Source: Ophelia neglecta (taxonomy: Eukaryota). Taken from it: a DNA stretch of 64,000 nucleotides. Position numbers and translations under genes: made by a program. Below, one piece after another: positions 1-64,000 of the stretch. Location: the NCBI GenBank assembly GCA_965285935.1, contig OZ260664.1:101618001-101682000 (forward strand). Direction: 5' to 3'. How positions within the stretch are numbered: position 1 is the first letter of the stretch; each line of letters begins with the position of its first letter. The notes under the pieces were generated by a model. It was not told the origin of the DNA. It saw only the letters and a program-made list of their open reading frames with translations, and ran no database searches.

Positions 1-482
1 AAAGTAGTAAATCAGGATTGTTTTTGCCAGCTAATAATTTGTGCTATTTTACAGCTGGTACGAAGCCCTGCCTTTCACTGGAAATGGTCTCCTAAAATAT
101 CACGTTTGAGATTTTTCTTAAAGTAGAACTGTAAATCAGGAATTTTTCGTCAGCTGGAAATTTTTGCGATTTCCCTGCTGGTAAAAAATTCCTGTGTCCT
201 TACGCAGCCCTGGCGTTCAATGGAAGTCCCTCTATTATCGATCAGCGCCGAGATTTCAGGCCGAAAATATAGGGTGAATAGGATTCGCGAAATTTACCTG
301 CTCGTGAACCTTTCTTGGCTTACGGTATATTATGGGCTGGAGTGACGTCATATTTGTTAACGACTTTGTACGTCCGGTGGGCCAATGAGGAAAAGCTCAG
401 GTAGAAAAGTTAGTCATAAAAGACAAGTTTTCCCGATCATCGAAAGACTTAATATCCACAGAAACCATTTAAGGCGGTGCAC
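1..482. repeat. Block inverted relative to ~44939-45300
   Basis: gcaccgccttaaatggtttctgtggatattaag (44941) is the reverse complement of 448-480; similarity continues through the ttcgcgaaatttacctgctcgtgaacc segment. Confidence 0.85.
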
Positions 483-1404
483 TTTTGGATGAAACCTGTT
501 AGAGGGGGCCTTTGTTCGGCGACTCATGTAAATGAACGATATTTACCAGTCGTGAACTGTAAGCTTATAAGCAAACACAGCCAAACTTGCTGGCTCTATG
601 ACAAATAGGTGTGCCGGGTTTGACTGACTTAAGAGTCTTATCACAGAGCGCCATTGAATAGCCGATACACATTGAACAACTTCAATATTTTGCACACCAT
701 AAATTTCCTTATAACGAGGGACGTATAACTGACCCACTTAAGTCAGGTTCTGATTAATAGAGGAATATTGTTCTACATAAGATCGACATTGGCTACATGG
801 CGATATTATTATCTCTAGCGTGGTGAGTAACATTGATCAGCATAGGGCCTGCATGGGAAAAATCTATAGCAGAATTAATGAAACTTTCAACACTGGCTGG
901 CCACTACGTCTGTCTCGTGATTGAGAGTACGAGTGACGGTAATAATAGTCACTTTAGCCAGATCTGCAGGGAGAACTTTTCGTCGGGTAAGTGTATCTAT
1001 CTGTACATCGCCTAAATAATAATATTTAGTGAAAATGTAGTCTGGAATGATACGAAAGGAGGGTACCAAATTTTTATTTTTAGCTCATTCAGCCGTGTTG
1101 AAATATCCAAATGATCATACGGTTTTGGAACACATATTTTAAGAATGCACTCATGTTAAGACCCTGAACCTGCGTTTTTTAGTGTATTATTGTTTACAAA
1201 CGCAACCTAGTGTTTTGAATTTTTTAAATGTTCATATATGGGCGGTTTATCAAGTGGTTTTGAATATAAATTTGTTGACAATATTAAGTGCATCCCTAGG
1301 TTTGATATTTTCAAATGGATATAGCTCAGGTGTTTTTAAGGATCTGCGCGATTTCTGTTGCCGTATTTTTGAAGGGCTCAATTATTGTCTAAGATTCATG
1401 CATA

Positions 1405-3430
1405 TGTAACATGTGTGTAATTCCATATAAATGTGTATGTATGTGTATAATTATGAAGTATGTATTGTGAGTCCCTATAAATGTTAATATGAGTGTAAAA
1501 TTGAGAATGTAAGTGTGCAAGTGCATTATGTAATGTTTACAGTATTAAAGGTTGTAGTTAGTTGTCCTGAATCAGCTGGGTTCACTGAACCATGCTACCA
1601 AGCTTATGTTAATGCAGGAGGCTAAATCATATATACCGGTCAGTACATAAGGGTTATAGGTCAGAGTTCACTCTTTGTATTTTGGCTACTGCCTTATAAG
1701 GTAGTTGCATTTTATTGCCTTTCTTAGGGCCAATTAGAAAGCTTTATTTCTCCTTTGTTTAAAAGTTTTGGAGGGAAATTAGGCTTGGTTAGTATTTGCA
1801 GTTGGCCTGGAGAATTGGTAGAGAAAGGAACACTTTGGGATAGGACAGTTTGTGTCAGGATTTATGGTTTCAAAATTGGGTTTGTCAAAAAAAAATTTTT
1901 CCTTTGTGGTCCTGTGTTATAAATATATATTGTAGCTTTGCCAATCCACGGTTCTGCATATTAAACAGCAAAATTATCATGACATTTGTAAAGGAATAGA
2001 TTTTCTATGACATCCTAAAACAAGATGTAGGTATTAAGCCAATATAAAGGTGCAGTACAGCACGGAAGTGTGTATAGGAATCCCTTGTATATTGCTGGTT
2101 CCTCAAAACTGATTAGTGCTTAATTGTGAACCTAATTTATGGGTCAACAGTGTTTCAGAGATTCCTTATTATTCATTATAGCTGTTAGTGCCTCCTAGTA
2201 CATGTATGCAGCCCGGCCTTCTGTCCTGCAGCCTCACCCAGAGCACCTTTACCCAAGGTATAACACTAGTTGCATTAACCCTTTGATGCTCATGCAGCTT
2301 TATGTGTGTATGTATTATATAGTTATATTATAGTCAGCATGTGAACCAATGTATGTTAGTAGATTGTAGTGTGTATGTTAGTGTGTATAAATGATGCTGA
2401 TCACCTTTAGTGTAAATGGTTAATAAATATGATTTGGATTTGGATTTTTGGGGCTTAACGACACATAGACACCATGTGGGTCATTTAGTGTCTTAAGTTT
2501 GGTATAGTTAATCGTTTATTGTACTGTCTATTTTTATTTACATGGGGATAATAGTAAGAAGTAAGCGGTTATTGACCTCTATTTTATAAAAAAAAATATC
2601 TTCTAGGTGGGTGGGTCAGATGTTTTTCTGACTAAAATGTGTTAGTAAAGGAAGATAAGAGGTTAGATGTTCAATAAATAGATAAAAGAAAGTTCCATAA
2701 ACTTTCGCACTTTAAAATTGGTTTCCATGTTTAATACCTTCTACATTTTGTAGTAGAGATCTATAGTTATTAAGAAATTAAGGATCTGCTGTGGGCAGAC
2801 CTTGTCGAATAAGGTTTTGAGGCTGTTAACGTTATAAAAACGGTATCTAGCCTCGGCGAAATCGCTACATTCCAACAGAATGTGTTGGATGGTAATCTGG
2901 CATTGGCAGCCCTCACAAAAAGGTGGGTCCTCTCTTCTCAGAAGATGAGTGTGTGTAAAATGTTAATAAGTATGAAAGTTCAATTATCACAGTGTTCTTT
3001 AATATCGCGTATGACTGAATTATTTAAGCACGGCATAAAAGTCATGTGTGAAATCATATATATATTCTCGCTATGAAATGAAGTTTATTATGTTATCAAG
3101 TGTGAGTGTGACCATAGCTGATTAATGCTTATTTCACTTATTTACAGGTGCTTAGTGATATCTTAGTGATAGCTACGTAATGTCTTCGTGATTTCTACGT
3201 GATATCTTCGTGATATCTTTGTGATAGCTTTATGATTGTCATAAGTCACCTCGTGGTCTGTCTCTTCGTCGATAGTCGTCTACTCGTGCTATATATCTAC
3301 AATCACCTTGTAACCTGTGTGTGTGAATGTCTCTTTGTGGGTGGGTGTACTATAATAAAAGAATAAACTTGTGCACCCCAACGGGACTTGTGTTGATATA
3401 TTAGAACTCACCAAAACCCCCTACGTTACA
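1405..3430 (+). mobile_element. Solo LTR (Gypsy-like) with a nested LINE fragment
   Basis: TGTAAC...GTTACA ends; 4-bp TSD CATA (1401-1404, 3431-3434); AATAAA near the 3' end; empty site gattcatgcataaagtat at ~46640. Confidence 0.8.
2431..2961 (-). mobile_element. 5'-truncated I-group LINE 3' end
   Basis: Reverse complement of ~50791-51318 including the (TCCAAA)n tail; TSD gttaataaatat/gttaataagtat (2419-2430, 2962-2973). Confidence 0.85.
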
Positions 3431-4888
3431 CATAAAGTATGCTCATTTTTATATTTGGTATTGCAAAATGAGTATCATTACAATAATTGCTCTGGAGAGC
3501 ATATACGAGTATAGGGTAGGTATGTTCTCCCAGAAGGGGGCCTGGGGGCTACCCCAAACACCCCCCTATACCCACATTAAAGTAAGGGAATGAGATGGAT
3601 GGAGGGGGGGGGGGAGGGGGGAATACACAGAGGTTTACCCCTTTACCCCATTAAAGTGAGGGAATTGAGAGGGAGGCGGCTGCGCGAGATACAAAGACAC
3701 CTCATAAACTGTCCTTGTCTATGCTGCAGCTACACGACAATAATGAGAACAAAAATCGTCTTGAAAAATGAAGCTATTTCATCAAACTGACAGTTTAGTA
3801 ATAACCAGACTTGTGGATGAATAAATCAGAAGTATTTTTGTATTTAATCTGCTAGGTAGGGAATCAGTGGTGAGTCTACATGGAACTGTTTTCATACAGA
3901 TAAGAGGGTATTTATATGGCACATGGCCGTCACAGAAACAGCCCCACTTCAGGTATGGACCTGTACTAGAAACAAGCTAATGTAATCCAGGTGTAATCAG
4001 ATATAATCAGGTATAATCACCATTCACTGCCATTAATCAGACCTATAATTGGAGGAGGGCCTTGCCAGCACTTGTACTGACAGTGTATCAGGAAAAACAG
4101 GGCACACCGAGGTCATACAGGGATTAATTTGATTGCTAGCGATTGCCAGTTATCGCCAGTTACCGTCGTGCAGTGATCGTGTTAAGCTGGTAAGGCCGCT
4201 ACTGGGCATAAACCAGATGTATGACCATACCTGGAGGGTATTTGACAGGGTAGGCAGCTATAGTGAGTTTATGACTGCGATGAGCCATTAGAGCATGAAC
4301 CTGTACGGCGGGAAAAGGCAATATGGACGAGATTAATATAGGGCGGAGGTTGGGAGGGTTAAATTAAGGGCCAGAGTTCACACAGAGGGTGTCGGGTGGG
4401 TCTCTCACAAAGGGGGTCTGGGAGCTTATAGAGGGTGTGGGATGGGTGTCTCCTCCCACAGGTGTCTGGGGGCTTACTGAGGGTGTGAGATATGTGCCAC
4501 CTCCCAGAGCGAGGTCTAGGAGCTAAAACAGGGTGTTGGATAGGTTTTTCAGTCTGTCTGGGCCCCCATACCCTCCTCTGGAATCCCACGCCCCCAAGAC
4601 TTTCAATAGAGCACTGTATGGGAATGAAACACACAGACCCCTGTGTACCACCCTACATCACCAGAGAGGGCATGGACAGAGTGTTGGATAGATTTCTCAG
4701 TCTGTCTGGGGCCGCCAGACCCTCCTCTAGAAGGATACACCTATCCCACAGCTTCAAGACATTCATTTGAGCACTGTAAGGGAAGAAAATACACAGACCC
4801 CTGTGTACCACCCTACATCACCAGACATTAACACCTCACCCCCATTCCATCCAACCCCCCTTATACCCGTATTCCAGTCAATATAGTA

Positions 4889-5998
4889 TAGAGCCAATGG
4901 TGGTGGACTGGTTTATGGTCACTGGTAATAAAAACTACACTTCACCACTGATATATTGTACACGGTTCAATCAGGTCCGGTCAGAAGTGTACCATGACCA
5001 TACCTTTATATTCACGGATAGGTCGAAGCTCGAGGAGAAAGTGACGGCGGCAGCTGTCGCGCATGCCTTCACCTCCAGGATGCGCCCCCCAATCACAGCT
5101 CCATTTTTACTGCCGAAATAACGGCCATATATTTTGCTCTGGACCATATCATCCAGTCTAGAGACAGAAAATTTGTTATCGCCTCAGACTCAATGTCGCC
5201 CCCTCCAGGCACTAGAAGGGTTTAGCTGGTCTAACCCTTTGGTTCTCTCCCGGCGAGAAACCTTAAATAAAATACTCAAAAGAAGAAAAACTGTTATACT
5301 TCTGAGGGTGCCCAGCCACGTGGGCATCAAAGGCAACGAGGCTGCCGACAAATGTGCAAAAGAGGCACTGGAAGATCCCATCTTCCCAATCAAAATCCCG
5401 TCTTCTGACTTCAAGAGCCCAATAAACCAGTATGGCTGGAAACAATGGCAAACCGCCTGGGACCAGACCATAGAAAACAAACTGCACTCTATCTGCCCCT
5501 CCATACCGAAATCATTTCGACAGCCTCTTGCCTCCCGGAGGGACGACTTGATCATGTCTCGTCTGCGCATCGGCCACTCACATTTTACACACACTCACCT
5601 TCTGAGAAGAGAGGACCCACCTTTTTGTGAGGGCTACCAATGCCAGATTACCATCCAACACATTCTGTTGGAATGTAGCGATTTCGCCGAGGCTAGATAC
5701 CGTTTTTATAAAGTTAACAACCTCAAAACCTTATTTGACAAGGTCTGCCCACAGCAGATCCTTAATTTCTTAAAATCTATAGATCTCTACTACAAAATGT
5801 AGTAGACCTAAAACGTGGAAACCATCTTAAAACATACGAAAGTTTAAGGAACTTTCTTTTATCTATTTATTAAACAACTAACCTTTTATCTCTCTTTACT
5901 AACACTTTTTAGTCAGAAAAACATCTGACCCATCCACGTAGAAGACTTTTTATAAAATAGAACTCAATAACCACTTACTTCTTACTATTATCCCCATA
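4889..5998 (+). mobile_element. I-group (I/Nimb-like) LINE fragment: RNase H plus C-terminal CCHC region, frameshifted
   Basis: FTDRSK, VPSHVGIKGNEAADKCAK, SRLRIGHS, TIQHILLEC motifs; near-identical to 50101-51210. Confidence 0.9.
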
Positions 5999-6678
5999 CA
6001 ATATAGTAAATTTATGTAGAGTTAGTTGGGCCGTGATGACCTGAATTCTTTGCTTCTAGGATGAGAGCTGCTGGAAAGAGATTGGGACAGGGCGTTTGAT
6101 GTGTATGCAACTAAATACGAAATGGGCCGACAGCAGTCTATTTGCCTAATCAGTATCCCCTTATTCTGAGAAAATATATATGCAATATGTTTAAAAGATG
6201 AAATTGTATTGATAAAATGATTGTAACATTAATCTGTATGGGCAACATTCATAATTATTAGTTTTCATATACAAACTTAGTTGTGAATACTTTCTTTTTT
6301 CTTATCAAATCAACAGCAGAATGTAAGTATGCTGCATCATATTAAATACTTGTTCTGATATTCAAGAGCCGACAGGAAACATGAACACACTACCGAATGC
6401 CATCTGAATGAGCATGGCCAATTATTATCAGCATCCTCGCCAAGTCCACAGTCCCATGATTCTGGTATAGAGGGCCAGTCCATCTGGGCTGAGGCCTAGT
6501 TTGTCGTGTACACGTCCAGTCCAACTTAAAATCAGGGGGTCATTGTGTCAAGTAGACAAGGTCAGTTCACGTTTTAAGGTCGGCGGTCCAATATGTCGGC
6601 TGCAGATGCACAGCCAACGTCCCAGGTTCAGCGGTTCAGCTGTGGTATTCATTTTATTTTCTAAAAAAACAGGTAACC

Positions 6679-6717
6679 ATGAATGTCCCTGAAAGGAGCA
6701 GCCAAGATGGATATTGA
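6679..6717 (+). promoter_or_regulatory. 12-codon upstream ORF (also at 53875-53913)
   Basis: ATG AAT GTC ... GGA TAT TGA is present in both loci upstream of the inferred start ATG. A regulatory role is not shown. Confidence 0.45.
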
Positions 6718-6786
6718 GACACTGTGACAGACACCGGAGACGATTGCTACTTTGTTGATGATATAAGTGAAGTGGACAATAAAACA

Positions 6787-9700
6787 ATGGACAGGGGGAG
6801 AAAGGAACTCCCTGTGTCGGGTTCAAATGCCCCTTCAACATCTGTAGGTAAGCGAAATACTGTGTCCGAGCACAGACCCAGTCCATAGCTCAGAGTCTAC
6901 TGATATATACATTTGAATACGTAATTTAGCCTGTATATATTCGGTTGATCACTTTGCACGTGTTTTAATGTGAGAACTGTTTCAGACAGTGCCTCCGGAC
7001 ATGGGCCGCCATACCCTGACCCAGCAACATGTGAACTAACCGATACACAAAAGTATTTACTTTTAACTTCTGAATGGAAAAAGAAATCCCTCAAGAGCTT
7101 TGACTTTCCTCGGCGGTTAGTATCACATGTATATATGATGCCACACGAGCAATGTATAGAATAAATCAAGCTTAAAACGCGTATTAGGTCAAAGTAAATA
7201 ATTGTCAGTAGTATGATTGTTTTGTTTAATTGGTTGTGTAACAAGAATAGAATGTGATAGCATTTATTAATAACGTCGGGAGACATGAGACACTCGGGCT
7301 GGGGGTGGGGGTCATAGCGATGAGTAGGTTACATTGGGTCTTCTCATAAGCAGCTCATTTACTTAATTTTTATAACATAACATAACAAACACATAAATGT
7401 TTCGCCTGACATTAAGAATAGATGTAATTATTTAAAACTATACCAGAGAACAAAACAGGAATGTAAGTTACTTTGAGAAACGCCAGTTTAAACATAGCTG
7501 GGATGGTGTTTTGGTGGGAGGGGGGGGGGGGGGGGCTGGGGGGGGGGGGCACCGGCCATGGTAAAGGATAAGGATCCTACGTTAATTGGCAATACTGAAT
7601 AATCAGCATATTTTACAAAATTGGGATATTTTTATGCGTTTGTTGGAATATAACTTCATGGATACTGCACTTTTTAGAGCAGGCGAAGGCTAAAAACGAC
7701 AGTGGATACACTATAAACCAAACAAAATATTTAATTAATGTTAATTAATTAACTAGGTACGAAATCACAAGGAATGATGGACCAAGCTCTCATAATTGTG
7801 AGACTAAAACAGGATGCAAATTGTGGCCGTGTTATCATATTAAAGAACAAGCGCTTGCTCCCTCATAAATGCATATACTGATTTATATTATAACATTATT
7901 TGAGACATGAAACTTGGTTTCCTAAAATCAAGTCACCTAACATCCTTTTAAATGGTATTTGTCCTGACCTCTTTTTTTAGGCATTAAACTGACTGAGTCA
8001 GTCAACATTGCAGATATTTATAATACGTGGCTATCCTAAACCTGTTGACCAAGGTTCCTTTAATTAATGCAGGGAAGTGATCTCCTTGCACTGTGGATTC
8101 TTAATGTACTTTAAAACCTGTGAATTAAGACCACCCAAGGGACTGGAAAATGCTGGTCTGATTTTGGAGGTGGTCTGCTTAGACAGGTTGTTAAATATAG
8201 AAAATTTATATCAGGGTCCTCATATTAGTTGTCTGATTTGGCAGGAGGTCTGATTATAGAGGTGGTCTTTAAGACAGGTGTCACTGTATTTATCCACCCA
8301 ACAATATGAGTAGTAATAGTTTAATATCTGTGTTTCAGTAATTACATTTCATCTTGAATGATTTTCTGTCTGCTTGTCATTGTTCAGGCTGCAGGGTAAG
8401 AAAACTATGAAGCTTCAGCCACATTGGCTTACAGACTACCTATGGTTGCGGTATTCAGTGATCGAGAATGCTGTCTACTGTGTTTACTGCCTGCTATTTG
8501 GAAAAGAAGGTCAAACATTCGGTCGGTCTGCAGGTTATAAAGATTGGTCTAACCTGAAGAAGCGTATAGACAGTCATATTAAAGAGGGTTCCCCGCATTA
8601 TCATTGCAAGAATGAGGCTGACACTTATTTATTTCGCAACGTTGGCGCCATGAAAAATGAGAAGGAGGAGGATGTAAACGAGGAGGTGGATTCAATAACA
8701 CTCGAAGACGACCGGTCCGGTTTGATGGAGGACCTCCAGGAAGACAACACAGAGATCAATAGAAAGGTAGGTGGTCTTTACAAGTATACCCTGGGCCCGC
8801 TCCCAGGAAGCAGTCTTAAGGCATCACCGGAATTAAAATCAGGATAGAATTAAAGTGATTATTCGGTTTCAACTTGCTGATATGGGTTTCTGGAATCTGG
8901 AATTTTGTCCTTAACCCAACCATTTTGGTCTTAAACTTAATCTTGGTCAATGGAATCACCAATTAACAAGTTCTCAGTTTATCTAATCCCTAAACTTAAG
9001 ACCGGCTTTAGAAACCAGGCCCTCAAGTTCACCCAACTGTTGCTCCTTGTGAAAATGACATGAATCTACAGTAGTAAATTCCTATGCTTACATAATCTAA
9101 AGAAACATTTTAATCATTTTGTTTACTAGACAAGTAAAAGCATTAATTTTAATTTAATACTCAATGCAAATGTTCCAGATGGCAGTTTGGCAAAAGGCAA
9201 AAGAGTTACCAAAAGAGCAAGTCAACAGATACAGCTAAAATAATACTTCAAAATAAATAAATGCCATGCACAAAGGCCAAGGATAGAAGAGAAAACGGTT
9301 TTATTTCCATTTGTTAGCGGAATGGTAGCATGCAAATGGCAAGTCTCGGCGGCATTACGAAGCTTCGCACACAATTGACATGCAGCATTGTTTTCCATTC
9401 GGAGCTTTGAATTAAATAATGGCCAAATCACTTTAATTTTTAAACTGTACCATTTTCATAATCAGTGCTTGTGTAATTTGGTTGATGGTGCCAATGCTAA
9501 ACGCTGTATAAGCAAAATATTATTAACCAGACAGTCGCTTGATCTTTTTTGATCTGTGTCGAGGTGATCATTCCGATAGCCAACGCCAAAGTCGGACTTC
9601 CCGGAGAGGGAGTATGCTTACAAGCTTAAACACGCCGGTTTTTCTGTCTGGTTCTGACTAGACATGTGAAATTCAACGCAATTCATACCGTTTTCCACAG

Positions 9701-12700
9701 GGTAATCCTCCCTTTAGTCCGAGCCAAGATAATTCATGGTACACTGGTTAAGCAGTGTGACATGACCAATATGTGTACCTTAAGAAAGTAAAATCTAAAG
9801 TGTTGAATTGTATTGTTGCATTTTGCTTTCCATTGGCAATCTTTACCCCTGTCTGATGGGTTAGGTTTCAATAAGTCATTAAAAATATCCATTTTCAGTT
9901 CTCAGTATCAATTGTAGGTCAATTACACGTCACCCATTACTTATGTGGATATGCGTGTTATTCATTATATGATTTGTGTAAAGCTTACTGAAGGAAAATT
10001 GCGCAGAATTCTTATGTCAAAATTAAGACATATTCATTTTCAATTAATAGTTCGAAGTATCAATTGATTCTTTTAGGCGGCCGTTTTAAAGAGATACGAG
10101 CATTTTATCTGACAATTGAAATAAGAACCAAAAATATATCATGTCTCTTGGACAAATCGCAATATTCATCAGCCAAACTGCGTGATAAATGTAAATCTTT
10201 AAGTTTAGGCTACTATTTTTTAAATGCTTTTGAAACAAAATGCACATTAAACGCATGGCATGATAATGAAATTATGACAGAACTTTATAACTATTATTTT
10301 TTAAATAATAAGTGGTCCATAAAAGAAGTTTGATAAGTGTAACCAACAATGCATAAATACAATCTAATTAATTAAATTAATTAATTCTAATTAAACACGT
10401 CTTAAATATATTTAATATGTTTTAATTTTTGATAAAAAGCCAAGGATTTCAATTCTCAATATAGCTCGCAAATATAAAAATGTCAAAGTCAAGTCACTCT
10501 TTAGAATTTGTTGACATGCTTCTTATTAACAAAAATAAGTTTTGTTTGCAATTGCGATAGTGCCTTTCCCATGAACAAAAACGGGAGTAGATGTAAAAGT
10601 TCCTCGCATACTAAACAGAAAGTGGTGTTAAATATCCTCGATATTGCGCTTAGATGGACAGACTTAAATGAAGATTTGTTAGTAATAAAAGTTGAGCAAT
10701 GAAACATGATCATGAATAATGTCAATTTTATTTCAAACAGATTGCCAATCTAACGAACCAACTTTGATGCCAGATAGAGCATAGTTTCTTTTTTGCCCTG
10801 AAAGACTGTGACTGAATAGATTTAATGTTATTGTAGTTTGCATCCTGGCCGGCTGTGGCCTCATGTCCGGGGTAGCATCAACTCCTGACTACCTATATTG
10901 GTCTTTAACGCTTGGTGCCTGAAGAGATGCCACGGTCTCTTGGTTTCATATCATTGATTCCACTGCTAACAAGGTTAATCCATGTCGTCCTACCATAGAT
11001 ATAGAGAATACATATCTATGGTCCTACTAACCTCATCAAGACCTGTAATGGGTTTGTGTTTCAGGAGCTTTTCTCTTGTCTAAGCTAGAGTTTAAGCTTG
11101 GCTCATGCTTGCACAAACAGCCAAAATAAACATTAACAATGGTGTCCGGAGTTGTTCAAGTCGGCCAAGGCAATTTGTATAATTCAAGACCCACTTGTTT
11201 CAAAATAGTTAAATTTGACCGAGAAATTTGCAATAAAACGGCAAGTATGACAGCTGACTGGTATCTGCCGCAATCGAGGGGCGTAGTATCTATGTAAATA
11301 GCAAGTTATCAGAGAGCTTGCCGAGCAATGCGGCCTGCTGCACAATTGCATTCTCACATATCTACCGATATTTCCAAGCAAAAGCAAGACGATTAACAAA
11401 CGTTTGATTAACATATTATGTTGGTGTCATGTTTTGGCATACTGAAACATTCTATGAGTTATCTTTATTAGGTAGATGAACGCTTCAGTTCAAACAGCAG
11501 CCAAGATGGAGATGGAGACACTGGCTCAGACACCGGAGACGAGTGCTACGCTGATGATGATATAGGTGAATTGGACAATAAAACAATAGATAGGTGGAGA
11601 ATGAAACACCTAGAGGAGGAATCTAAACCTGCCTATTATCCCATGCAAGAGGCCATAGCTGAAAAAATAGTCGATAGAATAGAAAGTATTCTTCGGCTAT
11701 ACCATGACAAATGTCTGTCAGACTTCGATGACTTTGAATATCAGATTTATACCGCAAAATTTAATATGTTGGAAGAACAAACTGAAAAGAGGGTGTGTGC
11801 CAGGATGGCAGGATGTTTTCATGACAGTGTGTATCAGGATCCGGCATATGTCAGGGATCTAGCAAAACAAAGGGTTCAAAAATATGTGTTGGCTACAACC
11901 GAAGAGAACAGAAATAAGCAGCTGCTTGGGCTGGCAAAAGCTAAACCGGAGACTTTCTTTCTAATAGTAGCTGATGAGGCTCATTGGGGAGTTGGAAAGC
12001 CGGTTGAAAACGAAACTGGCAAAAAACACATGGCAAATGCGAGCGCTTTGAAAGCTGGGGCACATGACACACTCATCAACTGCTGGACTAATAAATTCCA
12101 GAATGTTATTGTCTTGTTAGTCACTGCTACTAGCTTTAATCTGAAAAGTCAAGATTCCCGACTATTGCATCAACAAGATTTTATCAGGATTCGATCAAAA
12201 GCAAGTAACAAAAATGCAACAGGGAATGACCAGCTGTATTTAGTTACAAAGGAAAGAGCTGTCTATATTGATAATAAAACTGACAAACCAGTCAAAATAG
12301 AGAAGAATAGCGAGGTAATGGAAGATAAATTGCACTGTGTGAAATGGTCTGAGGGGCACCGGGATAAGCTTCTTCAGGGTATGGTGGTTAGACTGCGTGT
12401 ACCAAACATGGAAGGACATGAACCTATATGGTTCAAACAAATATCTAAGAAAACTAGTGGTGAAGTTCAACCGGTCTGCGTGACACATGAGGAAGACGAG
12501 TCTTTGGAACTCATCATGACTGGTAGGGATAGAGAAAATGTCGAAATCAAAGCATACAACAGCAATTGCCAAATGATAGCATACAGAGCCAAACGGTCTA
12601 TAGGTGGTCAGCATCAACTTGGATTTATTGAGGTTAGTACTCTGCAAAAGTTTGAAAAGGGAAATGATGTGTGCAGCAAATTCAGAGTTCACATGATATG

Positions 12701-15700
12701 CGGGGAAGACATTTTAGAGCTTGAAGCGGTCAATGTGACCCATGGATACCTGAAGTATGAAAACAAACAAGAATGCATAGCTTTAGGTCGCCGCCCAACC
12801 GATGAAGGATTTGAAGACCTTGGCCTAGCAATTCATGGCTGCGAGTACACATTCATCGTGGACTATTATGCCGAGCACCACATGCTAAAAGGCGCACAGA
12901 AACAACAAATGCAATACCTATCTTTGAACTTCTTCTACAACACCATGCGCAACACAAAGAAGGACGAACAATTGATCAGAAGTGACAAAGACTACATTAG
13001 TATGATAAAAGGCATGGTGAAGTCACAAAAGATAGATACTAACAATAAAACTATTTTGAATGACACGTTGAATGACTATATGGCCGCTGAATATTCCTAT
13101 TACATATTGATGGAACAGTTATTTTTCCAGTGTAGATTGGAAGCACTTTCCGTTGAGCTCTTTGATGTAAACCCTGGCCAAGCTTTTGAACCTGATTATG
13201 TTAAAACCGTGGATAAATTGATACATGACTTCCACAAGGAATTGTGTAAACACCGGGAGAAGTTACCAAGCTCTGGGAATCAAAATCTTCCCATTGAGGC
13301 TGAAATATTTCAAAAGTGGTATGCATTTTTATGTCAAAGAAGTAGAGATGATTTAAAAATGAAATTGAAAGACCGTGACGATAAAGAAACAGCAAATGCC
13401 TTGATCAGATGTTTGCTTTTCCATGGGTCTTCAGAGATGAATAGTTTAAAATTGTGCCTAAAGGGGTACAGTGCTCATTGTCATGAACTGCTTCAAAGGA
13501 AGTGCAATACTTTTCAGGCCACTAAGACAGACATACTTGCAGAATCAGAAACTTACAGGATTGTTAATAGCGTATGCAGAAAACAAAAGTTGGTTGTAGT
13601 TCGGGTCCACAAAAATATTCGGAAATCTGCAAGGAGCTCTCCCGGAAACAGGTTATACAAGACCATCACCATTGCCAGGGACATTGCCTACGGTAAAACT
13701 TTTGAATTTGAAGTGATACGAGATTTTGGAGAATTCACAGTGAGCACGGTAACAGAAGATGTGACGAGTCAGAAGTACAGAATTCACCGACGACTACAAC
13801 CTGAAATATGCCAATATGAAGATGCCAGGTTTTCAAAGTGTAACAGGGGCCCGCGTGGAGAGCCATGTAATAACTACAAGCCAGTGGCGCCAGATCCCAC
13901 ATGTCAGAACTGTGCTCTTAAGCACACTAGTGACTCTGAAGCGGGGCAATGTTTAGATTACAAACCAGTGGCACCAACTCTCACATGTCAAAACTGTAAC
14001 CACAAACACAAAGTAATCAAGGACTACAATGATCTAAACACCCTACCTTGCATCCTGATTCTTGTTGACAAAGGGAGACTAGGACACACATTTCCAGATA
14101 GTTTCTGTGTACTGGATCAAAGGCAGCAATTCAATTATACCAAAATGATAAGTACCAAAGAAAGGAAGTCTGATTTATATTTGTCCCGCATAATGCAAGA
14201 ACTTGGACGACTCTGTCGCTATGCTTACAAACCTGGACAGATATTACCAAACCATCAGGCGTCATCTTATACTGATCTGCCATATGCTCTGGTTGGGGAA
14301 AAGCTATTCAATTATCTTTTTGAGTCACTAAAAGAAGTTCCTGTGTTTTATGGCTATTTCGCAAAGAAAGGTGACCTAGATGCTTATGTAAAATCCCCAG
14401 CGACAGAGCCAGAGAGGGACGAGGATGACCTTCGTGAAAAGGTTACCAAGTTGGTGGCTAACAATAAAAGTTATGATTCCGGAAACACAAAAAAACACAA
14501 AAACAGGCTGTTACTAGAAGCTGAGCCTCAAATTGGTAAAACAGGCGTTTATCTGAAAACTGTGAGCATATTGAGAAAGAAAATTTGCAAGGAAACGGAA
14601 ATTGAGTATATCGAGCAATACGATTCGTCTGATGAAGAAGATAAAGAGGAAATGATGACAGAACCTTCTCTTCCTGCCACGTATGAAGTAGGAACAACGA
14701 ATGAAAACGCGGACCTATGGAGATATCCTTACTGGAGGGACATGGAATCACAAAAACTCCCAAAAGTGGGACCGGGCAAGTACGATCGTACAATTGGATC
14801 TGCACATTCACCTGGAGGAAAAGAAAAAACTGAAAATTTGTTTCAGAAAGACAGAAAAGGACACAAACAGGAAGGAAGAACCATCGAACACGATTTTGAG
14901 CAAGATCAATTTAAAGCTTACAATTACACCCACAGTTGCCCAAAGTGCAGGATACATGAATTAGGCAGGCAGATCAGTAAACGCGTGAAAATTGAGCCTT
15001 CTGGTAGAATTGATGACTCATTTCATGTGAATGTTAGTATTCCAGATTTGAAAGAATATGAGGATGTACAAACGTTAGTTAACCCAGATGAGTCCCAGAG
15101 AAAAATTACATCACAGACATTAAAAACTGATACATCCCTTGAGAGCTGGATATTTACGCCATCTTACAAAAGGCACAATGATGCTACCGTGAATTACAGA
15201 CATACTATGGTACTCGAAGAGAACAGTGACAAATGTCACTATGTCCACTTCCTAGTGGTGAGGAGGGAAGAGTACCCTCTTTACTGTAGTTACTGGGGAA
15301 GTTCACACGGGATTATAGAGCTGCCTGAAGACATTTCCGTCAAGGGTGATGATGATGTCGTGAAAAAGGTAGATGCCGAAAGCGGCGGCATTGGCTATTC
15401 CCGTCTAGTCATTCAGAGGTTCGCAACACAATTGGGTTGTAAACATATTTTCATGATAGATGATAATGTAATGTCCATTCATGAAATAACCACGCAGTGT
15501 GGTGACGACGGACAGGAGAGAATATTGAGAAAAGGCCGGCATCTACAAATCAAAAATGTTCCTTTTTTCAAAGCTCTGAAGCATATAGAGAACCAACTGT
15601 GCCATCCAAAAGACAAAGCGGACAAAGTCATGCAAATTGTAGACAAAGAAAAGGCATTTGATCATGGTGTGCCATTAGAAGGGCTAGAGGGTTATACCGG

Positions 15701-18700
15701 AAGTTCAGACAAATATGCCGTACTTGGCTGCTTAAAAGTCAGACGAGGCGTCCTTCATGTAAAACAACCATTTAAGAAAACTTATGTGTCTTCTCTCGTT
15801 TTGCTAAACCTGCTCTCACTCAGGGAAAAAAACATCCAATATGATATTAAGGAGAAATCATTCGAAGATGTGCATCTGTGTCAAAGATGCGACGAACGGG
15901 GCTTGTGGTCGTGCAAGTACAACCGATTTGTAATGCGGAAACTGAATTTAAAATCCCACATCATTAGTGATATGTTCTATTGGCCAAAAGATGTGAGGCT
16001 GTCATCATACATTAAAGCAACCCAGAAGCTGCCAGATGAGGAGGATGAAAGAAATAGGCTTCTTAGTTGGGTAGAATCCAAACATCCTCCGTCAAATGTT
16101 CAACAGTACCTGCCTCAGGAAAAAAAGGGTAGCGCGGTAGAAGTATGGTGTAAAAAGTTCAAGTCAACCGTAAAGGACAATGCCCAGTTGCATTTATTGC
16201 TATACCTTGACTCAAATAAGTCACTAGTACAACTCCACGAATACTTCAAAGGTACATGTGGAATTGGTGGTTTTGATCACCACATCATTCTCTTCTCGGA
16301 AGTATTCTGTCGAGCAAATGAATTACTTTGTTACAAAGCCTTTGTTTGTAAACTTATAACGCCTGTGTTTGAAGAACAAACCAAATGTGTTGTGATCTCT
16401 ACTCACAGCATTGAGCACTACACTGTCAGATACATAGCCCTTCACATCACAGGAAAAAGTAAGTAAATTTGATATATAATAACGAATCTAAATGTAATAA
16501 CATATAACTCATTCCATATTGTTCTTCAAATGTATATCATTTGATTTCACTGAATGTTGATCGTCTAACTGTAAATGAATATTGCTATACCTTTGCAGTT
16601 TCTCATCCTCTGGACAATGATGCACTGTTTAATGTCATCGTAACACCCTCAGACTCCACGCCAGCGCAAAAAATTGTAATAATACCCGATTCACCTACAG
16701 AAGGAGAACAAGACAAGCAAGTTTCAAAAGAATCCCATCCATCGCCATCGAGGTAATACACTTTCCAATTATTTCTGCCCGTTTCGTGCGATTATGAAAT
16801 ATCTACATTAAAACAACAACGAACGCAACTGATCCTTATTAAGATCCTCTGACGCCGAAAACCGGATTTCTGCTGAATGAGAATTGCTAATCAGTTACTC
16901 ACATAATCATTTTCCACTACATGTTGTTATTAATGCGAGTTTAAATAAGTCTTCCTCTTCCCAATCCAAATTTAAAAGTGAATCCATCTCTCCTTTACTA
17001 GTTATGTTCCATCTTGCCGGTCCTGGGTATGCCGGCTCAAGGCTGAAAGCAGTGTTCAAATCCACTTCAATACTAAAACACCTGGGAAGTGTTCTACAGA
17101 ATACTCGTAGGCTTTAGTACTTATTATTTCTAAAGGAAAGAGATACAACTTTCTCAAGTCGGGTGTTATACTTACATTACGTAAATAGCCCGTTTTAAAC
17201 TGTAGAGTCATAATCAACGTTCGGTAATTGGAACACCAGGGTTACATCAGACAGAAGACACAAGGTTTTACAAATACCATGGGCCCAAACTCGAGTTGAC
17301 ATGATGGGGAGTGTTTAGGTCATACAGAGCCAAAAGAAACTTTTCCTTAGCTACTTAAAAAAAAAGAAAATAAAAATCGCGAAGCAGCCAACTGGAACCT
17401 TAGTAGAGCAGCTAAAACCCAAAACAAATATGTAAATAGAACGAGAGTGGATGTGATATTATTATCTTCCGCAAAGTGACGGCTTTTTTGTTTTGATTTA
17501 TTGTGAAATGATCTTCCGATGATCACCGACACTCCTATGAAGAGGTTCAATGGTCTGCCCACATACTGGACACCACACTCATTGCAAGTTATTAGAAAAC
17601 TAGTTTTAATCGTATGAAAACAAATAGAAATGGAAGAACTAACTGATTGTGTATTTTTGTGCACAAGCACTGAAAAACTGGTGATACCCCACCACTTCCC
17701 CACCACAACATAAAGACGAGACAGCCATCAATTTTTCGAGAAGTGTGGTACCTGTATGTGGAGACGGCCGCTCTCTGTTTAGGTGCATTGCCGCATAAAA
17801 GCTGTCCACGGCAATTTAAATTGATTAACCCACTTCAAATTCACTTTTGGACATAACATAGGTATATCCGTTGCTATTGAACCAAATCCTAACTACCGCG
17901 GTTTACAATATTAAGTTAGTCCGAGCAATCACCATTTTACAGGACTAGGGAACAAATCGTTGCCTTTACCTATGTTTAGGCATGTATTGTGGAGGAATTG
18001 TACTAGTCATGTCACATTAATAAGGAATCCTTATGTTCTGTCACAAACTCTTTATAGCAATTATGTGTGCAAAACAGTGATAGAAATAATTTAAACTCAG
18101 TTCTTCCAAAGCACACTTGTCTATGTCCTATGTTCACCATTTATTCGTTTGCATGGTTGTTTGACTCTTTGATATATTTTCATGTGGGTCATTTTTTTCT
18201 GTCATGAATAGCAGCCACTGCGCGTTTTTTTCGCAATTCACGCATATAATGTAAGAAAATATTACAGAAACATGCTTTCTTTGACGTCTGATTTTTCCTT
18301 GCAGCAGGTCTGATACCCCCAAACCGACAAGTCTAGGTAATGAATTATTTTTATTTGACCAAAACAGCTATATACAAACTCAAATTAACATATACATTAC
18401 TAAGTCGTCCGGACGCCAACACTGGTTGAGGCTGATTGGTTGCAGGCCCTCCTCTTCATTACAACGCCTTATTAAAGTCAATGAAATAAACTATTATAAA
18501 CATGATTATACATGAGCATAATTAATAATAGTCAGCTTAGAATACAATGTATTTCAACATACATACAGTGCATCCATACATATGTAAACATATCGGAACA
18601 AATGTACATACAAATTGACACATCCATAGAGGTGCATACTATAAAATAGGCATCTAATGTACGACCTTGAGATCAGATGAGGTCATTCAAAGACATAAAT

Positions 18701-19673
18701 GTAAAAACCATAATGCAATCGAAGATACAAAGAAGCAGAAAATTGTTTGCAATCATGCTATAAGCAACACTGAAGTGCCTTCTCTTTAACAAGAATTACC
18801 ACTTAATGCACGAACAGTTGCTTTCTGACAAAGATGAAACAAATTGAACTTATAATTTGATGTATGCTTCCATGTTTTTAATTTCAAGTAGTTAGATATA
18901 TTTTTATATCACTGTGTTTAATAACATTTATTAGACCTTTATGGAATGGATATAGCGCCTATGGCTGGAGCAAGGTTTGTGGTATCGTCATATTTGTACC
19001 AATTCTAATAAGAATGATGGGGTACTGATTGCTATATTTTATGAAAAAGCTTAGGGCACTTCAGTGATGGTTTGCTCGAGAAAAAAATCTCCTGACCAGT
19101 GTGCCATTAGCTCATATTATCATATTAGCTCATTTAGCACACTACTGTGTAATAATCTGTCGAATGTAGGGGGTGCTTGACAAAAAACGGTTGAGAGAAT
19201 GCGCCTGATATTGATTACCAAATACGGATGTCTCACATCCAGGGTATCGCGAGTGCAACATTTAGGGAAAAGAGCCTGGTTTGCTAGACGCTTGTTGATT
19301 TTGCGTTATGTAAATATTAATTAATATTTTTGTTTGATATTTAGTTAAATATAAAACCTCTTCCTTTTTTAAGTCATTTCTTGTTATCATTGGATTCGTT
19401 GTTATTTCAGATGATCAGCAAGATGAAACATTTATCCGTGAGAACTCATGTGTATTATGCCACTCTCCAGCAAGCTTTGAAGAGGCAACATGTTTAAGTG
19501 AGTCAGCACTTGAACAATCAACTGTCGCTGTAGTGCACAACATGCTTTGGGTCCGTTGCATTCGTTGTTCCGGTTGGTGCCACCTGCGATGCTGTCCCAA
19601 ATACTACTCATTTGCCGACTTAGTTCTGATAAACAGAGAAGATAATGGATTTTATTGTACTAATTGTCAATAA
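6787..19673 (+). CDS. Multi-exon GREB1-like gene (~2001 aa): TTF-type Zn finger + circularly permuted SF2 helicase + TAGT/GT-A glycosyltransferase + PHD finger. Exons 6787-6847, 6986-7115, 8388-8766, 11472-16458, 16599-16752, 18305-18336, 19411-19673
   Basis: All six introns are GT..AG with matching phases (1,2,0,1,2,1). Exon lengths 61+130+379+4987+154+32+263=6006 nt give 2002 codons ending at TAA 19671-19673. The start codon is the least certain element. Confidence 0.8.
6986..8766 (+). CDS. Exons 2-3 (6986-7115, 8388-8766): TTF-type zinc finger like the N-terminus of hAT transposases/ZMYM1
   Basis: Spliced peptide FDFPRRLQGKKTMKLQPHWLTDYLWLRYSVIENAVYCVYCLLF...YKDWSNLKKRIDSHIKEGSPH fits the FP..W..W L.YS...A..C..C.LF...W....H....H pattern. 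The phase-2 splice cg|g is conserved in three copies. Confidence 0.82.
8109..8286. mobile_element. TA-flanked pogo/Tc1-mariner-like MITE (copies at 39607-39782, 55489-55665, 61463-61639)
   Basis: TIR CAGT(G/A)AAACCTG..AAGACC / GGTCTT..CAGGT(T/G)TCACTG, mostly TA-flanked; internal ggtctgatt repeats. The left TIR of this copy is decayed. Confidence 0.7.
8793..9022. mobile_element. Harbinger-like MITE in intron 3 (copies ~56172-56401, ~62146-62375)
   Basis: gggcccgctcccaggaagcagtcttaag versus reverse complement of the right end gggcctggtttctaaagccggtcttaag. Superfamily is inferred. Confidence 0.55.
10994..11020. mobile_element. 27-bp micro-MITE CATAGATAT..ATATCTATG
   Basis: 9-bp TIR; 7-bp TSD GTCCTAC (10987-10993, 11021-11027); absent at the paralogous site ~58347. 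Confidence 0.75.
11472..16458 (+). CDS. Giant exon 4: GREB1-like circularly permuted SF2 helicase plus GT-A (TAGT/JGT-like) glycosyltransferase
   Basis: Contains ORF 11571-16466, extended in frame to acceptor ttattAG|11472; donor GTAAGT at 16459. Helicase motifs: LIVADEAHWG (~11973), LLVTAT (~12123), LILVDKGRLGHTFP, MQELGRLCRY (~14196), AEPQIGKTG (~14535). GT-A motifs follow: IFTPSYKRH, HFLVVRREEYPLY, GGIGYSR, FMIDDN (~15459), FEDV (~15864). Confidence 0.88.
16860..18000 (-). mobile_element. Degenerate Penelope-like retroelement remnant (GIY-YIG) in intron 5
   Basis: Minus-strand FLITCNECGVQYVGR resembles the PLE GIY-YIG motif YxIxCxxCxxxYVG. Boundaries are approximate. Confidence 0.5.
18305..18336 (+). 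CDS. 32-nt micro-exon (RSDTPKPTSL) with a NAGNAG acceptor
   Basis: tttttccttgCAG|CAG...CTAG|GTAATG converts phase 2 (end of 16599-16752) to the phase 1 needed by the PHD exon. Confidence 0.68.
19411..19673 (+). CDS. Terminal exon encoding a PHD finger (not in ORF track)
   Basis: After gttatttcAG it reads (D)DQQDETFIRENSCVLC...MLWVRCIRCSGWCHLRC...GFYCTNCQ*, a C4-H-C3 pattern with the PHD W-x-x-C-x2-C-x2-W-x-H-x2-C and F-x-C-x2-C signature. Confidence 0.82.
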
Positions 19674-22600
19674 GTTTATTTTAAAATGGATACATGACGA
19701 TCGGGATTTGTCGACAAAAGCGGTCTACTATCATGCTTACCAATAATCCCACATTCCCTAGAAAGTATTGATTCAACCCATGGAACAAATAGTCCCTTAA
19801 CCCGGTTGCCTACAGTTGGGCAGTCAAGTCTCAATCTGACCGTAGAAGGGCTTACAACAAAATAACTAACGCCTGGAATTCAGGGCTCACTTGTAATGAA
19901 ATGTGGAAAGTAATGGATATCTTCAATCATCTACCCTCACCTCCACCTATTCTCGAAAAGGTAAATGTCTTGTGAGAACAATAGATGCCTATGTAATATG
20001 TTAAACCAGCCTCGATTTTTTGCCACATTGATCTATTGGGGGCGAGTGACTGGACAGCAAGCAAATTAATAAGTTTAGAAAATAGTGTGAAGTATTGTTT
20101 GTGCCGTTTGAAAGTCGTGATACAAGTGTCTAAGATGAATACACAAACACTGTATTCAACATGCGTTTCTGTTCCTGTAAATTTACATGAACTAATATTT
20201 TAAATTGAGACAAGTTATATATATTAAACTTAGTCCTTATTATTTGTGTATGTATCTAAAGCTTGTCGAAGACACCAACTTAACAATGGGTTTTATAAAG
20301 ACCAATGTTAGAATGTGTTTTATTAAGCAGTAAACCTGTATTTGTTATTATGCATGCATGTCATATGTTGTTCATTATGTATACACCTACATATTATATA
20401 CAGTCTTCAAAGTGAATTTTAATGAAACATGCGATAGCATAAAATGAGCAAATAATGTACCTACAGTGTGTATAATAAGATTCTTAATAATTCAGAAAAT
20501 GAACACAGCCTATGCCTTAGATATCAGTTTATAACATTTTAGCCCTTCGCACTTTACACAATTATTTCTTCATGGATCTATCATGACATAAAGCATCAAT
20601 ACTTTAATGTTATTGACTAAATAGAACAAAGAACCTTTACATAATGTGCAGCCTTCCTCTAAGGCAATCTTGATATGTAAATATATCAACACCCAAGTAT
20701 ATATCCTGAAATGCCATATTATATGATATTTGAATAATGAGTAGTTTCCAGTTTAATCGCGATAAGCCTATTCATAATAATTCGATTGTGATTTCTGAAT
20801 AAAATGAAATCGGATTTAATTGCTTGTATTTTATCGTTGGCGTATTTTTTTTGAAGCGACAGAGCTACCGTGGAATTTATTAGTATACCTCGGGAGAAGG
20901 AACTCAACTATATATTTTATAATTGTAAAGATAAGTCAAGAGTTTCACTAAATGTAACTCCAAGAAAAAGAAACTGATATTCGATCAGAAGTCCATGAGG
21001 ATAATGTTGGTAGTGCGTTTCATGCATAGCTCATAAAAGCTAACTCCTGCTCAAAATCCAAACCAAAATAGCTGCACGTCATCTCCACGGCCGCCCGGTC
21101 GAGGGCACAGTAGTATCCAAGCAGATGGTTCAGCGTTGCTTACTACTAGCTGAAGTCAGAGCGTCGTTCTACCTTAATTTGTTATGCCTCAGCCGACGTG
21201 TGAAGAAACACCTGATATTTATACAGGTACCTTTAACCGGACATTTATACATACAAGATAAATTAATCAACAATTGTTCCCGCTGCTGCTTAAGGAGGGA
21301 CTTCGGACAAGATCCGGACACTTTGAATATTCTTGCTCCAGAGAAAAGCCCGTGACAGTCGGCAGGTTGACCTCTTTCCGTATAATTGGGCATAACTATT
21401 ATTGGGCGATGCGATTAAAATCTGGGCTCATATAGAGTGTATACCCGGATTCTGATATGGCGTTGAAGCTTGTACTTATACTTGAATTTGTGGTTATGAT
21501 TTGAATATAAATTTAGCATTTCATTATTGGATTTAGTTTTGGAACTAGAATATGGCGCTGACATACCAGCAGCGAAGTGTTCTTCTGGATGCCTATAGCT
21601 TTGCAACTACGCACAAAAAATGGATTTATGACAGCAAGCAGGTGATAACTCCTTTCTGTAATTAAGCTCATGCTTCACCGACATTGCTTTAGAGATGTCC
21701 TTAACAATGTCAGCGTGTACAGGTACATATGCACACCTGTCATGTCGACAGCCATATTAACAGCTACGTGCAATTGGAAAATGTTCTGTGTCTCGTATTG
21801 CATATAGAAGGAAGTTACTTTTAAACATAACTTTATTTTCTGAATCTATATACACTGGCATAAACATGTCAATCTTCATGAAAATATGCAGGTTGCATAC
21901 TATACATATACGCACGACGTAAGACACAGCCACCGCCCTAAATATCAAATAGCACATTGTTATTTTTTAATCCATACCAATGAGGTGACAAATGCTATAT
22001 ATGAAAAAGTTTATTGAGGACATTCCAATGTTATTTGTTTGCCCAATTGACACTTTTACCTGTCAGCAAGTGTCTTTGAGCTGCTCGTTACTAATAGAAA
22101 AGGGAACATAATATATATATTGCTTGGTCAACCGACCTTTAAAAAATGCATCCATGCCAGATTCCATTCGATGTAAAGAACCTCTTTCTCCCATTCACAT
22201 ACACCATCTGTTAAACTGAACCATGTTAAATATAATTATAGCTATATTGATACACGGAAACAACCGAATTAGTTTACCTCATTCAAAACTGCTTTATATT
22301 ATAAATATAGGCAAAATACAACAAAGCGCCTTCGAACTATACGGATTTCTTGTTTGAAGCTGAGAAAAAGGTTTGAATTTGTTTGATTATGCAATACCCA
22401 TGATAGTAATGTGACACTAATAAGATTGGACTTTGTTTTAGAGGAGTGCGGGAAGGATAGATAGCCCCGAAAAAAATAAAATAAAGCGCAAGCCATACTC
22501 ACATCTCTACCTGAAATATCGCCCACTATATTCATAACATTCCGTGAGCTGTTTCCCAACTGGCATCCTTTAGCAACAGTGACCCTCATTGATATAAAGA

Positions 22601-22767
22601 GGTGTGAACGCACCCTCCACAGCCGGCTGCCTGTCGGTGGTAACACGAGTAAGGGTTCTACGAGCATGTAGGCACGAGTAGGGTCTCTACGTAGGCCTAT
22701 ATCACGCTTACCCTACTTCACTGCTGTTATATTGGTGCTATTGCCAGAATGTCAACACCACCAATGT

Positions 22768-22840
22768 CATAGACTCATAGCAGCCAAAACCTGGCCAACG
22801 CCCCAGGCCAGTGTACTAAAAGATATTTTCGGTTCTATAG
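22768..22840. mobile_element. Short CATAGA-ended MITE
   Basis: CATAGA...TCTATAG flanked by the 7-bp direct repeat CCAATGT (22761-22767, 22841-22847). Confidence 0.5.
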
Positions 22841-23297
22841 CCAATGTGTGACTGAGATGCGAAACTGCAGCAAAGCCTGACCTACGTGACGAGCTAGTTA
22901 GTCACATAGGGTGTTTACGTCGGTTGTAACACAAGTTGAAACACATTTTAATACATGCCATATGTGTACAATCAAATGCCAATTCAGGCTTGGAAAATCA
23001 CATTTTGATCAGATTTGAAAGAAGAAATGCTAGGCTATGCCATTGAATCATATAATCAGACACATTTACCTGTTCTAGACCACCTTTATGAGGGTGGAAT
23101 GTGTGTAGTACCTATTCAAAATGCAGTGACTGTTTTAATTTTGAGCCTAAGGTAAAATCCCTAGGTCTGGGTCCACCTTGTTCCCAGATTGGAATTGTTT
23201 CAATGTATTACAACATGTGACACTTTTTGTGTGACGTGACCAACCTAAGTCCGAAACACTCTCATAGAGGTGGCATGCGAACGTCTTGAGAACAGCT

Positions 23298-23642
23298 CCC
23301 GGGGGGAGGGGGCACTCTGTATACTGAGGTTATTACATATGTGCCGCCGTTCCGACCCCCCTTTTTCGACCTATGTAGAATTTCGACCCCCTGTTTCTTA
23401 CCTACATGTAGAATTTCGACCCCTGGTTTTAGCATATGTACGACTCTTGATTGAAATGTAGAATTTCGACCCCTATATTTGGTTGAAATATAGAATTTTG
23501 ACCCCTATATCTGGCTGAAATGTAGAATATCGACCCCTGTTTTCAGCAATTTTGTACAGTTTGCGCCTGTGATTTGAAGACTGGGCGGCACATATGTACT
23601 AATTTCCAGACTGAGTGCCCCCCCCCCCCCACCCCCCCTGGG
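23298..23642. mobile_element. Non-autonomous DNA transposon with G/C-run TIRs and internal ~32-bp tandem repeats
   Basis: CCCGGGGGGAGGGGGCACTC / GAGTGCCCC..CCCTGGG ends; 8-bp TSD GAACAGCT (23290-23297, 23643-23650); repeated atgtagaatttcgacccc. Confidence 0.8.
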
Positions 23643-23816
23643 GAACAGCTTGAAGATCATCAAGTGAGGAGATTGGACTTGGGAGACCCCAGCCGATTGA
23701 GGAGGTGGTGGTGACAGACCGTGGTGGTGACAAACCGTCCCAACGACAGCGCTACCGTGATAGTCGTGACTACCAGAAGACCGAATCACACGCCAAAAGG
23801 CCCGGTATGAACAGTA

Positions 23817-24065
23817 TAATGTGCTGGTCATTACGGTTATGTAATGGCCTTCATTGCGGTGGGCGATTGCCTCATTCCGATGCTTACTTAATGGGAGTGG
23901 GTTGGTCCTTTGTCAGCGTGTGTCGACCGCACAGTTTCAACTATATGGGATTAGCTCTGTCGGCTTGGCAGGCCTCGTTTTCATATTCTGGCCGGGCCTG
24001 CCACGTTGTATTCCTCTCCGCGGTCACTCTGGCCCCGGTCAGCAAGGCATGCACTGGCAAATTAC
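23817..24065 (+). repeat. Split direct repeat A1 (=A2 28441-28689)
   Basis: 249 bp; the only difference I saw is GC versus CT in gggcctGCcacg/gggcctCTcacg. Confidence 0.95.
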
Positions 24066-24076
24066 TGGTCTCTAAT

Positions 24077-24957
24077 ATGCCGAAAGAGAAGGCCGCAAAA
24101 CCCGGTAAGAAGGCTAGGAAGGCTCAGGCTGAGCCTGAGGACACGGACAACCCGTTAGCTCTCGTCCTCGCCAGTCTCGACCAAATAAAGGAGGCACAGG
24201 CTGAAACCCGAAGGGACTTAGAGCAACTCGCCGTCAGAACAAGAGCCTTAGAAGGAGAAGAGCCACTTCAGATAAGTAAAACCTCTTCTAACCCGCCCCA
24301 GCCTAAGTCAGACTCACAAACCGGGCCTATTAACCAGCTCCCAAAGCCATCTGCCTTGGCAGAGCAGTACCTGAGCGAGGAGGGTCTGTTTTCCGATGAC
24401 GAGGGTGAGGACAGGCAACAGAAACAGAAAAAAAGTGGGTATAACAAAACGGCCCATGACAGAATTGTTAGACAGGTAGATTGGCCCCATCACTTCGTAC
24501 AAAGGCAGGGGGGAAGTCCAGCTAGGTACGATAGCTTGACGATGCCGGAATTCGTGTATTACCCGTCCCGACAAGACGCGTCTTGATCTACCTCCGATCC
24601 CTCATGGACGACGCGTCGGAGCTCGACTGGACCGTGGTTCGGAATTCGCACAGACAGGTCCTTCACAGTATCGAGCACGGGTACGCCGACTGGTCGAGCG
24701 AGGAACAGATCAATAGCATACGCGAAGCAGCGATCAGGCGGTCTCAGCGCCACCGTCTTACCAATTCGACAGGCGGAGGGCACGCCCTTGGCGCCAGGCT
24801 CGGTTCGTCGGACAATTCGTCGGTTTCCGCGGCATGCAAGTTTTGCCTCGCAGTGACCGGCCGGAGCTACAAACACCTCGAGGCCGAATGCCGACGCCGG
24901 GCAGCAACCATGTCGCAACCAAAAAACGCGGAACTGGGGGCCCCGAAAAATCAGTAG
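24077..24957 (+). pseudogene. gag-like ORF1 of the YR element, frameshifted near 24560-24585
   Basis: MPKEKAAKP...WPHHFV...YDSLTMPEFVY, then in another frame YLRSLMDDASELDWTVVRNSHRQVLHSIEHGYADW and a C-terminal CKFC..HLEAEC. Confidence 0.75.
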
Positions 24958-26871
24958 TTCGAGGCCCCCAGACATCGTCAGCATCAACCATCGCACCCCA
25001 CCTCAACAGCCCTACCCCCGTCTCTCCGGCTCATACGACCAGGTTAGAGGATTCTTCCACGCTCGACAAGAGGCACGGATCGCTAACGCGCTCTCCCCCG
25101 AACCCGTCGCTCAGCCATGAAGATCCCTCGCCACGCTCGCGGGCTGCGACGAGCAAAACTCTCGACCACACGTTGGGACTCCGACGCCCCCAAATGTCGA
25201 TCACCGCTGCCGAGGACCATCCGGAAATGTTAAAAATCTACGACATGGTCAGGTCTAAAGGGGTCCCTAACTATCGCGGAGCAAGGGTGGCATTGTCACA
25301 AAAACTCTCCATCTTAGAGTGGAGGCGTAGATTGGCGGGTTATCGCGACTCTGGGCTGGTGGATTTTCTGTGTTACGGTTGGCCCATCGGCTACGATTCG
25401 ACTGACATTCCCCATTCCGCCACTCAGAACCACTCCTCCGCTTCACGCCACTCACCTCATATAGACGCCTACATAGCCAAGGAATTGGAGATGGGGGCGC
25501 TCGCCGGTCCCTTCCTCGCCCGGCCATTCGAGCCGTGGTTTCACACAAACCCGCTCATGACGCGGCCAAAAAGGGACAGTGACGCTCGCAGAGTTATACT
25601 AGATATGTCGTTTCCACAGGACCACAGTGTCAACAGTGGAGTCCCGCGCCTAGAGTACGATGGTGTACCATACAAGGTCACGCTCCCTACGGCGCGCCAC
25701 CTCGCGGAAACCATCGCGGCCTATGGGCAAGGCTCGCTTCTGTACAAGGTGGATCTTAGCAGAGCCTACAGGCAGTTTCGAACCGATCCCCTTGACTGGC
25801 CACTGCTCGGCATCAAGTGGGACAATCTATTCTACGTGGACCTGGCGATTCCATTTGGGGTCCGATGGGGAAGCGCAGCGTGTCAACGAACGACCGAAGC
25901 CGTTGCATATATCTGCCATAACGAGGCCGGTTCGATCATCCACCCATATATCGACGATATGGCGGGCGCAGCTCACTTTCCAGACGAGGCACGTGTTAAA
26001 TACGATCACCTGCTCGGCACCCTCCGCGATCTCGGATTGGACGCGGCCCCAGACAAATGTATACCGCCGTGTACAAAGCTCACGTGGATAGGTATCACGT
26101 ACGACACTAATCAAATGATAATGTTCGTCGAGCAAGAAAAACTCGATGAGACATTGCAGTTGTGCAGACAATGCCTCCACAAACGGTCAATCATCGAGCG
26201 GGATCTACAGTCACTCCTCGGGAAATTATTTCACGTCGTGAGCTGCGCGCCGGCCGCTCGAAAATTTGTCAACAGACTCCTGGACCTTCTCCGCGAGACC
26301 AGGGCGAGCGGACAGGCAGAGGTCTCGGACGAGGCCCGACTTGACCTCCTGTGGTTCGTTAAATGGCTGCCTCACTTCAACGGCGTGCGCCTAATACGGG
26401 GAAGGGACATCGACGGGGAGGTCGCGGTCGACTCGTGCCTCACGGGGGGAGGTGGGGTGTCGCCACAGGGCTTCTACGCGCCAGGGGATTCGTAACTGTC
26501 AATTCTCAATATCATCATTGGAATGCCTGAACCTGTTATTCGCAATTCGTCTGTGGGCCCCTCAGTGGCGCCAGTCCCACATGGCTATTTTCTGTGACAA
26601 CAGCGCCACAGTGCAGTCGCTTAACTCAGGAAGGGCGGAAGATAACCTGATTCGGGGTTGCATCAGGGAAACTTGGTTTTTGTGCGCGGCAAATGACATT
26701 GATCTGTCCGTGTTTCACAGGCCCGGCAGGGACATGACAGTGCCAGACATGCTAAGCAGGGCATACACGTCAGAGACTTGTATGAACAAATTAAATCAGT
26801 ATATAAAGGATACCGGTGGCAAGCCGACAGTAATACCGGATTGTCTTCTTGTGCCCCCAATGTTACTCTGA
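24834..26871 (+). pseudogene. Reverse transcriptase-RNase H of the YR element, frameshifted near 26480
   Basis: RRVILDMS, KVDLSRAYRQ, IPFGVRWG, YIDD, VDSCLTGGG; second frame ISSLECLN, FCDNSATV, PDMLSR. Confidence 0.9.
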
Positions 26872-26898
26872 AAACTTATACTGTACATTTTATTTCAG

Positions 26899-27932
26899 AT
26901 CATGAGCTGATTGCGCTGTGTCGGGCGGCCAGGCGACGTCAGATGGCAGCCTTTAGACCAGGGACCTGGGCCAATTACACGGGCATATTTAGAAGATATG
27001 TAAACTTCTGCCTATCCCACTCGATCGACCCGAAGAACGCATCGATAGACGAAGTCTGTGCCTTTATGGAGTCCATCGCCTCGTCAGGAACGACGTTGGG
27101 AACCATCAAGAACTACATGGCTGCCATTCGCACGCTACATAGATTCTGGGGAGTACGCACAAGCATGTTCGAGTCCTTGAAATGGGAGCTTTACGGCCGC
27201 GGTCTGGGCTACACCATTAGGTCCGGTATCGACAGGCGTCAGGCGATGCCCTTGGTGCATTTGGAGAGTCTGGTGCGGTACTGTGAACGAGAGGTATCAC
27301 GTATGCCTCTTAAGGTCGCGCTTATCTTCGGGTTCTTCGGATTCCTACGGGCATCAAATCTGGCCCCGAGAAGCGCTAACACTTTTGACCAATCTCGCAA
27401 CACCACACTGAGCGACGTGGCACCAGATGACAAGGGGATCCAGCTACGGCTTAAATGGACAAAGACAATTCAGGGCGAGAGCGACGCAACTTCCGTTCCG
27501 ATACCCAGACTCCCCGGATCGCCATTATGCCCGATAAAATCCTGGAACTGCTACGTGCGTCGCCTGCTCCCCCACGGGCCCCAGCCTTCAGACCCACTTC
27601 TTCTCACAACCGGGGGGCCCGGCGTCCCAGAGGTGATCGCACTGCCGGCGCTAAGGGCCATGTTCCGTCAGGCCCTGGTGGCGACCGGACTCTCCTCACA
27701 TCGATACACACTGCACTCGCTTCGGCGAGGGGGAGCCACTGCGAGTCACCAAGCCGGAGTGTCCATCCAGGAGATCAAGCGTCATGGAACTTGGCGGTCA
27801 GACGCCGTTAACGTTTACCTAGCCACGCAGCCAGTGGTCAATTCGAGGGTAGCGGCCGCGTTCACGCGCTTGTTGCAGAGGGCCCCGGCAACCCTTGGTC
27901 CGACGCCATCACGAGACGTTCAAACTCCTTAG
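26899..27932 (+). CDS. Tyrosine recombinase
   Basis: Open frame with catalytic set FLRASNL (R), KWTKT (K), HSLRRGGAT (HxxR), HGTWRSDAVNVY (W,Y). The 5' end is placed at an acceptor-like tttatttcAG. Confidence 0.92.
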
Positions 27933-28250
27933 GCAGACAGGCCGGTCCGCCAGAAAGTTTTTGAAACTGTTCTAGAGGTTTAAGATTATAGACTACAAGA
28001 ATCAATTTTAACAGTCACTAATGCAGATCTTCTCTGTCCAACATACAAACTCTAAGACGACAAGTACGCCCTACGTTGACAGGGTAATGAAAAAGGGATC
28101 TAAGCAGGTTTTAAAGGTTTACATGGGTGGAGGTCGTTTCGTTTATCGTACATATAATTCGATTTATACAAAGATAATCTATTATGTCACTGTTTATCAT
28201 ACTAACACTGTTTGGCGCATCTTCTCAAAACTAAACCGATCTAAATAATT

Positions 28251-28935
28251 TGGCCACTGTTCATATACGAATAAGCCTTTCATTTTTATTAAAATAAATG
28301 TTTAATGTGATGCGCCAAACAGTCTTCTGTTGACTATTACTAAATTCACAAGCAGAAATGGGTACATATAACCTCTATAGACATTTAAGAAGGAGTCCTC
28401 TTGATATTAAATGGAACTATTCACGGCATTAGCCGCGTAGTAATGTGCTGGTCATTACGGTTATGTAATGGCCTTCATTGCGGTGGGCGATTGCCTCATT
28501 CCGATGCTTACTTAATGGGAGTGGGTTGGTCCTTTGTCAGCGTGTGTCGACCGCACAGTTTCAACTATATGGGATTAGCTCTGTCGGCTTGGCAGGCCTC
28601 GTTTTCATATTCTGGCCGGGCCTCTCACGTTGTATTCCTCTCCGCGGTCACTCTGGCCCCGGTCAGCAAGGCATGCACTGGCAAATTACCCAGCCCGCCT
28701 CTCCCAGTTTTTTTTTTCCTCTTTTTATAATTGTTATGCTGTAATGGCCACTGTTCATATACGAATAAGCCTTTCATTTTTATTAAAATAAATGTTTAAT
28801 GTGATGCGCCAAAACAGTCTTCTGTTGACTATTACTAAATTCACAAGCAGAAATGGGTACATATAACCTCTATAGACATTTAAGAAGGAGTCCTCTTGAT
28901 ATTAAATGGAACTATTCACGGCATTAGCCGCGTAG
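28251..28935 (+). repeat. B1-A2-spacer-B2 terminal repeat block
   Basis: B1 (190 bp) and B2 (191 bp) differ by one A (ccaaacag/ccaaaacag). Confidence 0.95.
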
Positions 28936-28940
28936 TAATG

Positions 28941-29300
28941 ACAGATACAAAGACAGTTCTTATAATAGATGATAGTATAATAAAGGAGATTCTAATCAAG
29001 GTTACGACTACGATCACTCATCTTGTATCAAGTTCAGATATTAAATTTCTACTAGTTTATATGTATGTCTATATGCATGTTCAACACTTACCTTGCATCC
29101 ATATCCAATCTTCATCTGTAAATAGTTTGCGCTTTGTATCGTTGAACGCTCACGGGGTTAATGGTATAAGAACCAGTACTTGAATACTTTACTGAATGAC
29201 TATGATATCTTGGTGATGTCAGAACATGGTGCATTTGCTACTATGAATGTGAATTATTCAAACACGATGCATAAAGACTTTATGTCTCGCCTTGCTGCAA
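28941..29300 (+). mobile_element. Old LINE remnant (ORF1 esterase-like motif and start of APE endonuclease), continuous with 23651-23816
   Basis: TVLIIDDSIIKEI (GDS-like), then LRFVSLNAHG and DYDILVMSEH. Confidence 0.6.
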
Positions 29301-30131
29301 ACGAAATCAGTAAGCTAGATTATTGCTATCAACATTGCAAAAATACAAAAATCCAGATCACATACATTTCTAACCTTAACAATTTTAGAAACAAAAGCCG
29401 TTTTACTAAGAGGAACATGTAATTTTCCCTCTGTCGGGTGTGATTGGCGGGATCATCAAAATTACGAAATAAGTAAACGACTAGTTTCTCTTGATACCGA
29501 GAAATCAGCATTTGAATTCGAAATGGCCTTTTCCGATCCGCTCTCCAGTAGGTTTCCTTTAAGTAAGTAGTATAAAACAGAGATGCCGGCACTGTTGGTA
29601 CTGGAAGTAATAACATAGATAAGGTTTACTGTCTGGTCACAATCAACATTTCACAGATCGCAATCAACAGAACTTAGCACTGTTGTCATAAGCTGATAAG
29701 GTAAACGACAAGCTTCAGTGCCTCTCCGAGCAATAAGTGTTCTGTGGCCTAAGCAAGGCACTGATCGTTGTGCCAAGAGCAGCTCTATTTTGCTGATATT
29801 TTTCCTTATTTCGGCACCGTGTTTTTCAAGGATTGTTCTGTGGTCAATTTGATATTTGAAATATCTTAAAACCTTATGGTTATATTGCCGGTTTACTTTA
29901 CTTGCGAGTTCATCTATGTTTGGTGCGTCTCGCCGTTGTCGGGTCGGCGTCTGTCAAGCTTCATCTACATTAGAAGAGGCATGGCGGGCCTCGATCTGGC
30001 GGCAGCGATGTGTACGTATATGTAACGTTATTTGTTGATGTTTGTGTTTATGCATGCGCGCGTATATTCGTCGCGCGCATATGAGAATATTTATGTCATA
30101 GTCATGGAGGAGACATTATTAATTGGACTAA

Positions 30132-30953
30132 TGTAAAAGGGCTGAATTCCTGCTTTAGGTACGGGATGGAATCCAGCCTTGGGGATGTGTAAGTTGCACT
30201 CGCTTTTACATTATTAGACCTCATATTATCAGTAATAACACGACAGTTAAATAACTTCAACCATAAAGTTCATTTTAATCATTAAGACCTAAACTCTATA
30301 CATTACGGCCCTATACTAATGATACATGGTTTATACTTAGAAACGTGGCTAGGCCTTCCGACTTCTGCTGGCTTCAAGTTGTAGTCTAAGTTGCTCGGAC
30401 TTCTCCCTTCTTTCCTTCTGGCGTCTCGGTACGTCTTTCGCAGATGTCCTGGAGTTCTCTCGGAGCTCTCTCCCTAGCTCTGATGCCCAGCGGTATTTAT
30501 ACATCCCGTATCCACAACAGATAATCCAAACAGATCAACGATCAATACTCTGACAGCCCAAAGTCAATTCTCTTAATCTCAAGAATGACAGTCTCTCATC
30601 ACACCCTTGTTTACTTCATCAATTGTTCTGTTTTCATCGAAAGTCAATTGCTTAAGCCTTAGTTGTCACTCATCACACTTAATCTTAACAGATGATACCG
30701 GGTTATATGTGACCTTACATCTGATTTACTGGACATCATGCCTACACAAGTTTACCCGCCAAAACCATAAGTCACCTTCCCACACTTCTCCGACAACCAA
30801 TGACGGTTCAGATATACTAAATAAACGTCCCTCGCATTAACAATTAAAGACTTATAATGTTATCGATAGACATCAATAGTTCTATTATAAACATACAATA
30901 ACTTTTAGGCCTAATGTATTATATTGACATCTGATAAATATTATTCCATTACA
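30132..30953 (-). mobile_element. Probable solo LTR
   Basis: TGTAA...TTACA ends; 4-bp TSD CTAA (30128-30131, 30954-30957); minus-strand TATAAATA near 30494-30501. Confidence 0.6.
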
Positions 30954-31922
30954 CTAAACTGCTGGACCACAAAGAGCTTGTTCTTTATAGTTTTGAAATG
31001 TATTACTAAGTGTAGGGAATAATTGTCAGACCCTGTAGATGAATAACATTTCTCTGAAAGTCTAATTTAAATATGTGCTAAAAGCGAAGTTGTTCAGCCA
31101 ATATTTATTGGGCCAGTGATGGCCATATATAATTGAAGGTTCTGTGTTTTGATAATGGTAACACATTACTCTTAACCCTAAACACGTGCAAATATGAAAT
31201 GTACTGTGTATCGAAAAAAAAGTCCGAAACCACTGACTGTTAATGTGTTACAAACAACTATATGCCTAACCTATTTCGCATAGCGCGGGGGGGGGGGGGG
31301 GGCATGTTTAAGCGTTCAATAATCATTAAACAAACCATAATTGTTAGATTATTAGAAACTAAAAATAAACAAAAATACCGAAAGTATTCATGGCTTTAGG
31401 CAATAAAAACTACACACGAACTGTACATGTGATCAGTGCATGGTAGGGTATAGGACCAGCTTTATATAATGTATATTCAAAGGACGCAAAATATCCTGTG
31501 GCGGGCGGTTGGTAGTCATGACAAAGTCCCCCTAGCAGTTATTGGTTTCCAAATGGTCACATGTTTGTCGGAAAAAGTTCGAATTTTGCCCCGCCAAACT
31601 GCACACAAGATGGTCTGGATGCTTTCGACGGTCGGAACTACACATTACGATCGCAAGATTATCACTACGTGTACTTGTACTAAACAACATTTACTTCGCG
31701 TAAATGAGGAGCAGATAATGAATACAAATCAGCTCAACCTTAGCGTAAGGAAGGAAGTAAGGACACAATTCAAGGTCTCATGACAAAATACAGCTATTGG
31801 TTGGATACACTTCGGTGTTTCCTTCACTGAAATTGCCAAAGTAAGGCTTGTTTGATAGGTTTTCTAACTGGTGGTTCCTTTTAGTTCTATTATTTTTGAT
31901 ACGATGGAAACCCGTAGACGAT

Positions 31923-32984
31923 CTAGACACTGGTTCTGTCCGAATTACACAGGCGAATTTTGTGTAAATTTGTTGGCTTTCTGATAATTTTCAACATGGG
32001 GTGTCTTTTGTGACTATCATACACACTAGAATTAAAATGGTGCAAGTTCGCTTCAAGAACATTCAATATGGACATGTCGTACCGATGGCATCCCACCCAT
32101 TCCTTGCGCCAGTTGTTTTCCTCGAAGTAGCAAGATCGGGAATTAGTTGGTGCAATACAGTTTTTTTCTAACGAACAAATGTATGCCCAATATAGAACGC
32201 CTTCATAAACCTGCGGGGTGTTGTACACAAGGAATGCCCCTGCCTGAAGCATGTCCGTTTCCTTTATCTTTGCAATGTCCGTCGGAAAATATGTATAAAG
32301 CTTGGGATGTGTAACGGAAAATATATTCCTGGCTGGACGCACTAAATGGAGCATGCCTCCATTCTCCTGAGCCATAGAGAAAGGCACTGACAGATTACCA
32401 TTATCAAAGCGAACTGACGCGTCCAACCAAATTAATCCGATATCAGGGTAGTCGCTGAAAATCCACAGAAGAGTCATGAGTTTCCACGCATAATACTTCA
32501 TTTGACGCTCATGTTTTGGATAAAGGGAGAAATCAAATATTCTATAAGTAACCTGGCACCATGTCCTTACTGTTTCAGCCTCCGCTTGCTTCAGTCCATA
32601 ATCGACAAAGATGATTTGGTGTTTGGGAAAGAAATGTTGAACACCAGCCACTGCGTCCATAATCTCCTCGAAGTGGTCTGAGCTCGCCCCAGTTACAAAC
32701 ATAACGTTCTGGACGTTCGCTTTGGTCAAAGTCATGAAGCGCTTTGGTGGAAGTCCTAGCCGCGTGAGCAAATATCTGTTTACTGAGAACTGTACAGGGT
32801 GTTTGTACACTCCTGTTACCTTTCTATTGTAGACTAGAGGCAGCCTATCGGACACCTTTCTCCTGCGTGGTTTTATCTCCATCACTGTTCCGCTTTTGTA
32901 TTGCGATAAGTCGATAAAATAAAAAAAGAGACAGGCAAGGATTAAAACAAGGGCGAGACCTTTAATAACCGCCATGTTGATCAT
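31923..32984 (-). CDS. DUF1647-like type II membrane glycosyltransferase-fold protein, single coding exon
   Basis: Intact 353-aa ORF; N-terminal TM (LALVLILACLFFYFI); VTGASSDHFEE, VDYGL, YAWK, WLDASVRF, CIAP, CHRYDMSILN motifs. Confidence 0.85.
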   Translation of the reverse strand: MINMAVIKGLALVLILACLFFYFIDLSQYKSGTVMEIKPRRRKVSDRLPLVYNRKVTGVYKHPVQFSVNRYLLTRLGLPPKRFMTLTKANVQNVMFVTGASSDHFEEIMDAVAGVQHFFPKHQIIFVDYGLKQAEAETVRTWCQVTYRIFDFSLYPKHERQMKYYAWKLMTLLWIFSDYPDIGLIWLDASVRFDNGNLSVPFSMAQENGGMLHLVRPARNIFSVTHPKLYTYFPTDIAKIKETDMLQAGAFLVYNTPQVYEGVLYWAYICSLEKNCIAPTNSRSCYFEENNWRKEWVGCHRYDMSILNVLEANLHHFNSSVYDSHKRHPMLKIIRKPTNLHKIRLCNSDRTSV

Positions 32985-34477
32985 TGTTTAACAGTCAATT
33001 CTTTCTTATATAATCCGAATTTTCAAACATATGTCAAGATCTCCATTGAGTACTTAAGAGCGACTGGTCATCCATCTCATTCTTCATCGGCCGTTTTCAA
33101 TAATGTACCGCAATCCGCAAAATAATTAGCTATTCATAAAAGAATGTCTAAACAAGATTCAAAGATACATTCAATACCTCTTCCACATTAAATAATTGTC
33201 AATGAATTTGATGATCTGACGTTATATATGAATATTTCTTGTGCGATTTAATTTCCCGTATATTTAAAACGTGAAAGATTCGCGGAATTTACAGGATTAA
33301 TTTTTCTGCAGGTAATTTTCCGTATATTATTGCATAACGCCTCTGTGATCCTAATCCCTCATGCAATATTCACACATTTATTTGCACGAATTCAAGTCAT
33401 TCACGAAAATTGCACAGATTAAGTACATGAGAAATGTTCATGTTTTACAGTACCCATTTAGACATGTCAGATAACTCTTGGTGCAGACAACATTCATATG
33501 TCATATCTGTTCTTTTTATATATAATTTTTGAATAGATAGAATAGTTCCATAAGCTTTTTACAGCATTACAGAATACAAATTTGATATCATTTGCAATGA
33601 GAAGTGGTCGACAGCTTACCGTTATGCGAGTTAGAGTACAAAAGAAAAGTGTCAGTTGTCTAAAATCCACCCTGAGAGAGTCTTTGGTGAACTAAGATCT
33701 CGCTTAATTGTGCGATTATAGACGCATTTGTCTCCAAACGGAAAAAGAATGATGCCAAAGCCCATGCAAACAAGAGTGCTCATAATAAGTGTTTTGAATA
33801 CACATAATTGACATATTTTATGAAACCACCTAAGGTCTATATAATACAAAGGACTCTGAATATTTAGCATATATAAAATGATAAAACCGGAAATATGCCC
33901 AAATTGGTACTAAGATCAGGAACTTCTGTTCTACGGGACAGAAGGTATGTCTGTCTGAGAGATGAATGCACCAAATATTCAAACCAAAGCATAAATTGAA
34001 AATAGTAGGATAAATCGATGTTCCGGGGTTTATCAATGAATTTGACTGAATATAAATTGATGCTAGCTTTTCTGTGCCACCGGAAACGCGGTGGTCTTTT
34101 TTTTTCGAAAAATGTCTAAGTGTCCAAACGAATCCACAATCTATCCTCTGATTGTCGATTCCTGGAATTCATGGGTCAGGAATAATCATGGCACTACCAA
34201 TAACCGTTGCTAAGTTTTCAATATGCGTCTTACAAATGTTTTGAACAGCCAGCCTTGGTTTTTAGTAGAACAAATATATAAATATATTCCAGCCAAAAAA
34301 CTAATGTTCGTGTAAAGAATGTGCCCAGTACGTTAAATTATTCGTCGCATTACTCGAAAGTTATACATAATTTTAATATAAATTGAAACATACGGAGGAA
34401 AAGTAGTAACGCATTCTTTCAACGTATATATGTCCTAAGGCCATCGTACATTGTACTGTAATATGTCCTAAGGCCAT

Positions 34478-34654
34478 AAGGGAGTCTCCGTGGTCCAGTG
34501 GTAGCGTGCTGGACCTCCGACCTCCAAGGTCTGAGTTCGAACCAAGCTTGAGAGGGCTGTTTTCAACCTAACCTTGTGTCGGAGGAGTGATTCATCAGAC
34601 CTTCACCTCTCAAGTGTTGAAAGGGACGTTAAAACCCATACATTTAACATTTAA
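34478..34654 (+). mobile_element. tRNA-derived SINE
   Basis: A box TGGTCCAGTGG (34491-34501), B box GTTCGAACC (34535-34543), CATTTAA tail repeats, TSD CCTAAGGCCAT (34467-34477, 34655-34665). Confidence 0.85.
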
Positions 34655-35288
34655 CCTAAGGCCATCGTACATTGTACTGTAATATGTCGTTAACAAGCAG
34701 GTCGCACCGAAACACCGGGGCGGTGTTTTACAGCGCATATATTATAGCACACATATTATTATTTAGGCCATGGCCTTTTAGCAATGTGTTTGGCTTCAGA
34801 TAAAATCGAGGACCGAGAGGACAAATTAACACATACACATATATTAATACATAAATGTCAACCCGTACTTGCCCTTCAAAAAAAGGTCGTTGAAACAAAT
34901 TTAACAGATATGAGTGTGCCTGAAACAGTTTTAGAGTCTAAACTTTAACAAATATATTACTAAATGCAACTTACTCCCGATAAATTTTCTAATAAATAGC
35001 TGTTATGTCGCATCTAGTATTGGATTTTGGTATTGTTGCACTCAGTAATAACAGTGAAGGTTATGAACCAGTAGAACATGCAGTAATGTTTATTCCGAGG
35101 TCTAATCCCATGCACTCGTATACAGGTAAACTGTAATTACAATGAAAAGGAAAACATTTGAAGTTACAGGCAATATTTGAACATACAATCATTATTAACG
35201 TATCTGCGAATAAGGTAAATACATACCACCATACCGGGCTCAAAACCACGATGAAGCGACACAACATGAGGTACTAATACAGGGAATA

Positions 35289-35556
35289 ATGACACACCGT
35301 CAGTCCGCTGTTCAATTCCAATATTACAGTAAATACATTGACACACTGTCAGTCCGCTGTACAATTCCAATATTACATTCAATACATTGACACACTGTCA
35401 GTCCGCTGTACAATTGCCATATACCCCAAACACGCTAGTCCTCTGGACACACCGTCATGCCTGACTGAAGTCATGCCTGACTGACCAGGTAATGACCAGG
35501 GGGCTTGTAATGCAACATCCCGCCCAGGTAATGACCAGGGGGCTTGTAATGCAACA
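35289..35556 (+). repeat. Short local tandem duplications (~50-bp x3; ~33-bp x2)
   Basis: gacacac(c/t)gtcagtccgctgt three times; ccaggtaatgaccagggggcttgtaatgcaaca twice. Confidence 0.75.
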
Positions 35557-36859
35557 ATAGCATTCTATAGAAATATAGTTGATAAGCTGCTATCCCCCTA
35601 TACCTTCATATTTAGTGCCGTTAGAACACGTATTCAGTGACATAATTACTTACAAGTTATTCAAACTGATTTTATGAAAAGATAATAATATCATTTAGAA
35701 TGATTTTAAACCTGTAGTGTAATATACAGGTCATGATAAACTCACCTCCACGAGTTATTTCAACAAAGAATTAGACATAGAATTGGACCAAAATCCCACC
35801 ATCTACGAGAATACACATGTCCATGCAATAAAGTAATGCTGTTTGGTCCCGGAGGGCTATCCTAAGGCTAGATGTTGGCAACAACATCAGATATCTATGC
35901 AAGGAATTGAGGTCACAAACCGCAATGCACTATGTTTTATGTTTGGCTTGACTGGTACTCGTGTGGCATGATGAACCTGAAAACGGTTCATTGTTGACAT
36001 CCTGCCACCAGTTCCCTGAGGGAAGACCTCTAGCTTAGTACCTGGTCCTATCAAAAATAGGTTCTCTAATCATTATATAGGCCTAGTCCATATAGATGTT
36101 ATCAAAATCAAATATAAAAACTACAACCACAACTGTACCATTATGCGGTATCAATCTAATAGGACAAGGCGAGCGCTGTTTTAAATCGTTTTACTTGAAA
36201 TTGATGCTTGAAATGGCCCAATCGTTTGTTTACCGTTGTATGTATTGAATTGTATGTATATGACACGCTATTGATTTTCGAATCATCAACCATGTGTCAC
36301 GCTATTTACATTTTACGCAATTTAACATAAGATCAATTGTATTTACTGGCGTTGGCATAACGTGAACATAATCATATGGATTGATGTTAAGTGTGGTTCT
36401 TTGTGTACTGTGTTGAGTATAATAATTCAGACTACTTACTGAGTTAGAAGAGGGGAAGGTTTACAGGGTCTTGTTATCCCAGGTGCTGACGTTTTGACAT
36501 CCGATTCTCCTCTGACTGACAGTAGACATCATTTTACTGTATCCACTCAGTCGGCTCTTCATCTATTACTCGGTTAACACCTGCGACTGTAGTGACCCCT
36601 GTTGTCTGATGAATTCTCTTATATACTGCTTACGTAAGAGTCCTAGTGTGTCATCCTGCATGATACTATACAAATGAACTCGGCGCCTAAATCAGCACCT
36701 ACACAGAACGCTACAAGTGAACGATACAATGTGTGGCGTTCAATCCAAGTATTTTTATGCAGCATTATTTATTGTTGAATACATAAAATCGTTATAAATC
36801 TTGACAGATTAATGTAGACTGTTATTTACAATAACAACAATACAATATTTTTGGTATTT

Positions 36860-37374
36860 AGGGAGCATTCATTATTTGGTCAAGGGGGGTGGGGGCAATT
36901 AAGGTCTAGGGGCAAAATCCGACTAAAAGTTTGAAGCAAAGTGGTGAGGGGGTAAATAATTTTGAACAAGAAATCAGGGTGGGGGAGGGGGGGATATTAA
37001 TTTCTGACAATTAACGCAAAGCAAAAGTATTATAAAAATCTACAAAATACTTAGCACTGTAATAGTAAAAAATGTTCGAGCAGGTTTCACGAAAAATCGC
37101 TCGGTCGTGAAATTAAAACCCGTTAATATCCTATTTGTATGGATAGGGCTTACATATCGCTAGCCACGACGTTAAAACGCATTGAGTGTCATTTTTGCAC
37201 AAGGGTGAATTAAAACCCAGGCAAAGTTTTCAGCACTACAGTATATAATGAATGTAAATAAGAAAGGAAAGGGGGGGCATTTTTCCAAAAGGTCTAAGGC
37301 CGTATCTTACTTTAAACATACAATTTTTCTGAAATTGTCTCCCCCCCCCCCCAGACAAATTAATGAATTTCCCT
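36860..37374. mobile_element. Degenerate TIR element (MITE)
   Basis: AGGGAGCATTCATTATTT..GGGGG / CCCCC..AAATTAATGAATTTCCCT. Confidence 0.55.
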
Positions 37375-37767
37375 ATAAATCACTCCCTTTAATTGATCAC
37401 ATGCACATTTTCTTATTTGGCTCTCGGAGAGAGGGGGTGGGGGGAGGGATGCTCCGCTACTACTAGTGCAACTCAACAAATAGTCAGGTGGTGGTTTACA
37501 ACGGTAAATACTTTTTACACCCCTGACACCGTCTTTTAGTTTTTCGGGTGTAATTCTGTCAAATCGTTTCCCAGTAATGATATTGAATGGAACAGTAGTA
37601 AAGTCGGCATATACTTACACGTTATAAAAGATTTCCCACGAAAGTTGGTAATACTACTATGCGCAAAAATAATGGTGATGCTATTCGCTAGAGGGAAGCT
37701 CTGTTTGAATGTCACGGCGGGAAGGAATAAACACGAAGACCTTCATGTGTATATATGTGTATATAAG

Positions 37768-38738
37768 AGTCCCCCTCCTATCAAGTTGCCCTTCCTATCG
37801 AGTTCCCTTTCCTATCGAGTTCCCCTTCCTATCGAGTTCCCTTTCCTATCGAGTTCCCCTTCCTATCGAGTTCCCCTTCCTATCGAGTTCCCCTTCTTAT
37901 CGAGTTCCCCTTCCTATCATATCCCCCCTCCTAATAAGATTCCCATCCCTTTAAGTTTCCCCTCCTATTAAGTCCCCCTCCTATAAAGTCTCCCTCCTAT
38001 AAAGCCACTCCTCCTATTAAAGCCACTCCTCCTATTAAGTCCCCCCTCCTAATAAATTCTCCCTCTTAGTATGTTCCCCCTCCTGGTACGTTCCTCCTGC
38101 TATAAAGTCCCCCTCCTATTAAGTTCCCCCTCCTATAAAGCCACTCCTCCTATTAAGTGCCCCCCCCCCCTATTAAGTTCCCCCTCCTAATAAATTCTCT
38201 CTCTTAGTATGTTCCACCTTCTGGTACGTTCCTCCTCCTATTAAGTCACCCCTTCTATTAAGTTTTCCCTCCTATTAAGTCACCCCTCCTATTAAGTCCC
38301 TCCTCCTATTAAGTCACCCCTCCTATTAAGTCACTCCTCCTATTAAGTCCCTCCTCCTATTTAGTCCCTCCTCCTATTAAGTCCCCCTCCTATTAAGTTT
38401 TCCCTCCTATTAAGTCACCCCTCCTATAAAGCCACTCCTCCTATAAAGTCCACCCCTCCTATTTAGTCACCCCTTCTATTTAGTCACTCCTCCTATTAAG
38501 TCACTCCTCCTATTAAGTCCCTCCTCCTATTAAGTCACCCCTCCTATTAAGTCACTCCTCCTATTAAGTCCCTCCTCCTATTTAGTCCCTCCTCCTATTA
38601 AGTCCCCCTCCTATTAAGTTTTCCCTCCTATTAAGTCACCCCTCCTATAAAGCCACTCCTCCTATAAAGTCCACCCCTCCTATTTAGTCACCCCTCCTAT
38701 TAAGTCACCCCTCCTATTAAGTCTTCCCCCCTATTAAT
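37768..38738 (+). repeat. Pyrimidine-rich 20-21-bp minisatellite
   Basis: Units ccttcctatcgagttcc.. then cctcctattaagtc(a/c)c..; higher-order ~220-bp duplication (~38300-38480 versus ~38520-38700). Confidence 0.95.
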
Positions 38739-39434
38739 TTCCACTGTCAGAGTATCGTTAGCAATAGGAGCGACATGTTGGTTATCATCAATTATGACCT
38801 CATGTATCATGCGCTTTTCATAGTCGTGATAGTCTTTTTTCAGTTCATATTAGAAAGTTGACTTTTTCATTTGTGACATTGTATAGCTTACTTTTTGCTC
38901 TACTATCCTCACACAAAAGTTAGCCGTCGGATTTTGTGTTTCTACTGATTGGTTAGATATCTTTTTAAGATCAGCCTTCTCGGCGTACTGGGTCATATTT
39001 TGTCTTACCTGCTATTTCGACTATATTAACTTTTTTTTCTACTAAGCATACGCTAAGATCGGATGGAATCCTAAGGTAGACCTATACTAAAAGTAACAGA
39101 GTTAAACAAAATACATCCATCCACCCCCCGTACCGCCCCTTCCAGCTTTAAAATGACAAGGTAAGTGCTGTTTAGAAATGAGCGCCTGTATCAAGTGGTA
39201 TCGATGGAGTTTTATAGTGCGTGCGTGACACGCGATCGATTTTCGTATTATCAACCAGGCGGTTTTTGCTTGTACACACTTTAATATTGCAGCAATCGAT
39301 TTTACTGGCGTTTGTTCTGAATGCGTACACTTAGCATGAACACAAGACTCGAGGTTTAACGTACAATCCAAGGCTGTTTATTCTGAATTGATATCATTGT
39401 AAAATACAATAGTCTAGTTATTGAAAAATAAGGG

Positions 39435-39564
39435 NNNNNNNNNNNNNNNNNNNNNNNNNNNNNNNNNNNNNNNNNNNNNNNNNNNNNNNNNNNNNNNNNN
39501 NNNNNNNNNNNNNNNNNNNNNNNNNNNNNNNNNNNNNNNNNNNNNNNNNNNNNNNNNNNNNNNN
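39435..39564. other. Assembly gap (130 N)
   Basis: Run of n. Confidence 1.
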
Positions 39565-39606
39565 ATCTCGAACAGGATTAGCCCTAGACTTTAATACATA
39601 TCTAAA

Positions 39607-39782
39607 CAGTGAAACCTGTGAAATAAGACCACCAAAGACTGGAAAATGCTGGTCTGATTTCGGAGTTGGTCTGTTTATACAGGTTATTTAACATAGAAAG
39701 AATACATCACGGTCTTCATATTTGTGGTCTGAATTGACAGGTGGTCTGATTATACAGGTGGTCTTTAAGGCAGGTTTCACTG
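39607..39782. mobile_element. Same MITE family, copy outside the duplication
   Basis: cagtgaaacctg...caggtttcactg, a perfect 12-bp TIR. Confidence 0.75.
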
Positions 39783-40130
39783 TATATCTCTATTCAGGTC
39801 TGATGCTGCCCCCCACCCCCTACCCGCGCTCCCTTCCGGGTGAGCACATCCAGAATAGGAGGGCAGGAGGGCAGGAGGGCAGGTGAGAAGGGGCCAGACC
39901 CCCGCCTCCCTCCCCCTCTGGGTGAGCACAAGCAGCCCACACCCTCTAGTCAAGGCTTTCTCCGTTACAGACAACCGTATAGTAGGGCTCCACCCGCTCC
40001 ACGCTGGGCGTGTTTCAGCCTATATCACACTGGGTTTGTTTCTACCCCTACACGCTGGGCGAGTTCCTGTCCACTTCACACGGAACATGTTTCAGCCTCT
40101 ATCACACGGGGCGTGTTCCAGCCTCCAGGC

Positions 40131-40239
40131 GTGCTTCTCTATAACATCAGCAATCAATTCTTTAGTATACCAAAAGGCGTCATCCACCGAGTCGAAAATT
40201 TTAGACACATGAAACGGCAGTGACTGTAGATCATTCAAA
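40131..40239 (-). repeat. 109-bp inverted copy of LINE-internal 41392-41500
   Basis: Reverse-complement match with about 2 mismatches. Confidence 0.9.
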
Positions 40240-40659
40240 GAACCGCAAAATGTTATGGGGGAAGCGAAATATTTGGCGGTGATAATCAGTATATTCTGGA
40301 TGAACTTAGCTGTTTCCAGACACGTGTAACAAGTTTATGTACTTATAACTGTCTAGTGCTTTACGTCAGTGATTTTATAGTGAATATATTTGGGCTGAAT
40401 ACACAGTATCGATCTCGGCAGACGAACAGCGATGGTAATCCTGAACGCCCTCACGCGGAAATATCGTCCTGCCTAGCAGAGGCGGTGAGGCAGCGAGAGC
40501 TCGCGATCTTTAGTATGGAGCGATGCGTGAGTTGCGCATCCCTTCATACTAGGCCCAGATTGAAGTATACACTATCTAGCCAGGATGTAGAATTTTTGCT
40601 AGCAGAAGCACCTGAAATTTTGACCCCATGCAGGCATCCCTGACTGAATTTTAGGTAAC

Positions 40660-43600
40660 TAATACGAATAATTTAAAAATTGCACATTTGAACATCAACA
40701 GTGTGCGACATAAATTTTATCCCATTAATGCACTTCTAAAAAAAGTCTGTATTTAATATTTTATTTCTTCAGGAAACTAAGATTGATGACTCGTATCCTG
40801 TGGGTCAGTTTTGTGTTCCAGGTTTTACTCAGTACAGGCAAGATGTTTCTGGTAGATGTGGAGTCATTGTAATATATGTCCAGAGTGATCTATCTCAGTC
40901 TGTGTATAGGGACATACAATTCCAGGGTGTTAATTCTGGTAGAATTGAATATTTGGTACTCGAAATTAGACTGAATAAGGAGAAATGGCTTCTGTGTAGT
41001 ATGTATAAACAGCCTAAAGTATCTGATGTGCAGTTTGGGGGTTTTATGGATACAGCTTTGACAACTCTGAACTCGCTCTGTTGTAATTTCTTATCATCGG
41101 TGATCTTAATGTAAACATGTTTAATGAAAACAATTTGTTAAAGGATGTGCTCATCATTCATGGGGTGTAAAATGTGGTGAGACATTCAACACGTATTAAG
41201 GGCACAAACCCCACACTTTTAGATCAGGCCATAACCAATGTTCCAAAACGTTTTCAAAAAGTGTTTTGCATTAAGTCGGGTTTAAGTGATTTTCACTACC
41301 TTGTATGTTTTGGTACAAAGTTTCATGTGCCATGTAAGAAAAAGCAAATTATTCTCTAGAGGAGTTATACACAGTTTGATGAAGAAAGTTATTTGAATGA
41401 TCTACAGTCACTGCCGTTTCATGTGTCTAAAATGTTCGACTCGGTGGATGACGCCTTTTGGTATACTAAAGAATTGATCGCTGATGTTATAGAGAAGCAC
41501 ACCCATTTAAAAAGGAGAATTGTGAAGCACAAACAAGTCTTGCGACTTGCGTAGGGCAATTAATGTTTAACATATGTTAAAAAGGAAACATGATAAGAAT
41601 GAGTCTCAGAAAGCCTGGAAATCATATAGAGATCAGAGTAACCTTGTTACAAAGATTAGGAAGCGTAGCATTCAAAATCATATTAAAAGTGAGTGTGCCA
41701 AAGGACAGACTAATTTATGGAATACTGTCAAACCATTCATCTCAGACAAAAGTAAAGGTAATAATGATATTATTTTATTGTAGGATGGCACTATTGTGAA
41801 TGATCCTATAGCAGTAGCAAATGTCTTAAACGATTATTATGTAAATAATGCTAAGGACATTGGTCCTGATGATAGCATTCAAGAAAGCGAAAACTTCTAT
41901 GAAATTGTGGACCCTTATGAATCTCATGAAAGTATACAATTTATTAAGAATAACCTTGCAAAGTCCTCCAAATTTTCTTTTACTCTGGTAACCCAAGAAG
42001 AAATTAAAAGGAAAATTAAATTCTTGAATCCAAAGAAAGGATCTGGCTATGACATGATTCCTCCGAAACTAATCTGTATGGCTGCGGAGGAACTCTGCAT
42101 TCCTTTCCAGTGCCTTATAAATATGGCCATTTCGCAGGCAAGATTTCCTGCTTTTCTGAAACATGCAGAAATAACCACTTTGTTTAAGAAGGATAATAAT
42201 ACTTTGCTTAAAAAGAATTATAGACCAGTAAGTGCCCTTTCATGTATCTCCAAGGTCTTTGAGGGCATTCTTATTGACCAAATGTCAGAGTATTTTGAAG
42301 ATGTTTTCTCACCATTTCTGTCAGGTTTTAGGAAATCTCACAGCTGTCAACATGTTTTACTTAGATTAATTTGTAAAAAATACCTAGATGAAGGGAAAAT
42401 ATATGGTTTTCTGTTAACGGACCTGTCAAAGGCTTTTGACTGCCTTCCACATTATTTCTCATGTCGTATGCAAAGGGTTGGGCTGTCTGGAGGGGTCAGC
42501 TAATGGCTTAATATAAGAAAAGGAGCTCCTCAAGGCTCTATGGACCTTTTATGTACAACATTCATTGTAATGACTTATTATACCTTTTAAGCAGGATGAA
42601 TTCCTGTGATATTTATAACTATGCAGATGATAATTCAAAAGGCAGCTTTGGTAACAAGATTGAAACTGTTTTGAACAACTGAATTCTTCTGCTGAGGTTA
42701 TGTTAAATTGGTTTGACATAAATAATATGCAGGCTAATCCAGATAAATTCCAGTTAATTCTATTCAATAGGGAACAAAGTGTATGCCAAGAACATTCAGT
42801 TATCAATTCCATAAATATTCAGCCTCAGAAGTCGGTAAAACTATTGGGAGTAATAATCGATTCAAAGTTGGACTTTTGTAAACATATTAGTGCTCTGTGT
42901 AAAAAGGCTGGAAGGAAAAGTAATGTACTACGAAGGCTTTCCCTATGGCTTGATGTTAATATAAAACTACTTCTGTTCAAAGCATTTGTTGTGTCACACT
43001 TTGACTATTGTCCAGTTGTCTGACATTATTGTAATGTCACAAACTCTAAAAATATGGAAAAGATTCAATATAATGCCGTCAGGGCTGTTTATTCAGATTA
43101 TGATTCATCTTACACGACGCTAAGGGCAAAGGCCAATAGGCCACTCATGTATGTAGAAAGATTACAGAAATTTCTCTGGAAGTCTATAAATGTCTTTTTT
43201 CCCATAGCCCTACTTATTTACAACCATTCTTTCAGTTTAATAACTATGGATTTGGTATGAGGAAGGTAATGTCAGCTCATGTTCCTAGATTTAAGTGTGC
43301 CAAGTATGGTAAAAACTTCCTAGGGTATAATGGTGCTGTATTGTGGAATGGCCTACCAAATGATATTAGGATGTCAGTAGATGTCAAAATTTTCAAGAAA
43401 CACATTAAGGCATTGGCTGGCCCAAGCTGTGAGTGTCTAAATTGCTGTTTCTGCTCATTGCATTGCATGTGAATCTCGTGAGGGAATGTACTGGGAGTGC
43501 CTGGTGTCTTGTGTGTGACCACCACTTTGTGCCTGCACAAATTTTAAATTTTATTTGTGATAGTAAACTAGCTCCATGTATGTCCTATGATTTATATTTC

Positions 43601-43810
43601 ATGTGATGGATGAATCAAACTAGCTCTTATGTTTCATCTCATCTTGCTTTCCTCATCTTGTTAATTTGTTATTCATGTCATCTTCATGCAGATCATCTCA
43701 CTACATTTGAACTTTTTATCATGTTTAATGTCACCAGTCGGTGAAATAGTGATTGTAGGACTAATGTTATTTTTTGTAACCGGACCGACAAAAAATAAAT
43801 TTTATCTTAA
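40660..43810 (+). mobile_element. Degenerate near-full-length CR1/L2-group LINE ORF2 (APE + RT)
   Basis: IAHLNINS, LQETKID, LSDFH, NYRPVS, SGFRKSHS, TDLSKAFDCL, NYADD, KLLGVIID motifs; many stops and frameshifts; A-rich end near 43790. Confidence 0.9.
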
Positions 43811-46300
43811 AATGGAATAAAGATTAAATAGTATTTAACTAAACATATTGTTTATGATTATTTAAAGGAACAAATTATTTATAAAGGACTACATATGAAT
43901 GTAAGGAATGATTTTCACACTATTTAAAAAGCACACGAACGCCCTGAAAAAATGCTTCTTTCAAAATTTAAGTTCTATCATTTTAGTTAAAAAGACTCCT
44001 AATTGACAAAGTAATACACAAAATGTCCCTTAGATTTTTAGCCAAGTAGACCAGGTAGACGCTCGTTGTAGCACAGTACCTGAATTGATGTCATTGGTTT
44101 CACTAGTGACATCGGACGAGCTTAATCGTATTTATTGCCTCCTTTTGGTTGTTACCATAGTGATATTTCAAGATGGCGTTGGCCGTGTTTTATGTGGAAA
44201 ATGTTGAACCTTTTTATTTGTATAAATGAGAGATTTCGGATAAAAGCTTTTTCAAAGCAAGAAATTAATGCCCCATTATACTAATAGATTAATAATAATC
44301 TGTTAACATTTTACGTCAACGATAGTATCGATATAAGCCCAAATTACTTTTTGAAGCTTATAACAGGCTTCAGTATGTCGCAAATTCTAAGTTTAAGCCA
44401 TTATCAATACATTTCTTCTACACAGTGTCAAGTCCTTACTAAGGAGGTTTTGTTCTATTTGACGTAAATAAGTGGTTATAAAGACGTGATACAGATAAAG
44501 AGTAGTTTTTTTTTCTCAGGAGTGGCTAGAACCACCGCTACATATTGCCTCCTTTACAGAAGAGTACTCTACAGGAGACACGGGTGAATGGATACTGCGA
44601 ACCGTCACTTAATAAAATATTATAGTCATAAAAATTAAGTAACCGGGCCTTGGAGACTAGCAACGACTGGAGAAGATATCGAAGTGCAATGGTGCGCTGC
44701 TCATTGTGGTTTTCAACCCATCAATCTCATTCACTAACGGACGTTTTCACACATTCTGCTAGATTTCTGTATTTCGCTATGTTTATAACAGGGTTTTACA
44801 TTTCATGCAACAACACATAACTATTTACTAACCGATGTTTTCGAGGATATTGTTAGATTTCTATATTTTTCGCTGTTTACAAGCAGGGTAGTGCAATCCA
44901 CAACTAAACCCAGAACTTAGATAAAGTGTTCATAGTGAGTGCACCGCCTTAAATGGTTTCTGTGGATATTAAGCCTTTCGATGATCGGGAAAACTTGTCC
45001 TTTATGACAAACTTGTCTACCTGAGCTTTTCCACATTGGCCTACCAGACGTACAAAGTCGTTAACAAATATGACGTCACTCCAGCCCATAATATACCGTA
45101 AGCCAAGAAAGGTTCACGAGCAGGTAAATTTCGCGAATCCTATTCACCCTATACTTTCGGCCTGAAATCTCGGCGCTGAGCGATAATAGAGGGACTTCCA
45201 ATGAACGGCATGGCTTCGTAAGGACACAGGCAACTATTTTTACCAGCTGGAAAATGGCACCAATTATTAGCTGGCAAAAACAATCCTGATATACTACTAT
45301 AAGGAAAAATCTTAACGTGTTTCTTTAAGGAGATCTAAGTCTAGACTTCAGTAGCACTTATATATTTGAGGTAGCCATATGTATTAGTGTGTGTTTAAAC
45401 TCGATGTTATTTATTGGAGGGTGATTATTAGCAAGTATAATTGGTATATGGGTAATAAAATTAAGTATGACCAAGTGGCTTAACTGGCATTATTCCTATT
45501 CCAGTTTATTATCAACTATGATGCTGCTGTAGTGCTCAATTATCTTTAAATACAGATGGCAAAACTATAGAAATGCACTAATTATTAAGTATATTTTTTA
45601 TATCATTCATCATTCGTTCATTTCTAATTTGTTAGAAAACAGCACAATTGGATACACAATATTACACATCACATTTAGCTCTACGTTAAATGTCAATAAT
45701 GTGAATAGTTGGCTTCCAATTGCAAAAGTGACAGAAATAGTATCTGTAAAATTGAAGTGTGAGAAAATAACAGTCCATTTCTGGATGAAACCTCTTAGAG
45801 GGGGCCTATGTTCCGGGACTCATGTAAATGAACGGTATTACCAGTCGTGAACTATAATTTTTATAAGCAAACACAGACAAACATGCTGGCTATATTTCAA
45901 GTAGGTGTGTCGAGTTTTCCTGGCTTGAGAGTCTTATCACAGAGCTGGTTGTCAACTGCCGATGCACATTGAACTAAGTACAATATTTGCACAATATTAA
46001 TTTCGCTATTAAGAGGGATATTATTCGGTAAGTTAAACATCTCTAGCGTGGTGAGTAACATTGATCAGCATAGGGCCTGCATGGGAAAAATCTATAGCAG
46101 AATTAATGAAACTTTCAACACTGGCTGGCCACTACGTCTGTTCCGTGATTGAGAGTCCGTTTGACGGTAATAAAAGTCACTTCAGCCAGCTCTGCTGAGA
46201 GAATTTTTCGTCGGGTAAGTGTATCTATCTGTACATCGCCTAAATAATAATAATTTAGTGAGAATGTAGTTTGGAATGATACGAAAGGAGGGTACCAAAT

Positions 46301-49300
46301 TTTCATTTTCAGCTCACTCAGGCGTGTTGAAATATCCAAATGATCATACCTCGGCTTATCAACGGTTTTGGAACACATATTTAAAGGATGCATCCATGTT
46401 AAGACCCTCAACCTGCGTTTATTTTAGTGTATTATTGTTTATAAACGCAACCGAGAGTTTTGAATTTTTCAAATGTTCATATCTGGGCAGTTTATCAAGT
46501 GGTTTTGAATATAAATTTGTTGCCAATATTAAGTGCATCCCTAGGTTTGATATTTTCAAATGAATATGGTTCAGGTGTTTTTAAGGGATTTGCACGATTT
46601 CTGTTTCCGTATTTTTGAAGGGCTCAATTATTGTCTAAGATTCATGCATAAAGTATACTAAACTATGCTAATTTTTATATTTGGTATTGCAAAATGAGCA
46701 TCATTACAATAATTGATCTGGAGAGCATATACAAGAATAGGGTGGGTGTTTCCTCCCAGAAGGTAGTCTGGGGGCTACCCCAAACACACCCCTATAACCC
46801 CATTAAGGTTAGGGAATGAGATGGATGGAGAGGGGCGAATGGGGGGGGGGGATACATAGAGGTTTACTCCTTTAGCCCCATTAAAGTGAGGGGATTGAGA
46901 GGGAGGGAGGCGGCTGGGCGAGATACAGTTAACCCCTCATAAACTGTCCTTGTCTATGCAGGAGCTACACGACAATAATGAGAACAAAAATCGTCTTGAA
47001 AAAAGAAGCTATTTCATCAAACTGACGGTAAAAATTAGTAATAACCAGACTTGTGGATGAATTAATCAGAAGTATTTGTGTATTTAATCTGCTAGGCAGG
47101 GAATCAGTGGGTAGTCTACATGGAGCTGAACAGATAAGAGGGTATTCATATTGCACATGGCTGTCACAGAAACAGCCCCACTTCAGGTAAAGACCTGTAC
47201 TAGATTAAAGCTGATGTAATCCAGGTGTTATCAGATATAATCAGGTATAATCACCATTCACGGCCATTAATCAGGCCTATAATTGGAGGAGGCCCTTGCC
47301 AGCACTTGTACTGACAGTGTATCAGGAGAAACAGGGCACACCGCTACTAACAAGGTCATACAGGGATTAATTCGATTGCTAGCGATCGCCAGTCATCGCC
47401 AGTTACTGGCATGCAGTGATCGTGTTAAGCTGGTAAGGCCGCTACTGGGCATAAACCAGATTTATGACCATACCTTGAGAGTATTTGACATGGTAGGCAG
47501 CTATGGTGAGTTTATGACTGCGATGAGCCATTAAAGCATGTACCTGATTGGCCGGAAAAGGTAATATTTTCATTTTTAGCTCACTCAGGCGTGTTGAAAT
47601 TTCCAAATGATCATACCTCGGTTTATCAACGGTTTTGGACAACATATTTTAAGGATGTATCCATATTAAGACCCTCAACCTGCGTTTATATTGGTAGTGT
47701 ACTATTGTTTATAAACTCAACCCAGTGTTTTGAATTTTCAAATGTTCATATCTGGGTGGTTAATCAAGTGGTTTTTAATATAAACTTGTTGACAATATTA
47801 AGTGCATCCCTTGGTTTGACATTTTCAAATGGATATAGCTCAGGTGTTTTTAAGGGATCTGCGCGATTTCTGTTGCCGTATTTTTGAAGGGGTCAATTAA
47901 GATTCATGCATTAAGTATACTAAACTATGTTCATTTTTATATTTGGTTTTCAAAATGAGTATCATTTCAATAATTGCTCTGGAGAGCATATCTGAAGTAT
48001 TGGATGGGTGTGTCCGCTGAGAAGGGGGCCAGGGGGCTACCCAAAACACCCCCTATAATCCCATTAAAGAAAAAAGTTGAGATGGATGGAGGGGGGGGGG
48101 GGCGGGCGAGACACAGAGGGTCACCTTTTTATCCCCCTTCAAAGAGAGGGGATTGAGAGGGAGGAAGGGGGCTGGGCAAGATACAGTTAACCCTTCATAA
48201 ACTGTCTTTGTCTATGCAGCAGCTACACAAGAATAATAAAAAACAAAAAAACGTCTTGGAAAAAATGCTATTTCATCAAACTAACATTAAAAATATTAGT
48301 AATAACCAGACTTGTGGTTGAATAAATCAGAAGTATTTGTGTATTTAATCTGCTTGGCAGGGAATCAATGGTGAGTCTACATGGATCTGTTCTGATACAG
48401 ATAAGAGGGTATTTATACGGCACATGGCTGTCACAGAACAGCCCCACTTCAGGTAAGGACCTGTACTAGATACAAGCTCATGTAATCCAGGTGTAATCAG
48501 GTATAATCAGGTATAATCACCATTCACGGCCATTAATCAGGCCTATAATTGGAGGAGGGCCTTGCCAGCACTGTTACTGACAGTGTATCAGGTGAAACAG
48601 GGAACACCGGTACCAACAAGGTCATACAGGGATTAATTCGATTGCTAGCGATCGCCAGTTATCGCCAGTTACCGGCATGCAGTGATCGTGTTAAGCTGGT
48701 AAGGCCGCTACTGGGCATAAACCAGATTTATGACCATACCTTGAGAGTATTTGACAGGGTAGGCAGCAATGGTGAGTTTATGACTGCGATGAGCCATTAA
48801 AGCATGTACCTGATTGGCCGGAAAAGGTAATATTTTCATTTTTAGCTCACTCAGGCGTGTTGAAATATCCAAATGATCATACCTCGGTTTATCAACGGTT
48901 TTGGACAACATATTTTAAGGATGTATCCATATTAAGGCCCTCAACCTGCGTTTATTTTGGTAGTGTACTATTGTTTATAAACTCAACCCAGTTTTTTGAA
49001 TTTTTCAAATGTTCATATCTGGGCGGTTAATCAATTGGTTTTTAATATAAACTTGTTGACAATATTAAGTGCATCCCTTGGTTTGACATTTTCAAATGGA
49101 TATAGCTCATGTGTTTTTAAGGGATCTGCGCGATTTCTGTTGCCGTATTTTTGAAGGGGTCAATTAAGATTCATGCTTAAAGTATACTAAACTATGCTCA
49201 TTTTTATATTTGGTTTTCAAAATGAGTATCATTTCAATAAATGCTCTGGAGAGCATATTGAAGTATTGGATGGGTGTGTCCGCTGAGAAGGGGGCCTGGG

Positions 49301-52300
49301 GGCTACCCAAAACACCCCCTATAATCCCACTAAAGAAAAAAGTTGAGATGGATGGAGGGGGGGGGGGGCGAGACACAGAGGGTCACCTTTTTATCCCCCT
49401 TTAAAGTGAGGGGATTGAGAGGGAGGGAGGGGGCTGGGCAAGGTACAGTTAACCCCTCATAAACTGTCTTTGTCTATGCAGCAGCTACACAAGAATAATA
49501 AAAAACAAAAAAACGTCTTGGAAAAAAGCTATTTCATCAAACTAACATTAAAAAACTTAATAATAACCAGACTTCTGGATGAATAAATCAGAAGTATTTT
49601 TGTATTTAATCTGCTTGGCAGGGAATCAATGGTGAGTCTACATGGATCTGTTCTGACACAGATAAGAGGGTATTTATACGGCACATGGCTGTCACAGAAC
49701 AGCCCCACTTCAGTTAAGGACCTGTACTAGATACAAGCTCATGTAATCCAGGTGTAATCAGGTATAATCAGGTATAATCACCATTCACTGCCATTAATCA
49801 GGCCTATAATTGGAGGAAGGCCTTGCCAGCACTCCAAAGGACAGCCTAGAGGTGGAGGCATGCATGCCCCCTCTTCACCTAAAAAGAGAGAGACTCGGAC
49901 TGCAATATTCAGTCAAATTACACGCTGACCCAGCCAACCCTGCCTTCTCGAGTGTCTTTGACCCTCCGGACAGTGAACTATTTGCTACCAAAAACACAAT
50001 TCCTCCATTTGGTATCTGCGTCAAGCAATCCCTAGAAAATCTGGGCGTTGAACTCGGATGGATTGCTGATGCCACACTGCCGAAGACACCACCATGGACA
50101 TATAGGCCACTGGTGGTGGACTGGTTTATGGTCACTGGTAATAAAAACTACACTTCACCACTAATATATTGTACACGGTTCATCAGGTTCGGTCAGAAGT
50201 GTACCATGACCATACCTTTATCTTCACGGATGGGTCGAAGCTCGAGCAGAAAGTGGCGTCGGCAGCTGTCGCCCATGCCTTCACCTCCAGGATGCGCCTC
50301 CCCGATCACAGCTCCATTTTCACTGCCGAAATAACGGCCATAGATCTTGCTCTGGACCATATCATCTAGTCTAGAGACAGAAACTTTGTTATAGCCTCAG
50401 ACTCAATGTCGTCCCTCCAGGGACTAGAAGGGTTTAGCTGGTCTAACCCTTTGGTTCTCTCCCGGCGAGAAACCTTAAATAAAATCCTCAAAAAGGAAAA
50501 ACTGTTATACTTCTGTGGGTGCCCAGCCTCGTGGGCATCAAAGGCAACGAGGCTGCCGACAAATGTGCAAAAGAGACACTGGAAGATCCCATCTTCCCAA
50601 TCAAAATCCCGTCTTCTGACTTCAAGAGCCCAATAAACCAGTATGGCTGGAAACAATGGCAAACCGCCTGGGACCAGGGCATAGAAAACAAACTGCACTC
50701 TATCTGCCCCACCATACCGAAATCATTTCGACAGCCTCTTGCCTCCCGGAGGGACGACTTGATCATGTCTCGTCTGCGCATCGGCCACTCACATTTTACA
50801 CACACTCACCTTCTGAGAAGAGAGGACCCACCTTTTTGTGAGGGCTGCCAATGGCAGATTACCATCCAACACATTCTGTTGGATTGTAGCGATTTTGCCG
50901 AGGCTAGATACCGTTTTTATAACGTTAACAGCCTCATAACCTTATTCGACAAGGTATGCCCACAGCAGATCCTTAATTTCTTAAAATCTATAGATCTCTA
51001 CTACAAAATGTAGTAGATCTTAAACGTGGAAACAAATTTTAATGTGCGAAAGTTTATGGAACTTTCTTTTATCTATTTATTGAACAACTAACCTTTAATC
51101 TTCCTTTACTAACACATTTTAGTCAGAAAAACATCTGACCCATCCACCTAGAAGATTTAAAAAAAAAAATAGAGCTCAATAACCGTTTACTTCTTACTAC
51201 TATCCCCATGTAAATAAAATAGACAGTACAATAAACGATTAACTATACCCAACTTAAGACACTAAATGACCCACGTGGTGTCTATGTGTCGTTAAGCCCC
51301 AAAAATCCGAATCCAATCTAGCACTGGTACTGACAGTGTATTTAGGGAAACAGGGCACACAGGTACTAACAAGACCGTACAGAGATTAATTCGATTGCTA
51401 GCGACCGCCAGTCATCGCCAGTTACTGGCATGCAGTGATCGTGTTAAGTTGGTAAGGCCGCTGCTGGGCATAAACCAGATTTATGACCATACCTGGACGG
51501 TATTTGACAGGATATTGTGAGTTTATGCCTGCGATGAGCCATTAAAAAACATGTACCTGTTTGGCCGGAAGATGTAATATTTTCATTTTTAGCTCTCTCA
51601 GGGGTGTTGAAATATCCAAATGATCATACCTCGGCTTATCAACGGTTTTGGACAACATATTTTAAGGATGTTTTCATTTTAAGACCCTCAACCTGCGTTT
51701 ATTTTGTTAGTGTAGTATTGTTTATAAACGAAACCCAGTGTTTTGAATTTTTCAAATGTTCATATCTGGGCGGTTCATTAGGTGGTTTTGAATATAAATT
51801 TGTTGACAATATTTAGTGCATCCCTAGATTTGATATTTTCAAATGGATATAGCTCATGTATTTTTAAGGGATCGGCAGGATTTCTGTTGCCGTATTTTTG
51901 AAGGGCTCAATTAAGTTTCATGCATAAAGTATACTTAACTATGCTCATTTTTATTTGGTTTTGCAAAATGAGTATCATTTCAATAATTGCTCTGGAGCGC
52001 ATTATGAAGTATTGGCCTCCGAGAAGGGAGCCTGGGGGCTACCCCAAACACCCCCTATAACCCCCTTAAAGTAAGCGGATGAGATGGATGGTGAGGGGGG
52101 GGGGGGCAGGACACAGAGGGTCACCCCTTTATCCCCATTAAAGTGAGGGGATTGAGAGGTAGGGGGGCGGCAGGGCGAGATACAGTTAACCCCTCATCAA
52201 CTGTCCCTGTCTATGCAGCCGCTACCCAACAATAATGAGAACTAAAAACGTCTTGGAAAAAAAAGGTATTTCATCAAACTAACAGTAAAAAATTAGTAAT

Positions 52301-52822
52301 AGTCTGACTTGTGGATGAATAAATCAGAAGTATTTGTGTATTTAATCTGTTAAGCAGTGAATCAGTGGTGAGTCTACATGAAGCGGTTCTGATACAGATA
52401 AGAGGGTATTTATACGGCAAATGGCTGTCACAGAACAGCCCCACTTCAGGTAAGGACCTGTTCTAGATACAAGCTTATGTAATCCCGGTGTAATCAGGTA
52501 TAATCAAGTATAATCACCATTCACTGCCATTAATCAGGCCTATAATTGGAGGAGGGCCTTGCCAGCACTGGCACAGACAGTGTATTAAGAGAAACAGGGC
52601 ACACCTGTTCCAACAAGGTCATACAGAGATTAATTTGAATGCTAGTGATCGCCAGTTATCGCCAGTTACCGGCATGCAGTGATCGTGTTAAGCTGGTAAG
52701 GCCGCTGCTGGGCATAAACCAGATTTATGACCATACCTGGAGGGTATTGGACAGGGAAGGCAGATATAGTGAGTTTATGACTGCGATGTGCCATTAAAGG
52801 ATGTACCTTAACGGCGGGAAAA
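46301..52822 (+). repeat. Four tandem copies of a ~1.27-kb unit (starts ~46301, 47568, 48834, 51581); single copy at ~1071-4318
   Basis: Recurring marker tttcatttttagctcactcaggcgtgttgaaat at ~1266-bp spacing once the LINE in copy 3 is removed. Confidence 0.9.
49834..51319 (+). mobile_element. 5'-truncated I-group LINE (RNase H, CCHC, 3' UTR, tail) inserted in tandem unit 3
   Basis: FTDGSK, SIFTAEITAI, GIKGNEAAD, CEGC..HILLDC motifs with frameshifts; AGCACT duplicated at 49828-49833 and 51320-51325; neighbouring units show the empty site. Confidence 0.92.
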
Positions 52823-53984
52823 GGCAGTATGGACGAGATTAAATATGGGGCGGAGGTTGGGACGGTTGAATTAATTGTCAGAGTTCATAAGGAGGGTGTC
52901 AGGTGGGTCTCTCACAAAGGGGCTCTGAAAGCTTATAGAGGGTGTGGGATGGGTGTCTCCATCCCCGAATGGGGTCTGATGGCTTATAAAAGGTGTTCAT
53001 TTCCTTGGATGGTCGCTCTACCGCACCTTCACTCAACCAAGACACGAAGACATTCACCCGTTGAGGTGTGTTCAATATGTGGCTACTTGGATGAATCACA
53101 CACAGTGAAGATTAATCATTTAGTTAGATCCCAGTAAATGCACTGTAGCATCAATGAAGTAAATTTATGTAGAGTTAGTAAAGCCCTGATGACCTGAATT
53201 CTTTGCTTCTAGGGTGAGAGCTTCTGGGAACAGATTGGGACAGGGCGTTTGATGTGTATGCAATTTAATACGACATGGGCCGACAGCAGTCTATTTGCCT
53301 AATCAGTATCCCCATATTCTGAGAAAATATATATGACATACTCTTAAAAGACGAAATTGCATTGATAAATTGATTGTAACATTGATCTGTATAGGCTGCA
53401 TTCATAATTATTAGTTTGCATATACAAACTTAGTTGGGAATACTTTCTTTTTTCTTATCAAATCAACAGCAGAATGTAAGTATGCTGCATCATATTAAAT
53501 ACTTGTTCTGCTATTCAAGAGCCGACAGGAAACATGCACACACTACCGAATGCCATCTGAATGAGCATGGCCAATCATTATCACCACCACACCACGTCCA
53601 CTGTCCCATGATTCTGGTATAGAGGGCCAGTCCATCTGGGCTGAGGCCTAGTTTGTCTTGTGCACGTCCAGTCCAACTTAAAAACAGGGGGTCATTGTGT
53701 TGACAAGGTCAGTTCACGTCGTAAGGTCGGCGGTCCAATAATTCTGGTGTAGATGCACAGCCAAAGTTTTAGGTTCACCCGTCGAGTGTGTGAACTGCAG
53801 ATGCACAGCCAAAGTCCCAGTTTCAGCGCTCCAGCGGTGGAATTTATTTCTTTTTCTAAAAAAAAGGTAACACCATGAATGTCTCTGAAAGGAGCAGCCA
53901 AGATGGATATTGAGACACTGGGACAGACACCGGAAACAAGTTTGCTACATTGTTGATGATATAAGTGAAGTGGACAATAAAACA

Positions 53985-56900
53985 ATGGACCGGGGGAGAA
54001 AGGAACTCCCTGTGTCGGGTTCAAATGCCCCTTCAACATCTGTAGGTAAGCGAAATACTGTGTCAGAGCACAGACCCAGTGCATAGCTCAGAGTCTTAGT
54101 GATCTATACATTTGAATACGTAATTTAGCCTGTATATATTCGGTTGATCACTTTGCATGTGTTTTATGTGAGAACTCTTTCAGACAGTGCCTCCAGACGT
54201 GAGCCGCCATACCCTGACCCAGCAACATGTGAACTTACTGATGAACAAAAGTTTTCACTTTTAACTTCTAAATGGGAAGAGGAACACCTGCGGAACTTTG
54301 ACTTTCTTCCACGGTTAGTCTCACATGTATGATGCCACACGAGCTATGTATAGAATAAATCAAGCTTTAAACCCTATTTAAGGCAAAGTAAATAATTGAC
54401 AGTTGTATGATTGTTTTGTTTAATTGGTTGTGTAACAAGAATATAATGTGATAGCACTTATTAATAACGTCGGGAAACACGTGACACGCGGGCTGGGGGT
54501 GGGGGTAATAGGGATGAGCAGGTTACAGTGGCTCTTCTCATAGTCAGCTCATTTACTTAATTTTTATAAAAACATATATGTTTGGCCTGACATGAAGAAT
54601 AGATGTAATTATATAAAACTATACCAAAGAACAAAATAGAAATGTAAGTTACTTTTGAGAAACGCCAGTTTAAACATAGCTATGATGGTTTTTTGGTGGG
54701 GGGGGGGGGCGGGGGGGGGGGGGCACCGGTCATGGTAAAGGATAAGGATCCTACGTTAATTGTCAATACTGAATAATCAAGCCCTGACTAGCAAAAAAAT
54801 TCCACTTTTTCAATCCACGTGAAATGTAAAAAGGGGCCATTCTACCTTATTTCAAAAACTGAATGACAACATAAGAGTTATATGTGCTTATTGAAACGTT
54901 ACTGATTTCCTGATCTAAATACACAGTTGAGAGCTGATTGTTTTCGCACATCTTGTACAAACTTGATAACGTACAGTATATGGCAGAATATTTTACAAAT
55001 TTGTGATATTTTTATGCGTTTGTTGGAATATAACCTTATAGATACTGCACTTTTTAGAGCAGGCGAAGGCTAAATACGACAGTGGATACACTATAGACCA
55101 AACAATATATTTAATTAATGTTAATTCATTAAATAGGTTCGAAATCACAAGGAATGATGGACCAAGCTCTCATAATTGTGAGACTAAAACAGGATGCAAA
55201 TTGTGGCCGTGTTATCATATTAAAGAACAAGCGCTTGCTCCCTCATAAATGCATATACTGATTTATATTATAATATTATTTGAGACATGAAACTTGGTTT
55301 CCTCAAATCATGTCACCTAACATCCTTTTAAATGGTATTTGTCCTGACCTCTTTTTTTAGGCATTAAACAGACTAAGTCAGTCAACATTGCAGAGATTTA
55401 TAATACGTGGCTATCCTAAACCTGTTGACCAAGGTTCCTTTAATTAATGCAGGGAAGTGATCATCTTGCACTGTGGATTCTTAATCTACAGTAAAACCTG
55501 TGAATTAAGACCCCCCAGGGACTGAAAAATGCTGGTCTGATTTTGGAGGTGGTCTGCTTAGACAGGTTATTAAATATTAAAAATTTATGTCAGGGTCCTC
55601 ATATTAAGTGTCTGAATTGGCAGGTGGTCTGATTATAGAGGTGGTCTTTAAGACAGATGTCACTGTATTTATCCACCCGACAATATGAGTAGTCACAGTT
55701 TAATATCTGTGTTTCAGTAATTACATTTCATCTTGAATGATTTTCTGTCTGCTTGTCATTGTTCAGGCGGCGGGGCAAGAAAACTATGAAGCTTCAGCCA
55801 CATTGGCTTATAGACTACCCATTGTTGCGGTATTCAGTGAGCGAGAATGCTGTCTACTGTGTTTACTGCCGGCTATTTGGAAAAGAAGATCAAACATTCG
55901 GTCGGTCTGCAGGTTATAAAGATTGGTCTAACCTGAAGAAGCGTATAGACAGTCATATTAAAGAGGATTCCCCGCATTATCATTGCATAAATGAGGCTGA
56001 AACTTATTTAAAGACATTTCGCAACGTTGGCGCCATGAAAAATGAGAAGGATGTAAACGAGGAGGTGGTTACAATAACACTCGAAGACGACCAGTCCGAT
56101 TTGATGGAGGACCTCCAGGGAGACAACACAGAGATCAATAGAAAGGTGGGTGGTCTTTACAAGTATACCCTGGGTCCGCTCCCAGGAAGCAGTCTTAGCG
56201 CATCACCTGAATTAAAATCAGGATAGAATTAAAGGGATTATTCGGTTTCAACTTGCTGATATGGGTTTCTGGAATCTGGAGTTTTGTCCTTAACCCGACC
56301 ATTTTGGTCTTAACCTTAATCCTGGTCAATGGAATCACCAATTAACGAGTTCTCAGTTAATCTAATCCCTAAACTTAAGACCGGCTTTAGAAACCAGGCC
56401 CTCAAGTTCACCCAACTGTTGCTCCTTGTGAAAATGACATGAATCTACAATAGTAAATTCTTATGCTTACATAATCCGAAGAAACATTTTTGTTTACTAG
56501 ACAAGTAAAAGCATTCAGTATTAATTTAATACTCAATGCAAATGTTCCAGATGGCAGTTTGGCAAAAGGCCAAAGACTTACCAAAAGAGCAAGTCAACAG
56601 ATACCGCTAATATAATACTTCAAAATAAATAAACACCATGCACAAAGGCCAAAGACAGAAGAGAGAACGGTTTTATTTGCATTTGTTTGCAGAATGGTAG
56701 CATGCAAATGGCAAATCTCAATGGCATTACGAAGCTTCGCACACAATTGACATGCAGCATTGTTTTCTATTCGGAGCTTTGTACTAAATAATGGCCAAAT
56801 CGCTTTAATTTTTATTTAGATTGTTCTTAAATGACAAAAACTGTATCATTTTCATAATCAGTGCTTATGTAATTTGGTTGCTGGTGCCAATGATTAACGC

Positions 56901-59900
56901 TGTTCAAGTTAAAAATAATTAACAAGACAGTCGCTTGATTTTATTTGATCTGTGTCGAGGTGATCATTCCGATAGCCAACGCCAAAGTCGGACTTCCCGG
57001 ACAGGGAGTATGCTTACAAGCTTAAACATGCCGGTTTTTCTGTCTAGTCCTGACTAGACATGTAAAAAATTCAACGCAATTCATACCGTTTTCCACAGGG
57101 TAGGCCTCCCTTTAGTCCGAGCCAAGATAATTCATGGTACACTGGTTTAGCACTGTGACATGACCAATATGTTTACCTTAAGAAAGTAAAATCTGAAGTG
57201 TTCCATTGGCAATCATTACGCCTGTCTGATGGGTAAGGTTTCAATAAGTCATTAAAAATATCCATTTTCGGTTCTCAGTATCAATTGTAGGTCAATTACA
57301 CGTCACCCATTACTTATGTGGATATGGGTGTTATTTATTATATGATTTGTGTAAAGCTTACTGAAGGAAAATTGCGCCGGGGTCATTTTTTTTTTAAATT
57401 AAGACATATTCATTTTCAATTAATAGTTCAAATTATTAATTGATTCTTTTAGGCGGCCGTTTTAAAGAGATATGAGCATTTTATCTGACAATTGAAATAA
57501 GAACCAAAAATAATTCATGTCTCTTGGACAAATCGCAATATTCATCAGCCAAACTGCGTTATAAAAGTAAATCTATATGTTTAGGCTACTATTTTTTAAA
57601 CGCTTTTGAAACAAAATGCACAGTAAACGCATGGCATGATAATGAAATTATGACAGAACTTTATATCTATTATTTTTTAAATAATAAGTGGTTCATAAAA
57701 GAAGTTTGATTAGTGTAACCTACAATGCATAAATACAATCTAATGATGTTAAACACGTCTTTAATATATTTTATATGTTTTAATTTTTGTTAAAAAGCCA
57801 GGGATTTCAATTCTCAATATTGCTCGCAAATATAAAAATGCCAAAGTCAAGTCAATCTTTAGAATTTGTTGACATGCTACTTATTAAAAAAAAAAAAATG
57901 TTTGTAATTGCGATAGTGCCTTTCCCATGAACAAAAACGTGTAGATGTAAAAGTTCCTCGCATACTAAACAGGAAATGGTGTTAAATATCTTTGATAGTG
58001 CGCTTAGATGGACAGACTTAAATGAAGATATGTTAGTAATAAAAGTTGAGCAATGAAACATGATCATGAATAATGTCAATTTTATTTCAAACAGATTGTC
58101 AATCTAACTAACCAACTTTGATGCCAGATAGAGCATAGTTTCTTTTTTGCCCTGAAAGGCTGTGACTGAATAGATTTAATGTTATTGTAGTTTGCAACCT
58201 GGCCGGCTGTGGCCTCATGTCCGGGGTAGCACCAACTCCTTTGTATGACTACCTATATTGGTCTTTAACGCTTGGTGCCTGAAGAGATGCCACGGTCTCT
58301 TGGTTTCATATCATTGATTCCACTGCTAACAAGGTTAATCCATGTCGTCCTGCTAACCTCATCAAGACCTGTAATGAGTTTGTGTTTCGGGAGCTGTTCT
58401 CTTGTCTAAGCTAGAGTTTAAGATTTGTGAGCAAATGGCTGGTTGATAATAAACTGTCACTTCATCTGGGGAAAACTGAATGTATTGTTTTTGGTACAAA
58501 GAAAAGGTTGTCTTAAACTCCCACTTTGAATATTATTTGTAATGGGATAAAAATTAAATGTGTCACCCAAGTAAAATATTTGGGAGGCTTGTTGGACAGT
58601 AATATGAGTGGTGAGGCTATGGGAATTTCAGCTGTTCAAAAAATTAATTCAAGAATTAAATTTTTATTTAGAAAACAGTCATATTTGACACCCTATGTGA
58701 GAAGACTTCTGTGTGGTGCGCTTATTCAGTCTCACTTTGATTATGGCTGTACATTCTGGTTTTATGTTGTGTCTGCGTACACAAAAAAGCGTTTACAGTG
58801 CGCCCAAAACAAGGCTGTTCGTTTTGCTTATGGACTGCATCCCAGGCAGCATTTGTATGAGTCCTTCTTCAAGGAATTGTCATGGCTATCGGTTGAAAAG
58901 AGAGTGGATTTTCTTACTTTATGTCTTGTTTTTAAGTGTGTAAATGGTATAGCGCCTTCTTATATTAGTAATTTTGTTAAAGTGAGTGACACACATGACC
59001 ACTCTACCAGGGCCAGTCAGTATAATTTAATTGTGCCCAAAGCAAATGCCAATTCAGGTCTAAACACCTTTGCATGTACAGGGGCAAGGCTATGGAATGC
59101 CTTGCCTAATAATCTCAAGTGCTTATCTAGTCAGGAGATGTTTAAGTCTGCCTGTAAACAATTTTTGTTGAGCACTTTGTAATTTCTAGGGGGCTTTTTT
59201 TTTCCATATTAGGCTATGAATGTAACCAAATGGATGTGTGTCACTCGCTGCTATTATTTTGTGGTGCTATGTATTGTCGTCCACTCTCTAGTCAAGGGCC
59301 GTAATGGAAATAAGTCCTCATCTGCAGAACTTTTTATGCTCCCTTTTCAGGAGATTGGGAAATGTGATGGTGCCATATATTTATTGTTTTCTGTGATATA
59401 CATTGTATTTTGTACACCGTCTATTTACTTTTTCTGAATAAAATCAAATCAATCAATCAATCAAGCTTGGCACATGCTAGCACATAAAACGGTGTCAGGA
59501 GTTGTTTAAGTCTGCCAAGGCCATTTGTATAATTTAAGATCCAATTGTTTCAAACAAAATACATTTGACCAGGATATTTGCAATAATTCAGCAAGAAAAA
59601 CCACCATCATGACGTCTAAAGTATGACAGCAGACTGGTACCTGCCGTAATCCAGGGGAGTAGTATCTATAAAAATAGCAAGTTATCAGAGAGCTTGCCGA
59701 GCAATTCAGCCTGCTGCACAATTGCATTCTCACATATCTACCGATATTCTCAAGCAAAAGCAATACGATTAACAAACGTTTGATTAACATATTATGTTGG
59801 TGTCATGTTTTGGCATACTGAAGCATTCTATGAGTTATCTTTATTAGGTAGATGAACGCTTCAGGTCAAACAGCAGCCAAAATGGAGATGGAGACACTGG

Positions 59901-62119
59901 CACAGACACCGGAGACGAGAGCTACACTGATGATGATATAAGTGAAGTAGACAATAAAACAATTGACAGGAGGAGAAAGGAACTCCCTGTGTCGGGTTCA
60001 AATGCCCCTTCAACATCTCTAGGTAAGCGAAATACTGTTTCAGAGCACAGACACAGTCCATAGCTTAGAGTCTACTGATATACACATTTGAATACGTAAT
60101 TTAGCCTGTATATATTCGGTTGATCACTTTGCACGTGTTTTAATTTGAGAACTGTTTCAGACAGTGCCTCCGGACATGGGCCGCCATACCCTGACCCAGC
60201 AACTTGTGAACTAACTGATACAGAAAAGGATTTACTTTTAACTTCTGAATGGAAAGAGGAACACATCTGGAGCTTTGACTTTCCTCCACGGTTAGTATCA
60301 CATATATGATGTCACACGAGCTATATATAGAAGAAATCAAGCTTAAAACGCTTATTAGGTCAAAGTAAATAATTGTCAGTAGTATGATTGTTTTGTTTAA
60401 TTGGTTGTGTTACAAGAATAGAATGTGATAGCATTTATTAATAACGTCGGGAAACATGTGACACGCGGGCTGGGGGTGGGGGTAATAAGGATGAGTAGGT
60501 TACATTGGCTCTACTCGTAATCAGCTCATTTACTTAATTTTTATAAACACATAAATGTTTGGTCTGACATGAAGAATAGATGTAATTATTTAAAACTATA
60601 CCAAAGAACAAACAGGAATGTAAGTTACTTTCGAGATACGCCAGTTTAAACATAGCTGGGATGTTTGTTTCTTTTGAGGGGGGGGGGATGGGCACCGGTC
60701 TTGGTAAAGGATAAGGATCCTACGTCAGTTGTCAATACTGAATAATCAGCACGGCACTCAAACCATCAAAAATTCCACTTTTTCAATCCACGTGTAATTC
60801 AAAAAGGGGGTCCTTCTACCTTATTTCAAAAACTGAATGACAGCATAAGAGTTATATGTGCTTATTAAAACGTTACTGATTTCCCGATCTAAATACACAG
60901 TTGAGAGCTGATTGTTTTCGCACATCTTGTACAAACTTGATAACGTACAGTATATGGCAGAATATTTTACAAATTTGGGATATTTTTATGCGTTTGTTGG
61001 AATATAACCTTATGGATACTGCACTTTTTAGAGCAGGCGAAGGCTAAATACGACAGTGGATACACTATAGACCAAATAATATATTTAATTAATGTTAATT
61101 CATTAAATAGGTTCGAAATCACAAGGAATGATGGACCAAACTCTCATAATTGTGAGACTTAAACAGGATGCAAATTGTGGCCGTGTTATCATATTAAAGA
61201 ACAAGCGCTTGCTCCCTCATAAATGCATATACTGATTTATATTATAATATTATTTGAGACATGAAACTTGGTTTCCTAAAATCATGTCACCTAACATCCT
61301 TTTTAATGGTATTTGTCCTGACCTCTTTTTTTAGGCATTAAACAGACTAAGTCAGTCAACATTGCAGAGATTTATAATACATGGCTATCCTAAACCTGTT
61401 GACCAAGGTTCCTTTAATTAATGCAGGGAAGTGATCATCTTGCACTGTGGATTCTTAATGTACAGTAAAACCTGTGAATTAAGACCCCCCAGGGACTGAA
61501 AAATGCTGGTCTGATTTTGGAGGTGGTCTGCTTAGACAGGTTATTAAATATTAAACATTTATGTCAGGGTCCTCATATTAAGTGTCTGAATTGGCAGGTG
61601 GTCTGATTATAGAGGTGGTCTTTAAGACAGGTGTCACTGTATTTATCCACCCGACAATATGAGTAGTCACAGTTTAATATCTGTGTTTTAGTAATTACAT
61701 TTCATCTTGAATGATTTTCTGTCTGCTTGTCATTGTTCAGGCGGCGGGGCAAGAAAACTATGAAGCTTCAGCCACATTGGCTTACAGACTACCCATTGTT
61801 GCGGTATTCAGTGAGCGAGAATGCTGTCTACTGTGTTTACTGCCTGCTATTTGGGGAGGAAGATCAAACATTCGGTCGGTCTGCAGGTTATAAAGATTGG
61901 TCTAACCTGAAGAAGCGTATAGACAGTCATATTAAAGAGGGTTCCCCGCATTATCATTGCATAAATGAGGCTGAAACTTATTTAAAGACATTTCGTAACG
62001 TTGGCGCCATGAAAAATGAGAAGGATGTAAACGAGGAGGTGGGTACAATAACACTCGAAGACGACCAGTCCGATTTGATGGAGGACATCCAGGGAGACAA
62101 CACAGAGATCAATAGAGAG
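53985..62119 (+). CDS. 5' part of a second paralogue with two tandem TTF Zn-finger modules. Exons 53985-54045, 54184-54313, 55767-56145, 59848-60022, 60161-60290, 61741-62119; continues beyond the window
   Basis: Exon sizes match locus 1 (61/130/379) with a 175-nt linker exon. All frames are open and splice sites conserved. Sequence after 62119 again matches locus-1 intron 3 up to the window end. Confidence 0.78.
58423..59462 (+). mobile_element. 5'-truncated L2/Crack-like LINE in an intron of paralogue 2
   Basis: WLVDNKLSLHLGKTE, KYLGGLLD, QSHFDYGC, GARLWNALP motifs; AATAAA plus (ATCA)n tail; empty site tttaagcttgg at ~11091; AAG on both sides. Confidence 0.9.
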
Positions 62120-64000
62120 GTGGGTGGTCTTTACAAGTATACCCTGGGTCCGCTCCCAGGAAGCAGTCTTAGCGCATCACCTGAATTAAAATCAGGATAG
62201 AATTAAAGGGATTATTCGGTTTCAACTTGCTGATATGGGTTTCTGGAATCTGGAGTTTTGTCCTTAACCCGACCATTTTGGTCTTCACCTTAATCCTGGT
62301 CAATGGAATCACCAATTAACGAGTTCTCAGTTAATCTAATCCCTAAACTTAAGACCGGCTTTAGAAACCAGGCCCTCAAGTTCACCCAACTGTTGCTCCT
62401 TGTGAAAATGACATGAATCTACACTAGTAAATTCTTATTCTTACATAATCCGAAGAAACATTTTAATCATTTTGTTTACTAGACAAGTAAAAGCATTCAG
62501 TATTAATTTAATACTCAATGCAAATGTTCCAGATGGCAGTTTGGCAAAAGGCCAAAGACTTACCAAAAGAGCAAGTCAACAGATACCGCTAATATAATAC
62601 TTCAAAATAAATAAACACCATGCACAAAGGCCAAAGAAAGAAGAGAGAACGGTTTTATTTGCATTTGTTTGCAGAATGGTAGCATGCAAATGGCAAATCT
62701 CAATGGCATTACGAAGCTTCGCACTCAATTGACATGCAGCATTGTTTTCTATTCGGAGCTTTGTACTAAATAATGGCCAAATCGCTTTAATTTTTATTTA
62801 GATTGTTCTTAAATGACAAAAACTGTATCATTTTCATAATCAGTGCTTATGTAATTTGGTTGCTGGTGCCAATGATTAACGCTGTTTCGATAGCCAACGC
62901 CAAAGTCGGACTTCCCGGACAGGGAGTATGCTTACAAGCTTAAACATGCCGGTTTTTCTGTCTAGTCCTGACTAGACATGTAAAAAATTCAACGCAATTC
63001 ATACCGTTTTCCACAGGGTAGGCCTCCCTTTAGTCCGAGCCAAGATAATTCATGGTACACTGGTTTAGCACTGTGACATGACCAATATGTGTACCTTAAG
63101 AAAGTAAAATCTAAAGTGTTCCATTGGCAATCATTACGCCTGTCTGATGGGTTAGGTTTCAATAAGTCATTAAAAATATCCATTTTCGGTTCTCAGTATC
63201 AATTGTAGGTCAATTACACGTCACCCATTACTTATGTGTATATGGGTGTTATTTATTATATGATTTGTGTAAAGCTTACTGAAGGAAAATTGCGCCGGGG
63301 TCATTTTTTTTTAAAATTAAGACATATTCATTTTCAATTAATAGTTCAAATTATTAATTGATTCTTTTAGGCGGCCGTTTTAAAGAGATATGAGCATTTT
63401 ATCTGACAATTGAAATAAGAACCAAAAATAATTCATGTCTCTTGGACAAATCGCAATATTCATCAGCCAAACTGCGTTATAAAGGAAATCTATATATTTA
63501 GGCTACTATTTTTTAAACGCTATTGAAACAAAATGCACATTAAACGCATGGCATGATAATGAAATTATGACAGAACTTTATATCTATTATTTTTAAAATA
63601 ATAAGTGGTTCATAAAAGAAGTTTGATTAGTGTAACCTACAATGCATAAATACAATCTAATGATGTTAAACACGTCTTTAATATATTTTATATGTTTTAA
63701 TTTTTGTTAAAAAGCCAGGGATTTCAATTCTCAATATTGCTCGCAAATATAAAAATGCCAAAGTCAAGTCAATCTTTAGAATTTGTTGACATGCTACTTA
63801 TTAAAAAAATAAAATTGTTTGTAATTGCGATAGTGCCTTTCCCATGAACAAAAACGGGTAGATGTAAAAGTTCCTCGCATACTAAACAGGAAATGGTGTT
63901 AAATATCTTTGATAGTGCGCTTAGATGGACAGACTTAAATGAAGATATGTTAGTAATAAAAGTTGAGCAATGAAACATGATCATGAATAATGTCAATTTT

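What the first reader, a model, noticed from the sequence alone, without database searches (positions are those of the whole stretch)
6787..19673. Candidate chromatin-targeted nucleic-acid glycosylation enzyme: TTF Zn finger-permuted SF2 helicase-GREB1/TAGT glycosyltransferase-PHD finger
Seen: a phase-consistent 7-exon, ~2001-aa model joining four modules, including a PHD exon and a micro-exon absent from the ORF track. Known: GREB1-family proteins combine a circularly permuted SF2 helicase with a TET/JBP-associated GT-A domain related to the kinetoplastid base-J glucosyltransferase; PHD fingers often read histone H3 tails; TTF fingers occur in hAT transposases and bind DNA; vertebrate GREB1/GREB1L, as far as I know, have neither finger. 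Inference: a single-polypeptide reader-motor-writer that could glycosylate oxidised bases (hmU/hmC) or chromatin proteins in an animal. I know no description of this architecture, but could not search for one.
Basis: partly seen in the sequence, partly recalled or inferred. Interest (0 to 1): 0.93.

Follow-up and report, generated by a model that had tools for sequence, protein, structure and literature searches.

The report
GREB1-like helicase-glycosyltransferase gene with finger exons
An invertebrate genome carries about a dozen young copies of a GREB1-like helicase-glycosyltransferase gene that appears to have gained a transposon-type zinc finger, a deubiquitinase domain and a PHD finger; the copy in this window has lost the deubiquitinase, and no RNA data yet confirm the splicing.

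Summary
The 4987-nt core exon matches Pfam cpSF2-GREB1 and TAGT strongly, and its ATPase and DDN motifs are intact.

The gene is not unique. It is one of 12 intact young copies (92-96% identical) in segmental duplications. There is also one older paralogue that has neither finger.

The window copy carries an in-frame 633-nt deletion there. The family plan is therefore [TTF]x1-4, helicase, glycosyltransferase, OTU, PHD.

The 3' exons look coding. Their indels are all multiples of three, one donor shifted without changing phase, and the phase-1 donor over the stop at 16466 is conserved in all five other loci examined, including an annelid.

The TTF link is indirect. The ancestral ATG is out of frame in all ten young copies compared, so an upstream exon seems needed.

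No RNA run exists, so splicing is unproven. The window copy evolves under relaxed constraint. No other family member examined carries these fingers. The substrate is unknown. Another first-stage note found the same family at 89 Mb.

The parts
6787..6847 (+). Exon 1: start codon plus 20 codons. It is a truncated paralogue of the 5' end of the big exon. Donor TAG|GTAAGC, ends in phase 1.
   Evidence: The ATG at 6787 and the donor are conserved in the first unit of the C12 copy and the 89-Mb copies. A TGA lies in frame upstream in these units.
6986..7115 (+). Exon 2 (130 nt), fast-evolving. It ends with an FDFPR motif. Donor GCG|GTTAGT.
   Evidence: It is open in all 8 copies inspected, and the acceptor and GTTAGT donor are conserved. 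Resemblance to the segment before the finger in a locus on contig 2 is weak (E 0.024).
8388..8766 (+). Exon 3: TTF-type (hAT/ZMYM1-like) zinc finger plus an acidic tail. Ends in phase 0.
   Evidence: All 26 genomic copies are 379 or 385 nt long with no stops, and both splice sites are conserved in 26/26. The open frame beyond the donor is broken in about 7 of 26 copies. The exon shows 0.39 changes per site against 0.63 in the upstream flank.
11472..16458 (+). Exon 4 (4987 nt): circularly permuted SF2 helicase plus TAGT GT-A glycosyltransferase. Motif positions: II DEAH 11973-11984, III 12120-12134, VI QxxGRxxR 14196-14219, I GKT 14535-14546, GT DDN about 15459-15467.
   Evidence: The acceptor is ttattag|GTA, directly after an in-frame TAG. 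The donor A|GTAAGT overlaps the apparent stop at 16464-16466.
16599..16752 (+). Exon 5 (154 nt): unconstrained Pro/Ser/acidic linker, entering in phase 1 and leaving in phase 2.
   Evidence: It shows no codon-level constraint. In the four 89-Mb copies a nonsense change also creates a GTAAGT donor 36 nt upstream in the same phase, while the old donor is weakened.
17685..17795 (+). Intronic pseudo-exon: a decayed partial duplicate of the start of the OTU exon, with the catalytic Cys replaced by Ser (GDGRSLFR).
   Evidence: The same fragment, interrupted by stops, lies at the equivalent place in other copies.
18305..18336 (+). Exon 6 (32 nt micro-exon): what remains of a 665-nt OTU deubiquitinase exon after an in-frame 633-nt deletion. 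Both splice sites are kept.
   Evidence: Pfam OTU scores 32-33 bits (cut-off 23.3) in paralogue loci L022 and L016.
19411..19673 (+). Exon 7: PHD-like C4HC3 finger plus the stop codon. Acceptor tttcag|AT, entering in phase 1.
   Evidence: It lies 2.8-3.6 kb downstream of every young copy. pN/pS is 0.46 in frame against 1.0-1.2 in the other frames. A 12-nt deletion in the 89-Mb copies regenerates the AG and keeps the frame.
53985..56145 (+). Unit B: exon 1, exon 2 and TTF exon of the next paralogue. This is the first of two tandem TTF units.
59848..62119 (+). Unit C: an internal three-exon unit (175 + 130 + 379 = 684 nt, in frame) with the big-exon-type acceptor. It precedes a core exon that starts about 1.8 kb beyond the window end.

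Best explanation
What it is. This is a real multi-exon gene of a young, tandemly and segmentally amplified GREB1-like family in a probably lophotrochozoan invertebrate.

How it arose.
- The ancestral gene was one large exon encoding a circularly permuted SF2 ATPase and a TAGT GT-A glycosyltransferase. A conserved phase-1 intron followed, leading to a variable C-terminal exon.
- In this lineage the C-terminal slot was filled by a linker, an OTU deubiquitinase and a PHD finger.
- The original start codon was lost by a frameshift. It was replaced by upstream exons that carry the N-terminal zinc finger of a hAT/ZMYM1-like transposase (1-4 in-frame units).
- The window's copy has one TTF unit and has lost the OTU domain by an in-frame exon deletion.

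Likely mechanism (inferred).
- It is a nuclear enzyme that the TTF finger (DNA) and the PHD finger (histone H3 tail) bring to chromatin.
- The ATPase has intact motifs I, II, III and VI, unlike what is reported for human GREB1. It would remodel or translocate on nucleic acid.
- The GT domain would transfer a sugar from a UDP-sugar to a chromatin-associated substrate. I put a protein Ser/Thr substrate at about 50%, a hydroxymethylated DNA base at about 30%, and something else at about 20%.
- In the full-length paralogues the OTU domain would remove ubiquitin nearby.
- Copy-number expansion, domain gain and loss, and fast evolution suggest a role in genome conflict, such as control of transposons or viruses.

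Shown versus inferred. Shown: domain identities, exon phases, paralogue structure, selection signals. Inferred: splicing, expression, localisation, substrates.
For: Core exon:
- Pfam cpSF2-GREB1 scores 226 bits and TAGT 63.6 bits.
- Motifs DEAH, TAT, QxxGRxxR, GKT and DDN are conserved across the family.

Family:
- 12 intact young copies, 3 broken or partial ones, and one paralogue at about 60% identity.
- The whole stretch 6.6-20.1 kb is co-duplicated.

3' exons:
- The donor A|GTAAGT is identical in all 10 copies compared.
- A phase-1 donor sits at the same codon in the old paralogue, in Paralvinella (whose annotated protein splices there), and in three other contigs. The 'stop' at 16466 is therefore intronic across the family.
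- The chain core exon, e5, OTU exon, PHD exon is in phase, and the phase matches the frame in which Pfam recognises OTU.
- Frame-preserving events: deletions of 633, 12 and 6 nt, and a 36-nt donor shift. Against this, 44 indels lie in introns 4-6 (33 not multiples of three).
- PHD pN/pS is 0.46, against about 1.0-1.2 in the other two frames.
- The OTU catalytic Cys and His are kept in all 9 OTU-bearing copies compared.

5' exons:
- The ancestral ATG at 11476 is out of frame in all 10 young copies, and a TAG abuts the acceptor.
- Yet the peptide DECYADDDIGELD..., upstream of the first in-frame Met, is conserved with the old paralogue and with P0002.
- The TTF exon donor (phase 0) fits the 11472 acceptor (phase 0).
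- All 26 TTF exons are open with conserved splice sites, while the read-through tail decays.
- The three-exon unit is 684 nt long, so tandem copies stay in frame.

Context:
- Other family members carry Ank, caspase or WD40 modules, so accessory modules are gained repeatedly in this family.
Against: - There is no transcript evidence. No RNA run was found, and the runs laid on the locus are DNA, with contigs running straight across the proposed junctions as genomic DNA must.
- The accessory exons are co-duplicated with everything else, so co-occurrence alone proves nothing.
- Exon 5 and the OTU exon show no codon-level constraint (pN/pS 1.16 and 0.87).
- PHD nucleotide diversity is no lower than that of the flanking introns.
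- The C12 copy has lost the TTF exon and would be out of frame from exon 2. Its core ORF is nevertheless intact, so the core may be expressed without the TTF module.
- The window copy's own branch has 19 synonymous and 47 non-synonymous changes (dN/dS about 0.64), close to neutral. It may be decaying.
- Pfam does not recognise either finger.
- The structure models were unusable (pLDDT 40 and 47).
Confidence: 0.6

Rival explanations
1. The helicase-glycosyltransferase core and the 3' OTU/PHD exons form one gene, but the TTF units are not part of it. They would be a separate small upstream gene or inert remnants of a hAT transposon copied along with it. The core would be translated from the internal Met at 11601 or from an unrecognised 5' exon.
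For: - The C12 copy keeps an intact core ORF although its TTF exon is deleted and exon 2 would run into a stop.
- The old paralogue and the homologues from other species have no TTF finger.
- About 230 nt upstream of 11472 are as conserved as the coding sequence, which could mark a promoter.
- The number of TTF units varies from 0 to 4 per gene.
Against: - The N-terminal peptide upstream of Met 11601 is conserved with distant relatives, and the young copies have no in-frame ATG for it.
- An out-of-frame ATG at 11476 would impede scanning to 11601.
- The TTF donor and the 11472 acceptor are phase-compatible and conserved in every copy.
- The tail that a stand-alone TTF ORF would use decays in about 7 of 26 copies.
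Confidence: 0.2
2. The family is functional, but the window's own copy is a decaying paralogue. It has lost the OTU domain and drifts nearly neutrally, so it produces no useful protein.
For: - Its private changes are 19 synonymous and 47 non-synonymous (dN/dS about 0.64), against 0.26-0.34 between OTU-bearing copies.
- It has a 633-nt deletion of the OTU domain.
- Its TTF exon is the most divergent from the other copies.
Against: - The 4987-nt ORF has no stop or frameshift despite 66 private substitutions.
- All catalytic motifs are intact.
- All six splice-site pairs are intact.
- The OTU deletion is in frame. The only other copy that lacks the OTU exon (C7:101.866 Mb, minus strand) also keeps an intact core ORF.
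Confidence: 0.3
3. The whole unit of about 14 kb is the coding cargo of a large mobile element. The TTF finger, helicase and OTU would serve transposition rather than host chromatin biology.
For: - There are many near-identical copies, including one on another chromosome.
- TTF fingers are typical of hAT transposases.
- A weak OTU match lies inside a 2326-aa open frame elsewhere on contig 7.
Against: - The copies sit in same-strand tandem arrays with periods of 50-65 kb and about 200 kb. This is typical of segmental duplication.
- No transposase, integrase or Rep domain lies in the unit.
- The core family is an old, intron-sharing host gene family found across phyla.
Confidence: 0.05

Closest known systems
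Vertebrate GREB1 / GREB1L
   Same: It has a circularly permuted SF2 helicase module followed by a TAGT/Fringe-like GT-A glycosyltransferase. The Pfam families are the same (PMC7968844, PMC6163654).
   Different: - Human GREB1 is described as having a catalytically inactive helicase and its own N-terminal Zn-binding domain (PMC7968844). Here motifs I, II (DEAH), III and VI are intact.
- The N-terminal finger here is a TTF/hAT type on separate exons.
- The C-terminus carries OTU (in paralogues) and PHD.
- Here the core is a single exon and the gene is multi-copy.
Paralvinella palmiformis hypothetical protein LSH36_269g08046 (P0001) and unnamed metagenome or Logan homologues (P0002-P0012)
   Same: These are the nearest sequence relatives (28-44% identity). 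They share the cpSF2 + TAGT core, the acidic N-terminal motif and the phase-1 intron straight after the ...EG[KTH] codon.
   Different: They have no TTF, OTU or PHD in the proteins or in the flank available, which ranges from none to 10 kb. Their C-terminal exons encode acidic low-complexity tails.
Kinetoplastid base-J glucosyltransferase and phage hydroxymethyl-base glycosyltransferases (TAGT relatives)
   Same: They share a homologous GT-A domain (Pfam TAGT; stated in PMC7968844). A TET homologue exists in this genome.
   Different: The TET gene is on another contig, so there is no gene-neighbourhood link. No DNA substrate has been shown for any animal member. The one animal member assayed glycosylates a protein.
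TTF-type zinc finger of ZMYM1-like / DUF4371 hAT transposases
   Same: The W..WL.YS..C-x2-C..H..H pattern is present. Atlas neighbours score 0.93. The exon is 37% identical (E 8e-15) to a finger ORF on contig 2 of the same genome.
   Different: No transposase body follows the finger here. The finger sits on its own exon, followed by an acidic tail and a splice donor.
Other domain-fused GREB1-like proteins (P0023 and P0025 with ankyrin repeats, P0083 with a caspase domain, P0095 with WD40 repeats)
   Same: They have the same core with lineage-specific accessory modules.
   Different: The accessory domains differ. None combines a DNA-binding finger, a deubiquitinase and a PHD finger.

Membership tests
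GREB1-like family (cpSF2-GREB1 + TAGT) | Match to Pfam PF20692 (cpSF2-GREB1) above the gathering score | tested here: met
   226 bits against a cut-off of 26.2, E 1.5e-66.
GREB1-like family (cpSF2-GREB1 + TAGT) | Match to Pfam PF20691 (TAGT) above the gathering score, with the acidic DxD-like motif | tested here: met
   63.6 bits against a cut-off of 27.5. MIDDN aligns with DDN in all 14 relatives aligned.
GREB1-like family (cpSF2-GREB1 + TAGT) | Circular permutation: motifs II, III and VI lie N-terminal to the P-loop (motif I) | tested here: met
   Positions within exon 4: DEAH at aa 168, TAT at aa 217, QxxGRxxR at aa 909, GKT at aa 1022.
Vertebrate GREB1 orthologue | Catalytically inactive helicase, as described for human GREB1 (PMC7968844) | tested here: not met
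   All four ATPase motifs are intact here and in the closest relatives. Activity itself was not assayed.
Vertebrate GREB1 orthologue | The N-terminal Zn-binding domain of GREB1 | not tested
   No tool-supplied vertebrate reference was identified with certainty. The TTF exon found no match in the 154 family proteins.
PHD finger | C4HC3 ligand spacing: C-x2-C...C-x2-C-x4-H-x2-C...C-x2-C, with Trp before the His | tested here: met
   The pattern was read from the sequence at 19449-19667.
PHD finger | Match to Pfam PHD (PF00628) or to solved PHD structures | tested here: inconclusive
   - No Pfam hit at E<1.
- The only PDB sequence hits are PHD fingers (KMT2D E 0.095 and 0.24; BPTF E 0.54).
- Atlas PHD clusters score 0.90-0.91 but share only 153-164 features.
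- The AF2 model has pLDDT 40.
PHD finger | Binding of a histone tail | not testable with these tools
   This needs a peptide array or ITC.
TTF-type zinc finger (hAT / ZMYM1-like N-terminus) | W..WL.YS motif followed by C-x2-C and a His pair, plus kinship with ZMYM1-like/DUF4371 proteins | tested here: met
   - The pattern is present.
- Atlas scores 0.93 with 182-190 shared features.
- BLASTP gives 37% identity and E 8e-15 to a finger ORF on contig 2.
- Pfam found no match.
OTU deubiquitinase | Pfam OTU (PF02338) match with the catalytic Cys and His | tested here: not met
   - The domain is absent from the window copy: a 633-nt deletion leaves a 32-nt exon.
- It is met in paralogues: 32-33 bits against a cut-off of 23.3, and GDGRCLFR and GHFNLL are kept in 9/9.
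DNA-base glycosyltransferase system (JGT-like, TET/JBP-associated) | Genomic or functional association with a TET/JBP dioxygenase, and a DNA substrate | tested here: inconclusive
   One TET homologue exists on contig 8, unlinked to this locus. The substrate cannot be tested here.

The most novel reading that the evidence does not exclude
The family is a lineage-specific, fast-diversifying set of chromatin-targeted enzymes. They would use an active helicase to reach DNA and then glycosylate TET-oxidised bases (5hmC or 5hmU). This would be the first DNA-base glycosylation system in an animal. It would be coupled to local deubiquitination and used to mark or silence transposons or viral DNA.
Probability: 0.1. 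Interest if true: 0.9.

Novelty: new variant of a known kind. Interest (0 to 1): 0.6.

Why it matters
- GREB1 is a clinically important but poorly understood protein. Its ancestral role, and whether any animal member acts on nucleic acid, are open questions.
- This family has an apparently competent ATPase, a DNA-binding finger, a histone-reader finger and, in most copies, a deubiquitinase. That places the GREB1 glycosyltransferase squarely on chromatin and gives a natural system in which to ask what it glycosylates.
- The conserved phase-1 intron after the core exon also explains how the family swaps C-terminal modules (acidic tails, ankyrin, OTU-PHD). It warns that ORF-level gene calls truncate these proteins.
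- If the genes are not expressed as modelled, the finding reduces to a duplicated GREB1-like gene with transposon debris.

Tried and rejected
- RNA evidence. The look-up of sequencing runs returned no RNA run. The three holders are genomic DNA, with even cover over the introns and contigs running across the proposed junctions. No junction could be tested.
- Pfam on every accessory exon and on open frames in 16.5-19.4 kb found nothing for TTF, PHD or OTU in the window copy.
- Single-sequence AlphaFold models of the PHD and TTF exons had pLDDT 40 and 47, too low for a fold search.
- PDB sequence search found nothing for the TTF exon.
- The first nucleotide-diversity profile upstream of 11.2 kb was inflated by non-orthologous tandem units. 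I replaced it with the 26-copy TTF alignment.
- The open frame 6949-7161 taken as a whole looked non-coding, with pN/pS 2.15 and stops. Only its sub-segment 6986-7115 is a candidate exon.
- A donor at 7128 was rejected because it is missing from the other copies.
- Splicing straight from the core exon to the PHD exon is also in phase and cannot be excluded as an isoform.
- The 2013 paper that defined TAGT is not held in the library.
Exons were searched separately by reference, and only exon lengths and phases were computed.
- The N run at 39435-39564 was left alone.

Full report
**1. What is in the window**

The plus strand carries one uninterrupted open frame from 11472 to 16466. It matches Pfam cpSF2-GREB1 (E 1.5e-66, 226 bits) and TAGT (E 3.3e-17, 63.6 bits).

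The motif order is the permuted one:
- DEAH at residue 168 of the exon
- TAT at residue 217
- QxxGRxxR at residue 909
- P-loop GKT at residue 1022
- glycosyltransferase DDN motif at residue 1328

All of these align with the same residues in 14 relatives.

**2.

I rebuilt the seven exons from the splice signals:

| Exon | Coordinates | Length (nt) |
|---|---|---|
| 1 | 6787-6847 | 61 |
| 2 | 6986-7115 | 130 |
| 3 (TTF) | 8388-8766 | 379 |
| 4 (core) | 11472-16458 | 4987 |
| 5 | 16599-16752 | 154 |
| 6 (micro-exon) | 18305-18336 | 32 |
| 7 (PHD) | 19411-19673 | 263 |

The total is 6006 nt, which is 2001 codons plus a stop. Every junction has a GT donor and a pyrimidine-rich AG acceptor in a matching phase.

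I did not send a joined protein to any tool, and the exons were searched one by one by reference.

**3. The finger assignments**

Pfam recognises neither finger.

PHD exon:
- It has the exact C4HC3 spacing, with Trp two residues before the His.
- Its only matches among solved structures are PHD fingers of KMT2D and BPTF, though weakly (E 0.095-0.54).
- Its language-model neighbours are PHD clusters (0.90-0.91).

TTF exon:
- It has the W..WL.YS..C-x2-C..H..H pattern.
- Its neighbours are ZMYM1-like/DUF4371 clusters at 0.93, sharing 182-190 of 256 features.
- It is 37% identical (E 8e-15) to a finger ORF on contig 2 of the same genome.

Single-sequence structure models were too poor to use.

**4. 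It is a gene family, not a single gene**

The window is contig 7, 101.618-101.682 Mb, of a 762-Mb assembly. The core exon has:
- 12 intact young copies, 92-96% identical in protein;
- these lie in two clusters on contig 7 (89.2-89.9 Mb and 101.5-102.07 Mb), plus one copy on contig 12;
- three broken or partial copies;
- one older paralogue at 74.37 Mb, about 60% identical.

The whole stretch 6.6-20.1 kb is duplicated as a block.

The PHD exon lies 2.8-3.6 kb downstream of every young copy, including the one on contig 12.

The TTF exon occurs 26 times, as 1-4 tandem units of about 6 kb in front of each core exon on contig 7. Two further units inside this window (53.9-56.1 kb and 59.8-62.1 kb) belong to the next paralogue, whose core exon starts just beyond the window end. 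The contig-12 copy has lost the TTF exon by deletion.

**5. The micro-exon is a deleted OTU exon**

A first-stage note on the 89-Mb cluster mentioned an OTU domain, so I looked for one.

In the paralogues the two splice sites that bound the 32-nt micro-exon enclose a 665-nt exon. Pfam recognises that exon as OTU (32-33 bits, cut-off 23.3). The catalytic GDGRCLFR Cys and GHFNLL His are present in all nine OTU-bearing copies compared. Twelve loci keep this exon.

The window copy and one other copy (101.866 Mb, minus strand) lack it. In the window the loss is a 633-nt deletion, which removes exactly 211 codons.

The family plan is therefore [exon 1, exon 2, TTF]x1-4, helicase, TAGT, linker, OTU, PHD. 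The window holds an OTU-less variant.

**6. Are the 3' exons really joined to the core?**

Co-duplication proves nothing, because everything in the block is duplicated. Five other observations do bear on it.

(a) The donor A|GTAAGT overlapping the apparent stop codon is identical in all ten copies compared.

(b) A consensus donor sits in phase 1 at the same codon in five other loci. It directly follows ...EG[K/T/H] (...DGT in L067):
- the old paralogue;
- Paralvinella, whose annotated protein is spliced exactly there;
- three other contigs from unrelated samples.

The 'stop' at 16466 is therefore intronic across the family. The endings GKSK*, GTSK* and similar in ORF-level predictions are translated donor sites.

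(c) The chain core (leaves phase 1), exon 5 (leaves phase 2), OTU exon (leaves phase 1), PHD exon is consistent. It also coincides with the frame in which the OTU domain is recognised.

(d) Introns 4-6 carry 44 distinct indels, 33 of them not multiples of three. Exon 5, the OTU exon and the PHD exon carry only indels of 6, 12 and 633 nt. The 12-nt deletion at the PHD acceptor regenerates the AG and keeps the frame.

(e) In the four 89-Mb copies a C>T change puts a stop into exon 5. The same change creates a perfect GTAAGT donor 36 nt upstream, in the same phase. The old donor has meanwhile lost its -1 G.

Codon-level tests are mixed:
- PHD pN/pS is 0.46, against 1.0-1.2 in the other frames.
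- OTU pN/pS is 0.87 and exon 5 is 1.16.
- OTU does change more slowly than the introns: 0.092 against about 0.15 changes per site.

I rate the 3' linkage at about 0.85.

**7. Are the TTF exons joined to the core?**

This is less direct.

Evidence for the link:
- The old paralogue starts with its own in-frame ATG (MNDAG...).
- In all ten young copies compared the equivalent ATG (11476) is shifted out of frame. A TAG lies immediately before the acceptor ttattag|G at 11471/11472.
- The peptide encoded between 11472 and the first in-frame Met (11601) is nevertheless conserved with the old paralogue and with homologues from other species. A coding exon must therefore be supplied from upstream.
- The nearest conserved donor in the right phase is that of the TTF exon.
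- All 26 TTF exons are 379 or 385 nt long and free of stops, with AG and GT conserved 26/26. The open frame beyond the donor is broken in about 7 copies.
- The exon changes at 0.39 per site, against 0.63 in the upstream flank.
- Internal units (175 + 130 + 379 = 684 nt) keep the frame.

Evidence against the link:
- The contig-12 copy lacks the TTF exon and would hit a stop when spliced from exon 2, yet it keeps an intact core.

I rate the 5' linkage at about 0.65.

**8. State of this particular copy**

Between OTU-bearing copies the core has pN/pS of 0.26-0.34. Pairs that include the window copy give 0.44-0.59. On its own branch the window copy has 19 synonymous and 47 non-synonymous changes, about 0.64.

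The ORF, all motifs and all splice sites are intact. Constraint is relaxed, and the copy may be on its way out.

**9. Is the architecture known elsewhere?**

A profile-free HMMER search of 1.84 billion representative proteins gave 340 family members. Among the 154 I fetched:
- none matches the TTF, OTU or PHD exons, and none has a C4HC3 signature;
- some carry ankyrin repeats, a caspase domain or WD40 repeats instead.

Six loci from other species show no such exons in whatever flank was available, from none to 10 kb. Their C-terminal exons are acidic and of low complexity.

The library of papers holds nothing on a GREB1-like protein with these domains. Human GREB1 is described there as an N-terminal Zn-binding domain, an inactive permuted helicase and a GT domain that O-GlcNAcylates ER-alpha (PMC7968844).

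One TET homologue exists in this genome, unlinked to the locus.

**10. Verdict**

Supported by comparative evidence:
- a reader-motor-writer architecture;
- an eraser (deubiquitinase) domain as well in most copies.

Still inference:
- expression;
- splicing;
- localisation;
- the substrate.

No RNA data exist for this organism in the collections available.

The same family was flagged by another first-stage note 12.2 Mb upstream on this contig.

Noticed in passing
window 23700-27932 (+): A GC-rich (55%) retroelement with a reverse-transcriptase ORF (Pfam RVT_1) followed by an ORF with a weak phage-integrase SAM-like match. This looks like a DIRS-like tyrosine-recombinase retrotransposon. Short repeats of 98-99% identity lie at 23814-24065/28437-28689 and 28251-28445/28745-28940.
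   Followed up: partly
window 31923-32984 (-): An intronless 353-aa ORF with an N-terminal hydrophobic segment and a Pfam DUF1647 match (E 4e-16). It lies between two paralogue units.
   Followed up: partly
window 37768-38737: A minisatellite of about 1 kb with a 17-nt unit (also seen at periods of 34 and 221 nt), C-rich on the plus strand, about 80% matches. An assembly gap (N run 39435-39564) follows and was left untouched.
   Followed up: partly
window 4887-5997, 41796-42503, 46299-52965, 58526-59182: Several non-LTR retrotransposon fragments (one RVT_1 match and other LINE-like ORFs by eye), some in tandem sub-repeats. One lies directly upstream of TTF units A and B. Another is inserted between units B and C.
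   Followed up: partly
G000 contig 7, 74.371-74.377 Mb (loci L031/L032): An older paralogue of the core (about 60% identity, 1718-aa frame) with its own in-frame start. It has the same phase-1 GTAAGT donor and acidic low-complexity ORFs downstream, but no TTF, OTU or PHD within 5 kb upstream and 7 kb downstream.
   Followed up: partly
G000 contig 7, 23.8809-23.8814 Mb (-): A weak OTU match (25% identity, E 7e-4) inside a 2326-aa open frame. This could be a relative or the source of the OTU module.
   Followed up: no
L067 (Logan contig of SRR29645012), L034, L035, L033: ORF-level gene calls for this family end a few codons after ...EG[KTH] (...DGT in L067) because they read into a conserved intron. 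Database proteins of this family are therefore systematically truncated at the C-terminus.
   Followed up: yes
proteins P0083, P0095, P0023, P0025: GREB1-like cores are fused to a caspase domain, WD40 propellers or ankyrin repeats in other organisms. This pattern recalls the domain shuffling seen in conflict or immunity genes.
   Followed up: partly

What the first reader, a model, noticed from the sequence alone, without database searches (positions are those of the whole stretch)
11960..14560. Circularly permuted SF2 helicase with apparently intact catalytic motifs
Motif order is II (DEAH ~11973), III (TAT ~12123), V-like (DKGRLGHTFP), VI (QELGR ~14196), then I (PQIGKT ~14535). Walker A therefore lies about 850 aa after Walker B. 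All look canonical, suggesting an active ATPase/translocase rather than a decayed scaffold (inference).
Basis: partly seen in the sequence, partly recalled or inferred. Interest (0 to 1): 0.75.

Follow-up and report, generated by a model that had tools for sequence, protein, structure and literature searches.

The report
GREB1-like permuted helicase, motifs intact
This is one of about fourteen young copies of an animal GREB1-like gene whose helicase part has its ATP-binding loop moved to the far end, a rearrangement already catalogued for this family, and whose ATPase motifs are kept across distant relatives although the human protein's helicase is described as inactive.

Summary
One open exon (11472-16458, +) carries DEAH (nt 11973), TAT (12123), DKGRLGHTFP (14067), QELGRLCR (14196) and AEPQIGKT (14520), in the order II, III, V, VI, I. 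This is the curated Pfam family cpSF2-GREB1 (PF20692, E 1.5e-66), followed by a TAGT glycosyltransferase domain (PF20691). The permutation is therefore known, not new.

- The ATPase residues are close to invariant in the 158 relatives examined, for example K990 in 109 of 110. Named relatives come from annelids, corals, a shrimp, an amoebozoan and a stramenopile. Two papers call the human GREB1 helicase catalytically inactive.
- The gene has at least 13 open copies in this genome, mostly in tandem.

Caveats:
- This copy has His where 113 of 126 relatives have Asp in motif V.
- Its private changes look neutral (5 synonymous, 19 non-synonymous).
- Motif I has an invariant Gln at a position I recall as Gly in canonical SF2 helicases.
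- No model coordinates were available, so GKT–DEAH proximity could not be measured.
- No RNA data exist.

The scan had already found this family on a paralogue 12 Mb away (s1-733619).

The parts
11472..16458 (+). Single large coding exon holding the whole helicase module and the glycosyltransferase domain. The listed ORF is 11571-16466.
Evidence: The frame is open for 1664 codons. The acceptor is ttatctttattag|GT at 11472 and the donor is AAAAA|GTAAGT after 16458.
11616..12200 (+). RecA1-like lobe without its first strand and P-loop (aa 16-210). It carries motifs Ia, II and III.
   Evidence: Pfam cpSF2-GREB1 positions 2-164 match at E 5.9e-36, and ResIII positions 64-161 of 164 match at E 0.004, below the cut-off. 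The AlphaFold2 model has pLDDT 86.8. All 50 listed VIA rows are SF2 helicases or translocases, Z 6.7-8.4.
11742..11792 (+). Motif Ia-like block IYTAKFNMLEEQTEKRV (aa 58-74).
   Evidence: L67, Q70, T71 and R74 are nearly invariant in the 32-sequence alignment. Strand E54-61 is followed by helix H65-76 in the model. The assignment as motif Ia is my inference.
11973..11984 (+). Motif II (Walker B), DEAH, aa 135-138.
   Evidence: Position. D is kept in 96 of 97 relatives, E in 96 of 97 and H in 90 of 96. DEAH is present in 13 of the 14 genome copies that hold the region; L013 has DDAH.
12123..12131 (+). Motif III, TAT, aa 185-187.
   Evidence: Position. A186 is kept in 88 of 89 relatives and T187 in 87 of 89.
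12342..12890 (+). Beta-trefoil domain (aa ~258-440) inserted after RecA1.
   Evidence: The whole-module model matches lectin, IL-1/FGF and MIR beta-trefoils at Z 12.7-15.1, with 112-155 residues aligned.
12891..13580 (+). All-helical domain (aa ~441-670) between the trefoil and RecA2.
   Evidence: Helices H452-670 have mostly pLDDT above 85. Pfam gives no hit for this piece alone. The fold was not searched separately.
13581..14375 (+). RecA2-like lobe (aa ~671-935) with motifs V and VI.
   Evidence: The model shows an alternating strand/helix pattern: E674-679, H691-707, E714-717, E827-832, E845-850, H871-881, E905-908, H910-920. Pfam cpSF2 positions 366-431 match.
13803..14015 (+). Cys/His-rich insertion in RecA2 (aa ~745-815), a probable zinc-binding knuckle. 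It is internally duplicated in the young copies.
   Evidence: C747, C757, C766, C806, C809, H811 and H813 are invariant in 17 sequences. A 28-residue extra repeat is present in 14 of 15 copies and absent from L026. pLDDT is low at 778-794.
14067..14096 (+). Motif V, DKGRLGHTFP, aa 833-842. His839 is atypical.
   Evidence: Position. G838 is kept in 124 of 126 relatives and T840 in 124 of 126. Position 839 is Asp in 113 of 126. His occurs only in this copy and L019 among the 15 copies. Short-read contigs of X1-X3 carry G instead of C at 14085, the first base of codon 839.
14196..14219 (+). Motif VI, QELGRLCR, aa 876-883.
   Evidence: Q876 is kept in 118 of 120 relatives, G879 in 119 of 120, R880 in 117 of 121 and R883 in 103 of 121. 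The motif is identical in 15 of 15 copies.
14505..14588 (+). Displaced motif I unit: strand (aa 979-983), P-loop AEPQIGKT (aa 984-991, nt 14520-14543) and helix (aa 990-1006).
   Evidence: E979-983 and H990-1006 have block pLDDT 94, 95 and 97. G989 is kept in 110 of 110 relatives, K990 in 109 of 110 and T991 in 110 of 110. The piece matches Pfam cpSF2 positions 663-715 of 716 at E 4e-13.
15150..15587 (+). TAGT (TET-associated glycosyltransferase) domain, aa 1194-1339, with FMIDDNV.
   Evidence: Pfam PF20691, E 3.3e-17, 63.6 bits against a 27.5-bit cut-off. FMIDDNV and GGIGYSR are kept in all 14 copies that hold the region.

Best explanation
The stretch encodes the helicase module of a GREB1-like protein. 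It is an SF2-type two-lobe ATPase in which the first strand, P-loop and helix of lobe 1 (motif I) have moved to the C-terminal end of the module, after lobe 2. The module is followed in the same exon by a TAGT-type glycosyltransferase domain. The gene is one of about fourteen young, mostly tandem paralogues in an animal genome.

Shown: family membership, motif order, strong conservation of the ATP-binding and hydrolysis residues in relatives from several eukaryotic supergroups, an SF2 RecA1 fold for the N-terminal block, and purifying selection on the paralogue family as a whole.

Inferred: after lobe 2 the chain returns to lobe 1, so that K990/T991 sit beside D135/E136 and face R880/R883 across the cleft. 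The family's helicase module then binds and hydrolyses ATP and works as a nucleic-acid-dependent translocase or remodeller that brings the fused glycosyltransferase, and the inserted beta-trefoil and zinc-binding modules, to its substrate. The substrate could be a modified base in DNA, as proposed for TAGT/JGT enzymes, or a chromatin protein, as reported for human GREB1.

This particular copy may be weakened, because it has D839H in motif V and shows no detectable constraint on its own branch.
For: - Family: Pfam cpSF2-GREB1 at E 1.5e-66 and TAGT at E 3.3e-17. The N- and C-terminal pieces match the two ends of the cpSF2 profile.
- Motif order and coordinates. No other Walker A pattern lies upstream in the frame.
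- Motif conservation: D135 96/97, E136 96/97, Q876 118/120, R880 117/121, G989 110/110, K990 109/110, T991 110/110. Of the 62 relatives with all sites aligned, 50 keep every core residue. Conservation peaks at aa 121-140, 181-200, 821-840 and 981-1000.
- Taxonomic spread: relatives are only 27-44% identical and include annelids, corals, a shrimp, an amoebozoan and a stramenopile.
- Structure: the model of aa 1-1040 has pLDDT 84.9 and pTM 0.88, with the Walker A strand and helix at 94-97. For the RecA1-only model, 50 of 50 listed structural neighbours are SF2 helicases or translocases, Z 6.7-8.4.
- Selection: 13 of 15 copies are open. Median dN/dS is 0.43 over 65 pairs, and 0.24 against the 59%-identical paralogue. 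Pooled private changes are 65 synonymous and 134 non-synonymous, omega 0.53, p 3e-5.
Against: - Two papers (passages read) call the homologous domain of human GREB1 catalytically inactive, so activity is not a given in this family.
- This copy has His at motif V position 839 (Asp in 113 of 126 relatives). Its private changes are 5 synonymous and 19 non-synonymous, omega about 0.97, p 0.56, which cannot be told from neutral drift.
- Motif I lacks the second glycine of the canonical AxxGxGKT motif (canonical form recalled) and has an invariant Gln there.
- The structural Z scores are middling (at most 8.4). Foldseek gave no SF2 match at E <= 0.001 for either model.
- PDB sequence and profile searches were blank.
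- The spatial meeting of GKT and DEAH was not measured.
- No RNA run is available. The short-read contigs that were laid are collapsed paralogue consensus and do not confirm this copy's own letters.
Confidence: 0.7

Rival explanations
1. The helicase module is a nucleic-acid- or protein-binding scaffold without ATP turnover, as stated for human GREB1. On this view the motifs are kept for nucleotide binding or for fold stability only.
For: Shin et al. 2021 (PMC7968844; passages read) and the 2018 review PMC6163654 (passage read) describe the GREB1 cpSF2 domain as catalytically inactive. Motif I has Gln in place of a P-loop glycine. The window copy has D839H.
Against: The residues that matter only for hydrolysis and its coupling are nearly invariant at 22-44% overall identity: the Walker B Glu in 96/97, motif III, and the motif VI arginines in 117/121 and 103/121. 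A mere scaffold is not expected to hold them. No vertebrate GREB1 appeared among the best 150 hits, which suggests the vertebrate branch is the divergent one. That last point is an inference, because the hits are unnamed.
Confidence: 0.2
2. This copy is a recently duplicated, functionally redundant or decaying member of the array. Its intact frame reflects youth, not function.
For: Private changes are 5 synonymous and 19 non-synonymous (omega about 0.97). Eight of the 19 cluster in aa 108-175 of RecA1. D839H sits at a near-invariant site. Two of the 15 copies are already broken, L020 and L025. There is no RNA evidence.
Against: The 1664-codon frame is open, with consensus splice signals at both ends. 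All other catalytic residues are intact. His839 is shared with L019, so it predates their split and both stayed open. 24 private changes are too few to tell neutrality from moderate constraint.
Confidence: 0.3
3. The apparent permutation is an artefact: two unrelated partial P-loop domains, or a mis-assembled join of paralogues, rather than one permuted helicase.
For: The copies are 92-96% identical and tandem, which invites assembly chimeras. The short-read contigs are collapsed. The contact between the two parts was not measured.
Against: The same order, in one uninterrupted frame, is found in 13 open copies here and in relatives from unrelated assemblies. Of the 158 relatives examined, 62 have all the tested sites of motifs II, III, V, VI and I aligned to the one profile. 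Pfam's curated model spans both ends. The whole module is predicted as one body with pTM 0.88.
Confidence: 0.02

Closest known systems
Human GREB1 / GREB1L
   Same: [quoted passage not shown] The same two Pfam families are found here.
   Different: The human helicase domain is called catalytically inactive, whereas here all hydrolysis residues are present and conserved. The human gene has many exons (the review names exons 9 and 10 as early termination points), whereas here the core is one 4987-nt exon. No vertebrate GREB1 was retrieved in four searches, so orthology and the exact residues lost in vertebrates were not tested.
Unnamed GREB1-like proteins of invertebrates and protists (Paralvinella palmiformis, Owenia fusiformis, Palaemon carinicauda, Montipora capricornis, Oculina patagonica, Planoprotostelium fungivorum, Hondaea fermentalgiana 'GREB1-like protein')
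   Same: Same cpSF2 + TAGT architecture and the same intact motifs: DE[AC]H, [ST]AT, GRxGDTFP, QExGRxCR, PQxGKTG.
   Different: At most 38-44% identical. Here the gene is amplified to about fourteen copies, and this copy has His839.
Canonical SF2 translocases and helicases (type ISP restriction enzyme LlaBIII 4xqk, CSB 7oob, DHX29 9cpa, HrpB 6heg, CHD4 6ryr, ALC1 7enn, Hef 1wp9)
   Same: RecA1 fold of the N-terminal block: Z 7.8-8.4, rmsd 3.3-3.8 Å, 132-148 of 195 residues aligned. Motifs II, III, V and VI are recognisable.
   Different: In these proteins motif I comes first in the chain (established knowledge), whereas here it follows motif VI by about 105 residues. A beta-trefoil, a helical domain and a Cys/His knuckle are inserted between or within the lobes. 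The rows lie within 1 Z unit of each other, so no SF2 subfamily can be named.
Kinetoplastid base-J enzymes: JGT glucosyltransferase, and JBP2 (a SWI2/SNF2 ATPase fused to a TET/JBP hydroxylase). JBP2 is recalled, not checked in a call; JGT's relation to GREB1 is stated in PMC7968844.
   Same: A DNA-modifying enzyme domain coupled to an SF2-type ATPase in one polypeptide (JBP2). A glycosyltransferase domain of the same superfamily as TAGT (JGT).
   Different: The enzyme partner differs (a hydroxylase in JBP2). The ATPase is not permuted. [quoted passage not shown]
Circularly permuted P-loop GTPases (YlqF/YawG, RsgA class). Recalled, not checked in a call.
   Same: A precedent that a P-loop NTPase stays active after circular permutation of its motif order.
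   Different: A different P-loop class (TRAFAC GTPases, one domain). The permutation point and function are unrelated.

Membership tests
Pfam PF20692 cpSF2-GREB1 | Profile match above the curated cut-off | tested here: met
   226 bits against 26.2, E 1.5e-66. The same family rings at 31 places of the genome.
Pfam PF20692 cpSF2-GREB1 | Motif order Ia, II, III ... V, VI, I in one chain (Walker A last) | tested here: met
   Coordinates. The N-terminal piece matches profile positions 2-164 and the Walker A piece matches 663-715 of 716. No Walker A lies upstream.
Pfam PF20692 cpSF2-GREB1 | The displaced Walker A strand completes the sheet of lobe 1 next to Walker B | not testable with these tools
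   The model has pTM 0.88 and pLDDT 94-97 at aa 971-1000, but no coordinates or contact maps are returned. The structural aligners report only the first and last aligned residues.
GREB1-like architecture (cpSF2 + TAGT) | C-terminal TAGT-type glycosyltransferase domain in the same protein | tested here: met
   PF20691, E 3.3e-17, aa 1194-1339, in the same exon.
Vertebrate GREB1/GREB1L orthologue | Closest relatives are vertebrate GREB1/GREB1L; N-terminal GREB1 Zn-binding domain | tested here: inconclusive
   No vertebrate GREB1 was seen among 16 + 150 + 4 + 9 hits, and the named hits are invertebrate or protist. Pfam finds nothing in the upstream Cys/His-rich exon 8374-8847.
Catalytically competent SF2 ATPase | Motif I with the GK[ST] lysine | tested here: met
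   AEPQIGKT. K990 is kept in 109/110 relatives. Deviation: an invariant Gln987 where the canonical motif, as I recall it, has Gly.
Catalytically competent SF2 ATPase | Motif II DExH/D and motif III [ST]AT | tested here: met
   DEAH and TAT, conserved in 96/97 and 87-88/89 relatives.
Catalytically competent SF2 ATPase | Motif V as in the family consensus (GRxGDTFP) | tested here: not met
   This copy has GRLGHTFP. Asp is found in 113/126 relatives and in 13/15 genome copies. The effect on activity is unknown.
Catalytically competent SF2 ATPase | Motif VI QxxGRxxR arginine fingers | tested here: met
   QELGRLCR. R880 is kept in 117/121 relatives and R883 in 103/121.
Catalytically competent SF2 ATPase | Nucleic-acid-stimulated ATP hydrolysis | not testable with these tools
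   Needs a biochemical assay.

The most novel reading that the evidence does not exclude
The intact-motif GREB1-like proteins are ATP-driven, chromatin-targeted machines that glycosylate oxidised pyrimidines (5hmC or 5hmU) in animal DNA, a base-J-like hypermodification not known in metazoans. Their amplification to about fourteen tandem copies here would then reflect an arms race with the retroelements that fill this region. The permuted helicase would pump or open DNA for the fused transferase, and the inserted beta-trefoil would read the sugar or the modified base. The evidence does not exclude this. The genome has a TET gene, unlinked, on C8. The transferase domain belongs to the DNA-base glycosyltransferase family. 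The ATPase motifs are under selection.
Probability: 0.1. Interest if true: 0.85.

Novelty: new member of a known kind. Interest (0 to 1): 0.35.

Why it matters
Work on GREB1 has been done on the human protein, whose helicase domain is treated as a dead scaffold (PMC7968844, PMC6163654). In this gene and its relatives the ATP-binding and hydrolysis residues are conserved outside vertebrates. That gives a natural, probably active version on which to test what the permuted helicase of the GREB1 family does. It can also be used to ask whether the fused transferase acts on DNA or on proteins. The tandem amplification supplies a series of natural variants for comparison, including Asp839 against His839. 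The permutation and the domain architecture are already catalogued, so the finding extends known knowledge rather than opening a new class.

Tried and rejected
- **PDB sequence searches.** The whole ORF and the family profile gave nothing useful. The only hit was ComR at E 0.44, in the helical domain, and I treat it as noise.
- **Fold searches with the 1040-residue model**. The lists were filled by beta-trefoil matches, so they said nothing about the helicase lobes. I then folded RecA1 alone, which gave uniform SF2 neighbours with VIA but only weak RecA/AAA+ rows with Foldseek.
- **GKT–DEAH distance.** No coordinates are exposed (one search shows only FASTA files in /data), so this test was abandoned.
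- **A named vertebrate GREB1 for a residue-by-residue comparison.** Three word-indexed searches and the exhaustive phmmer search (best 150 of 270) did not return one. The claim 'inactive in human' therefore rests on the two papers alone.
- **Iyer et al. 2013** (NAR 41:7635, the source both papers cite for the domain analysis). It is not held, so I could not see whether it already notes active non-vertebrate versions. Supplementary figure S3A of PMC7968844 may bear on this, but supplements are closed.
- **Paper searches for prior description.** I searched for an active GREB1-like helicase, for the Pfam names and for GREB1 expansions and found nothing beyond those two papers. One search was swamped by the unrelated gene CPSF2. 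This is not proof that the point is unpublished.
- **Expression.** No RNA run holds the stretch. Laying the three runs offered showed only short contigs, 98-99% alike at high depth. They carry the paralogue-majority letters, for example G at 14085, so they neither confirm nor refute this copy's private letters.
- **Linkage to TET.** Rejected: the only Tet_JBP match is on another contig.
- **Transposition as the mode of spread.** Not supported. The copies lie 50-68 kb apart in tandem and share upstream sequence, which fits segmental duplication.

Full report
**What is there.** The window is a gene-poor, repeat-rich stretch of a 762-Mb genome, at G000 contig C7. One very long open frame, 11571-16466 on the + strand (1631 aa), stands out. 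The frame is open for a further 33 codons upstream. Consensus splice signals bound it: an acceptor ttatctttattag|GT at 11472, and a donor GTAAGT directly after 16458.

**The motifs.**
- DEAH, aa 135-138
- TAT, aa 185-187
- DKGRLGHTFP, aa 833-842
- QELGR, aa 876-880
- PQIGKT, aa 986-991

K990 lies 855 residues after D135. Across the forward frames of nt 4000-20000, the gene's frame holds one Walker-A-type pattern inside the exon, AEPQIGKT at nt 14520. A second in-frame match at nt 16437 straddles the splice donor. None lies upstream of DEAH in the gene's frame.

**What it is.** Pfam assigns the ORF to cpSF2-GREB1 (PF20692, 'Circularly permuted SF2 helicase found in GREB1 proteins', E 1.5e-66, 226 bits against a 26.2-bit cut-off). 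It also assigns it to TAGT (PF20691, TET-associated glycosyltransferase, E 3.3e-17, aa 1194-1339). Searched in pieces:
- aa 1-210 match profile positions 2-164.
- aa 967-1020 match the very end of the profile, positions 663-715 of 716, at E 4e-13.
- aa 66-187 weakly match only the back part of the ResIII helicase model, positions 64-161 of 164, at E 0.004, below the cut-off.

This is the pattern expected if the front of lobe 1 has moved to the end. Shin et al. 2021 (PMC7968844) and a 2018 review (PMC6163654) describe human GREB1 in the same terms, citing Iyer et al. 2013. I read passages of both. Iyer et al. 2013 is not held.

**Anatomy from the predicted structure.** An AlphaFold2 model of aa 1-1040, built on a 42-sequence alignment, has mean pLDDT 84.9 and pTM 0.88. 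Read with the conservation profile, the module consists of:
- a RecA1-like block, aa ~16-210, with a motif-Ia-like IYTA...Q...R block, then DEAH and TAT at strand ends
- a beta-trefoil, aa ~258-440
- an all-helical domain, aa ~441-670
- a RecA2-like block, aa ~671-935, interrupted by a Cys/His knuckle (aa ~745-815; seven invariant Cys/His in 17 sequences), and carrying motifs V and VI
- a strand (979-983), P-loop (984-991) and helix (990-1006), predicted at pLDDT 94-97

The beta-trefoil is well supported, at Z 12.7-15.1 to lectins, IL-1/FGF and the MIR domains of protein O-mannosyltransferases. It also hid the helicase lobes in every search with the whole model.

A separate model of aa 16-210 (pLDDT 86.8) gave 50 of 50 listed VIA neighbours that are SF2 helicases or translocases, at Z 6.7-8.4 with 124-153 residues aligned. 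Among them are LlaBIII, CSB, DHX29, HrpB, CHD4, ALC1, Hef, ZorD, INO80 and RIG-I. The Z values are middling and the rows are tied, so the fold class is supported but no subfamily can be named. Foldseek gave only weak RecA/AAA+ rows. RecA2 was not searched on its own.

**Are the motifs really intact, and does that mean anything?** The exhaustive phmmer search found 270 clusters at E <= 0.001, 102 at <= 1e-10 and 30 at <= 1e-30. I aligned the 161 fetched proteins to a local profile, and 158 of them aligned at one or more motifs. Counts at the tested sites:

| Residue | Kept in relatives |
|---|---|
| D135 | 96 of 97 |
| E136 | 96 of 97 |
| H138 | 90 of 96 |
| A186 | 88 of 89 |
| T187 | 87 of 89 |
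| G838 | 124 of 126 |
| T840 | 124 of 126 |
| Q876 | 118 of 120 |
| G879 | 119 of 120 |
| R880 | 117 of 121 |
| R883 | 103 of 121 |
| G989 | 110 of 110 |
| K990 | 109 of 110 |
| T991 | 110 of 110 |

Of the 62 proteins with every site aligned, 50 keep all core residues and 12 do not. These relatives are 22-44% identical to the query. Those that carry names come from annelids, corals, a shrimp, an amoebozoan and a stramenopile. Conservation along the module peaks on the motif blocks.

Conservation of the Walker B glutamate, motif III and the motif VI arginines over such distances is what selection on ATP hydrolysis would give, rather than selection on fold alone. That conclusion is an inference.

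It contrasts with the statement in both papers that the human domain is catalytically inactive. I could not check the human or any vertebrate sequence myself, because none was returned.

**Two corrections to 'all look canonical'.**
- Motif I is A-E-P-Q-I-G-K-T, with an invariant Gln at a position I recall as Gly in canonical SF2 helicases.
- Motif V of this copy has His839. Asp stands there in 113 of 126 relatives and in 13 of the 15 copies in this genome; only this copy and L019 have His.

**The gene family in this genome.** The protein matches at least 15 loci, plus one short fragment at C7:101569956-101570357:
- ten places on C7 at 101.52-102.07 Mb, 50-68 kb apart
- four on C7 at 89.25-89.92 Mb
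- one on C12
- a 59%-identical paralogue on C7 at 74.37 Mb

Of the 15 copies examined, 13 have one open frame of 1662-1718 codons. L020 is split into two frames, and L025 has stops. L024 has a different 5' end. Motifs VI and I are identical in 15 of 15 copies. DEAH is present in 13 of the 14 copies that hold the region; L013 has DDAH.

Nei-Gojobori dN/dS has a median of 0.43 over 65 pairs of the 12 young intact copies (median dS 0.045). It is 0.24 against the old paralogue, where dS of 1.2 is near saturation. Pooled private substitutions are 65 synonymous and 134 non-synonymous (omega 0.53, p 3e-5 against neutrality). For the window copy alone they are 5 and 19 (omega about 0.97, p 0.56), and 8 of the 19 lie in aa 108-175.

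So the family is constrained, but constraint on this copy is not shown.

**Context.**
- The upstream region 4887-11601 recurs at 50101-64000 as the 5' part of the next copy. This fits tandem segmental duplication.
- The only TET/JBP match is on another contig.
- No RNA run holds the stretch.
- The three runs that do hold it come from one sample. They give short, high-depth contigs 98-99% alike that carry the paralogue-majority letters, such as G at 14085, the first base of codon 839. They do not confirm this copy's own letters.

**How it most likely works.** Shown: membership, motif order, conservation and the RecA1 fold. Inferred: after lobe 2 the chain returns to lobe 1, so the P-loop lysine meets Walker B and faces the motif VI arginines. 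The module would then be an ATP-driven nucleic-acid translocase or remodeller that positions the fused TAGT glycosyltransferase. The beta-trefoil and the zinc knuckle would act as added binding modules.

The substrate is open. The family was proposed to act on hydroxymethylated bases in DNA, and human GREB1 is reported to O-GlcNAcylate ERα. I put 0.7 on the combined statement of family member with a catalytically competent family ATPase. I put about 0.5 on this copy itself being fully active.

**Novelty and verdict.** The permutation, the architecture and the wide eukaryotic spread of GREB1-like proteins are in print and in Pfam. The scan had already followed up a paralogue 12 Mb away and reached the same picture of about fourteen tandem copies (s1-733619). 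What this report adds:
- a count showing that the ATPase motifs are intact and conserved outside vertebrates
- the domain anatomy, with the beta-trefoil insert
- the caveats for this copy

I found no paper stating the first point. This is a new member of a known kind, of moderate-to-low interest.

Noticed in passing
window 12342-12890 (aa ~258-440 of the ORF): A confident beta-trefoil domain is inserted between the two helicase lobes. Its best structural neighbours are sugar-binding lectins, IL-1/FGF and the MIR domains of protein O-mannosyltransferases, at Z 12.7-15.1. Pfam does not see it. I do not know whether it is described for GREB1.
   Followed up: partly
window 13803-14015 (aa ~745-815): The Cys/His knuckle inside RecA2 carries an internal duplication of about 28 residues (the YKPVAP..TCQNC..KH unit occurs twice). 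The duplication is present in 14 of 15 copies and absent from the old paralogue L026 and from most relatives, where alignment occupancy is 0.17-0.21.
   Followed up: partly
window aa 108-175 of the ORF (nt ~11892-12095): Eight of this copy's 19 private non-synonymous changes cluster in 68 residues of RecA1, around DEAH. The cause could be a gene-conversion tract, relaxed constraint or an assembly mix of paralogues. The contigs laid do not cover this part.
   Followed up: no
window 8374-8847 (+) and 19533-19673 (+): Cys/His-rich open frames flank the core exon. Earlier notes call them a TTF-type finger and a PHD finger. Pfam found nothing in either at E <= 0.01. They were not joined to the core exon.
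   Followed up: partly
window 6724-6888 (+) and 11243-11601 vs 59619-59977: A short frame at 6724-6888 resembles the start of the core exon (acidic DD..VDNKT.DR stretch). The exon's 5' edge is also repeated near 59.6 kb. Pieces of the exon start have been copied upstream.
   Followed up: no
window 50101-64000: This is the 5' part of the next tandem copy. It holds an internal duplication: 53893-56904 matches 59872-62886 at 95% identity.
   Followed up: partly
window 23705-27932 (+): A GC-rich (55-57%) block holds three ORFs. One has a reverse-transcriptase domain (E 1.3e-8), and one has a weak phage-integrase SAM-like hit (E 7e-4, below the cut-off). This suggests a DIRS-like retroelement.
   Followed up: partly
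window 31923-32984 (-), 41796-42503 (+), 5134-5802 (+): Other ORFs: a DUF1647 protein (E 4e-16), a reverse-transcriptase fragment (E 5e-11) and a weak RNase H-like piece (E 0.001, below the cut-off).
   Followed up: no
window 37767-38742 and 39435-39564: A satellite-like self-repeating block of about 1 kb, 73-85% self-identity, lies in the bin with GC skew -0.31. It is followed by a run of 130 N, which was left untouched.
   Followed up: no
G000:C7:74371763-74376727 (L026): An older, intact paralogue, 59% identical with a 1718-codon open frame, keeps every helicase and transferase motif, including Asp in motif V. It may be the founder of the array.
   Followed up: partly

Follow-up and report, generated by a model that had tools for sequence, protein, structure and literature searches.

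The DNA analysed here, a 64,000-nt stretch of the Ophelia neglecta genome (the window), holds two paralogous genes, the second of which carries a zinc-finger module twice. This raises the question of how a coding unit comes to be iterated within a gene, and what a variable number of fingers may do for the protein that carries them.

The repeated three-exon unit

At locus 2, the predicted first coding exon (53985..54045, forward strand like all features below; 61 nt) runs from the ATG to a phase-1 donor and is followed by exon 2 of module 1 (54184..54313, 130 nt), predicted to encode a hAT transposase N-terminal segment, and exon 3 (55767..56145, 379 nt), with a putative hAT-type zinc finger and an acidic tail. 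Intron 3 contains a 5′-truncated LINE fragment (58420..59463, ends approximate), a marker present in 15 of the 26 intron-3 copies in the genome. Next come a chimeric linker exon (59848..60022, 175 nt, phase 0 to phase 1; ttattag precedes its initial GTA and gtaagc follows its final CTAG) and exons 2 (60161..60290, 130 nt) and 3 (61741..62119, 379 nt, zinc finger) of module 2. The unit recurs in tandem after 5,974 bp, and the second copy is 95–99% identical to the first. Together the linker and the two module exons form an open unit of 684 nt (175 + 130 + 379) that starts and ends in phase 0, as an earlier note on this DNA had described with coordinates that all held. Its reading of the second paralogue as an in-frame tandem duplication of three exons was likewise borne out: the complete 684-nt unit occurs 26 times in the genome, a recurrence far beyond chance.

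Intron 3 of module 2 (62120..64000) continues beyond the window until the acceptor of the giant exon (G000:C7:101683725, L001:1725), and the giant, E5, OTU and PHD-type exons of locus 2 follow it, past the window end. Inspection of the next window, which had been suggested as a check, revealed an intact giant exon 1.7 kb beyond the window end and no third module before it. Locus 2, previously credited with at least two fingers, has exactly two, in a predicted CDS open over 2,460 aa. Locus 1 has the single module expected (6787..8766; exons 6787-6847, 6986-7115 and 8388-8766), a giant exon (11472..16466) encoding a predicted cpSF2-GREB1 helicase and TAGT glycosyltransferase, and predicted 3′ exons within 16599..19673 (16599-16752, 18305-18336 and 19411-19673). 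Its giant exon has a predicted donor after 16458 and, if left unspliced, runs into a stop at 16464-16466; of the predicted 3′ exons, 18305-18336 is a remnant of the OTU exon with an in-frame deletion, and 19411-19673 encodes a PHD-type finger.

The exon joins of all loci are predicted from sequence. Three sequencing runs, all of one sample from one study and perhaps those behind the assembly itself, covered introns as evenly as exons and gave no spliced joint among the joints listed, with contigs too short to span the linker exon; the runs therefore behave as DNA. It is conceivable that no splice joins the modules to the giant exon and that they are stand-alone finger ORFs or dead copies next to a giant ORF that uses an internal ATG, given the early Met of the giant exon and the 26 intron codons that reading through the exon-3 donor adds before a stop. 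However, the phases agree, the opening of the giant ORF coincides with its acceptor, and the read-through peptide is disrupted in 7 of 26 copies whose exons are unbroken, which favours use of the donor and makes this arrangement hardly probable.

Upstream of the modelled start lies a 12-codon ORF (53875..53913) that resembles the start of a single-copy paralogue and begins at the likely ancestral start (ATG AAT); the TGA that closes it is fixed across all 14 loci, and the ORF may now serve as 5′ UTR. Its position ahead of the modelled start at all 14 loci counts against the explanation that we favour below. Recoding of this TGA was considered and rejected, as the homologous codon is Gly and three loci, A2-A4, are frameshifted behind it. 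A 1.27-kb repeat further marks the upstream region; its number varies, and Rfam and tRNA searches gave no match that would explain it.

Origin of the module and its multiplication

The repeated module is, judged by homology, the N-terminus of a hAT transposase. Exon 3 aligns with a transposase of the same genome (G000:C2:8.11 Mb; 40% identity, E = 4 × 10−10) at a score reached by none of 500 shuffled sequences, and this transposase carries DUF4371 and Dimer_Tnp_hAT above the Pfam cut-offs. The two share an intron at the same Arg codon in the same phase (phase 2), and exons 2 and 3, once joined, align continuously across their junction with hAT proteins P0156 and P0157, which belong to the further relatives P0155-P0157. 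A single-sequence search with exon 3 gave no match; a profile search did find the hAT relatives. No close parent hAT element was found in the genome. The module resembles the DUF4371-type hAT N-terminus in its motif (W-x-x-x-Y-x-W/L-L-R-Y...CxxC-x-x-FG...H), its preceding helical segment and its intron position, but lacks DUF4371 and any catalytic or dimerisation domain; we take a hAT N-terminal finger of this type to be ZnF_TTF. The hAT source, like the GREB1-like identity and the OTU and PHD exons treated below, was absent from the earlier note.

We found that the linker exon is chimeric as described before, resembling the giant exon through nt 83 and exon 1 from nt 94. The proposal that it arose by unequal crossover stands in that the exchange falls within a tract of about 110 nt (53893..54009) that is 83–85% homologous to the giant-exon start and would have been the crossover substrate. 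It needs one correction, in that the event was not confined to this paralogue. The same crossover interval (59931..59940) and the same private allele (59920; both letters at this site are implied in the reads of the three runs) recur in all 12 linker exons, which traces the chimeric exon to a single event, followed by copying. Later changes copied entire 6-kb units, and exons 2 and 3 and intron 2 give conflicting trees.

These data suggest a stepwise history. From homology, a 5′ fragment of a hAT element would have inserted where a GREB1-like ORF without introns begins, and about 110 nt of that beginning would lie duplicated beside the insert. A single crossover within this tract, as the diagnostic sites show, then produced the phase-0/phase-1 linker and with it a self-contained coding unit of 684 nt. 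Mosaic trees and the shared LINE marker point to subsequent unequal exchange of 6-kb units, giving two, three and four modules, and the whole gene was probably duplicated too. In this way the family records, stage by stage, a path from captured transposon exon to iterable symmetric module, and of its anatomy and origin as a whole we are highly confident.

Copy number, integrity and selection

Finger number does vary, as had been anticipated: the young family comprises 14 loci with one to four modules each and 26 complete modules. Most loci show 93–98% protein identity; A2, A3 and A4 are 99.7–99.8% identical across the gene body. Uncollapsed haplotypes or collapsed repeats could explain this last group, yet the 14 loci differ in module number, TE insertions, deletions and flanks, which defeats the haplotype objection raised earlier, confines any inflation to A2-A4 at most and leaves an assembly artefact as an extremely unlikely account of the whole.

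The copies sit at three distant genomic places, and the one on C12 has sharp ends. Together with the intronless core, and with three domains whose nearest in-genome relatives are in hAT or probable mobile elements, this could mean that the entire unit moves as a giant mobile element and expands selfishly with the gene as cargo. We consider this very unlikely: no transposase or integrase ORF is common to the units (ORFs ≥230 aa), flank homology is ragged, and the C12 copy is circularly permuted, with neither a terminal inverted repeat nor a target duplication at its ends, which fits duplication via a DNA circle.

Predicted CDSs are open through the giant exon in 10 of 14 loci and from ATG to the PHD stop in six (2,000–2,919 aa), the other eight being truncated or broken. 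Exon 5 of B1-B4 and A5 contains a stop, upstream of OTU and PHD. In the modelled frame, all 26 modules are free of frameshifts and stops (none of 167 changes is a stop, P ~2 × 10−4), and their exons have only two indels, each of 6 nt, whereas 1,603 intron columns hold 46 non-triplet gaps. All module splice dinucleotides are intact except one donor in the broken locus A6. Extra modules are thus at least kept translatable. Purifying selection acts on the giant exon (dN/dS = 0.47, p = 1.5 × 10−12). For the modules, in a set that includes broken A6 and non-independent copies, dN/dS was 0.80 by allele count (p = 0.22; finger core 0.59, p = 0.051; exon 2 0.97) and 0.95 pairwise, indicating weak amino-acid constraint.

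Finger number might accordingly be neutral churn in a functional fusion gene, with the recombination-prone 110-nt repeat and 6-kb unit generating variants of which only in-frame products survive. Module dN/dS values indistinguishable from 1, near-identical internal modules in A7 and A8, conflicting trees of the kind that constant exchange predicts, and the varying number of the 1.27-kb upstream repeat all speak for this reading. Against it, the modelled frame is unbroken in all 26 modules, and the four largest open genes besides A1 are all multi-finger, A1 being the only one of seven single-module loci open to the PHD stop. Neutral churn is possible on this evidence, though we lean against it.

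The GREB1-like enzyme and the possible role of its fingers

By its domain matches and motifs, the giant exon is predicted to encode a GREB1-like, circularly permuted SF2 helicase followed by a TAGT glycosyltransferase. Pfam matched cpSF2-GREB1 (PF20692; E = 1 × 10−66, 226 bits, cut-off 26.2) and, C-terminal to it, TAGT (PF20691; E = 3 × 10−17, 63.5 bits, cut-off 27.5), the same order as in GREB1/GREB1L and GREB1-like proteins, and the permutation appears in motif order (DEAH at ~aa 168, QELGR at ~909 and GKT at ~1022, with Walker A after motif VI). The helicase motifs DEAH, TAT, QELGR and GKT and the glycosyltransferase motifs DDN and ED are intact across family and homologues, MIDDN and FEDV (the TAGT DD/ED motifs) in 11 of 11 intact giant exons. 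The closest named homologue, at 34% identity, is P0002, a hypothetical protein from an annelid, with which an Atlas query returned GREB1-type clusters only. An orthologue of GREB1/GREB1L proper was ruled out by the intact ATPase motifs and the missing N-terminal GREB1 domains; the giant exon had no Pfam match to GREB1_N, GREB1_2nd or GREB1_C. The available text of PMC7968844 and PMC6163654 describes the human GREB1 helicase as inactive. Unlike human GREB1, the present family has intact helicase motifs, and unlike GREB1/GREB1L and GREB1-like proteins it has its core in a single 5-kb exon, 14 young copies, and hAT fingers, OTU and PHD in addition.

The OTU exon matches Pfam OTU (E = 2 × 10−7, 32.3 bits, cut-off 23.3), with the triad residues D..C and H present as GDGRC and GHF in 11 of 11 loci with a full exon 6. 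The last exon has a C4HC3 pattern of PHD type, and its three PDB matches, weak at E 0.1–0.5, are all PHD fingers (including KMT2D and BPTF); its structure model is poor (pLDDT 40). Pfam matched neither the finger nor the PHD-type exon, and a PDB sequence search with OTU and finger was empty. ORFs flanking the PHD relatives had no Pfam match bar one BEN domain; from motifs, the elements around these relatives are presumably CMC/EnSpm-like. Neither finger module nor PHD matched any of the 154 proteins compared, and the single-copy paralogue, 55% identical, has no finger, OTU or PHD within 25 kb. Intact helicase and transferase motifs, together with the finger, OTU and PHD gained relative to that paralogue, make the family a good place to ask whether an animal GREB1-like enzyme can modify DNA or chromatin.

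Within each finger, the putative zinc ligands (CxxC, DSH, xxH) are complete in 25 of 26 modules, the exception being broken A6, which lacks the last His, and the predicted recognition helix is nearly invariant, which favours avidity over specificity. The finger model (pLDDT 67) has a topology of two strands and a helix; Foldseek gave no match at E 0.001 with this middling model, and its best VIA structure matches were weak (Z ≤4.4; e.g., TUT4, Z 4.4, rmsd 2.2, 63 aligned), with no BED listed.

Our best explanation, which we consider somewhat probable overall, is a 14-copy GREB1-like family with one to four hAT fingers whose predicted protein likely acts on chromatin, more fingers likely holding it more tightly on repeated motifs. 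The chances of the functional part, a chromatin-acting enzyme with DNA-gripping fingers, are about even. Weak constraint on the modules, the eight broken or truncated loci, the middling finger model, the missing Pfam matches for finger and PHD-type exon, and a genome search that yielded no close parent hAT all weigh against the explanation. In such a protein the fingers would grip DNA, the PHD finger would read a histone tail and the OTU domain would strip ubiquitin, and the SF2 motor, with its intact motifs, may burn ATP as TAGT places a sugar on a DNA base or a chromatin protein. Such proteins could instead be cytoplasmic immune sensor-effectors that detect foreign nucleic acid through helicase and fingers and modify proteins through TAGT and OTU, their copies turning over by ordinary immune birth-and-death. 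Broken copies are numerous, homologues carry caspase, kinase, ankyrin, ZZ or weak OTU domains as fusion partners, and the finger's best, weak fold matches are RNA-binding zinc-finger proteins such as TUT4. Transposase N-termini and PHD fingers are usually nuclear, however; the transposase-derived finger and PHD-type C-terminus therefore point to the nucleus, and the finger shows no excess of replacement changes, making an immune role unlikely. As far as the available text of PMC7968844 goes, human GREB1 is a mostly cytoplasmic O-GlcNAc transferase that glycosylates a protein, which supports the immune reading and counts against the chromatin model.

A bolder and doubtful extension of the chromatin model is an animal DNA-glycosylation writer, in which captured transposase fingers, whose multiplication would add avidity, would guide an active helicase and a glycosyltransferase of base-J type to repeats or the ends of transposons, and PHD and OTU would tie the mark to chromatin. 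If true, this would be an expanding, KRAB-ZNF-like defence family that introduces a sugar-modified base into the genome of an animal. The ancestors of GREB1-like proteins were DNA-base glycosyltransferases; in the literature consulted, the sole demonstrated substrate is a cytoplasmic protein (available text of PMC7968844). Our literature search, which covered papers without supplements, yielded none on a fusion of hAT finger and GREB1-like protein, and Iyer et al. 2013 may describe such GREB1-like fusions.

KRAB-ZNF proteins and PRDM9 combine finger arrays of variable DNA-binding unit number with a chromatin effector in tandemly expanding clusters. Our family resembles them in its varying unit number, fusion to a putative chromatin effector and tandem cluster expansion, but differs in its 228-aa three-exon units, long acidic linkers, near-constant predicted recognition helix and lack of any sign of positive selection. 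In the accessible part of their paper, Cosby et al. (bioRxiv 10.1101/2020.05.07.082677) demanded RNA support for host-transposase fusions; like these, the present genes have a putatively DNA-binding domain from a transposase N-terminus, encoded by exons of its own with predicted in-frame splicing to a host domain, and multiplied by gene duplication. Unlike them, as far as that part goes, they are from an invertebrate, have an enzyme rather than KRAB as host part, iterate the captured domain one to four times, and have predicted joins. Hermes, according to the text available of PMC10368747, assembles several BED fingers to locate its end, which counts for avidity, although its multivalency is that of an octamer and the family's that of tandem copies in one chain. 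Judged from the sequences, avidity is a likelier role of finger number than new specificity. The enzyme part is 93–99.9% identical across loci with one, two, three and four fingers, a natural series in which the effect of finger number is directly testable.

A duplicated three-exon module and its family

The window covers G000:C7:101618001-101682000, and the duplication of a three-exon finger module at its second locus, A2, is real. The linker exon (59848-60022, +), exon 2 (60161-60290, +) and exon 3 (61741-62119, +) have canonical GT-AG sites and total 684 nt, an open unit running from phase 0 to phase 0 as the earlier note had proposed, and they repeat the first module (53985-54045, 54184-54313, 55767-56145, +) with a tandem period of 5,974 bp. 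That note counted one finger at the first locus, A1, and at least two at A2, and advised looking downstream for further modules and a second giant (catalytic) exon. A1 carries one module; because an intact giant exon begins after the second module of A2, at C7:101683725, 1.7 kb beyond the window end, A2 has exactly two.

DNA searches of this 762-Mb animal genome recovered 26 full copies and one fragment of the finger exon, together with 14 near-identical giant exons, and all 14 loci were retrieved for comparison: nine in a 550-kb cluster (A0-A8, C7:101.5-102.1 Mb), four at C7:89.2-89.9 Mb (B1-B4) and one on C12. Finger number is indeed variable, from one to four modules per locus (four in A7 and A8; three in A0 and A5; two in A2, A3 and A4; one in A1, A6 and each of B1-B4; one broken on C12). 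All complete modules (26/26) have exons of 61 or 175, 130, and 379 or 385 nt and a stop-free translation; A6 has lost its exon-2 donor. The predicted coding sequence is open to the last stop in 6 of 14 loci (A0, 2,693 aa; A1, 2,000; A2, 2,460; A3, 2,460; A7, 2,919; A8, 2,917), A1 being the only one of seven single-module loci open to the end. In A5 and B2-B4 the frame runs unbroken across the giant exon and ends at a stop in exon 5. A4, A6, B1 and C12 are broken. A2, A3 and A4 share 99.7-99.8% identity over the gene body and differ in flanks and deletions; this triplet is the only part of the family that assembly error could plausibly inflate, and we regard an artefactual origin of the copies as very improbable.

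In B1-B4 (G000:C7:89.25-89.93 Mb) and A5, the in-frame exon 5 stop would cut off the OTU and PHD exons, which are still open. Truncated 3′-end fragments (giant-exon tail, OTU, PHD) lie between intact loci at G000:C7:101564150-101570345, 101910174 and 89399981.

Domain composition and origin of the fusion

Pfam identifies cpSF2-GREB1 (E 1e-66) and TAGT (E 3e-17) domains in the giant exon. Its helicase motifs (DEAH, TAT, QELGR, GKT) and those of the transferase (DDN, ED) are all intact, a state shared with invertebrate-type homologues, whereas PMC7968844 and PMC6163654 describe the human GREB1 helicase as inactive. By domain test the fusion gene encodes a GREB1-like protein and not a GREB1 orthologue. 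A phase-1 donor immediately 5′ of the giant-exon stop leads to three further predicted exons in frame. Exon 6 is a predicted OTU domain with its catalytic triad (intact at L001:8604-9268, downstream of the window; G000:C7:101690604-101691268); it is full-length in 11/14 loci, incomplete in A6 and carries an in-frame deletion in A5 and A1 (remnant at 18305-18336), so domain content varies and not finger number alone. Exon 7 has a C4HC3 pattern, and all three of its PDB matches are PHD fingers with weak E-values.

A family search found at least one further cpSF2-GREB1 locus (G000:C7:74371574-74376727; L059-L060), single-copy, intact and 55% identical, which we used as outgroup; no finger, OTU or PHD lies within 25 kb of it. 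Among 154 proteins compared, none matches the finger module or the PHD, and other homologues (25 scanned) carry caspase, kinase, ankyrin, ZZ or weak OTU domains.

Outside the family, exon 3 best matches a hAT transposase at C2:8.11 Mb carrying DUF4371 and Dimer_Tnp_hAT (40% identity, E 4e-10; score against its finger exon reached by 0/500 shuffles). Exon 2 aligns weakly with the preceding hAT exon (2-12/500 shuffles), the module and hAT introns coincide, in phase 2 of a shared Arg codon, and two hAT proteins, P0156 and P0157, align with joined exons 2+3 without a break at the junction. These similarities indicate that the module derives from a hAT transposase N-terminus, the catalytic part being absent. 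The linker exon has no match to hAT. The C2 element (G000:C2:8111008-8113870; L104), the nearest in-genome relative of the module, is a recognisable transposase gene with a frameshift.

The nearest in-genome relatives offer only leads to the sources of the OTU and PHD. Those of the OTU (24-26% identity, E about 0.004) sit inside multi-copy ORFs of 2,300-2,400 aa, one with DUF6589, which are probably a mobile element family. In these ORFs (L120-L123; G000:C7:23.88 Mb, C5:102.6 Mb, also C1 and C142) we noted a Cys-rich tail and, in one, a tandemly doubled OTU. The nearest PHD relatives sit among ORFs which we take to be CMC/EnSpm-like, a label that Pfam did not confirm.

A stretch of about 110 nt that leads up to the exon-1 ATG and takes it in shares 83-85% identity with the start of the giant exon, and an ATG-AAT start 108-110 nt farther upstream, resembling that of the outgroup, is interrupted by TGA in 14/14 loci. 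The hAT fragment may have inserted together with a duplication of the host gene's first codons, after which translation would have shifted to the new ATG. The linker exon had been described as a chimera of giant-exon start and exon-1 end produced by unequal crossover at A2. Up to nt 83 it is of the giant type, and from nt 94 onward of the exon-1 type, the product, on this alignment, of a single crossover at 59931-59940; the event is not private to A2, however, since all linker exons (12/12) share this switch point and a private A at nt 73, and so the chimera arose once. A LINE fragment in intron 3 is present in 15/26 units and missing from A5 and every single-module locus, and separate trees for exons 2 and 3 and intron 2 disagree, a pattern that points to later change in which whole units were exchanged unequally or converted. 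In A8 (G000:C7:102046650-102061936), consecutive intron-3 copies of 7.1 and 8.7 kb hold two LINE insertions, the exons unbroken.

The C12 copy (G000:C12:55563232-55586782, 23.5 kb; L076-L079) has sharp ends and a circularly permuted order, and neither inverted repeats nor a target duplication were found at its ends. It thereby resembles the DNA-circle-mediated duplications of PMC7450558; that the whole unit is itself mobile is improbable. Most of its finger exon is deleted, and DEAH reads DDAH.

Selection and a proposed function

Counting alleles in 11 intact copies gave a giant-exon dN/dS of 0.47, with 146 synonymous and 264 replacement changes (p 1.5e-12). The dN/dS comparison among fingers that the earlier note recommended gave 0.80 for modules by allele count (p 0.22; pairwise mean 0.95) and 0.59 for the finger core (p 0.051); exon 2 gave 0.97, and the OTU (0.73) and PHD (0.57) were non-significant. 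The module figures, here and below, come from recombining, non-independent copies and include the broken A6. Neutral churn in finger number is accordingly a real if lesser possibility. Against this, the 570 exon columns hold two indels, each of 6 nt, versus 46 non-triplet gaps in 1,603 intron columns (alignment inflates gap counts), and none of 167 module changes is a stop (P about 2e-4), which argues that module reading frames are maintained. The peptide beyond the exon-3 donor is broken in 7/26 copies, and it is quite unlikely that modules are left unspliced. Changes in the predicted recognition helix are all conservative, giving no hint that specificity has diversified.

Most likely, the product would be a nuclear enzyme whose fingers, derived from a transposase, provide DNA binding with an avidity dependent on their number; PHD and OTU would link the enzyme to chromatin, and TAGT would glycosylate a DNA base or chromatin protein. 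Human GREB1 O-GlcNAcylates ER-alpha in the cytoplasm, according to PMC7968844 and PMC6163654, and a cytoplasmic immune effector is an unlikely alternative. The rival readings are not all mutually exclusive. For the nuclear enzyme, Hermes offers a parallel: as outlined in PMC10368747, it multimerises, bringing BED fingers together on its transposon end, whereas here finger number would be set within the predicted protein. In its working principle the gene resembles the host-transposase fusions of bioRxiv 10.1101/2020.05.07.082677; that study demanded RNA support, whereas the exon joins of the present family are predicted from DNA sequence. Among the papers that our literature search listed, none describes a GREB1-like/hAT-finger fusion.

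Neighbouring features

A 1.27-kb tandem unit of varying copy number lies upstream of the loci (46299-52986 and about 811-4476), with no Rfam or tRNA match. A tyrosine-recombinase retrotransposon, presumably DIRS/Ngaro, occupies 23817-28940, with RT and integrase-like ORFs and split terminal repeats 99% identical. An intact DUF1647 gene (31923-32987, -) is co-duplicated with several family loci, and a 17/34-bp satellite (37768-38737) has a matching array that lies downstream of both A2, about 15 kb away, and A3, 4.6 kb away.
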